Source: Candidatus Heimdallarchaeota archaeon
Lineage (GTDB): Archaea > Asgardarchaeota > Heimdallarchaeia > JABLTI01
Direction of reading: 5' to 3'
Length of the DNA stretch: 29,501 nt
NCBI GenBank assembly: GCA_030614005.1
Contig: JAUWKS010000042.1
Coordinates: 1-29,501, forward strand
Shown here: positions 1 to 29,501 of the stretch, in pieces
How positions within the stretch are numbered: the stretch's first letter is position 1
Layout of the letters: each line of letters begins with the position of its first letter
The notes under the pieces: generated by a model
What the model saw: the letters and a program-made list of their open reading frames with translations, nothing else
What the model was told of the DNA's origin: nothing
Databases searched by the model: none
Translations under genes and position numbers: made by a program

Positions 1-30
1 ATTCGTACAGCTATTCTAAGAGGCATTTAA
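1..30 (+). CDS. Possible 3' end of a gene entering from the left edge (...IRTAILRGI*)
   Basis: Frame 1 is open from base 1 to TAA at 28-30, followed by AT-rich intergenic DNA. Too short to verify. Confidence 0.3.
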   Translation: MRTAILRGI

Positions 31-338
31 AAAGAAGAAAGGGTATTGAATTGTAGGAGAATCACTATGCAAAATTATTGATATTTCTATGAAAAAAGAT
101 ACTTGCTTATTTTCTTTGACTGTGGAAAATTTAAATATTAGTTAACGAAATAGAATCATAATTTTCCCCTACTATTGACTTATATATCAATTTAAAATTC
201 AAATAGTTTTCTAAACCTTGAGGAAATAAACAAACTAAAACCCGCTTGTTCAAATCGCGCTGGGTCCACAAAATTTATACTTTTTAGTATTGGTTATATT
301 AATTAAGCTAAATTGACCATATTTATCAAGGGATTAGG

Positions 339-692
339 ATGGAAAAAACACCTTTGGAATTGAAAACTCTCTTATCGAAAGATGGAGAGACGTTAGGTAG
401 AATACTGCGCATCGCTGAACGTCGTGGGTATGATAATCAAAAGGAATTTTTCTACATTATTCAATATCGAAAGAATAGACCGAAAAAACATACTCTCGAA
501 TTACCATTAAAAACATACCAACCTTATGAAATAACAGATGAATCTGTTTCAATTGGCATTGCCAAAGATGAATTTGTGATTTTAATTAAGCAGTATGAAA
601 CTGATCGAACACTAAAAGCAAAAGCAGCGAAATTTGCTAAAGTTAAGAAGACAGATGAAGCAATGGCTCGAACACTAACTGGTAGATGGTAA
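339..692 (+). CDS. Hypothetical protein, possibly PRC-barrel-like
   Basis: 117 aa with GGATTAGG upstream. The pattern LLSKDGETLGRI...LELPL...ITDESVSI resembles PRC-barrel strands (DG..LG.V / iP / i.d..v.i). Confidence 0.55.
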   Translation: MEKTPLELKTLLSKDGETLGRILRIAERRGYDNQKEFFYIIQYRKNRPKKHTLELPLKTYQPYEITDESVSIGIAKDEFVILIKQYETDRTLKAKAAKFAKVKKTDEAMARTLTGRW

Positions 693-846
693 TTAATCAA
701 ATTATTATTTTTCAGCAAGCAGCATTTTTATTTTGTTTGCTGCAACAAATTAGGAAAGCTTTTAGAATTTTGATTTTATAATATAGTATTGTTTTGTTAC
801 ATATTATTCGATATTTAGTATTCGACTGTAATGGATTTTGATTGCT

Positions 847-1713
847 ATGGAAAAAAAGGTCAGAAAGAAAATCGAAAGTATACAAAGGGAAGAGATTACT
901 GCTTATCATATCTACTGTTATCTAGCTAAGCGCGAGAAAAACTCGCACAATAAAGAGATTCTGACCAATATCGCCAAGGACGAGATGGGCCATTACAACG
1001 ATTTCAAAGAGCTCACAAAAAAAGATGTTAAACCTTCAAGAGTGCAGATTTTCTTCTATTCTCTCTTATGTCTTATATTTGGATTGACCTTTTCCCTTAA
1101 ACTAATGGAGCGGCTTGAAGCAAAAACTTCGATAGATTATTCCAAACTAGAACAACACTATCCTGGTATCGTTAAGATAATAGAAGAAGAGGAAGCTCAC
1201 GAAAAAGTTCTTCTTGATTTGATCGATGAAAAGAAGCTCAACTATGTTGGCTCCATTGTATTAGGTTTGAATGATGCCTTAGTTGAACTTACAGGTGCTT
1301 TAGCTGGTTTTACTTTTGCCATTCAAAATAGTCGCGCTATTGCTTTAATGGGTTTGATTACAGGTGTTGCTGCCACTTTCTCTATGGCTGCTAGTGAATA
1401 TCTCTCTCAAAGGCAAGAAACCGGTCGCTCCGTCGCTTTGAGATCCAGTCTTTATACTGGTCTAACTTATGCTATTACAGTAGTATTTCTGATAACTCCT
1501 TACTTTCTGATAGAAAATCCCTTTGTAAATTTGGGCGTTATGATCAGCATTGTTATTTTTATTATTTTTATATTTAATTTCTATATCTCCGTCGCAAAAG
1601 ATTTGTCGTTTATTCGACGTTTTCTTGAGATGGCTGGAATTAGTGTCGGAGTAGCTCTTCTCTCATTTGGAATAGGTTGGGTTGTGCGGACCTTTCTCGG
1701 TTTAGATATTTAA
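847..1713 (+). CDS. Rubrerythrin (ferritin-like)-VIT1/CCC1 iron transporter fusion
   Basis: N-terminal di-iron E/ExxH motifs (REEITAY, DEMGH, EEAHE). VIT1 signature GLNDALVELTGALAG...SMAASEYLS followed by TM helices. ATG 847 preferred over the ORF-track start at 838. Confidence 0.9.
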   Translation: MEKKVRKKIESIQREEITAYHIYCYLAKREKNSHNKEILTNIAKDEMGHYNDFKELTKKDVKPSRVQIFFYSLLCLIFGLTFSLKLMERLEAKTSIDYSKLEQHYPGIVKIIEEEEAHEKVLLDLIDEKKLNYVGSIVLGLNDALVELTGALAGFTFAIQNSRAIALMGLITGVAATFSMAASEYLSQRQETGRSVALRSSLYTGLTYAITVVFLITPYFLIENPFVNLGVMISIVIFIIFIFNFYISVAKDLSFIRRFLEMAGISVGVALLSFGIGWVVRTFLGLDI

Positions 1714-1900
1714 TCTTGGTTTTTGTGAAATCTCGATAATAAATAAAATTTAGAAATTAGTCTCAAATTTATTTTATGCTTTAGAAACTATCTCATATAT
1801 CTTGACTCAATAAGATTCATCTGTTGTTTAACTCTATCTGAATAATTTTGCACTACATTTGAATGGAAATGGATAGTGTATTGTGCTTTTCTCTCTCATT

Positions 1901-2878
1901 TTAGGAAATTATTTTGTTTTCACCTACTTTCCTTTCATTATATGCTAAAATTGAAATGAACTCAAAAACAATATTAGCTGCTAGAAATGCAGTAATCTCT
2001 GAGGGATCAAATGCTGGTAAAACCTCCACTACATCAAATCCTATAAAATTAAGATCTTTCAATCCACGTATTAATCTTATAGCTTCTCCGCTAGTTACTC
2101 CCCCTATTTCTGGTGTGCCCGTTCCGGGGGCATATGCAGGATCAACAAAATCAACATCAAAAGTTAGAAATACTTTTGATTTTCCTACTCTCTTTATAAT
2201 TCGTTGAATTATTTTTTCAATACCTTTTTCTTGGATTTCTTCAGTAGTAATAACTTCGAATCCCATAGATTTTGGTATATCTAGATGTTTATTTGAGAAA
2301 GTAGAACCACGTAAACCGACTTGAATTGATTTATCAACTAAAAGGAGATTTTCATCTACTGCTCTTGCAAAAGGTGTTCCGTGATTGTAGGGGTGACCAA
2401 AATATTCAGCTGAAGTATCACTGTGAGCATCAAAATGAACAAGAGCTACTGGTCCATGTGCTTTAGCTATACACCTAAGTTCTGGTAAAGTTATTGCGTG
2501 ATCTCCACCAAGCAATATAGGAATAACTCCTGCATCTACTATTGGTTGCAGACCTTCTGCTATTCTTTTATAGCTATCCTCAATATATCCAGGAACACCT
2601 GGTAAATCTCCGTAATCTACTCCTGAAAGATAATTGAAAGGGCTAATATCTAGAATTGGATTATGACTTCTGATTAAAGTTGAAGCTTTCCTAATTGCAG
2701 CTGGTCCGTCTCTCTGTCCAGTTCTAAATGATGCTCCTGCATCAGATGGCACTCCAATTATTGCAAAATCAATATTTTCTACTGTTCTAATATGGGGTAA
2801 ACGTAAAAATGTTTTAACACCTGAAAATCGAGGTGTTTTTAGAGGATCTACTGGTTTGTATTTATTCAGTTTAATCAC
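1901..2878 (-). CDS. speB: Agmatinase / ureohydrolase
   Basis: Ureohydrolase Mn-binding motifs GGDHAIT, HFDAHSD, HGTPF, TFDVDFVDP, plus PGTGTP. GTG start. Exact substrate is uncertain. Confidence 0.88.
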   Translation of the reverse strand: MIKLNKYKPVDPLKTPRFSGVKTFLRLPHIRTVENIDFAIIGVPSDAGASFRTGQRDGPAAIRKASTLIRSHNPILDISPFNYLSGVDYGDLPGVPGYIEDSYKRIAEGLQPIVDAGVIPILLGGDHAITLPELRCIAKAHGPVALVHFDAHSDTSAEYFGHPYNHGTPFARAVDENLLLVDKSIQVGLRGSTFSNKHLDIPKSMGFEVITTEEIQEKGIEKIIQRIIKRVGKSKVFLTFDVDFVDPAYAPGTGTPEIGGVTSGEAIRLIRGLKDLNFIGFDVVEVLPAFDPSEITAFLAANIVFEFISILAYNERKVGENKIIS

Positions 2879-3011
2879 CTATCTATTGAAATAATAATGG
2901 TAATATCAACCAATTGAATCACTAATTTTCTTATTGATACATTTCATTAGATTTACTTAAACTTTTCAGCTTCTTTTTTAGGCTAACAAACAACATAATT
3001 GCAATCAAATT

Positions 3012-3797
3012 TCATTTTATTAGCTGCACCAGATGACTAATTCCCGTTGCCGGGGGAACAAAATAGACGGTAAAATTATCTGGTACAATCGCTAAAGCAG
3101 AAAGGTATTCTTGATAGCTTTCAGATAGCATATATGACTTGAAATTACAAACAAGAATGATTTTCCTTTTATTATAAGCAAACTGAATAGCTTTCACAAA
3201 TTCAAGAACCTGTGAACTAGTTTTACAAGCAGAACCAAGCATTAAACCTTGCAAATTCTCATTAGCTAAAATCTCTACTGCTCTTTCCGGTGACGAAACT
3301 TCACCATACATAAGTGAAACTTTGAAACCCTCTGAATGCAACCTTTCAGTTAAGAAATCGCGCATTTTATTTGTTACTCGAGTAATTAGTTTAGGGCTGG
3401 GTGGTAATTGTTTCTCTATTTCGTTGGAAGTTGTAACCCATTTTGGTTCATAGATTAGTAAAGCTTGTTTAATGAACTCATCTGGAATATCTTTGAACAT
3501 TTCAGCACAGCAATCTTTTAATAACTGAGCAATTTCATGAAGAGAATATTTGGAAAATTCCTTGAATGTTTCTCCTATCATTATTACATTAAATGGCAGA
3601 GCTTCTGGATGATTCTTTTGAAGAGTAATGATCTCTTTGATTTTCTTATTTATTGTTTGTAAATCATCGTCTGTTTCAGGGTGACCTATGAGAATACCTG
3701 AAGCATTTGCTTGAAATAGATGGTTGCAGGTTATCTTTCCTGTTTGAGCTTCCTCAACAATATCGAAATTCTGTGCAACTACTTTGAAGATTGCCAT
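3012..3797 (-). CDS. tpiA: Triosephosphate isomerase homologue, circularly permuted
   Basis: Starts at VVAQN...TGKI...LIGHPE (H39, E41), then MIGET, IYEPKW (E117), MYGEV and MLGSAC. The normally N-terminal RKIILVCNFK (N218, K220)...VYFVPP segment is at the C-terminus. Confidence 0.85.
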   Translation of the reverse strand: MAIFKVVAQNFDIVEEAQTGKITCNHLFQANASGILIGHPETDDDLQTINKKIKEIITLQKNHPEALPFNVIMIGETFKEFSKYSLHEIAQLLKDCCAEMFKDIPDEFIKQALLIYEPKWVTTSNEIEKQLPPSPKLITRVTNKMRDFLTERLHSEGFKVSLMYGEVSSPERAVEILANENLQGLMLGSACKTSSQVLEFVKAIQFAYNKRKIILVCNFKSYMLSESYQEYLSALAIVPDNFTVYFVPPATGISHLVQLIK

Positions 3798-3808
3798 GGT
3801 CTATCTTG

Positions 3809-3879
3809 GTTAACGCACTCTTAAAGAGTTGGTGTTAACTTTTGATTCTCTGCGAGTCCGCCCAACTCCCGCGAGGGAG
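3809..3879. other. Two stem-loops at the tnpB 3' end (candidate IS right end / omegaRNA scaffold)
   Basis: GTTAAC..ACTCTT-A-AAGAGT..GTTAAC (3809-3839) and CTCCC-GCGA-GGGAG (3866-3879). Confidence 0.45.
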
Positions 3880-4269
3880 GAACTTTCGTTTGACGTTTGG
3901 CTGTGTATCGCTAAAAAACTTCTCTCGAAAGACTCGAATATCTTTCAAGAGTCGTTGCCTGACCACAAGGCGTTTCTGTGATAGTGCTAGCAGAGCGAGG
4001 AAGCGCTGCATTTGTGTTCCTGCACTGCTTGTGTCTCGATCTATTTCTAGCCCACAATCACAACTAATAGTTCGTTCGGAGAGTTTGCGGTTCTCTTTAT
4101 TCATGCAGTAACTGCATCTTTTGGTTGTTCTTCGTTCACTGATCCTTATTACGTTTTTACCCAGCTTTTCTGCTTTGTAGGTTAAGTATCCAGCGAAGCG
4201 ACCAATCGAACCACTGCTTTGCATGGTTCTATGTCTGCTTTTATCATTCTTCTTATCGCTCTTCTTGCT
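3835..4269 (-). mobile_element. tnpB: 3' remnant of IS200/IS605-family tnpB (Cas12f-like)
   Basis: GRFAGYLTYKAEKLGKNVIRISERRTTKRCSYC...SCDCGLEIDRD matches the TnpB C-terminal Zn ribbon and RuvC-III Asp. RuvC-I/II and the N-terminal part are absent. Confidence 0.85.
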
Positions 4270-4380
4270 CTTACTCATTGCTCTCAGAACGCGTGGTGGA
4301 ACCATTGTTGGTCCTGGAGTAAAGACAAGTTTTTCATTCGAATTATAAAAATCTTCAAAACCACTAGTTAGTTGATTCAT
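4270..4380 (-). pseudogene. 5' fragment (37 codons) of a class V PLP aminotransferase, fused in frame to the tnpB remnant
   Basis: KLVFTPGPTMVPPRVLRAMSK is the typical N-terminus of serine-pyruvate/alanine-glyoxylate aminotransferases. The rest of the enzyme is missing. Confidence 0.75.
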
Positions 4381-4518
4381 ATTTATCAGTGAATTCTTTG
4401 GTTAAATTAATTGAAAAAATTTTCCTACAAGAGCTTAATGAGAAAATTGTATTGGTGCTAGTTCTTAAGAAAAAGTGGGAAATACAACTCCAATACGCTT
4501 AGAGATCCTAAAAGCGAG

Positions 4519-4590
4519 TATCTCTATTTTTGCGGATGGGGAGATAACTTAGCTGACTATTGCTATTATCTGGAGTGCACTTCCCAGATA
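4519..4590. other. Tandem inverted repeats in the E2/aminotransferase intergenic region
   Basis: TATCTC...GAGATA (4519-4546) and TATCTGG-AGTGCACTTC-CCAGATA (4567-4590). Confidence 0.4.
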
Positions 4591-4668
4591 TATTTAACAT
4601 TAACATATAAAGAGGATTTAGAAAGAGGCAAAATGAAAGAAAAAATCCTTTTAGGCTCTATTCCATTA

Positions 4669-5142
4669 TTATCCAAGTGCTTCCCAAGTGGCATATTTCT
4701 CCACATAAAGTTTAGCTTTTCGTTCGAATTCTTTAAGACTATTTTTGAACTCTTTTGCAGCAGTAGTATTTAATGGATCGTCAGGATTTGGGTTTGATAA
4801 TAGAAATCGTAATGATTCCACAATATCTACTAAATTACTTGCAGGTGTCCAATCTTTTCCCAATATACCTACACAAATTCTATCTTTGAAAATATTTGGA
4901 TGCCAAATAGGAGTTATAACTTTCACTTTTGGGGGCTTAAATGGGAATGATCTTGGCACATGTATTTCAAATTGAAATACGCCACCAGAATATAAACCAG
5001 TCCCTATCATAAATCCTCTCCAAACTCGAGTGTTCCCATTTATTGGTGTAAAGTTTGGTTCCTCTCTCTTCATTTCCCCTGCTTCAATAGCTAATCTTGC
5101 CCAAAAGTCATCCTCACTGAGTTCCATTTGATTCTTCCTCAT
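4669..5142 (-). CDS. Ubiquitin-conjugating enzyme E2 (UBC fold)
   Basis: FPFKPPKVKVITPIWHPNI, active-site ICVGIL, WTPA, and NPNPDDPLNTTAA. These are canonical UBC motifs with the catalytic Cys intact. Confidence 0.95.
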   Translation of the reverse strand: MRKNQMELSEDDFWARLAIEAGEMKREEPNFTPINGNTRVWRGFMIGTGLYSGGVFQFEIHVPRSFPFKPPKVKVITPIWHPNIFKDRICVGILGKDWTPASNLVDIVESLRFLLSNPNPDDPLNTTAAKEFKNSLKEFERKAKLYVEKYATWEALG

Positions 5143-5392
5143 TTATTTTTAAAGTAATTATTTTGATTATTTTTTCTAAACTATATTCGTTATCGTTTAA
5201 CCCTTTTGAAAGTTTTTCATAGTGGATGATTTAAATTTTGTCGTGAATTTATCTTAAACTAGTTCATTCCTTCTACCATTTTATAGTTTTGCTTTCTGCA
5301 ATTATATAAAATCCCTATCCGAAAGACTTTTTGAATAATTATGTATTAAATGAGTATACTAAATTATTTAATCATAGGTTACTGATGTAAAA

Positions 5393-5659
5393 ATGGCTTC
5401 TCGAAGAATACCCGAACTTGACGCAGCTATAAAATGGAAAACATTTTATGATTTATTGAGCCAAAAAGCATTCAAAGATGAGAGAGATAAAGGAGTTGTT
5501 GCAGCAGTGTTTTGTTTTAGCACTTTTCCGGCCACAATCGAAACAGTTGTTCGTTGGAAGGCTCTCTGTGATATTTTAGTGAGAGATCCATTCAACATTG
5601 ATAATGCTAGAAGAGGTTTAATCGCGGCTTTACTTTTACTGTCAATTAATAAAAAGTAG
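5393..5659 (+). CDS. Small hypothetical protein with a two-fold internal repeat
   Basis: 88 aa. WKTFYDLL..KAF.D...GVVAAVFCFS versus WKALCDIL.RDPF.ID...GLIAALLLLS. Confidence 0.7.
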   Translation: MASRRIPELDAAIKWKTFYDLLSQKAFKDERDKGVVAAVFCFSTFPATIETVVRWKALCDILVRDPFNIDNARRGLIAALLLLSINKK

Positions 5660-5686
5660 CATTTAGAGCACGATAAAAAATAGAAG

Positions 5687-5714
5687 AAAAAGAGAAATAT
5701 ACAAGTCTCTTTTT
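5687..5714. terminator. Bidirectional terminator-like hairpin between convergent genes
   Basis: AAAAAGAGA-N10-TCTCTTTTT lies between stops at 5659 (+) and 5716 (-). Confidence 0.5.
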
Positions 5715-5715
5715 A

Positions 5716-7872
5716 TTAACGAACTTTAGATCCATTTGGTACTTTGCGCATTGGTGTTAAAATGGATATTTCCGGGTCAGAATCAGCTGCTAACAACATA
5801 CCATTTGACTCTACACCACGAATTTTGGCAGGTTCCAAATTAGCTATAATTACTATTTGTTTTCCGACCAATTCATCTGGTTTGTAGCGTTCTGCAACAC
5901 CTGCAACAATTTGTCTTTCCTCTGTACCAATATCAACAATAATTTTCAGTAGTTTTTTCGTTCCTTCTACAGGTTCCACTGATTTTATTGTAGCAACTCT
6001 AAGATCTAATTGTTGAAAGTCTTTAAAGGAAACTAGTTCTTTTGTCATTTTTTCATCAACTTTTGGTTGTTTTTTCTTTGCTTTTTTAGGTTTAGATTGA
6101 GTTTTAGGTTTATTCTTGACCTTTTTGGAGGGATCCAATTGTGGATTTTGTTTTAGTAATTCCTTAGCAGATTCTCCGCCCCATTTCAAACCGAGTTCTA
6201 TTATTTGCTCAAGTTCTATCTTTGGGAATAGAGGTTCAAGTTCTTTGGAAATGCTATGATTATCAGAGATATTCTTTCCAACAGAATTCCAAGATTGCTT
6301 GTGAATATCTTCTTTTAATTGCAGTAAATCGAATATCTTTTCTGCAGTAAATGGAATGAATGGTGCTAAAAGCACGGCTAATCCTCTACAACATTGTGCA
6401 CAAATATTCAAAGTTGTAGCAACACGATCTTTCTTATTATCCTTCCAGTCGGCCCAAGGTTTCTTTGATTGGAAATACTTATTGCAGTCGCGTGCAAAAT
6501 CAAAGATGGTGAGAATTGTTCTTTGGAATTCCAATTTTCTCATCTCAAGATCTGCATTCTTTGAAACGTCAATTAATGCTTTGATAATAGCTTTATCTTC
6601 TTTTTCAAGAGCGTTCGCTTTTGGAATTTTACCATCGAAATAGCGATTAATAAATGTCAATGTTCTATGGATGAAATTTCCAAGAATATCTGCAAGATCA
6701 CCGTTTACACTATCACGAAACTCAGACCATGTAAAATCTGTATCATGTCTTTCAGGGGCAATTTTCATTAAGTAATATCGCCAGTAATCAGGCGGAAATA
6801 ATTCTAAAGCTGTATCTGTAAAAATACCAACTTTCTTACTGGAAGAAAACTTTGTTTTTTCATAATTTAACCATTGGAAAGCTTTAACATAATCAGCAAG
6901 CGCAAAGTCATCATCTGCTCCAATTAAAGTAGCTGGGAAAGTTATAGTATGGAAGGGTACATTATCCTTACCAATGAAATTAATGATGTAAGTATCAGTT
7001 TCTTTCCAGAATTTTTTCCATAAATCGGGATCACCTTGTTGTTTAGCCCATTCCATTGATATGGAAATATAACCTATTGGTGCATCAAACCAAACATAGA
7101 AGACTTTGTCACGGTATCCATCTAGAGGAATTGGTATACCCCACTTAATATCTCGAGAAATACTACGAGGTCTTAAGCCATCTCTTATCCAACTATTGGC
7201 AATTGAATGAGCTGTTTTTGGCCAATCTTTATGAGAATTAATCCACTCTTTTATTCTACCTTCTAAACTTCCTAAATCTATGAATAGATGTTTACCTGAA
7301 TGAATCTCAGTGTTACTCTTACCACAAATGATACAAACTGGGTTTATTAGATCTATACCATCTAGTACCTTTGAGCAATTTTCACATTGATCTCCTCTTG
7401 CATGTTCATATTTGCAATTTGGACAAGTACCAACAACATAGCGATCAGGTAGATTGCGCTTGCAATTCTTGCAATGTAAAGATTGTACCTCTTTTTCTAT
7501 AATGAAACCATTTTCATATAATTTTAAGAAAAGATGTTGAGTTAGTTCTGTATTTTCAGCTGTATGCGTTCTACTAAAAAGGTCAAATGAAAGACCAAAG
7601 CGCTCATAGATATCTTTCTGTTTATTGAACATTTGCTCAACGAATTCTTCGACTGGCATTCCCGCCTCTAAAGCAGAAACTTCACTGGGAGTACCGTGAT
7701 CGTCTGTTCCGCATACTGCAAGAACTTCTTCTCCTCTTTGTCTTAAATACCGTGCATAGATATCTGCTGGTAACAAAGTAGAAACCAAATTTCCGAGATG
7801 CTTTACAGTGTTAACGTAGGGCAACGCGCTTGTAATTAAATACCGTTTTTTCTTGTCAGACACTTTAAACAC
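5716..7872 (-). CDS. metG: Methionyl-tRNA synthetase with C-terminal tRNA-binding (Trbp111-like OB) domain
   Basis: ALPYVN...HLGN (HIGH), CGTDDHGT, two Zn knuckles, YVWFDA, IGKDNVPFH, KFSSSK (KMSKS), Lys-rich linker, DLRVATI...LEPAKIRGVESNGMLL. Confidence 0.97.
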   Translation of the reverse strand: MFKVSDKKKRYLITSALPYVNTVKHLGNLVSTLLPADIYARYLRQRGEEVLAVCGTDDHGTPSEVSALEAGMPVEEFVEQMFNKQKDIYERFGLSFDLFSRTHTAENTELTQHLFLKLYENGFIIEKEVQSLHCKNCKRNLPDRYVVGTCPNCKYEHARGDQCENCSKVLDGIDLINPVCIICGKSNTEIHSGKHLFIDLGSLEGRIKEWINSHKDWPKTAHSIANSWIRDGLRPRSISRDIKWGIPIPLDGYRDKVFYVWFDAPIGYISISMEWAKQQGDPDLWKKFWKETDTYIINFIGKDNVPFHTITFPATLIGADDDFALADYVKAFQWLNYEKTKFSSSKKVGIFTDTALELFPPDYWRYYLMKIAPERHDTDFTWSEFRDSVNGDLADILGNFIHRTLTFINRYFDGKIPKANALEKEDKAIIKALIDVSKNADLEMRKLEFQRTILTIFDFARDCNKYFQSKKPWADWKDNKKDRVATTLNICAQCCRGLAVLLAPFIPFTAEKIFDLLQLKEDIHKQSWNSVGKNISDNHSISKELEPLFPKIELEQIIELGLKWGGESAKELLKQNPQLDPSKKVKNKPKTQSKPKKAKKKQPKVDEKMTKELVSFKDFQQLDLRVATIKSVEPVEGTKKLLKIIVDIGTEERQIVAGVAERYKPDELVGKQIVIIANLEPAKIRGVESNGMLLAADSDPEISILTPMRKVPNGSKVR

Positions 7873-8032
7873 ACTCCTACTATTTTCGAGAATCGTTGAG
7901 AATAATGATATAGAACGAAAATATAATAGTGGTTTCTTCGTTGTGAGATGGTATTTAACTTTTTTGAATAGAAGTATAACGTAGTAACAATACTGATTTT
8001 TAGATAAAAAAAAAAGACTAATAAATGGAAAT

Positions 8033-11000
8033 TTACTTTACAACGGTTATTGTTGGAGTTTGCACTACTCCAATATGAGTATCATTAATTATACCTACTG
8101 TATCCACAATCCTACAATAAAACGAAACCGTTCGTTGTTTATAGGACCTAAATAATCCCTTTCGCATTGAAGGTGCTTTCCACTCGAAAGATTCCAAAAC
8201 GAAGTTCTCGCCTTTTTTCACTCGAGTTTTTAATCTGTACCTCTTAATTAGTTTAGCTCTGGCCTTCTTAGTAAATTGTAAGATATGTATTTCTCTAATA
8301 TCACTATGGGCTTTGAATTGTAATTTTGGGGTTATTTCTGTAACATAATTACTGCTAATTCTCGATTTAAGTGGAGGGTTTCCAAGTAAACTAAAATTAA
8401 TCAATTTTGACAATGGAGGTGAAACTTTGATCGAAGTAGTGGTACTGGATCCTCTACCATTAAAGACGCAAAGTATATGCCACTTGGATGAACACATACT
8501 AAGAGGTATTACCACAGGCAAATCAATTGTGAAAGTTTTTCTTGAAAATCTGGATTTCTTTTCATATAATTTGATTAAACCTCTTTGTGATAGCCCCCAT
8601 AAGGTTATTTTACCACGAATATTATTTCTTGAGAGAGTAGCTTTGACTTTAACAAAAGTTTCTCCAACAGGGTTAGGTGATGTTGTTAGATTTGTTATGG
8701 AATGTGTTTTATCTCTTGGAACCCTGACCTTTACACATAATTTATGAGCAGTGGCTAAAATTTTTCTACTCTTTCCATCTCGAACAATAAATCTTATCTG
8801 AAACTCACCAGTATAATTATTGAGTTGAATTGGAATTGGTAGGTAACAAAAATCAACTAGTGATGCTTTTTCTAGGTTAAAAGACTCTTGAAAAGATCTT
8901 CTTCTTGCACCACTTCCCTTAGTTAAGGGGACAAATTCCGCTTCTACTTTAACTGGATGTGAAATTTTGGATTGTAATATTGATCGACGCCATTTTATCT
9001 TTATTGCTGGAACAATTAATGAATAATCAACTTTAGATGGAAAGTTATGAACAGAGACATTTTTGACAAATTTAGATTCTTTGAAGAATTCTTCTCGTTG
9101 GAATGTTGGAGTAGCAGCAACTGTTTTTGTGGAAGACCCAGCAGTTCGATTTGAAGTTTTAGATTTTTGTTTCGTCCTCGATGCATTTGTTTTTGCACTT
9201 TTTGAAATACGAGGTTTTGGCAATACTACACTTTGTGTACGGTATCTAGAACTTGACGCTGTTGATGCATAAGCTTGCACTTTGCCCCTTGATCCTTTCT
9301 GCAGAGATTTTGATCTAGATGATGATTTCTTGGGGTAAGTCTTTGCTTTCACAGGTGCTTTTGTTCTAGTGGTCTTCTTGTGTTTAGCAGATGAATATCT
9401 CTTTTTAATGGATTTCTTACTTGATTTTGCAGGTGGTGACCTAGTTCGTGTTGGAAGCTTCTTTGTTGACTTTGCGGGTCGAATAGTTGCTACACGTTTT
9501 GATTTCAGCGAGGAGGAGGAACGTCTAACTGATTGAGCAGCCAAAGGTCTTGATGTGCGACCTGCAATGGGTTTTGGGGGTGGTTTTTTAGCTTTTTCAA
9601 GAAGTTTCAATCTCTCAAGGCGTTTTTTCTCCAAAACCTTTTCTCGTTTTATCTTTTCGCGTTGTGTTTTAGCTGCTTGAGCTTGTTTAACTTTCAGTCG
9701 TTGGCGTTCCTTTGCCATTACTTTTTTACGTCTTGCTCTGGAATCAAATTGTAGTTTACGAGCGATGGCACTTTGTGAAGTATCTTTAGTTCTTACAGGT
9801 TTTACTGCTTTTGTTTCAACAAATTCAGATACCGATTTATCGGGTTGACCTAACATTTCACTAAAGACTCTTCTAGGTCTGCCGTTCATTAATCCCAAAC
9901 TTTTGATAAGATTTGCAATATTGTTGTGATTTTGTTCATATAAATAAAACATAAATGTAGCTGCAGAAATAGGAGGAGCTATTCGAGCTGTTCCCCACAA
10001 CATAATAAGAAGAGGAGCAAGTTCGCTTTCTTTCATTCGTAATTCAGTTAACTCTGGTTTTAACCAGATAAGTAGGGCACGCAAAGATTCATAGATTTTC
10101 CCAGGAGGTCCACCTGTTTCTGGATTGTGATTATAATATTTAGCGAAAAGTCCGCCTGACGCTTCGATGCTAGGGTCTCCTTGGAATTTTGCGAACATAC
10201 CAAAGTTTACTGCTCTTTTACGATGTTCGTAAAGTGTATTTCCTTTTATTTCAGGAATCGTTGTGCCAGCTCTAACCATCTTAGCACCTTTCAATGCTAA
10301 TGCTTGAAGTAATAAGATAATTGAAATTCGAATACTTTGATCATATTGTGCATCAAAGAATCGACACTCTATGGTTCCATAGACTGTATATGGATAAGCA
10401 TCTACATACCGGTCATCGGGAATTTCTTTTCGTACATGTCTTGAGAATTGGGTTTTAGTATAAGATGAACTAACGTGTGGTAAATAATCAGGCATATTTG
10501 GACCCAATTGTCCGGAATTTTCTTTTAACCGAAAACTTCGAACACTGTCCGGAGCTAAAACCATTGTTCTTCCATCATTACCCTTCTTCAGGATAATACG
10601 GCCAGCTGGCTTTCCATTTACAAATGGAGAAGTATTAGACAAAGCTATCAGATGCGGAATATAAGCTCGAATCATGTTATAAGCAGCGCTTTTTTCAGAC
10701 TCATTTTTGAATCCACCAAGGTGGTGATGTTCTCCACAAGTCACTCCAGCTCGATATTCGGATTGATAAGGATTGAATCCCAGTGCTTGAATATTATATC
10801 CTTTAGTAATTGATTGAGAAGCAGCTAAGTAGAGAGTATTTACCCACCAATCCAATTCTTCAACATATTCACAAGGAGGAGTTACTAATTCTAATAGCCA
10901 GGTTATTTGTGAAATATTTGGATCAGGACCAAAAACATTAATCGCAATGGATTTACCATTGACTGTATATTCAATTTGGACATAGCGAATCATTTTTCCA

Positions 11001-11275
11001 TGTCTTTCTACGTCCTTTCTCGAAACACGTTTAATTTTTTTCCTGATATAATCTGGCACATTTCTTGTACTACTTGTCAAGGATTTTAAGAAACCTAATG
11101 CACCATTAAACATCTGATCCCAGACTGCAACTAATTCTTTTCCGTCCTCTAAAATTTCTCCACGTTTATCAGTAATGAAATTCTCAACTTCTAAACCATG
11201 AGTAAAAGGCAACTTACGTAGGGTACTTGTAGCAGAATTTGCTGATTTTATGTTTGTGGGACGTTTATTGCTCAT
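8033..11275 (-). CDS. Large multidomain protein: GCS2/YbdK-type carboxylate-amine ligase + Lys/Arg/Ser-rich linker + beta-rich C-terminus
   Basis: HGLEVE, LELVTPP, CGEHHHLG, LIALSNTSPF and TIECRFFD match glutamate-cysteine ligase family 2. About aa 500-730 are low-complexity and basic. About aa 740-1080 show alternating beta-strand patterns. Confidence 0.8.
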   Translation of the reverse strand: MSNKRPTNIKSANSATSTLRKLPFTHGLEVENFITDKRGEILEDGKELVAVWDQMFNGALGFLKSLTSSTRNVPDYIRKKIKRVSRKDVERHGKMIRYVQIEYTVNGKSIAINVFGPDPNISQITWLLELVTPPCEYVEELDWWVNTLYLAASQSITKGYNIQALGFNPYQSEYRAGVTCGEHHHLGGFKNESEKSAAYNMIRAYIPHLIALSNTSPFVNGKPAGRIILKKGNDGRTMVLAPDSVRSFRLKENSGQLGPNMPDYLPHVSSSYTKTQFSRHVRKEIPDDRYVDAYPYTVYGTIECRFFDAQYDQSIRISIILLLQALALKGAKMVRAGTTIPEIKGNTLYEHRKRAVNFGMFAKFQGDPSIEASGGLFAKYYNHNPETGGPPGKIYESLRALLIWLKPELTELRMKESELAPLLIMLWGTARIAPPISAATFMFYLYEQNHNNIANLIKSLGLMNGRPRRVFSEMLGQPDKSVSEFVETKAVKPVRTKDTSQSAIARKLQFDSRARRKKVMAKERQRLKVKQAQAAKTQREKIKREKVLEKKRLERLKLLEKAKKPPPKPIAGRTSRPLAAQSVRRSSSSLKSKRVATIRPAKSTKKLPTRTRSPPAKSSKKSIKKRYSSAKHKKTTRTKAPVKAKTYPKKSSSRSKSLQKGSRGKVQAYASTASSSRYRTQSVVLPKPRISKSAKTNASRTKQKSKTSNRTAGSSTKTVAATPTFQREEFFKESKFVKNVSVHNFPSKVDYSLIVPAIKIKWRRSILQSKISHPVKVEAEFVPLTKGSGARRRSFQESFNLEKASLVDFCYLPIPIQLNNYTGEFQIRFIVRDGKSRKILATAHKLCVKVRVPRDKTHSITNLTTSPNPVGETFVKVKATLSRNNIRGKITLWGLSQRGLIKLYEKKSRFSRKTFTIDLPVVIPLSMCSSKWHILCVFNGRGSSTTTSIKVSPPLSKLINFSLLGNPPLKSRISSNYVTEITPKLQFKAHSDIREIHILQFTKKARAKLIKRYRLKTRVKKGENFVLESFEWKAPSMRKGLFRSYKQRTVSFYCRIVDTVGIINDTHIGVVQTPTITVVK

Positions 11276-11319
11276 TACTCATTCATACCCTACTTTTGCA
11301 CAATGTACAAATCTGTATT

Positions 11320-12747
11320 TCATTTTGGTTTTTGATGTAATAGATAATCAAACAAATATTGTTGAGTAAATGGATAGCTCTCTTCTTGTTCTTCGAGAAT
11401 CTTTGTTATCTTGGATGCAAAATCCATTAGTGTGGTTACCTCAGAGACATTTAATTTTCCATTTTTAAGTTGTTGAATCACAAAACTTCTGCGAATATCA
11501 ATTATATCTGCAAATATATTGAGAATATACAACTCTTCGTAGACATTACTTCCAGAAGGATCGAATAATGCATCTGTATTGAAGTACACACCAGAAATAG
11601 AGCACAATTCAGCAACAATTTCAGAAAGTTTTTCTTGAGTCTTAACTTTCAATATTTTATCGAAATCCTTTCTTGTTACTTTAGATTTTTCAACACCTTC
11701 GCGGTCAATCACTTTTTGAGGCCAATAAATTTTCAGCATACGCAGAGCATTTAATCCCAGAACATGTCTTATATGATCAAAGGTTAATCCTTGTTCTTTT
11801 GCTTTTTGGGAAAACAAGTAAGTAAGATGATCACTTGCTTGTGGGACACCGAAGTAATTATGATCTGTTCCATACATCGTGGATAAATGCCAATCCTCTA
11901 CAAGGTCAAGGCAATTTTTGTAGAAAATTTCACAATCGTCGCCTCTCATTCCTGAAGTTTCAGTTTTAATATTGGAGTCACCTAAAATTTCATACATACC
12001 TTTCGTTGTATAATCAAAGCCAAAATGCCCAAGTATTACTGTAAAATCATCATTCTTTGCTCGTTTTCTAACTTCCATTGTCACCTGATGTATCTCTTGA
12101 GCTGTTTGATAATTTTGAACATCAAAAATAACTGGTAATTTATAATCAACTGCTGTACGAACTATTTCAATAACATTTTCACTAACTATATCGTTTATCC
12201 AGTTTTCTGAAAGGGGATGGAGTTTTAATCCTCTTGCGCCATATTCCACACATCTGAGAATCTCATCAATAGCTTTTCCCTTATCATTTGGATTTACACG
12301 ACAAAACGGAACCAATCTCGAGCCATACTCGAGTGTTTGTGCGCGAGTTATGATATAATTATTCGAACGAACAAAATGAGGTGATGTTTTTGCATGGAGA
12401 GTATCATGTAATGGAAAAGTAACTATTTTGTCTGCAAACCAACCGATATTCTGTGTAGTTCTTTTATCTCGAAAGATATCTTGTTGTAATCTAGTTGCAG
12501 GCATTGTGAAATCATTTGCTTTTTCTGGTAATTCAAACGCATAATCCTCCGGATAACTTGTAATCCTTTTGTGAACATCGTATTTTAATTTCTCATAGAA
12601 ATCTATGTGATCCTTCGGTCTTACGATTCTGTAGTCTTTACCTTTTCCGCTTACAACCATTTCCTTTCCCAAATGTGTGTGAGTGTCCACTACATTAAGC
12701 TTCAGCGGTTTCTTCTTAGGATCCTCTTTATCAAATATAATTATCAT
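11320..12747 (-). CDS. Amidohydrolase-superfamily metallohydrolase (Amidohydro_2-like) with C-terminal extension
   Basis: VVDTHTHLG (HxH), RGLKLHP, LPVIFD, ILGHFG, MYGTDH. Confidence 0.85.
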   Translation of the reverse strand: MIIIFDKEDPKKKPLKLNVVDTHTHLGKEMVVSGKGKDYRIVRPKDHIDFYEKLKYDVHKRITSYPEDYAFELPEKANDFTMPATRLQQDIFRDKRTTQNIGWFADKIVTFPLHDTLHAKTSPHFVRSNNYIITRAQTLEYGSRLVPFCRVNPNDKGKAIDEILRCVEYGARGLKLHPLSENWINDIVSENVIEIVRTAVDYKLPVIFDVQNYQTAQEIHQVTMEVRKRAKNDDFTVILGHFGFDYTTKGMYEILGDSNIKTETSGMRGDDCEIFYKNCLDLVEDWHLSTMYGTDHNYFGVPQASDHLTYLFSQKAKEQGLTFDHIRHVLGLNALRMLKIYWPQKVIDREGVEKSKVTRKDFDKILKVKTQEKLSEIVAELCSISGVYFNTDALFDPSGSNVYEELYILNIFADIIDIRRSFVIQQLKNGKLNVSEVTTLMDFASKITKILEEQEESYPFTQQYLFDYLLHQKPK

Positions 12748-12832
12748 TAGCGTTACCTCAAATATATTAACTGAATAAAGGCATTGTATACTGCTAGTAT
12801 ATTAGTAAGTTTCTACCTTATATAGAGATATT

Positions 12833-12848
12833 TACATACAATTACATA
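12833..12848 (-). promoter_or_regulatory. Candidate operator TATGTA-ATTG-TATGTA upstream of the amidohydrolase-ligase operon
   Basis: Direct repeat with 10-bp period, just upstream of a TATATAAG box on the minus strand. 15/16 identical to 18629-18644. Confidence 0.3.
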
Positions 12849-12902
12849 GATATACAACCTATCTAAAAACCCTTGCATTTGGACAGAAAAAAAAAGAAAA
12901 TG

Positions 12903-13943
12903 TTAGCCAAAGAAAGATTTAGCTAATAACCACTCTTCTTTGGGAACTATTTTTCTCTTAGCAACTGCATCTTCAATTGGGACATCAACAATACGTGTGC
13001 CTTGTAGACTAGCCATACGACCAAATTTTCCAGTATGGATTAATTCTGCAGCTTTGGCGCCATATCTCAAACCCAAATAGCGATCATATGCGGTAGGTGA
13101 TCCTCCTCTTTGAATATGACCCAAAGTAATACATCGGACGGGGAGATTTGTGCGTTTTGTAATTTCCTCAGCAAGGAATTCACCTACTTTAAGATCAGCA
13201 AGTAAAATGTTCCCAAATGAATCGGTTCCAGCTTTTTCGATTTTCTCTTTCATTTCTGAAAAAACAACTCCTTCAGCAACACAGACAATGCTATATGTTC
13301 TCTTACCTTCGTGTCTCTTCTTTAATAAGGAACATACTTCGTCTATTGAAAATTCGAATTCAGGTATAATAATTGCATTTACATTTCCAGCCATCCCTGC
13401 TTCTAAGGCAATCCATCCAGAATGTCGACCCATTAACTCCAAAACAAAAACACGGTGATGAGATTTAGCAGTAGTTCTCAACCTATCGATTGCATCCATT
13501 GCAATATTTATTGAAGTATCGAAGCCAAAAGTTTGATCTGTTGCTTCTAAATCATTGTCTATTGTTTTAGGCACACCAACAACATTAGCTCCTTTTTCAT
13601 TCAGAATTTTTGCCACACCCAATGTATCATCTCCGCCACAGGCAGCAAATGCAAAGATATCTAATTTTTTCAATGTAGCAAGAATTTTCTCAAACCCATT
13701 CTCAACTTTTCTTGGATTTGTTCGAGATGAGCCTAGAATTGTTCCACCCTCTTGAACAATTTCTTTAACTCGTTCTAAAGATAAGTCTTCAATTAATCCC
13801 TCAATCAATCCTTTCCAACCATCTTGAAAACCAATAACTTCATAGCCATTTTTAATTGCTGTTCTTGTAAAACCAGCTATTACAGGATTTAATCCGGGAG
13901 CATCGCCACCACTAGTTAAAATGCCAATTTTTTTTACCATCAT
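12903..13943 (-). CDS. pfkA: 6-phosphofructokinase (PfkA family), PPi-dependent signature
   Basis: GGDAPG, SRTNP, GGDDT, PKTIDND, MGR, AEG, LGHIQRGG. Confidence 0.93.
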   Translation of the reverse strand: MMVKKIGILTSGGDAPGLNPVIAGFTRTAIKNGYEVIGFQDGWKGLIEGLIEDLSLERVKEIVQEGGTILGSSRTNPRKVENGFEKILATLKKLDIFAFAACGGDDTLGVAKILNEKGANVVGVPKTIDNDLEATDQTFGFDTSINIAMDAIDRLRTTAKSHHRVFVLELMGRHSGWIALEAGMAGNVNAIIIPEFEFSIDEVCSLLKKRHEGKRTYSIVCVAEGVVFSEMKEKIEKAGTDSFGNILLADLKVGEFLAEEITKRTNLPVRCITLGHIQRGGSPTAYDRYLGLRYGAKAAELIHTGKFGRMASLQGTRIVDVPIEDAVAKRKIVPKEEWLLAKSFFG

Positions 13944-14121
13944 TAATCACGGATAAATATTCAGTAGTTGTATCTTTCACTTCAATTCTTATTTTTTTCT
14001 CTTAGATTAATCTTATCTATCAATATTCAGTGCTGATTTTAAGTAGATTTTCGTTGAAAAAATTTTAATTACAGTAAATTTGTATAATAGTGAGTAATAG
14101 TATAATGTTTGGTGAATTATT

Positions 14122-15291
14122 ATGGCAGGTTATAATTATCGTTGGAGTATTGAGAAACAAAAAGAAAATGCTGAAGATAATCTAATAACGTTTATTAAAA
14201 AACAAATAGCAAATTATAGTCCATTTTATCGTGAATGGTTTAAACAACATGAAATCGATATAAGCAAAATAAAAACAATTGCTGATGTGCAAAAAATCCC
14301 AATAACAACAAAAGCTGAACATTCATCTGATCCGTATTCTTTTATTTTAAAACCATATATGCCAGAATGGTGGGAGTGCAAATTTGAAACAAAACCACTA
14401 TCAAATTATCAATCGTTCATATATTGGTTGAAATCACAAAATAAAAATTACTTTCGAGAGATTTTTAGCAAAGAACCAATGAAAGATGAAGAAAGAACAA
14501 TCACTGAAGCTTCTAATGATTGGTTACCAGTTCATTTCCATACAACAGAAAGCGCAAAGGATCCACGTTTGATAGCGTATACAAAACGTGATTTAAAGAA
14601 GAATATACCCGAAGTTGCTGCTCAAATTTATTCAACAGGATTTAGAGCGTATTGGGAAATATTTAGTTTAATTCCTGCATCACCATCAATAAATTTCTTC
14701 CAAAGTGTTTGGGCGCCCCTATCAGTCGGAGGTGGATCATTCTTTACTTGTGGTGAGAATATTACTTCAATTGACACACAAATTGAAGTAGCAAATAAAA
14801 TTACTTTTGAAGTGTTTTTAGGGAAACCAACATATATGCTCAAGTGGTTAAAAGCGGCTTTGGTTAAACTCAAGAATAACGAAATTTCGCCAATAACTAG
14901 TGTTAAATTATGTATCTTATCAGGTGAACCTTTGAAACCAAAAACTAAAACTCAAATTAAAGGACTATTTTCTCAGCTTGGTTCAGAACCAAGTATCATT
15001 GAAAATTATTCCAATAATCGAACAAAGGTGTCATTTACAGAATGTTCAGAAAACTCAGGCATTCATTTAAATCCAAGATATTTCTACTGGGAAGTATTAG
15101 ATCAAAAGACCTTAGAGCCTGTTGAAGATGGAGAAAGTGGGTATCTCTGTTTTAGTCATATTGATTGGCGAGGTACGGTATTTTTACGATATAACACTGG
15201 TGACCTTATCGGAGGGTTAGAATGGAAAAAATGTGATTCTTGTGGATTAACAATGCCAATAATCAAAGGACCAATTACACGTAAAAAGTAG
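14122..15291 (+). CDS. Phenylacetate-CoA ligase (PaaK/F390 synthetase)-like protein, degenerate and C-terminally short
   Basis: IPITTKAE, GIHL...FYWEVLD, GESGYLCFS, LRYNTGDL and CDSCG. The P-loop SSGTTG is replaced by TTESAK, and the protein ends at the hinge. Confidence 0.75.
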   Translation: MAGYNYRWSIEKQKENAEDNLITFIKKQIANYSPFYREWFKQHEIDISKIKTIADVQKIPITTKAEHSSDPYSFILKPYMPEWWECKFETKPLSNYQSFIYWLKSQNKNYFREIFSKEPMKDEERTITEASNDWLPVHFHTTESAKDPRLIAYTKRDLKKNIPEVAAQIYSTGFRAYWEIFSLIPASPSINFFQSVWAPLSVGGGSFFTCGENITSIDTQIEVANKITFEVFLGKPTYMLKWLKAALVKLKNNEISPITSVKLCILSGEPLKPKTKTQIKGLFSQLGSEPSIIENYSNNRTKVSFTECSENSGIHLNPRYFYWEVLDQKTLEPVEDGESGYLCFSHIDWRGTVFLRYNTGDLIGGLEWKKCDSCGLTMPIIKGPITRKK

Positions 15292-15386
15292 CTATTACTT
15301 TTTACTTTGATTTTTCAAAACAGTTTGCAATTACTCAAAAATAAAGAAAAGTGAACCTCCATTTAGGAGGAAAGTAAATATGTTAA

Positions 15387-15992
15387 TTATTTAACAGGTC
15401 GTTTTTCAACTGTGTCAAGATAATATATAACATTCATCGTTGCAAATGCCATAATGATTATCACAATTGCAATTCCTAACCAAAATGTTGGTGAGATTCT
15501 AACAGTTGATTCAATGAAATCTTTGTTAGCAGGCCAACCCGCGGCGGGTCTTGGAGTACCAGCAGCCCATCTCGCATAGATAAGACTACCAATAAGATAG
15601 AGTATACTGCCAATAAAGACGGATCCACCACCAACTGGACCAGGTCTTTCTCTTGTAAAATAACATGGTTTATTTTGATATGTTAACCAGAATTGATATA
15701 CTGATCCAACAGCTATAATGAATAATCCTAGGCCAATCAAAATAGATGCTGCCATTGGAAAGTCCAATAAATCAACAGCATCGCCAAAAGTACCTTGGGC
15801 AAGATTGTCAGATCGCCATCTGCCACTCCACTTTGTGTAGTAAGTGAAATTTCTATTTCCGGTTCCAAAATGGTTTACATAGGGAACTGCCATTGTAAAG
15901 AGAAGTAAACTAAATGCGCCAATTATTACGCCTATTCCGAGCCATTTTTGAGATGGTCTTGTCATTTCATAACCCAAATGTTTTGCCTCCAA
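15387..15992 (-). CDS. Four-TM membrane protein (claudin/PMP22-like topology, tentative)
   Basis: Four hydrophobic segments with a long first loop containing WSGRW. TTG start at 15992 or ATG at 15965. Confidence 0.75.
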   Translation of the reverse strand: MEAKHLGYEMTRPSQKWLGIGVIIGAFSLLLFTMAVPYVNHFGTGNRNFTYYTKWSGRWRSDNLAQGTFGDAVDLLDFPMAASILIGLGLFIIAVGSVYQFWLTYQNKPCYFTRERPGPVGGGSVFIGSILYLIGSLIYARWAAGTPRPAAGWPANKDFIESTVRISPTFWLGIAIVIIIMAFATMNVIYYLDTVEKRPVK

Positions 15993-16202
15993 TAGTAGTT
16001 AAGGAATGAATTATTCTTTTTAATTCTTTTGATAACTGTTCGTTATTCTTCTTCTTTTCCTCAAGTCTTTCTTTTCGTTCTTTTTCTCTTCTTTTTCCCT
16101 TTTTTTCTTGTTCACTTGCGCACTTTCGTTGTTTTTAAATTTTCATTACGAAAAGCTTTTTTTATGTTTTTATTGCTAGATACTATATATGAGTGATCAA
16201 CT

Positions 16203-16547
16203 TTGACAAAAGATCTATCTATTCACATTAAAATCTGGTTTGAAAAAAAGGGTGAATCTGTTATTGGGCCCGGTAGAATGGCTATCTTGGAGGCAATAGA
16301 TCAAACTGGTTCACTAACTCAAGCAACAGAGATGTGCAATATATCTTTTCGTAAGGCTTGGAAGCTAATCAATGAAATTAATGATAAAATGGAACAACCA
16401 GTAATTTCTACTGCTCGAGGAGGTAAAGGAGGAGGAGGTGGAACAACACTTACAGAATATGGAAAAAAGTTGCTAAAGCAATATAGAAAAATTCAATCTG
16501 TTTTAGAAGGTGTAGTAAGTAATCCTGATATCTGGTCTGAAATATAA
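16203..16547 (+). CDS. ModE-family winged-helix transcriptional regulator (HTH only)
   Basis: IGPGRMAILEAIDQTGSL...ISFRKAWKLI...ARGGKGGGGGTTLTEYG. No TOBE/molybdate-binding domain. Confidence 0.9.
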   Translation: MTKDLSIHIKIWFEKKGESVIGPGRMAILEAIDQTGSLTQATEMCNISFRKAWKLINEINDKMEQPVISTARGGKGGGGGTTLTEYGKKLLKQYRKIQSVLEGVVSNPDIWSEI

Positions 16548-16571
16548 AGAGAAAATAATAAGAAAAAAGTC

Positions 16572-17627
16572 CTATTGATCGTTTTCTTGATCAGGATCTT
16601 TTAAACGCTTTCGTTCAGCATTTAATCTATCAAGGAAACTAAATCTACTAGATTTTTTCTTTGTTGGAGCTGTTTTATCAACTGGTTGTTGTTCATCAAG
16701 GGGCGGTTGGGTTGAAGGTTGTTCCATTATTGGAGGAGTAATTGTGCTTATGGGTTGAGTCGCAGTTTTCTCGGGTTCTGTGGGTGGTTCAATGATAGGT
16801 TCAACAACAGGTTGTTCAGTTAAATCTGTAGTAGTTGGAGCTAATGATATAGGTTCTGTGAAGGAAGGTTTGGCTGACTCTTTTTGCTCTGCTTCATTTA
16901 CCATGGGAGGAGATACTACGCTTGCCTCAGGAGTTATTGGAGCTGTTGGCATTGCCATTATATTATCCACTGTTGGAGCTTCAATAGAAGGCACTCTACC
17001 TATACCTAAAGGCTGGGCAGATATGTGTTGAGAACCGGAAATTGTATGTACTTCAGGTTGCTGAGGATGAGAAGTATCTACCATTTCGGTTGAAGGCATA
17101 TCCAATCCTTTCTTATCAAAAATCATCAACTTGCTTATCGCTTCAAATGTTTCTGTTATACCGATTCCTTTCAAGCTTGTTGTTGGAATATAGAAAGATA
17201 TATTGAGTCTTTTTGCTGTTTCTAAGCCTTCTTCATTCAATACTTCACGGAGCTCTTCTACATCATTCTTTGTACTAACAAGAACCTTTGGAATGTTTAT
17301 GTCCTCTAGTTTGTTAATCCATCGATCAAGAGAATCGAGTGTATCTCTTCGTGTTGTATCGTAACAAAGGATGGCACCATGGGCACCTTTTGTAAAAATA
17401 TTACTAATTTCAGCAAATTGATCTTGTCCACCAATATCACAGATCTGTAATGTTACTTCTTCTCCATCCACAACTAGTTTTTTGCTAAAGAAATCAGCGC
17501 CAATAGATAATTTGTAGCTTCCAAAGAATTCACCGGTGGTTAGGTAATTACAAATAGATGTTTTACCAATTCCGCCGTCACCAAGGACTACTACTTTGAA
17601 GAAGGTTGCCACTAAATATGTCTCCAA
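16572..17627 (-). CDS. Rab-like small GTPase with long Pro/Thr/Gln/Glu-rich C-terminal tail
   Basis: G1 GDGGIGKT, switch I YKLSIGADF, G3 DIGGQ, GAHGAILCYD, G4 STKND. About 180-aa low-complexity tail. Confidence 0.92.
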   Translation of the reverse strand: METYLVATFFKVVVLGDGGIGKTSICNYLTTGEFFGSYKLSIGADFFSKKLVVDGEEVTLQICDIGGQDQFAEISNIFTKGAHGAILCYDTTRRDTLDSLDRWINKLEDINIPKVLVSTKNDVEELREVLNEEGLETAKRLNISFYIPTTSLKGIGITETFEAISKLMIFDKKGLDMPSTEMVDTSHPQQPEVHTISGSQHISAQPLGIGRVPSIEAPTVDNIMAMPTAPITPEASVVSPPMVNEAEQKESAKPSFTEPISLAPTTTDLTEQPVVEPIIEPPTEPEKTATQPISTITPPIMEQPSTQPPLDEQQPVDKTAPTKKKSSRFSFLDRLNAERKRLKDPDQENDQ

Positions 17628-18020
17628 TTATTTTAGATGATTATTTGTTTATTAAATGTATATAAAACATTTGTAAGTAATTTATTACATATTTCCTACT
17701 AAAATTACCTATTTAAGTTTTCGATACGTACTATCTTCAGACAAAAAACAGCTTGAATTTTTTTTGTTTATATTCTTGAAGAACAGCAATTTTTTTGATA
17801 TACAATATCATATGTAATAGACTATTGTAAACAATCAGAGCAAGGTCTCGTTTTTTCTTACTAAAAATTGCGATTTAGAGGAAAAATTCTTATTTGTTTA
17901 CCAAACTTTTAATGAGAGTACCTACGGATAAACATTAATTGTAGATATAATTATTAATAAAAAAGAATAGAAATCAATAAAAACCATCAAATATCAGCAG
18001 ATATGGACAAGTGTTATTCG

Positions 18021-18518
18021 ATGAAAATCTCAAGAATTATAAAAAACAGGAAGGCAATGACACCTTTAATGATTGGATTAATTGTCGCCGCATCAGTAAT
18101 AGCTGTTTTGTTTATTGTATTGGCAGCAGTAGTCCCTTCTATGAGTCATGATTTAAGTATGCAAATTAAGGATCGAAGCATTAAGGGAAATACCACTATT
18201 AATGATCTTTCTTTGAAATTTACAGTAATGTGTGATTACGCTGATGGCGAAGTTTGGAGAGCAGAAATTCACAAGAATGGTGCACTTTACGGTTACTTTA
18301 GTTTAGCTGACGAAACTCCCTTTGAGAAGAATGAACAAAGATTGGTTGTTGTAGCGTACTTTTTAGCTGAAACAGGTATAAATCAAACTGAGGTTGATGG
18401 TGGTCGATTGGTTTTCCAAAATGGACATGATTATGTTCTAAGAGTTTTTTATAGACCTATTGACTCTGAAGTATTAAACACATATACCGAATTAGGTTTT
18501 ACCTATATTCCTGCGTGA
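18021..18518 (+). CDS. Archaeal type IV pilin-like protein (class III signal peptide)
   Basis: Basic KNRKA|MTPLMIGLIVAASVIAVLFIVLAAVVP resembles a PibD/FlaK cleavage site followed by a hydrophobic helix, then a beta-rich domain. ATG 18021 preferred over 18003. Confidence 0.75.
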   Translation: MKISRIIKNRKAMTPLMIGLIVAASVIAVLFIVLAAVVPSMSHDLSMQIKDRSIKGNTTINDLSLKFTVMCDYADGEVWRAEIHKNGALYGYFSLADETPFEKNEQRLVVVAYFLAETGINQTEVDGGRLVFQNGHDYVLRVFYRPIDSEVLNTYTELGFTYIPA

Positions 18519-18523
18519 ATATT

Positions 18524-18549
18524 AAAGGAAAAATGAATTTTCCTTTTTT
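18524..18549 (+). terminator. Terminator-like hairpin plus T tract after the pilin gene
   Basis: AAAGGAAAA-ATGAA-TTTTCCTTT followed by T-rich sequence. Confidence 0.55.
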
Positions 18550-18623
18550 ATTTCTATTTGTTTTTCTTTTTTATTTACTCTTTTTGTTTCGAATATTCCA
18601 AATGCAAACATTTTAAAAGCAAA

Positions 18624-18669
18624 GTATGTATGTAAATGTATGTAGAAATACATACACAGAGATACATAG
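18624..18669 (+). promoter_or_regulatory. TATGTA/TACATA repeat cluster with perfect GAAA-tetraloop hairpin upstream of the Cdc48N-vWA gene
   Basis: TGTATGTA-GAAA-TACATACA (18637-18656) plus extra TATGTA and TACATA copies on either side. Confidence 0.4.
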
Positions 18670-18683
18670 TTTGTGATATAAAA

Positions 18684-20132
18684 ATGGTAGAGAAAATAAT
18701 TGACATTTCAGTGATGAATGTCGGCGAAATTGATGGGCGCGCTTATATGAATAAGCGTGACATGGACAGAATTGGTGTAGATGATTTTGATATCATCCAA
18801 CTAATTAATGAATTTGAAGATAGCTGTGCAGTACAAGTTCTCGAGAATGATGAAGTAGAGGCAGATACAGTTGCAGTAGATAACGGAATTCTTGATTCTG
18901 CAAACATTAGCGACGGCGACAGGGTGAAAATAAGAAAAGCCCAAATTAAAGATGAAGCAATAACTAGAGTGAAGTTTGGCATTGAACCTCTTGAAGGTCA
19001 ACCAGTTGAAGAATGTATAACCTACATTTTGGAGAATTTTGATGAATTAACATCAGTTATAAGAAATAGACCAGTATACCGTAATTTACAAATTGACTGG
19101 CCTGATGCAGGGTGTGGACACGTCAAAATCACCTTTTTAGATGCAGACCCAGATATGGAAGGCGATGAAGTTGGTATTATTGATCCTTCAGGAAAAGAAG
19201 TTGAAGTTCAATTAGTGCCAGCAAGCGAAATGTCCTTCAATGCAGTTCTAATTCTCGATGTATCGGGTTCAATGAGTAAAGTTGATATGATCGTTAAAGG
19301 AACTGGAACAGCAGTTGAAGGGTTAAGAAGAGGTCTTAAAGGAAGCAAAGATTTAGACAAACTCTTAGACGAATTCGAAGAGAAGAAAGTCTCTCGAATT
19401 AAAGGTGCTGCCTTAGCAACTCTAATGTTCCTTTCACAGAAAGTTAGTCGTGGTTGGGGCGAACAATTATCTATTCTCAGTTTTGCTGGGGATGTTGATG
19501 TGTTTGAAATTGAATATGGTTCTGGTGGTCCTACACCAGTCATTGCATGCACTGGTCAAGCAAAATCAGCTGGTCTAGAAATCATTGCCGATTATGTTTC
19601 CAAGAGATGCTCTAAAGGCGGTGGACTTACATTCATGAGTGGTGCAATTCAACAAGCTTATGAAATGACAAAGAAATTCGAGCCAAATTCAATAACAGGT
19701 AAGATGAATCCAGCAATGATTATCCTTCTTACTGATGGTCAACCAAACAAAGGTAATGGTCTTGGTATAAATCCAGTACCCGTTGCTCGCAAATGCGCAC
19801 GAGATTATCCAAATACGATTTTTTATACCATTGGTCTTGGTGAAGCAGATAAAAGACTTCTCAAAAAGTTATCAGAAATTGGCAGAGGAGAATTTTACGA
19901 GGCTAATGACCTTGGAGAATTAACTAAATTCTACGACCTCCTTGCAAGACGATTCATGATCGCCTTAAAAACCGAACCAACTGAACTTGTTGAACAAGTT
20001 CCAGAAGACTTCTTTGATGAAGTCGCTGACGATGAAGAAAGCGATGAAGTCGAATTAGCTCTTGAGGAAGAGTATGGTGGTGCTGGCGAGGACATAGAAG
20101 AATTCGAAGAAGAACTCGAAGAAGACGATTAA
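18684..20132 (+). CDS. Cdc48/NSF N-domain + von Willebrand A domain + acidic tail protein
   Basis: Double-psi barrel pattern (GRAYMN..DMDRIGV..FDII...AN ISDGDRVKIRK), then a Cdc48_2-like subdomain. MIDAS motifs DVSGS, T and LLTDGQPN. D/E-rich C-terminus. ATG 18684 preferred over 18636. Confidence 0.85.
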   Translation: MVEKIIDISVMNVGEIDGRAYMNKRDMDRIGVDDFDIIQLINEFEDSCAVQVLENDEVEADTVAVDNGILDSANISDGDRVKIRKAQIKDEAITRVKFGIEPLEGQPVEECITYILENFDELTSVIRNRPVYRNLQIDWPDAGCGHVKITFLDADPDMEGDEVGIIDPSGKEVEVQLVPASEMSFNAVLILDVSGSMSKVDMIVKGTGTAVEGLRRGLKGSKDLDKLLDEFEEKKVSRIKGAALATLMFLSQKVSRGWGEQLSILSFAGDVDVFEIEYGSGGPTPVIACTGQAKSAGLEIIADYVSKRCSKGGGLTFMSGAIQQAYEMTKKFEPNSITGKMNPAMIILLTDGQPNKGNGLGINPVPVARKCARDYPNTIFYTIGLGEADKRLLKKLSEIGRGEFYEANDLGELTKFYDLLARRFMIALKTEPTELVEQVPEDFFDEVADDEESDEVELALEEEYGGAGEDIEEFEEELEEDD

Positions 20133-20242
20133 GAAATTTTCTTCTTCAATATTTTCCTTTTTTTATTAAAGTACAATTCTTTTTTTGATTTGTTTAAAAT
20201 CTTTTTTTAGCTTAGTATAATGTGAGTTCTTGAAAAATAAAA

Positions 20243-20264
20243 AAATCGATCGATTTAATCGATC
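20243..20264. repeat. Overlapping palindromes (AAATCGATCGATTT; GATCGATT-T-AATCGATC)
   Basis: Read directly. Lies between convergent stops at 20132 and 20281. Confidence 0.5.
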
Positions 20265-20280
20265 AATTAACTGCTGTTTT

Positions 20281-20934
20281 CTAAACAAGCGATAATACTA
20301 AGGATAGATTTACACCTGGAATCAGAGAAACGCCATATATTGCTAATGAAATAATTTGGAATATTCCCCAACCAATACAGAAAAAGGATACAATTATTGC
20401 AACTGGCATCCAATTTAGTATTTTACCTATCATCGCCATTTGTTCTGTCAGAGTTCTAACTAATATAAACACAATAATATCTATTGCTAAGAAAACTGCA
20501 AAATAAATCCATTTACCTTGTCCAAGGTCGCCGAAAACGACTGCAAAAATCGCTGCTCCGAGAAATCCTGCGAGTAAACCCACAAGAGCAGAAATAGGGG
20601 TGTCTTCTAAGGTTCGAAGAGTTAGCAGTGCACCAATAACAACTAAAACTATGATTGTTAGAGGATTAAACCATTGCATCCATGGGTATTCATCGGGAAC
20701 ATTGACTGCTAGAAAACCAGCAAGCATAAGTGTCAATACACCCAAAACAATGCCCACTTTCTCCATGACATCAACCATTGAGAAGAGCATATTTCGTTCG
20801 CTTTCATCATTTTTCTCTATTCGAGCAAATTTCCGGATTACTCCTGAAGTAACTACAACAGCATCCAGGATAAGGACAATTGGTGAAAGAATAAACATTG
20901 CAAATTCAAATGCGTGCTCCATGATAAAATTCAC
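20281..20934 (-). CDS. Hypothetical multi-pass membrane protein (about 6 TM)
   Basis: 217 aa with repeated hydrophobic helices. Starts 54 nt after the NuoH-like gene on the same strand. Confidence 0.8.
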   Translation of the reverse strand: MNFIMEHAFEFAMFILSPIVLILDAVVVTSGVIRKFARIEKNDESERNMLFSMVDVMEKVGIVLGVLTLMLAGFLAVNVPDEYPWMQWFNPLTIIVLVVIGALLTLRTLEDTPISALVGLLAGFLGAAIFAVVFGDLGQGKWIYFAVFLAIDIIVFILVRTLTEQMAMIGKILNWMPVAIIVSFFCIGWGIFQIISLAIYGVSLIPGVNLSLVLSLV

Positions 20935-20988
20935 CTAATATATGAATGAATAGTGCAAGCTATCTTATTAAGATATTCTATTAAGCAT

Positions 20989-22029
20989 TTAACTTATACC
21001 GAATACTGCAGCAACTCCCCCAACAACTAAAACAGTAACCAAAGCACCAGGTATTAAAATTTTGAAACTAATATTTATTGCTTGATTTGACTGTAATCGA
21101 GGAATAAGGGCTTTTATTATTGTAATAACTAACATAACCAAACTTAGTTTGAAAAGAAAATTCAACAGATGAGCTAATAATTCATAACCAGCCAATATCG
21201 GAATCGGAAGGTATGATCCTCCTAAAAAAGCAGAGACAATAACTCCTGCGAGCGCTAGTTCAAAAATGCGCATAGAGGTATTCCATACGTGAAACTTCCA
21301 ATTTTTTGTTGTAGGAAGCCTAATAGATAAATCAGGTGTTGAATTCAATCTATCGAAATGTGGTTGATCGAATTTGAGAGATAACGCTAATATAGAAATC
21401 AATACACCCCAAGGTATAAGAAGTAATAGTCCATAGGCTCGATTTTCATATGCAATTAGTCGAATGTCCTCAGCAAGGACACTAATACTCATAGATCTCC
21501 TGACAAGAGATGGACCAACAAAAGCTAAAAATAACGGAATATCAAATAGCATAAATGTTAATGCTATTTTTAACGCTTCATAAGTAGAATGCTTCTCACC
21601 AATCCATAAAATAAAGAAGATGAGAATGCCAATAAACATGCTAATTGTAAGTAAAAGTAACAAGTCACCTTCAAAAGAAATAATGCCAACTATACCTGTT
21701 GTTCTTCCGGAACTGTTCCTATAAATCCCTACAAGGGAAGAAAATTCACCTTCAACACAAATAGGTAGTACTAATGCGCTCATTAAACTAAGAGTTAAGA
21801 GAAGTAGTAGTAATATACCTTGAATAACACTTCTTATGTTTAGTTGCTCTTTCTCTCCTTTGAAACAAAGCTTGAAATGTTCTACAATTGGGATAAACAT
21901 CGGAGAACCTTTAGGTTTAAAACTAAAACGCGAATATAATCTGCTAGTAATTTGCTCGAAAAGAATGGCTAATCCAAGAATAAACAAAAAGCCTGGAAAA
22001 ATGAATATTTCTACCCATGGAATTGCCAT
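20989..22029 (-). CDS. Divergent NuoH/HyfC/EchB-like membrane subunit
   Basis: FPGF...EQITSRLYSRF...PIVEHFKLCFKGE parallels NuoH ERK..ARLQ.R...QPIAD..KL..KE. Also FLGG and PRLQ near the C-terminus. Confidence 0.8.
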   Translation of the reverse strand: MAIPWVEIFIFPGFLFILGLAILFEQITSRLYSRFSFKPKGSPMFIPIVEHFKLCFKGEKEQLNIRSVIQGILLLLLLTLSLMSALVLPICVEGEFSSLVGIYRNSSGRTTGIVGIISFEGDLLLLLTISMFIGILIFFILWIGEKHSTYEALKIALTFMLFDIPLFLAFVGPSLVRRSMSISVLAEDIRLIAYENRAYGLLLLIPWGVLISILALSLKFDQPHFDRLNSTPDLSIRLPTTKNWKFHVWNTSMRIFELALAGVIVSAFLGGSYLPIPILAGYELLAHLLNFLFKLSLVMLVITIIKALIPRLQSNQAINISFKILIPGALVTVLVVGGVAAVFGIS

Positions 22030-22124
22030 ATTTTTAACTCCTATTTATTTCACATTGGATGAATGATTTAATGATATATTTGAATTACTTTAAACCTTTT
22101 GTAATATTTTATGCTGAACTTTTT

Positions 22125-23270
22125 TTATCCACTTATTCCCCAACCTTCTCCGACAAATAAAAGAATAGTAGAAATGCTTTCAATCGCGTTTCCAGTAATT
22201 CGGGAAAGCAATCCCTGAGTATTAACTTTCATTGGGCAAGTTATTTTAATTAATCGAGGAGTACCTTTCTCTGTGCCTTTCCTGCTATGAACAAAACTAA
22301 ATAGTTCACCAATGGGGGTTTCTACTCTAACAATAGTATTGCTTGCAGCTAATTCAAACGTAGTAGTGGAATTATGAATAGGTCCCTCAGGCAAAGTTTG
22401 CAAAAGCTCTCTAACGATTTTTATTGATATAATGATTTCATCAAATAGAACTAAAAATTCTCCAAAAAGATCACAGAAATCAGAAACAGGAACATCAAAT
22501 GAAATGTCTTTATAGGCGCAATATGGATCTGATTGTCGTACATCAGCTGTTATTCCAGAAGTCCTTGCTAAAGGACCTACTAATGAAAGTTTTTTCGCTG
22601 TCTCTCTTGAGATAAATCCAACATCCTTCAATAACCCCTTCACTAATGGATTTCTTTGATTTCTAGTTTTGATTTTTTGTATTTTCGTTTCCATTTTTGA
22701 AAGCGTTTGATAAAGTGAAACTACTTCTTCTTCTACAATGTCAGTAGCTACACCCCCGAATGTAATAAATGGATTAACAGAAGCAGGTTGAGTGATATTT
22801 TCAATATGAGCTAAAATAGCTCTTCGCAACAACAGAACTCTTTGATGAAGTATTGGATAGGAGATTCCTTTTGCAATTGTACCAAGTCTAAGAAGATGGC
22901 ATTGAATTCTTTCTAATTCCAAAATAACAGAACGAATATAATTTGCTCTATCGGGAACAACAACGGGTTTTTTTGCTAGTTTCTCAAGAGCTAAAGAAAT
23001 TACTGTTTGATAATGAAATGGATGAACAATTGCAGAAGAGGAAGCTAATTGAAGTAATTTTTCCCAGGAGTTTTTTTGAAATAATGGTTCGTAATTATTA
23101 CAAGAACATAATTTTCCTTCCAGTTTTGTGCCTTCTACTTTATTTGGAGATAATTTCATTTGAATGGCAACTGATTCATTAGTAAACATATTTCGTAATA
23201 GAATGCGTTTATCATAAGTTGAAGAAATGTCCCCGTTCTCGTTAGATTTAATCACAATTATCTTCTCCAT
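22125..23270 (-). CDS. Divergent NuoD / group 4 [NiFe]-hydrogenase large-subunit homologue lacking Ni-binding cysteines
   Basis: VPDRANYIRSVILELERIQCHL, GPLARTSG..DVR...PY, VETPIGEL. No CxxC at L1 or L2. Confidence 0.8.
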   Translation of the reverse strand: MEKIIVIKSNENGDISSTYDKRILLRNMFTNESVAIQMKLSPNKVEGTKLEGKLCSCNNYEPLFQKNSWEKLLQLASSSAIVHPFHYQTVISLALEKLAKKPVVVPDRANYIRSVILELERIQCHLLRLGTIAKGISYPILHQRVLLLRRAILAHIENITQPASVNPFITFGGVATDIVEEEVVSLYQTLSKMETKIQKIKTRNQRNPLVKGLLKDVGFISRETAKKLSLVGPLARTSGITADVRQSDPYCAYKDISFDVPVSDFCDLFGEFLVLFDEIIISIKIVRELLQTLPEGPIHNSTTTFELAASNTIVRVETPIGELFSFVHSRKGTEKGTPRLIKITCPMKVNTQGLLSRITGNAIESISTILLFVGEGWGISG

Positions 23271-23491
23271 ATTCTATAGATTATATCTATTTATTGTGAA
23301 GATACACTTTTGAATATTTGTGTTTGCAAATGAAAAGAATATTAAATTCTGTTAGAATTAGATGTCAAAATCATAGAAATCAAACAATGTTTTTATGAGT
23401 TCATTTCGTTAACCAAAGTTTGTTAATAGATAAATCCAGAAAGTGTTCTTTTCTCTTAATAATTAGTAAAAAAATCGGAGTGACTTTTTGT

Positions 23492-23608
23492 AGGGTTGTG
23501 GCTGTAGCTGTTTATTAAAGGTAAAAAGAACGGGAAAAAATAACCGATTTTATTTATATAAATGTTTCAAGAGGGGGATTAGTGAGGGTTGTTACTGTTG
23601 CTATTAAA
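23492..23608. repeat. Two imperfect direct repeats at the island boundary
   Basis: AGGGTTGTGGCTGTAGCTGTTTATTAAA (23492-23519) and AGGGTTGTTACTGTTGCTATTAAA (23585-23608). Confidence 0.35.
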
Positions 23609-23798
23609 TATAGACAAATAAAACAAAAGCTTTTTACTGATTTTAAAAACTAGAGTTCGAAGAATCTCTTCATCTTAATAGGATTAACTCTATCTTCATC
23701 ATCAACTAGTAAAAACACACCGACATTTCTTTTGATATATTACACACTCCAATCACTCTCATTTTCATGTAATCTCTAAATCAATTCCAAGAGTTGTT

Positions 23799-24383
23799 TT
23801 TTGCGACAAACAATTGAATTTCTTACAACACGTAAAAACAATCCTTAAAATACATGGAAAAGCTGCAATTGTTATTCCTGATAATGTTCTTTTTGAAGGT
23901 GGCGCAGGTGAAACTATTAGAAAAAAACTTCTTACAACATGTGATGTTCATACATTGCTTAGATTACCAACCGGACTTTTCTATGCTCAAGGTGTAAAGG
24001 CTAATGTTCTTTTCTTTGATAAGAAACCTGCAAGCGATAAACCATGGACTGATAAACTCTGGATTTATGATTTACGAACCAATAAACATTTTACACTCAA
24101 GGAAAGTCCTCTGCGTTTTACAGATTTAGAAGAATTTATCGAGTGCTATAACTCTGAAAATAGACACGAGAGGAAAGAATCCGAGAGATTCAAAGTATTT
24201 ACTTATGATGAATTAATGCAGCGAAACAAAGTTAACTTTGATATTTTCTGGTTGAGAGATGAGAGTATGGAAGACCTTGAAAATCTTCCTGATCCCGAAG
24301 TTATTGCTCAAGAAATTGTTGAAAGTCTTGAATTTGCTTTGGAGCAATTCAAAGGTATTTATGAAGAATTAGCAGAGGAATGA
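23799..24383 (+). pseudogene. hsdM: C-terminal fragment of type I restriction-modification methyltransferase subunit
   Basis: KQLNFLQH...AAIVIPDNVLFEGGAGETIRKKLL...LRLPTGLFYAQGVKANVLFF...W.YDLRTNKHFTLK...NFDIFWLRDES. SAM-binding motif I and NPPF are missing, and there is no upstream coding sequence. Confidence 0.88.
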
Positions 24384-27300
24384 ATTCGCTTTATCATATT
24401 GATAAAGCTTTATTTCATCCAAATCTTTTGATGGATCAATAATCATAATACATTTTTGATGATACGTGTTCCCCTTCTTCAACCAATGTCCTAATCCATA
24501 TACTCTAAAACGTTCATTATAGAATCGATGATGTAAATGACCAATAACTAAATGTGTTACCTCTGTGATTTTTGGCAACCAACTTCTACCAGTTTTAATG
24601 AGCTCTTTTTTCGCTTGAATGGCAGCTACTTCAATACCAATATTCTTTGCTAATTTAGCATCTATACCAATTTTATTTCCATGGACAAAAAGCACTTGTT
24701 CTGTTTTAGTTTCAATATAGACATAGTCTTGATGGAGAAAGCCAGAGAACTGTTCGAGATTGCCATCATGAATAGAAGAACTTCGAACAAACACTAATTT
24801 TGACCAATATCCCTCTTGTATTGCTTTTGTTTTTAATTGGTTGAATGCTTCCTTACTTTCCTCAGATACTTTATCCAGCAAGTCACCATTTAGAATAATA
24901 ATAACCGCTTGTTTGCTGAATTCACTAATAGCTTCAAAAAATTCTTCCTGAAAGCATAACTCATGTGTAAGATGAATATCGGAAAAAGCAATAATCCTAT
25001 TCTCTTGTGAATCGATTTGCAAATTGGGTTCAATTGCTTCTGTATTATCAAGTGACTCTAAATTTGAAATATTGACCATATCTTTCACCAATTGTTTCAG
25101 ATATTCTTTGGAACCATCGGGCAAAAGACCCAGAATCTCTCCATAACAGTATTCACAACCTCGCTCACAAGAGCATTGCTCTAATCTCTGCAATGCTTGC
25201 TGGGCTACTTCTTGTAAATGTAAAAACAAATATTCAGCGTTTCCATTTGGTTCTCCTTTATCATAAATTGCCAATTGATTTGCATTATACACGAGTTCAA
25301 ATTCAGAAGCAGGTATAGAAAGAACCATCTCTACCTCAATGAGCAGAATTTCACCAAATAATTTTAGCATTTTCTTTGTAGTAAGGTTTTTTGGTTTTAA
25401 TAATTCAGTTTCCATGCTTATGACGATACCTTCTGATTTTTCGGCTATTGCTAACTCATTCGACTCTTGCTGTGTCAATTCCTGATAAAAATAGTTGCTG
25501 TTCTCATCCCTGCTTTTATCATTAACTAGCATTGAATTTGGATTGGCATTTGCAATTATCTTTGGCTTTTGGTTGGCAGTGATAAGTCCAAAATTGATGT
25601 TCACTAATCTTGTTCCTTGAATTTTCTTTGAAAATACACCAACGGAAATTGTTGGGTCATATAATTGATTCATTGGAAGTAAAGAGAAAGTATCATCCGA
25701 ATCACCGGTAAAGTATTTTTCTACTAAGATAGTTTTTTGCCATTTATCGAAATCAGTAACTAGGTACTTCTGTCTATTCCTAACAATAAGATTGTCAGGC
25801 AAACCTTTCTTGAGCACATCTTTTGGGGAAATTTTACCTAATGAAGTTGTTTGATCAGTTAACCGAATGGAATCAATACCTTTCTTCAATTGGATAGACC
25901 AATTAGCACTAATAGCTCTAATAGATGAAGGAACGAGAACATCATTGTTTTTTAGTTGTCGAAGCCTATTTTCTCCTTGACTGGTAAACAATATTTTTCC
26001 AGATACTTTTTTTAGCACGTTGAAACAAATGAGTTTAGTAAGTTGCTGTCGAGCTATTTCATAGACTTTTCTTCCTTCTTTCAAAAAGAAGGACATTATT
26101 TCTTGATAATCATTGATACCATATCGTAAATGGAGCACAAGCAATCCGGCTAAAATCTTGGGGTTTTGTCTTGGATAGAGTATTGGATTGCAAGCATTTG
26201 TTTCAAGTATAGTACGTAATATTTCTAGATGATGCCAATAGAAATTGTCTCGAGAGTTAGCAAGATCGAAAATACAGACATTCACCCGTCTTTCACTTGG
26301 GTTAGAACGGTTACGAGCGAATCTTTGAACGATACCATCCTTTTGGGTTATTGGTATCCCGATATTTACTACTGTTTGGACATTTGGAATATTCACTCCT
26401 AGCTCTAGAACAGAGGAGGAAATAAGTATCTTAATTCTGTTCCTTGTTCCCTTCTTTATCTCATCAAGTATCTTTTTTCGTTGAGCATAAGGCAAGTCTG
26501 CATGAATAATTGCTACAGTTATTTCTTCAAAGAATGGGTGCTTTTTCCTAAGCTTTGCGCACAGTCGTTCCGCCAATAGTTCAATCTCTTCTTTAGAATC
26601 CATAAATACTAAGCAGAATTTTCCCGGCATAGAGTCTAGTTCATGCCAAAGATCGGCAAGAAATGGTACAGTATGTTCTTTTGTTATTCCAAGGAATTCA
26701 TGTTCTCCACGTACAGGAGGGCAAGTAATAATTCCCGCACCTTGTAAGAAATCATCCCGAAAGTCAACAACATCATCAATCGTTGCAGAGGATAGGACAA
26801 CTTGACACTTGTGATTATTGTTCTTGTGTATCTGTATAAATCCCTTAATAATTCCTGCTGCAAAACCTTCAAAGGCATGTATCTCATCAAAAACCATATA
26901 CGGGCTAGAACTTATTTTATCGAGTAATGGATTCGTTTTTCCATGCTTTATCTGGTACCATACTTTATCGAATGTTGCTAAAAGGATGTTTGGTGGATGT
27001 TGCTCTGTTTCGTAGAGCTCTTTTTTCTGTGCATGTTTACTAACTGTTGAACCTGTAGCTCTACTAATATCGCCACTATACATCTTAACGGTTAATCGTT
27101 TACCACTTTGCTCTTCTAATTTTACAACTAACTCTTTCATTCTATCAAATTGGTCCAATAGAAGCTGCTTTGAAGGGTAGAATACTACAAAAAAATCAAT
27201 CTCACCTGTTAATATTTTAATTATTCCAGGAACACTAAACGAGAGTGATTTTCCTGAATACGTTCCTCCATTAATGATTAATCCATTATTAGTGGTTGTT

Positions 27301-27551
27301 GAGTTCAGCAAATGCTGTATTGCTTCTGCTTGATGCTCATAGGGGTGAGCACTTTGCACTATTGACTCAAGAACTAGTCCAAGTCCTTCTGCTTCTTTAG
27401 GTAAAAGATCAGACCAAACTAAATCGTTCCTAACTCTTGGTTGGGATGGGGGTAATGTAAGTATTGGAACCCACTCTCTTGGAGTAGTTACTTCTAAAGG
27501 AAACTTTTGAGTTGCTTTGGTTCGTCTATTAGTATTATTTATTTTAGTCAT
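24369..27551 (-). CDS. YprA/MrfA/Hrq1-type SF2 (DExH) helicase with Zn-binding DUF1998-like motif fused to a calcineurin-like metallophosphoesterase
   Basis: Helicase: YEHQ, GTYSGKS, YPSKQLLLDQ, YSGD, DEIH, SAT, SVLELGVNI, QRFAR and CSCERGCEYC. Phosphoesterase: FSDIH, NGDLLD, IHD, FVHG and IGHLH. ATG 27551 has AGGTGA 5 nt upstream (ORF track gives GTG 27560). Confidence 0.88.
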   Translation of the reverse strand: MTKINNTNRRTKATQKFPLEVTTPREWVPILTLPPSQPRVRNDLVWSDLLPKEAEGLGLVLESIVQSAHPYEHQAEAIQHLLNSTTTNNGLIINGGTYSGKSLSFSVPGIIKILTGEIDFFVVFYPSKQLLLDQFDRMKELVVKLEEQSGKRLTVKMYSGDISRATGSTVSKHAQKKELYETEQHPPNILLATFDKVWYQIKHGKTNPLLDKISSSPYMVFDEIHAFEGFAAGIIKGFIQIHKNNNHKCQVVLSSATIDDVVDFRDDFLQGAGIITCPPVRGEHEFLGITKEHTVPFLADLWHELDSMPGKFCLVFMDSKEEIELLAERLCAKLRKKHPFFEEITVAIIHADLPYAQRKKILDEIKKGTRNRIKILISSSVLELGVNIPNVQTVVNIGIPITQKDGIVQRFARNRSNPSERRVNVCIFDLANSRDNFYWHHLEILRTILETNACNPILYPRQNPKILAGLLVLHLRYGINDYQEIMSFFLKEGRKVYEIARQQLTKLICFNVLKKVSGKILFTSQGENRLRQLKNNDVLVPSSIRAISANWSIQLKKGIDSIRLTDQTTSLGKISPKDVLKKGLPDNLIVRNRQKYLVTDFDKWQKTILVEKYFTGDSDDTFSLLPMNQLYDPTISVGVFSKKIQGTRLVNINFGLITANQKPKIIANANPNSMLVNDKSRDENSNYFYQELTQQESNELAIAEKSEGIVISMETELLKPKNLTTKKMLKLFGEILLIEVEMVLSIPASEFELVYNANQLAIYDKGEPNGNAEYLFLHLQEVAQQALQRLEQCSCERGCEYCYGEILGLLPDGSKEYLKQLVKDMVNISNLESLDNTEAIEPNLQIDSQENRIIAFSDIHLTHELCFQEEFFEAISEFSKQAVIIILNGDLLDKVSEESKEAFNQLKTKAIQEGYWSKLVFVRSSSIHDGNLEQFSGFLHQDYVYIETKTEQVLFVHGNKIGIDAKLAKNIGIEVAAIQAKKELIKTGRSWLPKITEVTHLVIGHLHHRFYNERFRVYGLGHWLKKGNTYHQKCIMIIDPSKDLDEIKLYQYDKANSFLC

Positions 27552-27564
27552 GTAATTCACCTGT

Positions 27565-29469
27565 TTAGCTGAAATATTGTTTGTAAATTTCCAAGTGCTC
27601 TGTAATGCAGTTCAAAATTCGCAGCAAATTTCTCGGAGGAGACCAATCTGACCAAAAACTCTTTAGCTTTATCTGCTGCGAGTGATCAATCGCTTCCAAA
27701 GTAGCAATTAGATTGATTGTTCTTGTATTGATATGGTCAAAGTTACTTACTAACTCTGGGAGATTTTCATCTTCGGTGGGAATTTGTCCTATAGAGAATA
27801 GTAATTCCTGTACCATTCGATTATTGGTGTTCAATTGATAATAGCATTGCCTGTTAATTTTTTCACGAATTAGCAACCCTTGAGTAACCATTTGTGAGAG
27901 AATTCTTTGGGTTTGGTTTTGTGTCAATTGTAATACTTCTCGAAAATGGTTTGTTGAATATTTTGCGAAATATAGTTCCATCTGAAGAGCATAGGAGAGT
28001 AAAACTAATACAATAATCAAACTTCTATCCTGTTCCTTCTTTAGGAATTTAGTTAGCTGTAACTTCTCCCGACCCCGTTTATTATTCCAAGTACGCCATT
28101 TCTGCATTGCAATTTCTCGAAACACACTGCGAGTTTTTCTAGCAGCGAGTACTCTTTCTTCACTTCCAGCATACAAATCAGCATATTCTGAAGCAAACTT
28201 GTTCACTAAGGAAAGATCGTGTTCGATTCCAGAAGGACATATTACAAAAGGGTTAAAATTAGCTTCTTGAAAACATTGTTTGATTTTGCTCGTACTGAGC
28301 TGTTTTTCCAGACGGAATTCTTCAAAACAATTAATGAATGCTTTTCTAAAAGTTACTAAATAGTGCTCGAATGCATGGAGAAAGGGAATAGTTTTCCCGT
28401 AATAATACACTGGGAGTGAAACTGCTGCTGTGATTAGTTGTCTGATCTTCTTTTGTGCGTTGCTTTTTATTCGATAGACCTCTTGTCCTTTTTGTCCTAG
28501 CACGAGTGAACAATCATCAATGGTGAGCACTCCTGCTTGCATTGCTTCAAACATAGTTATCAAAGCAAGCACTCGCACAGGTTCTATAAGATCAAAATAT
28601 AACCCAAGCTTGTCTATATCCGATTTTGTTCGTCTTTTATGGAATAATCCGGCGCCCATAAGAGCAGGTTCAAGACCAATCTTTCTAAAAATTTCATCAA
28701 TTTCTGAGCGGAAGCCCCTAATAAACTGATTAAGGATCACATCTAACGGTGCATATGCAAAACTCGTTTTTCGACTAAAGGAAAGGAACATATCCATTAC
28801 AAACCGTGAAGTAACTCTTCCACGCGTCCAGAGCCCAACTTTTGCCCCTTCTTCTTTGAGCAATTCAAAGAAAAATCTGTTACTTTGTGCTTCCAGTAAC
28901 ATGCCATAATAACGAGACCGCACTCCTCCTGCAACCTTAATTTGCAAATCAATCATCTCAAATAACTGACGATTAATATGTTCATTCGGGTATTCTTTTC
29001 TCAGGTTTGTTTTTCTGAGGTATAACCCACCGCCAATATTTGATAGATGTCTAGCTTGTAAAAAGGACTGGTTGAATGTTTTCTTCTCACCTATAAAGGA
29101 AACTACTGTTTGCAAGAATTGGTATTGTTCTTTAGTGAACGGTTTCTCTTGAGATGATTCACTCGATAAGCTCTTTTTTGATTTCTTCTCTTTTGTTTTT
29201 GCTCTACTAATAGTGTAGTGATATTTTTCTGGTTCAAATTGTGCTAATGTTTCTAAGAATTTCTCTATTCTTTTGTAGCGTTTCCCTGAAAAGAAAATAT
29301 ATTGTACTTTTTCAAGTGGTATTTCATTTTTACAGATAGTAAGAACGAATGTTTTGTCACTCTTCCTTTCTAACTTTATATTTTCATTGTCATAAATTAC
29401 AAAAGCATACGAAGGATCTTTTTCCAACAATACTTGTGGGATTGACCCTGCTATTTGATAATAGAGCAT
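27565..29469 (-). CDS. cas1: Solo Cas1-family integrase-like protein with long C-terminal extension and winged HTH (may extend past the window edge)
   Basis: EIPLEKVQYIFFSG (Cas1 N-domain); GMLLEAQSNRFFF (E193); APLDVILN; GLEP...GLFH (H277); LYFDLIEPVR (D293/E296); FREVLQLTQNQTQRILSQMVTQGLL..E...YYQL (wHTH). The frame stays open to base 29501. Confidence 0.78.
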   Translation of the reverse strand: MLYYQIAGSIPQVLLEKDPSYAFVIYDNENIKLERKSDKTFVLTICKNEIPLEKVQYIFFSGKRYKRIEKFLETLAQFEPEKYHYTISRAKTKEKKSKKSLSSESSQEKPFTKEQYQFLQTVVSFIGEKKTFNQSFLQARHLSNIGGGLYLRKTNLRKEYPNEHINRQLFEMIDLQIKVAGGVRSRYYGMLLEAQSNRFFFELLKEEGAKVGLWTRGRVTSRFVMDMFLSFSRKTSFAYAPLDVILNQFIRGFRSEIDEIFRKIGLEPALMGAGLFHKRRTKSDIDKLGLYFDLIEPVRVLALITMFEAMQAGVLTIDDCSLVLGQKGQEVYRIKSNAQKKIRQLITAAVSLPVYYYGKTIPFLHAFEHYLVTFRKAFINCFEEFRLEKQLSTSKIKQCFQEANFNPFVICPSGIEHDLSLVNKFASEYADLYAGSEERVLAARKTRSVFREIAMQKWRTWNNKRGREKLQLTKFLKKEQDRSLIIVLVLLSYALQMELYFAKYSTNHFREVLQLTQNQTQRILSQMVTQGLLIREKINRQCYYQLNTNNRMVQELLFSIGQIPTEDENLPELVSNFDHINTRTINLIATLEAIDHSQQIKLKSFWSDWSPPRNLLRILNCITEHLEIYKQYFS

Positions 29470-29501
29470 CCTAAGAAAATGACGATGTTCTGTTTGAATA
29501 G

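Follow-up and report, generated by a model that had tools for sequence, protein, structure and literature searches.

Triosephosphate isomerase (TPI) gives the commonest enzyme fold its name and serves as a textbook example of how enzymes catalyse, move their loops, and fold. Its loops 6, 7, and 8 hold the phosphodianion through their backbone amides; closure of the lid is essential both for rate and for suppressing the formation of methylglyoxal.

The archaeal protein described here, from a Heimdall-type Asgard archaeon, is homologous to canonical bacterial and eukaryotic TPI (TpiA, EC 5.3.1.1, PF00121; PDB 7rmn, 2btm, and 6bve, and 7n8u from the Asgard archaeon Prometheoarchaeum) over the stretch from β3 to α8 (69.6 bits, Z 15–16), and also over the β1–α2 unit, which is relocated. 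The two share the catalytic Asn, Lys, His, and Glu and the motifs AQN, GH.E, GE, and YEP.W; a model also predicts for the archaeal protein the loop-3 dimer of TPI. They differ in that the chain of the archaeal protein is permuted by two β-α units, its phosphate-binding loops 6, 7, and 8 are rebuilt, and GHSERR has become GHPET. The same genome also encodes an archaeal-type TPI (genome G000, contig C67:14646-15272; P0021, 226 aa), presumably the housekeeping enzyme. This belongs to the same superfamily and has a similar β1 motif (LVNFKTY, compared with VCNFKSY in the permuted protein); however, it has the normal order, is of the short archaeal type, and is only 24% identical to the permuted protein over 170 residues. 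A precedent for a TPI paralogue acting on another sugar phosphate beside a normal TPI is the L-erythrulose-1-phosphate isomerase of Brucella (11ef), although its chain order is normal, unlike that of the archaeal protein, and the present analysis showed no specific sequence relationship between the two.

Natural circular permutation within (βα)8 barrels has been described for transaldolase B relative to the class I aldolases (Jia et al. 1996, Structure 4:715; see PMC7092467). By engineering, the TIM barrels sTIM11 and DeNovoTIM15 have been permuted (PMC13105402), and further designed permuted barrels appear in PMC8250049. Transaldolase B, sTIM11, and DeNovoTIM15 are precedents for barrels that tolerate permutation, but they are other enzyme families or designs, and none is TPI itself. 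The searchable full-text literature, which does not extend to subscription-only papers, yielded no account of a TPI that is circularly permuted in nature.

The open reading frame and its order of elements

The window (the whole stretch of 29,501 nucleotides that was analysed) contains a complete open reading frame for a permuted TPI-family protein at positions 3012 to 3797; the frame and all of the features within it lie on the minus strand. It comprises 261 codons plus a stop, with the ATG at 3797 and the TGA at 3012–3014. A longer N terminus is excluded by an in-frame TAG two codons 5′ of the ATG (3801–3803), which limits the stop-to-stop frame to 262 codons.

The Pfam TIM family (PF00121) matches residues 4–203 at profile positions 55–244 of 245 (E 3.8e-19; 69.6 bits against a cut-off of 20.1). 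The match opens at profile position 55, and hence the start of the reading frame corresponds to β3 of an ordinary TPI, the first ~54 profile positions being absent from the N terminus. All matches to the protein in the PDB by sequence are bacterial- or eukaryotic-type TPIs, which align from around residue 60 of the solved chain. The core of the protein, residues 1–207 (3177–3797), thus corresponds to β3–β8 and α3–α8 of the TPI barrel, as given by the Pfam match, by positions 59–251 of a profile of canonical TPIs, and by structural matches in which residues 1–209 of the model equal residues 57–254 of TPI-family chains.

Beyond the Pfam match lies a tail of ~58 residues. When the C-terminal 62 residues were scanned alone against Pfam, no TIM match was returned, and the one hit, to TPR, was weak and due to chance; so short a segment calls for profiles made for the purpose. 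When the C-terminal unit was compared by BLASTP with the N terminus of the genome's own archaeal TPI, just a nine-residue match emerged (E 0.021), which is unconvincing alone. A hidden Markov model (HMM) was therefore built from 79 canonical TPIs recovered by exhaustive search and scored on 24 full-length relatives. In the window's protein, residues 4–205 match positions 59–251 of this profile (99.5 bits), and residues 211–260 match positions 2–54 (9.7 bits; i-E 7e-4 among the 24 sequences). The same pair of hits in swapped order was present in all 24 permuted relatives scored. Profile–profile comparison by hhalign placed the aligned C-terminal units at the N terminus of the canonical TPI alignment with a probability of 96.4% (E 1.1e-9), or 93.8% (E 1.7e-7) when only the 14 Asgard C-terminal units were used, whereas one reversed and 20 column-shuffled control alignments did not exceed 1.9%. 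In distant permuted relatives, the homology of the tail is plain by eye, as these tails carry IGGNWKTY and GIAPS, the classical β1 and β2 motifs.

The appended unit, residues 213–261 (3015–3161), thus corresponds to β1–α1–β2–α2, with predicted strands at residues 213–218 and 242–247 and predicted helices at 228–237 and 253–260. Between it and the core lies a linker, YNKRK, at residues 208–212 (3162–3176), leading from the old C terminus (α8, helix at 194–207) to the old N terminus (β1); the gap between the two HMM hits falls at residues 206–210. The collinear order from β1 to α8 that characterises the TIM family is not met by the window's protein, given its swapped hits, while a circular permutant requires that both segments be homologous to the parent, that their order be swapped, and that the parent domain be covered once, all of which hold here. 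The gene accordingly encodes, as sequence profiles and models show, a natural circular permutant of the TPI barrel.

An earlier note on this DNA, made from its letters alone, had proposed much of this layout. The limits of the frame, its length, and the upstream TAG were confirmed on the sequence; the proposal that the protein starts at β3 agrees with the Pfam match, which reaches profile position 55 at residue 4; and the claim that β1–α1–β2–α2 is appended at the C terminus (there given as residues 210–261) is borne out by the HMM and hhalign results. The two TIM profile hits in swapped order that the note expected were indeed found, with the canonical-TPI profile. Its call for homologues with the same breakpoint in other Asgard genomes was answered, as was its call for a bridged junction at position 3170, which contigs from independent runs span.

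Authenticity of the permuted gene

Sixteen full-length homologues, 256–272 aa in length and 38%–89% identical, have both ends in common with the window's protein; these derive from NCBI, JGI, ENA, and Logan assemblies. The gene is also present in three other genomes of the same genus, such that 4 of 11 genus genomes carry it in all. The α8–β1 junction near position 3170 is bridged, with no mismatch and no alternative joints, by contigs of four runs from three studies of marine sediment and cold seep. Against six orthologues, dN/dS was 0.08–0.15 overall, and 0.12–0.32 for the appended unit where dS was unsaturated.

These data bear on the possibility that the arrangement arose through mis-assembly, or through a recent accident, perhaps mediated by the neighbouring transposon remnant, that fused a TPI gene lacking its 5′ end to the beginning of another. 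Such an explanation is invited by a multi-copy repeat of the TnpB type whose end coincides exactly with the start codon. Orthologues with wholly different flanks and no transposon, however, likewise begin with MAIFKVVAQN and end in the same C-terminal unit; the internal junction is bridged without mismatch by contigs of three independent studies; both parts are under purifying selection; and the permutation is common to proteins down to ~25% identity. An artefact or a recent fusion is thus refuted—by orthologues, bridging contigs, selection, and distant permuted relatives—and retains next to no credibility. The gene passes, on the first three of these grounds, as a genuine permutant.

Predicted fold and dimer

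An AlphaFold2 model run on the 16-sequence alignment (pLDDT 88.7, pTM 0.87) contains eight strands and eight main helices. Their order along the chain is β3 to α8 (residues 3–207), followed by β1, α1, β2, and α2 at the positions given above. The sole weak block of the model is residues 121–130, the tip of loop 6 (pLDDT 55). In a Foldseek search, the best hits were all TPIs, over ~208 columns with a TM score of ~0.62 and an E value of about 1e-10; the modest TM score is expected, because an aligner that follows chain order can match no more than four-fifths of a permuted protein. A structure search independent of Foldseek aligned residues 57–254 of TPI-family chains to residues 1–209 of the model with Z scores of 15–17. 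The best match was the L-erythrulose-1-phosphate isomerase 11ef (Z 16.9, rmsd 2.3 over 185 residues), and the Synechocystis TPI 6bve gave Z 15.9. Unrelated but complete TIM barrels span the model from residue 1 or 4 to residue 261 (7uek, Z 15.5; 7osk, Z 14.1). As complete barrels align over the whole model, the 261 residues are predicted to form one closed eight-unit barrel, although no structure has been solved; the earlier note had suggested such modelling, and the outcome agrees with its reading.

A homodimer was predicted with an ipSAE of 0.74, compared with 0.00 for the best of three controls. Of 30 proteins whose structures were solved as pairs of one chain, 20 attain the mark applied to this score, as does 1 of 23 proteins whose structures are single chains. 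The homodimer runs agreed in at least 98% of contacts, with a partner pLDDT of at least 91. The predicted interface resembles that of TPI. Loop 3, residues 10–23 (3729–3770), is the predicted inter-subunit loop, and its residues 17–23, which include Thr19, meet His39, Asn218, and Lys220–Ser221 of the other copy. Many TPI dimers have been solved, and the model may therefore be reproducing these; the prediction shows likeness to TPI and is not proof of binding. The predicted contacts nonetheless place the relocated β1 residues beside the β4 histidine in space.

The models suggest how the permutation could be accommodated. The new termini (between α2 and β3) and the new linker (from α8 to β1) would both lie on the side of the barrel that points away from the active site, its N-terminal face. 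With termini and linker on the face opposite the catalytic and interface loops, all eight loops of the catalytic face could form as in an ordinary TPI. Asn218 and Lys220 of the relocated β1 would then sit by His39 (β4) and Glu117 (β6), and a classical TPI dimer is predicted, in which loop 3 would reach, via Thr19, into the active site of the partner, as loop 3 of functional TPI does with Thr75.

Active-site residues and phosphate-binding loops

The window's protein retains the full catalytic set. Asn218-Phe219-Lys220 (3138–3146; motif CNFK) is equivalent to catalytic Asn11 and Lys13 of the TPI motif NWK, and now lies near the C terminus; Cys217, Asn218, and Lys220 are invariant, and Asn218 and Lys220, together with His39, contact loop 3 of the partner in the dimer model. 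His39 (3681–3683) is the equivalent of catalytic His95 and lies in GHPE instead of GHSE. Glu117 (3447–3449), in the motif YEPKW, is the equivalent of the catalytic base Glu165. Among the 16 homologues, the Asn, Lys, and His are invariant, and the Glu is kept in 14 of 16, including the window's protein. The exceptions are P0006 and P0011, sister orthologues (68%–70% identity) from independent sources, in which the catalytic Glu is replaced by Gln (YQPKW) while the Asn, Lys, and His are kept.

The phosphate-binding loops are altered. A classical TPI gripper comprises a glycine lid of the AIGTG type in loop 6, YGGS in loop 7, and GGAS in loop 8, and the window's protein meets none of these, with VTTSNEIEKQ, YGEV, and LGSAC, respectively. 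Loop 6 (residues 118–134; 3396–3446) keeps the PKW hinge and a conserved LPPS, but its tip is variable and free of glycine and coincides with the weakly modelled block. From the homologue alignment and the motif table, loop 7 is YGEV at residues 164–167 (3297–3308; canonical YGGS) and loop 8 is LGSAC at residues 187–191 (3225–3239; canonical VGGAS).

Across the permuted clades, the loop changes form a gradient. The domains fused in bacterial proteins are near-canonical (GNWK, GHSE, YEPRWAIG.G, YGGS, and VGG.S). Other members of the stand-alone clade have GHSE, YEPKWGSGSG, YGGR or YGGS, and LGSA. The Asgard subclade has GHPE (also GHPD and GHPA), YEPKW with a tip after it that lacks glycine and differs between orthologues, YGE(V/I), and LGSAC. 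The NCBIfam models for TPI (PRK00042, TIGR00419, and PRK04302) align to the region that Pfam TIM covers, but none of their equivalog cut-offs was reached by the window's protein, the best score being 43.2 bits against a required 293, and that for TIGR00419 being 31.1 against 130.6.

All four genus genomes that carry the permuted gene (G000, G081, G087, and G089) also encode a normal archaeal-type TPI (103–107 bits). The earlier note had asked whether the genome has a second, normal TPI, and this archaeal-type enzyme answers that question. The note had also listed the catalytic Lys, His, and Glu, which are Lys220, His39, and Glu117, to which Asn218 can be added; the changes it described in loop 6, from YGGS to YGEV, and from GGAS to GSAC are real by the motif table. 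Its impression that the protein resembles bacterial-type more than archaeal-type TPI fits the PDB sequence hits, which are bacterial- or eukaryotic-type TPIs, the Foldseek hits, and the 24% identity to the genome's own archaeal enzyme.

Function of the permuted protein

The protein is probably, on balance, a dimeric, permuted isomerase of the TPI family with a shifted substrate or role, and not the housekeeping TPI; this is inferred, and its activity is untested. A rebuilt phosphate gripper, together with a normal archaeal-type TPI in every checkable host genome of the genus, points to a paralogue with a different substrate or role. The earlier note had left it undecided whether function is retained or shifted; the leaning towards a shifted function is an inference from the degenerate lid, the replacement of Glu by Gln within the subclade, and the constant co-residence of a normal TPI. 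Scores well short of every NCBIfam equivalog cut-off, and a best structural match (11ef) that is a TPI paralogue with another substrate, also speak for a shift. The inferred rebuilding of the gripper comprises the glycine-free, variable tip of loop 6, YGEV in loop 7, and LGSAC in loop 8. Most likely, the Asgard subfamily is inferred to be a paralogue that would still perform enediol-type aldose–ketose isomerisation, but with a substrate or role other than interconverting DHAP and GAP in central glycolysis. The retention of catalytic residues alongside a remodelled phosphate lid makes neofunctionalisation probable. A more specific form of this idea is possible but can be offered only tentatively: the Asgard subclade may be a new enzyme on a permuted TPI scaffold, namely an aldose–ketose (enediol) isomerase without the classical phosphodianion gripper, acting for instance on a different sugar phosphate or a non-phosphorylated substrate, and a single ancient permutation may also have been the source of working TPI modules in bacterial glycolytic polyproteins.

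Ordinary TPI activity of the window's protein is not excluded, because none of the catalytic residues (Asn, Lys, His, and Glu) is missing. Nor do the loop changes alone prove that phosphate binding is lost, since archaeal TPIs also have a loop 7 other than YGGS (CGAG in the genome's own TPI). The protein could thus be a permuted isozyme, a second fully functional TPI that interconverts DHAP and GAP and is redundant with, or regulated differently from, the archaeal-type enzyme. Asn218, Lys220, His39, and Glu117, the TPI geometry of the predicted dimer, and strong purifying selection are all compatible with this, and the less-derived permuted relatives, with near-canonical loops and fusions to PGK, enolase, PFK, and PGM, fit glycolytic TPI activity of the architecture in general. 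The subclade itself is harder to reconcile with an isozyme, as its loop-6 tip lacks conserved glycines and varies between orthologues, its loop 7 has Glu where TPI has Gly, and the catalytic base has given way to Gln in two orthologues; moreover, each of the four genus genomes has a normal TPI, and the permuted gene, being carried by only 4 of 11 genus genomes, is dispensable. A second ordinary TPI is consequently regarded as rather unlikely. The Gln of these two orthologues could just as well mean that the barrel, though derived from TPI, does not catalyse but serves in binding or in a structural or regulatory capacity, and the degenerate phosphate-gripper loops would suit such a pseudoenzyme as well as the Gln at position 117 of P0006 and P0011 does. 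Asn218, Lys220, and His39 are, however, invariant, Glu117 is kept in 14 of 16 proteins including that of the window, dN/dS is as low as for an enzyme, and no partner gene is conserved nearby, so that a barrel without catalysis seems quite improbable. An isomerase with a shifted substrate or role remains the preferred reading.

The wider permuted family

Permuted proteins extend well beyond the Asgard archaea. Among the matches of the exhaustive search, P0019, P0020, P0022, P0023, P0029–32, P0042, and P0045 are stand-alone. Bacterial permutants (P0045, P0048, P0049, P0055, P0079, P0085, and P0040) have the same breakpoint as the window's protein, the core beginning at HMM position ~51–60 and the N-terminal unit ending at ~51–58. 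They differ from it in often being fused (to PGK, enolase, PFK, PGM, or PPDK) and in having near-canonical motifs, whereas the window's protein is stand-alone and archaeal, with degenerate gripper loops, and is ~25% identical to them.

Six of these bacterial proteins can be described as glycolytic polyproteins with a permuted TPI domain. P0048 is a fusion of PGK and a permuted TIM domain; P0049 joins a permuted TIM domain to enolase and lies on a bacterial contig with RsfS, Mfd, and SurA; P0055 joins a GatZ-like domain to TIM; and P0079 joins TIM to ROK. In P0085, PFK, TIM, PGK, and PGM are combined in 4030 aa, and in P0040, TIM and PPDK in 4398 aa. The bacterial genome behind P0049 has a canonical TPI besides the fusion.

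A further protein, P0041 (1189 aa, with its reading frame cut at the 5′ end), has TPI pieces ordered 162–251, 2–251, and 5–53, followed by phosphoglucomutase. As all of the pieces are closest to permuted-clade proteins, it is best read, from its sequence, as two putative tandem permuted TPI domains. Such a layout is by construction indistinguishable from the tandem-duplication intermediate of the classical model of circular permutation.

In a tree of the core, the window's protein falls in a 14-member Asgard subclade (SH-aLRT 100), which is nested in a stand-alone clade of 26–27 members that is probably mostly archaeal (support 100). When only unambiguous rows were used, all 37 permuted sequences fell on one side of a single branch, with 54 canonical TPIs on the other (SH-aLRT 79). 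P0132 was left out of this test, as it had no second HMM hit and fell among canonical TPIs. A single origin of the permutation would be compatible with the data but is not proven, with an SH-aLRT of only 79. The permutation is old and is common to DPANN archaeal and bacterial relatives. The earlier note knew of no natural TPI permutant; this stands insofar as none is described in the searchable literature, but the permutation itself is widespread, reaching DPANN archaea and bacterial multi-enzyme proteins. The 'Bathyarchaeia' label given by NCBI to one homologue (P0015, locus L041) was considered as independent taxonomic spread and rejected, since the genome collection puts that genome in the window's own genus.

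The conserved permuted family allows the barrel's folding order and the placement of its termini to be studied as a natural experiment. Databases label the permuted proteins 'triose-phosphate isomerase' or 'hypothetical', and plain TPI labels could inflate glycolysis calls in metabolic reconstructions of Asgard and DPANN archaea.

Only the permuted protein matches PF00121 in the Aenigmarchaeota genome behind locus L037 (G400), which spans ~1.0 Mb. PGK (PF00162) and the C-terminal domain of GAPDH (PF02800) were not found in this genome, although absence is not shown, as its completeness is not given. This hints that even less-derived archaeal members may not serve classical glycolysis.

Genomic surroundings

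There is no conserved gene neighbourhood from which a pathway could be suggested, and the flanks differ in every orthologous locus compared. Two loci have a DegV gene no more than 4 kb away, but the window and locus L033 do not, and its presence was treated as chance.

Upstream of the permuted gene lies a TnpB/Cas12f-like remnant (reading frame 3835–4380, Pfam Cas12f1-like TNB domain), which is part of a multi-copy repeat (window 3796–4380, and beyond 4100). Contig depth rises from ~5–10 to 60–280 at about position 3800, and loose ends in all four runs set the boundary of the repeat at 3795–3796, at the start codon. Among loci that are 85% identical, nucleotide similarity starts exactly at the ATG. 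The repeat boundary at the start codon, taken with similarity to the orthologous loci from the ATG onwards, indicates that, in this strain, other DNA has taken the place of the sequence originally upstream of the gene. Expression of the permuted gene in this strain is therefore uncertain, given that the repeat element abuts its start codon; no RNA data set was among the sequencing runs listed as containing the sequence.

Downstream, an arginase-family (agmatinase-like) gene at 1901–2878 is missing at the orthologous locus L004/L039 (G087), where the permuted copy is ~86% identical in DNA. At that locus, sequence matching window positions 1501–1714 follows immediately on the 3′ flank of the TPI-like gene. 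The difference in the agmatinase-like gene is an insertion or deletion between close strains. Some 900 bases upstream of the permuted gene, at 4669–5142 on the minus strand, lies a eukaryote-like gene for a ubiquitin-conjugating E2 enzyme (Pfam UQ_con, E 1e-32), which fits an Asgard genome.

Follow-up and report, generated by a model that had tools for sequence, protein, structure and literature searches.

The hydrolase and ligase genes flagged on this Heimdallarchaeota contig encode two of the three members of a conserved module, the third of which combines a Cdc48N-like region with a vWA domain. The trio is best explained as a macromolecule-directed ligation module, a reading to which we assign a probability of roughly one-half, and the module may modify proteins. 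The original prediction had described a two-gene system: the pair is real and conserved, but the system is a trio, and the vWA gene, ~6 kb from the pair, had been overlooked. Positions refer to the window, which is the whole 29,501-nucleotide stretch of DNA that was analyzed, and the relevant features are as follows.

11320..12747, minus strand: TIM-barrel metallo-enzyme ('amidohydrolase', P0002), open reading frame with ATG start, 475 aa
8033-11275, minus strand: ligase gene (P0001), open reading frame with ATG start, 1080 aa
11276..11319, minus strand: spacer from hydrolase stop to ligase start, 44 nt, read from the sequence
9866..11275, minus strand: ligase catalytic domain, residues 1-470, YbdK/GCS2 fold by profile and motif match
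9056..9865, minus strand: charged helix then polybasic arm of the ligase, residues ~471-740, from translation and composition profiles
8036..9055, minus strand: three tandem Ig/MG/FN3-like beta-sandwiches of the ligase, residues 741-1080, from an AF2 model
18636..20132, plus strand: Cdc48N-like and vWA protein, 498 aa, from Pfam, alignment and PDB profile matches
12748..12902, minus strand: intergenic region 5' of the hydrolase gene, sequence read directly

The hydrolase gene is located upstream and the ligase gene downstream, and the two minus-strand open reading frames and the intervening spacer match the predicted co-oriented arrangement. Co-transcription of the pair is plausible because the 44-nt spacer is devoid of an oligo-T run, and no terminator-like site was seen on the minus strand between the genes. 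The intergenic region 5' of the hydrolase gene comprises an oligo-T tract immediately past the PFK stop followed by an A/T-rich, TATA-like stretch ahead of the hydrolase start, a layout that likely represents the promoter of a two-gene operon. A promoter and terminator scan of the locus gave no signal above that of shuffled sequences. The neighboring genes for an E2 protein (4669-5142), MetRS, PFK, a Ras-like GTPase and a wHTH protein were considered and discounted as parts of the system; their linkage with it, including that of the E2 gene, is kept only within this genus. Locus DNA is present in marine-sediment and cold-seep metagenomes according to a sequencing-run look-up, and no RNA runs containing it were found among the runs listed.

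The ligase domain was detected in 103 of 200 Asgard genomes and the hydrolase in 108. Strong matches to both share nine families, within which the two genes are separated by 0-12 kb, so that the pair is not a chance neighborhood. Moreover, the presence and absence of the ligase, hydrolase and vWA genes are identical across 27 Asgard families in these 200 genomes, although the counts overstate the independence of the observations because genomes within a lineage are kin. The trio genes adjoin one another in most lineages: they form an operon of adjacent genes in Hod, converge in Jord and Freya where the module is duplicated and the arrangement is kept in both copies, and are clustered in Thor and Asgardarchaeum. 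Thus, the proposed check of synteny and co-occurrence across Asgard genomes reveals a pair that is co-inherited and either adjacent or near in most lineages. The distribution is patchy among Asgard families, and spans most Loki-, Thor-, Hod-, Jord- and Freya-type and some Heimdall-type archaea, plus Thermoplasmata. Genes that intervene in Thor (DUF92, SPFH/NfeD, Rce1-like, HEAT, ABC ATPases) look like passengers instead of module parts. No description of the three-gene module was found in a full-text literature search, in which FluG was the sole analog to come up.

The catalytic domain of the ligase matched the Pfam GCS2 family PF04107 with 27.7 bits (cut-off 21), but the match spans residues 175-225 only. 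This gene provides the only PF04107 match in its own genome. Scores were below the cut-offs both for the NCBIfam YbdK subfamily TIGR02050 (51.7 bits; cut-off 176.4) and for the glutamate-cysteine ligase equivalogs NF010039-45 (21-41 bits; cut-offs 371-437). A profile built from 21 members of the ligase family matched E. coli YbdK (1R8G) with an E-value of 6e-13 via three core motifs, whereas a PDB search with the single ligase sequence gave no match. The prediction that GCS2-type catalytic motifs are retained was borne out: ten residues (E29, E31, E129, H183, H185, R203, R249, E303, R305 and D308) do not vary among 21 diverse ligases, and align to the metal, ATP and acyl-phosphate motifs of YbdK (ExE, E, HxH, R, ExR..D). 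In a quick LG+G4 tree, the trio ligases form one clade (59 rows; SH-aLRT 99) in which members group by lineage, apart from the four TIGR02050-positive YbdK proteins, and a family of ~360 aa stands in between. A search of the ESM Atlas with the ligase recovered only proteins like itself and one cluster of viral GCS2 proteins.

The ligase was also predicted to carry ~600 extra residues, and ~610 are located C-terminal to the ligase domain, consisting of a basic arm and the three beta-sandwiches. The arm (~480-740, ~270 aa) is rich in lysine, arginine and serine, low in hydrophobicity, disordered and confined to this genus; the net charge of the whole protein is +124. The beta-sandwich module (741-1080) was modeled with a pLDDT of 92.8 and a pTM of 0.87, and elicited generic Foldseek matches to MG-domain, transglutaminase-C and integrin structures. 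Comparisons by hhalign related the module to the C-termini of other ligases (Hod 97.6%; Loki and Freya 94%), and within-genus identity is 52% for the module vs. 77% for the N-domain. The Ig-like module is ancestral to Asgard ligases, yet fast-evolving. Across the trio, ligases bear 100-3300 residues beyond the catalytic part, and giant multidomain fusions attain 2200-3800 aa. An upstream protein in Loki ('c6', ~620 aa), which has no Pfam match, displayed no detectable relation to the Ig-like module in hhalign comparisons.

The third partner is matched by Pfam VWA, and its MIDAS motif is intact, with D208-x-S210-x-S212, T332 and D367 invariant in 14 sequences. The score against CDC48_N (PF02359) was 30.1 bits, which is below the cut-off of 35.1, and a profile of the family matched vWA domains in the PDB together with the N-domains of VAT and p97 at E-values of 0.002-0.05. 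The protein ends in an acidic tail of 40 aa. In addition, proteins of ~880 aa consist of a hydrolase-like domain fused to Cdc48N-vWA. The Ig-like and vWA domains point to binding, but not to the identity of the ligand.

The same trio was found at 16 loci in metagenome-assembled genomes that mostly are labeled Thermoplasmata or Thermoplasmatota, a second phylum, which provides two independent and compact versions of the system for study. The Thermoplasmata ligase possesses a membrane anchor and a small shared domain, and two paralogous proteins with Ubl domains are encoded between the hydrolase and ligase genes in these operons. Nine of 19 Ubl proteins match PF00240 (best E-value 1e-10) and five of 19 match Rad60-SLD. 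The proteins look like adaptors and not tags because they are without a Gly-Gly end and include a further, C-terminal domain, which recurs within the ligase. The trio also is without the Gly-Gly Ubl and the E1/E2 components within the module that characterize E1/E2-type conjugation. Homologs of the Ubl proteins were not found in the genome under study (90% complete), among open reading frames of 21 Asgard loci, or in hhalign comparisons with Asgard neighbor clusters.

In the macromolecule-directed reading, the ligase would draw on ATP-Mg to turn a carboxylate into an activated acyl-phosphate, which it would then couple to an amine, as suggested by the intact YbdK/GCS2 motifs. The variable non-catalytic parts may tether the enzyme to a large partner or a given site, a function that would be performed by the three Ig-like domains on the basic arm here, by the membrane anchor and small shared domain in Thermoplasmata and by giant multidomain bodies elsewhere. 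The Cdc48N-vWA protein is a candidate docking subunit, with the MIDAS metal as a predicted binding site for a carboxylate or acidic residue and the Cdc48-N-like barrel as one for a peptide or a ubiquitin-like fold. The ACMSD-type TIM-barrel enzyme and the docking protein may act together on one substrate or adduct, with the enzyme either preparing the substrate or dismantling or converting the product. As the substrate, a protein or peptide is more likely than a free metabolite. More speculatively, the trio could perform E1/E2-independent protein modification in archaea: the ligase would write an amide mark of the isopeptide or gamma-glutamyl type, the Cdc48N-vWA protein would read the mark or a Ubl-bearing partner, and the TIM-barrel enzyme would edit. 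If true, protein tagging would have been invented independently a third time, in addition to ubiquitylation and pupylation, in archaeal relatives of eukaryotes. The parts of the trio resemble protein-tagging machinery, and the module therefore could bring to light a new chemistry of protein modification in the lineage nearest to eukaryotes.

The hydrolase matched Pfam Amidohydro_2 (PF04909) with 38.2 bits (cut-off 26.4), and comprises an extra N-terminal beta-hairpin region, a barrel (~17-341) and an alpha/beta C-terminal domain (~359-452) in an AF2 model with a pLDDT of 87.9. Seven residues (D21, H23, H25, K175, H177, H241 and D295) do not vary among 63 sequences, and the H-x-H, His and Asp positions probably supply metal ligands and the catalytic histidine. 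The nearest solved folds are 4dlf (Z 22.8), 3cjp (Z 21.7) and LigW (Z 21.6), with the nearest ACMSD/LigI-group lactonases, decarboxylases and hydratases at Z 20-23, members of the Amidohydro_2/ACMSD-related group as a whole at Z 19-23, and the first peptidase, isoaspartyl dipeptidase, appearing at Z 19. As judged from the model, the enzyme has its closest kin among lactonases and decarboxylases of the ACMSD/LigI type and not among peptidases, but likeness of fold does not fix the reaction. Characterized relatives use small carboxylates, which weighs against a protein-directed reading.

These relatives lend some credence to a FluG-like small-molecule pathway, a possible explanation, if not the favored one. 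In this pathway, the TIM-barrel enzyme would either produce or use up a metabolite (an amine or a carboxylate), whether through hydrolysis, decarboxylation or the opening of a lactone, and the ligase would couple that metabolite to glutamate or another acid, while the vWA protein and Ig-like domains would only scaffold or localize the enzymes. The characterized YbdK/GCS2 enzymes named in NCBIfam all use free amino acids, and the same enzyme coupling is evident in FluG and bacterial gene pairs (PMC6478659). However, metabolite enzymes do not usually come with an obligatory MIDAS-vWA/Cdc48N partner, Ubl partners, a membrane anchor, fusions of 2200-3800 aa and Ig arrays that evolve fast, and no conserved transporter or further pathway gene was seen beside the trio. 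If the substrate is small, the trio would add a new branch to the enzymology of the YbdK family, the physiological role of which is still poorly understood.

The original prediction was that the ligase adds a gamma-glutamyl or isopeptide tag to a macromolecule and that the amidohydrolase removes it. The first element is favored by the context, namely the Ig-like, membrane-anchor and giant-fusion variants, the Cdc48N-vWA partner and the Ubl proteins, whereas the specific role of eraser is not supported, the nearest folds being the lactonases, decarboxylases and hydratases described above. The strict writer/eraser scheme is doubtful. It draws on genes that are co-oriented and probably co-transcribed, on their conserved linkage, on the presence of PafA and Dop in the ligase superfamily, and on a conserved metal site that is typical of hydrolytic enzymes of the amidohydrolase superfamily. 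Nevertheless, it is a special case of the macromolecule-directed reading with an added claim: neither a peptidase nor an isopeptidase is among the closest folds of the hydrolase, the enzyme could equally precede the ligase as Dop does in acting on Pup, and Asgard archaea have no known tag gene.

An improbable alternative is a conflict or defense module whose fast-evolving binding domains recognize invaders. The patchy Asgard distribution, rapid C-terminal divergence, duplicated sets and giant variants are suggestive of such a role, but PADLOC gave no match for any component, there is one stable copy per genome, the ligase tree groups by lineage, and the trio itself is not in a mobile-element context. 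Finally, although Pfam and NCBIfam names and the inclusion of haloarchaeal GshA in PF04107 (which also is matched in the control genome Haloferax) recommend a plain glutamate-cysteine ligase that forms gamma-Glu-Cys thiols and has incidental extra domains, it is very unlikely given scores of 21-52 bits where the equivalog and subfamily models call for 176-437, a clade apart from YbdK, conserved non-metabolic partners and a genome (90% complete) in which no GSH synthetase was found, in agreement with the prediction of an enzyme other than plain GshA or YbdK.

Among known systems, YbdK/GCS2 enzymes (PF04107, TIGR02050; E. coli YbdK 1R8G/1TT4) share with the trio ligase the fold and the G-x-E-x-E, H-x-H, S-P and T-x-E-x-R-x-x-D motifs, and YbdK is the nearest solved structure by profile. 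Unlike YbdK, the trio ligase falls below the family cut-offs in a separate clade, bears extra residues, and always is accompanied by the TIM-barrel metallo-enzyme and the Cdc48N-vWA protein. Pupylation in actinobacteria (PafA, Dop, Pup) is a functional analogy only, in that a ligase modifies, a partner prepares or removes and a recognition module binds. PafA and Dop belong to the same ligase superfamily, and Dop deamidates Pup ahead of ligation. The suggested kinship with PafA/Dop did not extend beyond that shared superfamily, as the ligase failed to match the Pup ligase/Dop family PF03136 at E ≤ 1. The partner enzyme in the trio is a TIM-barrel metallo-enzyme and not a ligase paralog, and neither a Pup-like tag gene nor a ligase-paralog deamidase was found among conserved neighbors in 36 loci.

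FluG and bacterial pairs, in which an amidohydrolase is either fused or adjacent to a GS-fold gamma-glutamyl ligase, are thought to be directed at small molecules (PMC6478659). As in the trio, an amidohydrolase-superfamily enzyme is coupled to an amide ligase of the GS superfamily. However, the FluG ligase is GSI-like whereas the trio ligase is YbdK-like, the FluG hydrolase belongs to the binuclear carbamyl-lysine enzymes akin to 2QPX, a structure that matches the trio hydrolase at Z 16.6 only, and FluG is without a vWA partner, Ig-like modules or Ubl proteins. The third partner recalls Cdc48/p97 N-domains and vWA receptors such as Rpn10 in joining a Cdc48-N-like barrel to a MIDAS vWA domain, but is without an AAA+ ATPase module and a UIM. 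Just as Cdc48/p97 operates with UBX/Ubl adaptors, the Ubl-protein genes of Thermoplasmata are beside the Cdc48N-vWA gene, and the Ubl domains may bind the Cdc48-N-like barrel. Finally, the hydrolase shares the TIM-barrel and the His-x-His, His, Asp pattern with ACMSD-related/Amidohydro_2 enzymes (COG2159, COG3618: LigI, LigW, IDCase, ACMSD, 4DLF lactonase), but differs from them in its identity of 10-23%, its invariant K175 and its extra N- and C-terminal parts, and its genomic partners are unlike those of any characterized ACMSD-related member.

The original prediction described a two-gene system in which a COOH-NH2 ligase writes a peptide tag and an amidohydrolase erases it. Both ORFs were present on the minus strand, co-oriented and 44 nt apart as stated, and the pairing is conserved, but comparison of neighbors in 20 Asgard loci revealed a third conserved gene that had been left unlinked:

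11320-12747, minus strand: hydrolase ORF, 475 aa
8033-11275, minus strand: ligase ORF, 1080 aa, 44 nt after the hydrolase ORF
18636-20132, plus strand: Cdc48-N-like barrel and vWA protein, conserved neighbor in those loci

As read in the sequence, the 44-nt spacer lacks an oligo-T run, and the 155 nt 5' of the hydrolase gene contain an oligo-T tract directly past the PFK stop followed by an A/T-rich box; a single two-gene transcript is plausible. Other genes in the window, which derives from a Heimdall-type Asgard archaeon, specify an E2, a Ras-family GTPase and Asgard Cas1-TnpB. The E2 gene (ubiquitin-conjugating enzyme, PF00179, E 1e-32; 4669-5142, minus strand) is located two genes downstream of the ligase, and probably is not part of the trio because its neighborhood is kept only within the genus. 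A winged-helix protein (114 aa) and the Ras-family GTPase (351 aa) are encoded between the hydrolase and vWA genes (16203-17627). The vWA gene is immediately preceded on its own strand by an ORF of 171 aa (18003-18518, plus) whose N-terminal segment is hydrophobic and pilin-like and which had no match in a Pfam search.

Conservation of the pair, as predicted, was borne out among 200 Asgard genomes, the same set being used for both counts: 103 genomes contained the ligase domain and 108 the hydrolase, with almost identical tallies of strong matches by family. The vWA protein, in which the MIDAS motif is intact in the window, occurred in the nine families where ligase and hydrolase match strongly (f1, f4, f9, f10, f11, f13, f22, f26 and f27); the remaining 18 Asgard families yielded no hit to it at E <= 1e-10. 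The genes form one operon in Hod (hydrolase, ligase, vWA), whereas in Jord and Freya, with two paralogous sets per genome, hydrolase followed by vWA converges on the ligase. The three genes are inside 12 kb in Thor. In Loki the ligase is short (about 570 aa) and the hydrolase comes after it, and a longer vWA homolog is located further off. The Loki-type ligases (loci L044-L047 and L050) have a basic N-terminal tail, lack the Ig-like module and are preceded by a conserved ~620-aa protein without a Pfam match; the vWA homolog (~720 aa) is elsewhere in the genome and possesses extra Cdc48N-like repeats in the sole copy examined (L047, the f26 locus). A 215-265-aa protein directly 5' of the ligase in Thor, f27 and the second paralogous set of Jord and Freya (L036:13421-14164, L041:4087-4740 and relatives) combines a coiled coil with an alpha/beta domain bearing an 'FGGG' motif, and had no Pfam match. 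The window's own genome includes a second, distant Cdc48N-vWA paralog away from the trio (G000:C81:77022-78257; E 4.5e-32, 27% identity).

Proteins of ~880 aa in Thor and Freya fuse a hydrolase-like domain to Cdc48N-vWA. HxH, K175, H177, H241 and D295 are lost from the hydrolase domain in three aligned Thor fusions (L042:391-3063, L043:17134-19770 and L051:1822-4446), and the DxSxS part of MIDAS is kept in the one checked (L042). Having lost the hydrolase residues, the Thor fusions are pseudo-enzyme scaffolds adjoining the active hydrolase gene.

The ligase, whose family spans 960-1416 aa in Heimdall, Hod, Loki, Thor, Freya, Jord and Sigyn MAGs, barely exceeded the threshold for Pfam GCS2 with a match confined to residues 175-225. 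Retention of GCS2-type catalytic motifs was upheld: E29, E31, E129, H183, H185, R203, R249, E303, R305 and D308 were invariant in a 21-member alignment, the profile of which matched E. coli YbdK (1R8G; E 6e-13) via the ExE, HxH/SP and ExR..D motifs. The core of an ATP-dependent carboxylate-amine ligase is thus intact. In a quick maximum likelihood tree with SH-aLRT support and no bootstraps, rooted on TIGR02050-positive YbdK proteins, every trio ligase fell within one clade (99) that comprised Asgard, Thermoplasmata plus giant (98) and ~500-aa subclades. Members of the last with source names derive from Asgard MAGs (Heimdallarchaeaceae, Promethearchaeota); the ~500-aa paralogs P0163, P0166, P0190 and P0192, encoded outside the window, share the clade with the trio enzymes. 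The tree position, scores of 21-52 bits against NCBIfam YbdK and glutamate-cysteine ligase models with cut-offs of 176-437, and failure to find glutathione synthetase (PF02955) in the 90%-complete genome make a plain glutamate-cysteine ligase very unlikely, as had been anticipated.

The approximately 600 extra residues noted originally correspond to 610 that comprise a charged helix after the core, a polybasic arm (residues about 480-740) restricted to the genus, and three beta-sandwich domains (residues 741-1080; pLDDT 92.8 in the predicted structure) with only generic likeness to MG, FN3 and transglutaminase-C domains. This C-terminal module was undetectable outside the genus by BLAST, but by profile is homologous to the C-termini of Hod (97.6%) and Loki/Freya-type (94%) forms, which are homologous in turn to those of Thor (99.2%). 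Within the genus its identity is 52% versus 77% for the catalytic domain. The module is ancestral yet fast-evolving. The net charge of the ligase is +124, and in this genus the vWA protein has a C-terminal tail of 40 aa with a charge of -23 (20010-20132); these extremes are absent from the other lineages compared. Arm and tail may tether the two proteins electrostatically, or the arm may bind nucleic acid.

The hydrolase scored over the PF04909 threshold, and D21, H23, H25, K175, H177, H241 and D295 were invariant in 63 hydrolases, including those of Thermoplasmata. In its AF2 model (pLDDT 87.9) the fold is that of a TIM barrel, to which an additional alpha/beta domain is joined at the C-terminus. 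Foldseek and an exhaustive aligner placed its nearest folds in the Amidohydro_2/ACMSD-related group (4dlf, Z 22.8; 3cjp, 21.7; LigW, 21.6; 3nur, 21.5; also LigI, IDCase and ACMSD), with isoaspartyl dipeptidase behind (Z 19.1). Those enzymes of the group that have been characterized act as lactonases, decarboxylases and hydratases, and 'amidohydrolase' therefore names a superfamily rather than a demonstrated activity. The role of eraser is an unsupported special case of a macromolecule-directed function.

The trio also is present outside Asgard archaea. An exhaustive ligase profile search recovered 104 representatives at E <= 1e-30, including ~700-aa forms and giants of 2200-3800 aa, with genome-contig loci in MAGs labeled on deposition as Thermoplasmata/Thermoplasmatota, including Ca. 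Natronoplasma and one Methanomassiliicoccales MAG. HMMs of the three Asgard proteins matched neighboring genes: hydrolase, ligase and vWA were together in 10/16 Thermoplasmata loci, most others being cut short or containing ligase and vWA. Between hydrolase and ligase (L052-L062, e.g., L053:8657-9629) are two paralogous 150-185-aa proteins in which a ubiquitin-like (Ubl) N-terminal domain (ubiquitin matches in 9/19, best E 1e-10; Rad60-SLD in 5/19) is followed by an acidic linker and a small C-terminal 'WLxxNIGL' domain (~70 aa) that recurs directly before the catalytic domain of Thermoplasmata ligases. These proteins lack a Gly-Gly end, look like adaptors, and were not found with Asgard modules. 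The Thermoplasmata ligases begin with a transmembrane helix and then a lysine cluster, so the catalytic domain should face the cytoplasm. In the giants (P0144, P0150, P0161, P0167; L065:1021-9381) the ligase domain is near the C-terminus. A helix-hairpin-helix domain is present in P0150 as well, and in L065 a vWA gene adjoins the giant, with another protein of 2619 aa following. Very large surface-type proteins (NosD/beta-helix, Big_3, PKD, CARDB) adjoin the trio at varying positions in 12/16 Thermoplasmata loci (L053:3205-7194, L060:2-7630, L067:5040-12551 and others), which may be coincidental.

Overall, a protein- or peptide-directed ligation module is favored, with a probability of about 0.5, on the basis of the obligatory vWA partner with its putative carboxylate-binding metal site and Cdc48-N-like barrel, the Ubl partners, the binding domains fused to the ligase and the hydrolase-vWA fusion. 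The macromolecular target proposed originally thus is favored without its eraser. We infer this target, rather than regard it as established, because the Ubl proteins resemble adaptors without a Gly-Gly end, none was detected with the Asgard modules, and relatives of the hydrolase act on small molecules. A small-molecule pathway is the less likely alternative. FluG provides a precedent for such a pathway: an amidohydrolase is coupled to a GS-like ligase, as the hydrolase and ligase are in the trio, and its role is thought to be metabolic (PMC6478659).

Follow-up and report, generated by a model that had tools for sequence, protein, structure and literature searches.

A giant Cas1 fusion gene and a helicase–phosphoesterase gene in a probable TnpB-type transposon of Heimdall-group Asgard archaea

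The locus described here raises the question of what a Cas1-family protein does in a stretch of DNA that holds no cas2 gene, CRISPR array or family B polymerase (PolB) gene. The window, i.e. the whole stretch analysed, is a contig of 29,501 nucleotides from Candidatus Heimdallarchaeota archaeon (JAUWKS010000042.1), and two genes on its minus strand, B and C, occupy its right-hand end. A sequence-only reading had taken them for a CRISPR-less Cas1-type integrase in an operon with a helicase–nuclease, forming either a casposon-like element or a defence system, and had correctly noted that cas2, an array and PolB are missing from the window. The core of that idea survives, with its stand-alone defence branch less supported: B and C are best explained as the distal half of one transposon copy of ~11–12 kb in Heimdall-group Asgard archaea. 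The features of gene B in the window are as follows.

27565–29501, minus strand: last 644 codons of gene B, which runs off the contig end (translation)
about 29412–29200, minus strand: Cas1 β-domain of gene B (predicted structure)
about 29148–28204, minus strand: Cas1 catalytic helical domain of gene B (predicted structure)
28893–28891, 28641–28639, 28593–28591 and 28584–28582, minus strand: E203, H287, D303 and E306, respectively, of gene B (invariant residues)
about 28143–27568, minus strand: winged helix–turn–helix (wHTH) of gene B (residues 453–644 of its translation, P0001; Z about 7)

Both parts of the two-domain Cas1 fold, an N-terminal β-domain and a C-terminal helical catalytic domain, are present in the AF2 model of this open reading frame (pLDDT 81). 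Using VIA-align, model residues 67–422 were matched to A. fulgidus Cas1 (4n06_B) with Z 19.8 and an r.m.s.d. of 5.6 for 291 aligned residues, and casposase 6opm_A was matched with Z 18.3; the Cas1 match in Foldseek had an E value of 1.7e-8. The structure matches (Z 18–20) confirm the Cas1 fold called from sequence. The β-domain and catalytic set had also been recognized: the residues first numbered E193, H277, D293 and E296 are E203, H287, D303 and E306 of P0001 and are invariant across 16 full-length family members. When three relatives at 20–22% identity were added, E, H and D were still invariant and the E306 position was still acidic. Judged by these residues, the Cas1 domain appears to be catalytically intact. 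The Pfam Cas1 model (PF01867) gave no match to gene B at E values up to 1. The best PDB sequence match of the family profile was casposase 6opm_A at E 0.1, and the His and DLxEP motif of gene B were aligned with GFLH..YDLQEPFR of the casposase at this E value only.

The reading frame of gene B is open at the contig end, where contig C48 overlaps the window by 94 nt and adds 735 N-terminal residues (2100–4394 of locus L008), giving a protein of ~1379 aa of which the window contains the C-terminal 46%. It is therefore not the solo Cas1–wHTH protein of 634 aa (or longer) that had been described; the wHTH stands, while the length and the solo state do not. The N-terminus matches Hjm and Hel308 in structure comparison (Z 18–19) and has no conserved Walker A or DExH motif: no such string occurs in the first 450 residues of 12 of the 16 members, and the four stray strings of this kind among the 16 lie at unrelated positions. 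Gene B is a fusion of an inactivated Hel308-like helicase, four CxxC zinc ribbons, the Cas1 β-domain, the Cas1 domain and the wHTH. The source records of its homologues are Candidatus Heimdallarchaeota. Gene C follows directly.

27551–27567, minus strand: B–C junction, with the B stop TAA, a 13-nt spacer ACAGGTGAATTAC containing GGTGA, and the ATG of C
24369–27560, minus strand: gene C, 1063 aa from GTG at 27560 (1060 aa from ATG at 27551)
about 27338–26769 and about 26648–26313, minus strand: DEAD and Helicase_C, respectively, of the DExH SF2 helicase of gene C (Pfam)
about 25289–25146, minus strand: MZB/DUF1998 zinc domain of gene C (Pfam MZB)
about 24998–24372, minus strand: C-terminal metallophosphoesterase of gene C (weak Metallophos match and motifs)

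The earlier description of gene C as a DExH helicase–metallophosphoesterase of ~1060 aa holds. Pfam matched DEAD (2.9e-14), Helicase_C (1.6e-15) and MZB (1.4e-6, above its cut-off), and Metallophos weakly (0.014); GKS and DEIH motifs are seen in the translation, the phosphoesterase motifs DxH, GDxxD, GN and GHxH are invariant in six orthologues, and 82 of the 100 Atlas feature matches of gene C are Metallophos. The 13-nt spacing between the B stop and the C start, and GGTGA within it, were exactly as first read. In paralogue and orthologue loci the two genes overlap or abut, and gene C is translationally coupled to gene B.

The left end of the surrounding insertion lies within the window.

23395–23416, minus strand: left-end (LE) terminus, TTGGTTAACGAAATGA plus ACTCAT as read on the minus strand (empty-site alignment)
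23596–23766, minus strand: non-coding remnant resembling the 3′ end of the helicase–phosphoesterase paralogue on contig C110
23814–24383, plus strand: 3′ fragment of hsdM (type I methylase), 189 codons, convergent with gene C and inside the element

Contig 3 of the sister species G234 (G234:C3) is collinear with window positions 14554–23309 and then with source contig C72 from position 1377. The junctions are exact: the source genome reads ...CAATGTTTTT|LE and RE|ATGCAAAATGAATAG, and G234 reads contiguously ...TTTTTAATGCAAAATGAATAG, a precise empty site. The element junctions share only AT, which is present once in the empty site. The left junction falls between 23394 and 23395 and is bridged by contigs from three public runs; a fourth run reaches only 12 nt across it. 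The inserted block, ~11.9 kb, runs from 23395 to the contig end, then through C48 and C72, in the order LE, decayed hsdM and nuclease remnants, gene C, gene B, gene A, divergent tnpB (C72, 2–1363) and RE. The link from C48 to C72 (about 123 nt of tnpB) is drawn from synteny and not assembled, which counts against this explanation, as does a source genome that is 90% complete and whose repeats assemble badly. The sequence-only reading had proposed to look beyond the window for PolB, cas2, an array, terminal inverted repeats (TIRs) and a target duplication; none was found, and C48 and C72 supply gene A and tnpB instead, partners that lie past the contig end and were therefore not visible in the window alone.

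The termini of the block are also those of many short tnpB-only derivatives. In the source genome the LE terminus occurs at 9 places and the RE terminus at 16, with different flanks each time; RE follows the tnpB 3′ end in C8, in C72 and in locus L010 of another genome. RE is no inverted copy of LE; the two have a direct CGTTAACCAA in common, and RE carries a covarying subterminal hairpin. In L010, RE and LE bracket exactly tnpB-A-B-C (11,095 bp) and no other gene, with the LE terminus 148 nt after gene C. A diverged copy on contig C9 is organized in the same way but has another end family as well as ~300-nt MITE forms. The order tnpB-A-B-C is kept in three other loci of the source genome and in two other genomes (L010 and L012); in a third (L011), B and C lie at a contig end. 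From these observations, genes B and C very probably lie inside a transposon-like insertion. A point against the best explanation is that end copies and gene B do not strictly co-occur across the genus: G276 has four RE-like termini and no B match, and G288 has B and no RE match.

The genes within such an element might themselves move it. A-B-C would then provide the element's transposition machinery. The wHTH, zinc ribbons and HTH would recognize the subterminal CGTTAACCAA-containing ends, and the LAGLIDADG nuclease of gene A and the helicase–phosphoesterase would free and trim the ends to yield 3′-OH groups. The Cas1 domain, the putative transposase, would transfer strands into AT-containing targets, leaving only AT per junction; short tnpB-only copies would be moved in trans, and TnpB with its RNA would serve retention or homing, as in IS200/605 elements. 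We give the best explanation as a whole, this mechanism included, even chances. The further proposal, that a Cas1-family enzyme, in concert with a LAGLIDADG nuclease and a helicase–phosphoesterase, is the transposase of a polymerase-free TnpB transposon and mobilizes tnpB-only derivatives in trans with only AT per junction, is made tentatively, its prospects being a little short of even. If it is true, the integration chemistry and the partner set would be unlike both casposons and CRISPR adaptation, and the element would offer an extant case in which Cas1 and an RNA-guided nuclease work together within a single mobile element. Two features of the ends count against the best explanation: no staggered-cut duplication of the kind known from integration by Cas1 or casposases is seen at the junctions, and LE and RE are asymmetric, with a subterminal hairpin. 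Ends of this style are handled by HUH Y1 enzymes.

The resemblance to IS200/IS605 tnpB elements is close in other respects: a terminal tnpB whose 3′ end lies beside RE, asymmetric LE and RE, a covarying subterminal RE hairpin, no target duplication and abundant tnpB-only copies. In contrast to those elements, A-B-C takes up 9 kb of the long form, and neither a Y1 (HUH) TnpA (PF01797; none above the Pfam cut-off across 11 genomes from the genus) nor a serine recombinase/resolvase (PF00239; none in the source genome) was found. Paralogue tnpB genes have the Pfam OrfB_IS605 and zinc-ribbon TNB domains, and PDB TnpB matches of the family reach 1.7e-16; Gly replaces the RuvC-II Glu in this family.

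A-B-C could instead be passenger cargo on a TnpB transposon, a CRISPR-independent defence or DNA-repair module in which a helicase–nuclease effector is paired with a Cas1-derived nuclease or DNA sensor, the mover being an unrecognized or unassembled enzyme. The best PADLOC matches of gene C are indeed defence helicases (SngC 4e-18, DruE 1.8e-14, BrxH and Cas3), and MZB helicases are found in DISARM and MrfA-type systems. The matches are, however, limited to the generic helicase core (positions 28–358 of 720 in SngC and 91–287 of 2023 in DruE); none in PADLOC was full-length to a DISARM, Druantia or Shango helicase, and genes A and B matched no defence-system component beyond HTH models. Complete type I restriction–modification operons abut gene C in two close copies (C18 and C63), which has the look of a defence island, and the window retains a trace of one: its hsdM fragment (Pfam N6_Mtase 2.9e-28, profile positions 164–294 of 311) matches the 3′ end of the complete C18 hsdM gene at 92% identity. 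SMC-like, JAB/ThiF and methylase genes adjoin the element in L010 and L012. The ends in L010 nevertheless enclose nothing but tnpB-A-B-C, and every long form observed (three genomes, two end families) carries the same A-B-C set, with no variable cargo among them. The RE termini without detectable B in G276 and the lack of a Cas1-style duplication suit cargo; the lack of an alternative transposase in the 11 genomes of the genus does not. We regard the cargo explanation as unlikely, though one to be taken seriously.

Gene A, which adjoins gene B upstream, encodes a LAGLIDADG nuclease with two such motifs and an XRE-type HTH. As a homing endonuclease it might drive mobility, through a double-strand break at empty sites and copying by recombination; B and C would then process ends or carry out repair, and integration would not involve the Cas1 active site. 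Both of its motifs (GDG and DADG) keep their acidic residues, several different aCas1 modules of the source genome begin with A-like genes, tnpB-A pairs without B-C occur on contigs C86 and C15, and junctions without a long duplication are expected for homing. Homing uses one cognate site, though, whereas the flanks of the 16 RE and 9 LE copies are unrelated and share only AT; gene A is also absent from the short copies, and the Cas1 catalytic residues are strictly conserved across 20–90% identity, which argues for a site in use. This explanation seems improbable.

A CRISPR adaptation module that has degenerated, or a casposon with its partners (Cas2, array, PolB) elsewhere, has only the Cas1 fold in its favour, Cas1 and casposase being matched about equally well. 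Neither Cas2 (PF09827) nor canonical Cas1 (PF01867, six-frame search) was detected in the 90%-complete source genome, and no array was found by a crude k-mer repeat finder. Every gene between the element ends is accounted for, and none of the four between RE and LE of L010 (tnpB, A, B and C) is PolB. Empty-site and end alignments revealed no TIRs and no target duplication of 14–15 bp. An explanation of this kind is very improbable. Like casposons (Methanosarcina mazei casposase, PDB entry 6opm), the element is self-contained and mobile and has a Cas1-family integrase outside CRISPR with a C-terminal HTH. Unlike them, it has no family B polymerase, TIRs or 14–15-bp duplication, its Cas1 domain forms part of a 1379-aa fusion and its partners are TnpB, LAGLIDADG and helicase–nuclease genes. 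The casposon-like element first envisaged, as distinct from a casposon proper, is borne out by an insertion with defined ends and an empty site.

A catalogue of aCas1 reportedly appeared in CRISPR J 3:156 (Makarova et al., 2020). The locus belongs to this Asgard clade, an overlap against which the sequence-only reading had itself cautioned. The aCas1–TnpB loci of Asgard archaea (Cas1H-Asgard-1/-2) were described by Altae-Tran et al. (2023; PMC10691335), and that paper, citing Makarova 2020, already proposes TnpB-linked members as transposons; the locus therefore does not represent a system of an undescribed kind, contrary to the earlier suggestion. The element fits these computationally predicted transposons. 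It has in common with them an Asgard host, an extremely diverged Cas1 missed by Pfam, an adjoining tnpB and a repeat-bounded locus, and there too the Cas1 homologue is predicted to be the transposase (PMC10691335). In those loci tnpB is followed by a hypervariable stretch and then a GTTCACTCA motif (PMC10691335). Among the listed genome-wide occurrences of GTTCACT[CG][AC], none lies at the RE of the present element family, and the motif is absent from the 16 RE sequences; it may be specific to other aCas1–TnpB groups.

Gene C has DEAD, Helicase_C and a four-Cys MZB in common with MrfA/YprA-type DUF1998 helicases. Cas1–Cas2/3 of type I-F likewise pairs an integrase with an SF2 helicase–nuclease, and gene C matches Cas3 cores weakly. 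B and C differ from that pair in lacking both a Cas2 domain and an HD nuclease; the nuclease here is a calcineurin-like phosphoesterase fused at the C-terminus of gene C, and the two genes are paired by adjacency. The remnant at 23596–23766 is 83 and 78% identical (blastn) to C110 34773–34938 and 51163–51337, respectively. Three mutually diverged Cas1-like genes, namely gene B and those on C110 and C88, each lie directly upstream of a helicase–phosphoesterase gene.

The two genes under study are gene C, encoding a helicase-MZB-phosphoesterase, and gene B, encoding a giant Cas1-type fusion whose C-terminal part lies in the window. Contig numbers beginning with C refer to the genome of the window itself (G000).

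Genes B and C in the window
G000:C29:1-29501, entire contig, corresponding to the window
24369..27560, minus strand, gene C, 1063-codon ORF
27565..29499, minus strand, window part of gene B, ORF open past the contig end

The junction described in the sequence-only reading was found as reported, a 13-nt spacer with GGTGA separating the stop of gene B from an ATG at 27551. Its assignment of gene C as a helicase-metallophosphoesterase was likewise borne out. DEAD, Helicase_C and MrfA zinc-binding (MZB) domains were identified in Pfam, with a Metallophos match below threshold; the DxH, GDxxD, GN and GHxH motifs are invariant among gene C orthologues (n = 6), and calcineurin-like phosphoesterases account for 82 of the 100 matches to gene C in the feature search.

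Searches of the Cas1 ORF of gene B with Pfam, NCBIfam and PADLOC returned nothing Cas1-like, and a whole-length B family profile gave no Cas1 match against PDB sequences. A casposase was the top PDB match of a trimmed profile, at an E value of only 0.1, and the two line up at the His and DLxEP motifs. The proposed Cas1 fold was recovered from an AlphaFold model of the window part of B (20 homologues, pLDDT 81), which matches A. fulgidus Cas1 (Z 19.8, the alignment spanning the beta- and helical domains) and M. mazei casposase (Z 18.3); Foldseek matched the model to Cas1/casposase structures with an E value of 1.7e-8. The catalytic residues picked out earlier are invariant in 16 full-length relatives and persist when relatives of 20–22% identity are added. 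Residues 453–644 of the window part form the winged helix. A complex prediction for the Cas1 domain (residues 30–440) and the last 584 residues of the gene C protein, run without alignments, scored 0.00, a value that counts neither for nor against pairing.

Gene B continues on contig C48, which overlaps the window end by 94 identical nucleotides; the same sequence is present in C8, where the contig runs contiguously through it. C48 holds the first 765 codons of B, giving a full length of about 1379 residues (homologues, 1355–1392 residues), and also carries gene A (541 residues; an XRE HTH and a LAGLIDADG_3 domain whose two acidic motif residues are present) and, divergently oriented, the initial 40 nt of a tnpB. 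In its N-terminal half, B has a Hel308/Hjm/Ski2-like helicase fold (Z 18–19) with no conserved Walker A or DExH motif: 12 of the 16 members have none, and the four stray matches lie at unrelated positions. Four invariant CxxC pairs follow. The domain order is dead helicase, Zn ribbons, Cas1 and wHTH, and the protein of about 1379 residues is not the solo Cas1-wHTH protein of the sequence-only reading, because the dead helicase and Zn ribbons precede that part. Residues 450–735 (a helical, winged-helix and Zn-ribbon region) gave no specific fold match since the helicase domain filled the match list.

The ends of the element were located using a sister species (G234), which is collinear with window 14554-23309 and, 87 nt on, continues in C72 of the window's genome from position 1377; C72 2-1363 corresponds to tnpB codons 55–499. 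In the sister species the empty site is one continuous stretch, ...CAATGTTTTTA ATGCAAAATGAATAG..., whereas the window reads ...CAATGTTTTT then ATGAGTTCATTTCGTTAACCAA... at the left terminus (LE) of the tnpB element and C72 reads ...CCGTTAACCAAGATAGACC then ATGCAAAATGAATAG... at the right terminus (RE). The A-B-C block very probably lies within an insertion bounded by transposon ends. The LE terminus (window 23395-23416) is repeated in nine short copies, which are tnpB-only elements, and the RE terminus on the C72 side in 16 copies; the flanks of these copies differ and have AT alone in common. Local alignment scores between the terminal ~90 nt of the short-element LE and the DNA downstream of gene C fell within the shuffled range; the weak window match among them, at 23392-23416, was recognized through the empty site as the true LE terminus. 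The window element measures about 11.9 kb (window 23395..29501, C48, ~123 unassembled nucleotides and C72 2..1375) and, from gene C to LE, contains two additional segments: the 3' part of an hsdM gene and what is left of another phosphoesterase gene. In a locus of another genome (L010; GCA_050009915.1), RE and LE enclose exactly tnpB-A-B-C in 11,095 bp. Contigs of three public runs (two studies) span the LE junction and those of a fourth reach only 12 nt across. The contigs of these four DNA runs, from which rare variants are dropped, showed neither a loose end nor an alternative joint at 23394/23395, and hence no sign of an empty allele. C18 yielded no LE terminus, the copies in C63 and L012 (GCA_021399375.1) are not bracketed by inverted repeats, and no motif downstream of gene C is conserved across subfamilies; a search for the motif GTTCACTCA gave scattered chance matches only.

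The A-B-C module is present in at least four copies in its own genome, and tnpB adjoins gene A in all complete copies.

A-B-C copies, with amino-acid identity to the window copy
C29+C48, window copy (reference)
C8+C18, gene B 93%, gene C 91%
C63, gene B 86%, gene C 87%
C9, gene B 41%, gene C 59%

The C8 copy of B has one in-frame stop (G000:C8 3595-3597), giving ORFs of 238 and 1132 codons, and is either a pseudogene or dependent on read-through. The C9 copy (G000:C9 2902-14080) shares the plan of the window element but has ends of another family: its inverted repeats, 18 nt long and perfect, are subterminal, and conserved sequence extends for 14 nt beyond one and 24 nt beyond the other. About ten MITE-like copies of ~300 nt with these ends lie at contig ends (e.g. 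C5 17-303 and C124 15-309), and no target duplication was seen in this family. The order tnpB-A-B-C recurs in L010 and L012, and in GCA_016927615.1 (L011) B-C sits where a contig ends. In a sample of 300 Asgard genomes, members of the giant B family were found only in the window's own genus, where five of the nine other species carry it. Large aCas1 proteins outside the genus exist and are more distant from this family. At least ten aCas1-like ORFs were counted in the window's own genome; two further ones, strongly diverged, lie beside helicase-phosphoesterase paralogues of 26–35% identity.

Diverged Cas1-like genes with helicase-phosphoesterase paralogues
G000:C110 34842-39843, Cas1-like gene of 502 residues directly upstream of the paralogue
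G000:C88 3-3596, Cas1-like fragment at the contig start, directly upstream of the paralogue

On C110, a LAGLIDADG gene resembling gene A is located 3 kb upstream of the Cas1-like gene. The description of the Cas1 as CRISPR-less stands, as no canonical Cas1, Cas2 or CRISPR array was detected in this genome.

Across 11 genomes of the genus no Y1 TnpA exceeded the cut-off, the window's own genome yielded no serine recombinase, and all long forms seen carry A-B-C. On the simplest reading, the Cas1 homologue would be the transposase of the A-B-C/tnpB element, a role proposed earlier for the Cas1 homologue at aCas1-TnpB loci (PMC10691335); the LAGLIDADG nuclease and the helicase-phosphoesterase would then likely be parts of the same transposition machinery. 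Several observations weigh against this assignment: junctions that share AT alone do not resemble those of casposase or CRISPR integration, the element ends are IS200/605-like in look, RE copies and gene B do not strictly co-occur across the genus, and two of the A-B-C copies lie directly against complete type I R-M operons. This last observation keeps alive the alternative that A-B-C is cargo or a defence module.

R-M genes beside gene C
G000:C18 3085-8769, hsdM, hsdS and hsdR directly after gene C, convergent
G000:C63 44918-50822, hsdM, hsdS and hsdR directly after gene C, co-directional
Window, 189-codon hsdM tail only

The element was compared with known systems. It has no PolB, TIRs or 14-15-bp duplication, the defining features of a casposon, and is not one; the casposon-like option raised from the sequence survives in that the genes sit inside an insertion with defined ends. 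It differs from CRISPR adaptation modules in having neither Cas2 nor an array, and from canonical IS200/605 elements in having no TnpA. It fits the computationally described, uncharacterized aCas1-TnpB transposons of Asgard archaea. No account of the A-B-C module turned up in the literature searched. In a comparison that leaves out Makarova 2020, the window copy adds a precise empty site, precise termini (LE and RE), the L010 copy as a clean reference and the complete domain architecture. It gives concrete material on a class so far known from gene-neighbourhood surveys only: with termini and empty site precisely mapped, a clean copy of 11.1 kb in another genome and a set of non-autonomous derivatives, direct transposition assays can be designed. 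Cas1 is the enzyme behind CRISPR memory and is thought to be transposon-derived, and Cas12 descends from TnpB. An element that combines a Cas1-type integrase with TnpB and lacks a conventional transposase is informative about how mobile elements gave rise to adaptive immunity. If the Cas1 domain is indeed the transposase, it would be a new DNA-insertion enzyme that might serve as a tool.

The short copies with tnpB alone occur in large numbers, and their LE sequences are 92–97% alike. Window 1-159 holds the terminal ~150 nt of LE from another copy of this family (matching C97 154-303), with the terminus ...TTAGTTAACGAAATAGAATCAT followed by unique sequence; this LE repeat was found at 18 or more contig ends, which accounts for the fragmented assembly. 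A decayed tnpB (window 3798-4380, minus strand; C-terminal 180 codons, Cas12f1-like_TNB, 3.5e-14) adjoins the triosephosphate isomerase gene and is followed by a perfect RE terminus (3798-3814). Just inside the RE terminus, between two GTTAAC hexamers, lies a short hairpin (e.g. G000:C72 1320-1375 and window 3798-3850) whose stem varies among copies with complementarity kept (ACGCTT/AAGCGT, ACTCTT/AAGAGT and CTCT/AGAG); this hairpin may serve as a site for the transposase or form the 3' stem of an omega-RNA. The element-linked tnpB has Gly at the position of the RuvC-II catalytic Glu (IIIGDLN versus IAIEDL) in five copies from three genomes (G000:C8 6403-7902, locus L009; also C72, C86, L010 and L012), and this TnpB nuclease may be inactive or rewired. 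The C9 and C63 tnpB types retain the Glu.

In the flanking chromosome, the sole Pfam match of a 1080-residue ORF (window 8033-11275, minus strand) is short and weak, to glutamate-cysteine ligase family 2. A Ras/Roc-family GTPase (16572-17627, minus strand; 351 residues) and a ubiquitin-conjugating E2 (4669-5142, minus strand; UQ_con, 9.7e-33) are eukaryote-like genes typical of Asgard archaea.

Follow-up and report, generated by a model that had tools for sequence, protein, structure and literature searches.

A predicted winged-helix module at the C-terminus of a giant Asgard aCas1 protein, with a possible role in DNA recognition

The stretch of DNA analysed here, which we call the window, is 29,501 nucleotides long and comprises one whole contig (C29, positions 1-29501) from a Candidatus Heimdallarchaeota archaeon. 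Its last two kilobases or so carry, on the reverse strand, most of the C-terminal half of a giant Cas1-like protein of the 'aCas1' type, followed by its downstream operon partner, a helicase fusion gene, and by the remains of a restriction-modification gene. The features concerned are as follows, with residues numbered from the first ATG of the in-window reading frame:

23814..24383, (+): 3' fragment of hsdM (type I restriction-modification methylase), convergent with the helicase gene and overlapping its stop; homology between the copies of the cassette stops here.
24369..27560, (-): helicase fusion of 1063 aa, comprising a DEAD/DEAH helicase, an MZB (DUF1998) zinc domain and a metallophosphoesterase (Pfam DEAD 2.9e-14, Helicase_C 1.6e-15, MZB 1.4e-6, weak Metallophos).
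27565..29501, (-): in-window part of the giant aCas1 fusion, the C-terminal 644 codons and the stop.
29155..29412, (-): Cas1 N-terminal beta-strand domain, aa about 20-105 (AF2 strands 22-60 and 86-89; VIA alignments start at model residues 11-28).
28237..29154, (-): Cas1 alpha-helical catalytic domain, aa about 106-411, with E193, H277 and D293 (VIA Z 19-20, aligned ranges ending at 411-419).
28105..28236, (-): extension part 1, two helices, aa 412-455, present in both models.
28051..28104, (-): extension part 2, basic W/R-rich linker, aa 456-473, net charge +5 (pLDDT 51-66).
27793..28050, (-): extension part 3, predicted winged helix with a leading helix, aa 474-559 (pLDDT 82-95, with structural neighbours).
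27568..27792, (-): extension part 4, C-terminal tail, aa 560-634 (model helices 570-596 and 613-633).

A preliminary description of this DNA placed an open reading frame at 27565-29469 on the reverse strand, and such a frame is present, giving 634 aa when counted from its first ATG; it was taken, however, for the whole protein, whereas the frame is open through base 29499, that is, to the contig end. The window ends in 94 nt that recur, without mismatch, at the end of another contig of 4.4 kb (C48), which supplies the upstream 765 codons in the same frame and so the 5' part of the giant gene. Paralogues in the same genome are longer still: that on C63 is intact, with 1378 aa and 88% nucleotide identity to the window copy, and that on C9 has 1392 aa and about 65% identity, while a third, lying across C8 and C18, is 91-94% identical. 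Metagenomic homologues range from 1357 to 1385 aa, and the window frame aligns to their last ~630 residues only. Because of the open frame at the contig end, the overlap with C48 and the intact paralogues, we take the full length to be 1378 aa, of which the window frame is the C-terminal 46%, cut by the contig end. Some 745 residues therefore precede the 634-aa frame, and this N-terminal part, which lies off the window, contains winged-helix and zinc-ribbon regions. The C-terminal extension, once thought to double the size of Cas1, is instead the last sixth of a multi-domain fusion.

The identification of the protein as Cas1 holds at the level of predicted fold but not at that of sequence, where Pfam, NCBIfam, PADLOC, a phmmer search of the PDB and a search of the PDB with the family profile all returned no Cas1 match for the window protein. 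An AlphaFold (AF2) model of the window frame (21 sequences, pLDDT 82, pTM 0.67) found Cas1 or casposase structures in every one of 40 Foldseek matches at E<=1e-3 (E 1.5e-8), and structural alignment with VIA paired it with the Cas1 of A. fulgidus (4n06, Z 20.0, 276 residues aligned), with 7cr6 (Z 19.5), with a casposase (6opm, Z 19.3, rmsd 3.1 Å over 250 residues) and with an RT-Cas1 (7kfu, Z 19.1); residues 48-342 of 6opm_B pair with model residues 106-415. Just nine columns are invariant in an alignment of 16 family members, and these include E193, H277 and D293, at the spacing expected for Cas1, and likewise N247. As modelled, the two-domain integrase fold is complete and its E193/H277/D293 site intact. 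The link by sequence is transitive, running through a distant family member, P0020, which matches PF01867 at 7.2e-12 (45.5 bits against a cut-off of 22.3 bits) and is itself related to the window query at E 1.5e-4.

The same structural alignments fix the start of the extension. The catalytic core had been thought to end at about aa 340, leaving an extension of about 300 aa, yet the Cas1 fold reaches about aa 411-419, where the VIA alignments end, and the extension is for this reason shorter, at roughly 220 residues (aa about 412-634, window 27568-28236). Modelled alone (16 sequences, pLDDT 80, pTM 0.74), it divides into the four parts listed above. The first, a pair of helices modelled at 413-456, is retained within the Cas1 gene of a split paralogue on C110 (profile positions 559-1025 of 1184). 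The linker that follows is predicted to be flexible, and overlaps the W/R-rich segment noted previously, MQKWRTWNNKRGR, which occupies aa 455-467 (window 28069-28107). The winged-helix part consists in the model of a long helix (474-496), two further helices (506-513 and 517-529), a beta-hairpin (533-546) and a last helix (551-559), with a pLDDT of about 90 for helices 506-513 and 517-529 and the hairpin; the elements from 506 to 546 bear out a helix-turn-helix (HTH) pattern of the winged type that had been read from the sequence at about 27830-27960. The recognition helix spans aa 515-526 and includes Q517, N518, Q519 and R522. About 87 residues come after, close to the 90 or so described earlier, and in the C-terminal tail the loop between the two long helices bears the motif W606-x-D-W609-x-P-P.

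Searches with the models by Foldseek and by exhaustive VIA comparison agree on the winged-helix fold. The best PDB neighbours of aa 437-586 are DNA-binding winged HTH proteins of the ArsR/SmtB, MarR and PadR types, among them CadC, SmtB, CzrA, HlyU, SqrR, MarR, PadR and Z-alpha, and the best 50 rows of the VIA search with the extension alone are all chains that contain a winged HTH (Z 5.5-6.8); within the full model the domain reaches Z 7.5, and in Foldseek an E of about 1e-2. These scores are modest, yet the matches are unanimous and span the whole domain. Feature and fold searches of the ESM Atlas with the extension gave only generic HTH, ArsR and MarR clusters, below trust levels. By sequence, no curated winged HTH family was matched above threshold in Pfam or comparable libraries; matches below threshold to RQC (14 bits), PCI (13 bits), HTH_54, WH_III-A and PDC-M05A were recorded, and those to RQC, PCI, WH_III-A and PDC-M05A agree weakly with a winged helix. 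The C-terminal tail (aa 560-634) had no informative structural neighbour in Foldseek or VIA. The domain has the three helices and beta-hairpin wing of ArsR/SmtB, MarR and PadR regulators, with flanking helices as in these, but it differs from them in forming the end of an integrase instead of standing alone, in having no evident metal or ligand site and in its want of an above-threshold Pfam match.

Conservation within the extension is uneven and is greatest at the recognition helix. In the main clade of eight sequences the invariant residues are W458, E479, Q480, R482, S483, Q517, N518, Q519, R522, Y544, N547, W606 and W609, and the recognition helix carries an invariant QNQxQR motif; a divergent clade (P0012 and P0013) has KY(E/K)RTR in its place, and a clade-specific change of this kind is what would be expected of an element that determines specificity. 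Nei-Gojobori estimates of dN/dS among three recent paralogues are 0.11-0.16 for the catalytic domain, 0.16-0.22 for the whole extension and 0.08-0.15 for the winged helix, and rise to 0.22-0.44 in the C-terminal tail, where selection seems more relaxed. Between the window and C9 copies, amino acid identity is 50% in the winged helix and 46% in the catalytic domain. By these measures the winged helix is as constrained as the catalytic domain, and the three recent paralogues together with a fourth at 36% identity indicate clear purifying selection on the extension. Divergence across the family reaches about 23% identity, and the invariant motifs persist.

The extension is narrowly distributed. 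The window protein found 19 matches among 1.84 billion representative proteins, 12 of them below 1e-10, with named homologues in two MAGs, one of Heimdallarchaeota and one of Bathyarchaeia. When 399 genomes of the phylum were searched in six frames for the extension alone, it turned up in six, all of one genus; beyond the reference genomes searched, the family has a few metagenomic relatives. Wherever a contig end leaves the frame uncut, the extension ends an open frame of 1190-1395 aa. A candidate for a free-standing extension, from a three-way gene split in a sister species (G084:C11), was rejected, since homology crosses the frame change and there is no start codon; this is a broken copy with two frameshifts.

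The giant gene belongs to a conserved cassette, in which a 541-aa protein with LAGLIDADG_3 and XRE-type HTH domains is followed by aCas1 and then by the 1063-aa helicase fusion, the last of these being found beside all the paralogues and at a metagenome locus, L008. A TnpB gene adjoins the cassette on C63, on C9 and at L008; the two TnpB proteins of C63 and C9 are 44% identical and have no other copies in the genome. On C9 the cassette lies between perfect inverted repeats of 18 bp, 11.1 kb from each other, and this 18-mer has 16 exact occurrences in the genome, mostly near contig ends. No convincing terminal inverted repeats were found around the window copy, the far end of which is unassembled, around the C63 copy or at L008. 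On its upstream side the window copy runs into a multi-copy repeat at the contig break, where the TnpB side is lost; on the other, the hsdM fragment is followed by housekeeping genes. Homology extends to about position 23806 of the window in the case of the C18/C8 copy; for the C63 copy it stops at about 24315, all that is left of hsdM there being an 85-bp relic. The window copy may be immobile, because the three closest copies end in this relic of a restriction-modification gene and not in a clean transposon end.

The genome also encodes five or six shorter aCas1 paralogues, one of which, on C110, represents the two giant genes in split form, with a separate winged-helix gene of 173 aa after Cas1. 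We considered whether the extension is the fused form of proteins of 227-241 aa whose genes lie immediately downstream of ~670-aa aCas1 paralogues (C9, C67, C78 and C122), but the comparison did not establish homology: the hhalign probability, at first 76% (E 2e-5), fell to 20% with cleaner alignments (E 1e-3, 53 columns of winged helix only). What is left is an analogy of position, a winged HTH protein coming after Cas1, as in the C110 operon. Cas2 (PF09827) and PF01867 had no match in this genome, which is 90% complete; within the window there was no CRISPR-like array or array-like tandem repeat and no tRNA, and among the cassette genes scanned no PolB or other polymerase was seen.

The family corresponds to the catalogued Asgard aCas1 and aCas1-TnpB loci. 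Altae-Tran et al. 2023 (PMC10691335) described TnpBs associated with aCas1 in two Asgard groups and proposed that a distinct family of transposons uses aCas1 as its transposase, a view repeated in summary by Koonin and Makarova 2022 (PMC8730458); for the diversity of aCas1, PMC10691335 refers to Makarova et al. 2020 (CRISPR J 3:156). The loci concerned (groups Cas1H-Asgard-1 and -2) encode, as here, a very divergent Cas1 without a CRISPR array or Cas2, and their TnpB adjacency is matched by C63, C9 and L008 and their terminal repeats by C9; the window copy differs in having lost its TnpB side where the assembly breaks, and in showing no terminal repeat. The 18-bp inverted repeats of C9 fit the transposase role proposed in PMC10691335. 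Within the texts compared here (PMC10691335 and PMC8730458), neither the domain make-up of the giant protein nor its C-terminal winged-helix module is described.

The protein shares with the CRISPR Cas1-Cas2 integrase its two-domain fold and E/H/D site, but it has large additions at both ends, in a genome lacking a Cas2 or PF01867 match and a window lacking an array. A closer parallel is with the family-2 casposases of M. mazei and A. boonei (PDB 6OPM), Cas1-fold integrases that function without Cas2 and carry an additional HTH-type domain at the C-terminus. In the casposase (PMC6977970) this HTH is of 60-70 residues, its deletion abolishes integration and it is suspected to recognise sequence upstream of the site; it was disordered in the crystal, and by itself showed no detectable DNA binding. 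There are considerable differences. The module described here is, at ~220 residues, three times longer, with a wing and a helical tail; the two do not match end to end, and a search of PDB sequences with the extension profile gave no casposase at E<=10 and no other informative match. Casposases also lack the ~745 extra N-terminal residues, and have PolB as a feature of the element where the present cassettes have a LAGLIDADG-HTH protein, a helicase-phosphoesterase and, in paralogues, TnpB. We treat the extension as putatively analogous to the casposase HTH and not as homologous.

In interpreting the extension we need to account for a predicted DNA-binding fold joined through a basic linker to a Cas1 core, under constraint and in a lineage without detectable Cas2. 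The analysis establishes the predicted fold, where the Cas1 domain ends, how the extension is conserved and how it is distributed; DNA binding and a part in integration are inferred, and we suggest tentatively, with a confidence that falls somewhat short of calling it probable, that the extension is the DNA-recognition module of a Cas1-type integrase that operates without Cas2. The winged helix and the basic linker would bind double-stranded DNA close to the active site of Cas1; this DNA would be either the target into which integration occurs or the termini of the incoming DNA, and its binding would supply the integrase with recognition of substrate or site, in a role analogous to that of the short HTH at the C-terminus of family-2 casposases, without which they do not integrate. 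The components of this proposal differ in strength. The modelled winged helix probably binds DNA, and a part in DNA recognition comparable to the casposase HTH's is plausible by analogy, the recognition helix being no less conserved than the catalytic domain. Casposases function without Cas2, and for this reason the absence of Cas2 does not in itself assign a Cas2-replacing role to the extension. Winged helices are also used for contacts between proteins or for binding RNA. These other uses count against recognition of DNA, as do the modest fold scores, the failure of the isolated casposase HTH to bind, the absence of detectable terminal repeats at the window copy and the ending of the three closest copies in a restriction-modification relic.

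A bolder form of the proposal is somewhat unlikely in our view, and would make the extension a specificity module that converts a Cas1-fold enzyme into the self-sufficient transposase of TnpB-carrying Asgard elements, independent of Cas2 and IHF. The QNQxQR helix would then read element ends or target sites, and its variants in different clades would set different insertion specificities.

The mechanism we propose and its alternatives are not mutually exclusive. One alternative is that the extension is concerned with assembly, its flanking helices and C-terminal tail dimerising as in ArsR and PadR proteins and either bridging two Cas1 dimers, which is the task of Cas2, or docking the helicase-phosphoesterase. 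Such a role would accommodate four observations: the best structural matches are obligate homodimers that pair through their flanking helices, the C-terminal tail consists of two long helices with a conserved WxDWxPP motif, the genome has no Cas2 match and the helicase gene is tightly coupled downstream of aCas1. We nevertheless consider it unlikely, since the tail is the least constrained part of the extension (dN/dS 0.22-0.44), the most conserved surface is the recognition helix and not the flanking helices, and casposases tetramerise through their Cas1 domains alone, with no bridging protein (PMC6977970).

Another alternative draws on the ArsR, MarR and PadR fold class, the members of which are mostly repressors, and holds that the winged helix is an autoregulator of transcription that sits on an operator upstream of the cassette and keeps expression of the integrase and helicase low. 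Mobile-element transposases commonly autoregulate; the cassette, however, already has a dedicated XRE-type HTH in its upstream LAGLIDADG-HTH protein, the domain is invariably fused to the end of a giant enzyme and no operator-like palindrome was found, so that we regard regulation as a distinctly improbable purpose. Finally, some copies in the family are broken, as in G084:C11, and among the reference genomes searched the family occurs in a single genus, with a few metagenomic relatives besides, as might be the case if the extension were a functionless remnant, a fused neighbouring gene decaying within a domesticated or dying element, but the purifying selection seen in dN/dS among the three recent paralogues and the fourth at 36% identity, the invariant motifs kept despite divergence to about 23% identity and the confident model of the extension together make this very hard to credit.

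Cas1-family integrases connect transposons, in the form of casposons, with CRISPR adaptation. The aCas1 family is itself already catalogued, and what this analysis adds is the boundary between the Cas1 core and its extension, the predicted fold of the latter, its profile of selection and its narrow distribution. Together they describe another arrangement, in which a Cas1 core has a large winged-helix module of its own in a lineage without detectable Cas2, and the domain boundaries and invariant residues make that module directly testable. If it were true that the module sets the specificity of a self-sufficient transposase, this would be a third independent solution to the targeting of Cas1, beside the Cas2, leader and IHF system and the casposase HTH.

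Both giant genes of the cassette, encoding the Cas1-like protein (aCas1) and the helicase-MZB-metallophosphoesterase, are also found in broken or split versions.

L024:3825-7910 (contig C11 of the sister-species genome G084): giant aCas1 gene carrying two frameshifts
L013 (G000:C110:34833-42535): six-gene operon, the split version of both giant genes

One of the two frameshifts in the sister-species copy lies almost exactly at the boundary between the Cas1 fold and its C-terminal extension, and helicase and phosphoesterase are separate genes in this locus (815 and 211 aa), as they are in locus L025. Besides a 217-aa ORF, the operon on C110 encodes an N-terminal-region protein (682 aa), a Cas1-like protein (502 aa), a wHTH protein (173 aa), a helicase (778 aa) and a phosphoesterase (234 aa).

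Beyond the helicase gene, the window retains the relic of a restriction-modification (R-M) gene.

23814-24383, + strand: 3' fragment (189 codons) of a gene for a type I R-M methylase, convergent with the helicase gene

The two overlap by 15 nt, and their junction is likewise retained in the cassette copy on contig C18, where a full hsdM-hsdS-hsdR set is present; in the C63 copy an 85-bp relic of the junction remains and is followed by a different, co-directional hsdMSR set.

Repeated sequences lie elsewhere in the window and at its edge.

3910-4233, - strand: TnpB-like fragment, sharing 82% identity across 108 aa with the TnpB of contig C8, which occurs in multiple copies
1-160, and 1-210 of contig C48: repeat of more than 15 copies; at both ends, the assembly pieces around the locus consist of this repeat

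The TnpB of C8 has 13 tblastn matches in the genome (G000), and the fragment is probably a truncated IS copy within ORF 3835-4380. A further ORF, 8033-11275 (- strand, 1080 aa), has as its sole annotation a short, weak match to GCS2 (glutamate-cysteine ligase family 2). The repeat of more than 15 copies, which breaks many contigs and is also present between the TnpB and LAGLIDADG genes of the C8 and C9 cassette copies, is probably an IS or TnpB-associated end or promoter region.

The C9 cassette copy (locus L006) is enclosed, from TnpB through the helicase, by inverted repeats spaced 11.1 kb apart.

L006:916-933 and 12039-12056 (G000:C9:140915-140932 and 152038-152055): perfect 18-bp inverted repeats

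This 18-mer has 16 exact copies genome-wide, most of them within 300 nt of contig ends. Two inverted copies on contig C5 (17-34 and 286-303) are separated by about 290 nt, a spacing that suggests miniature derivatives.
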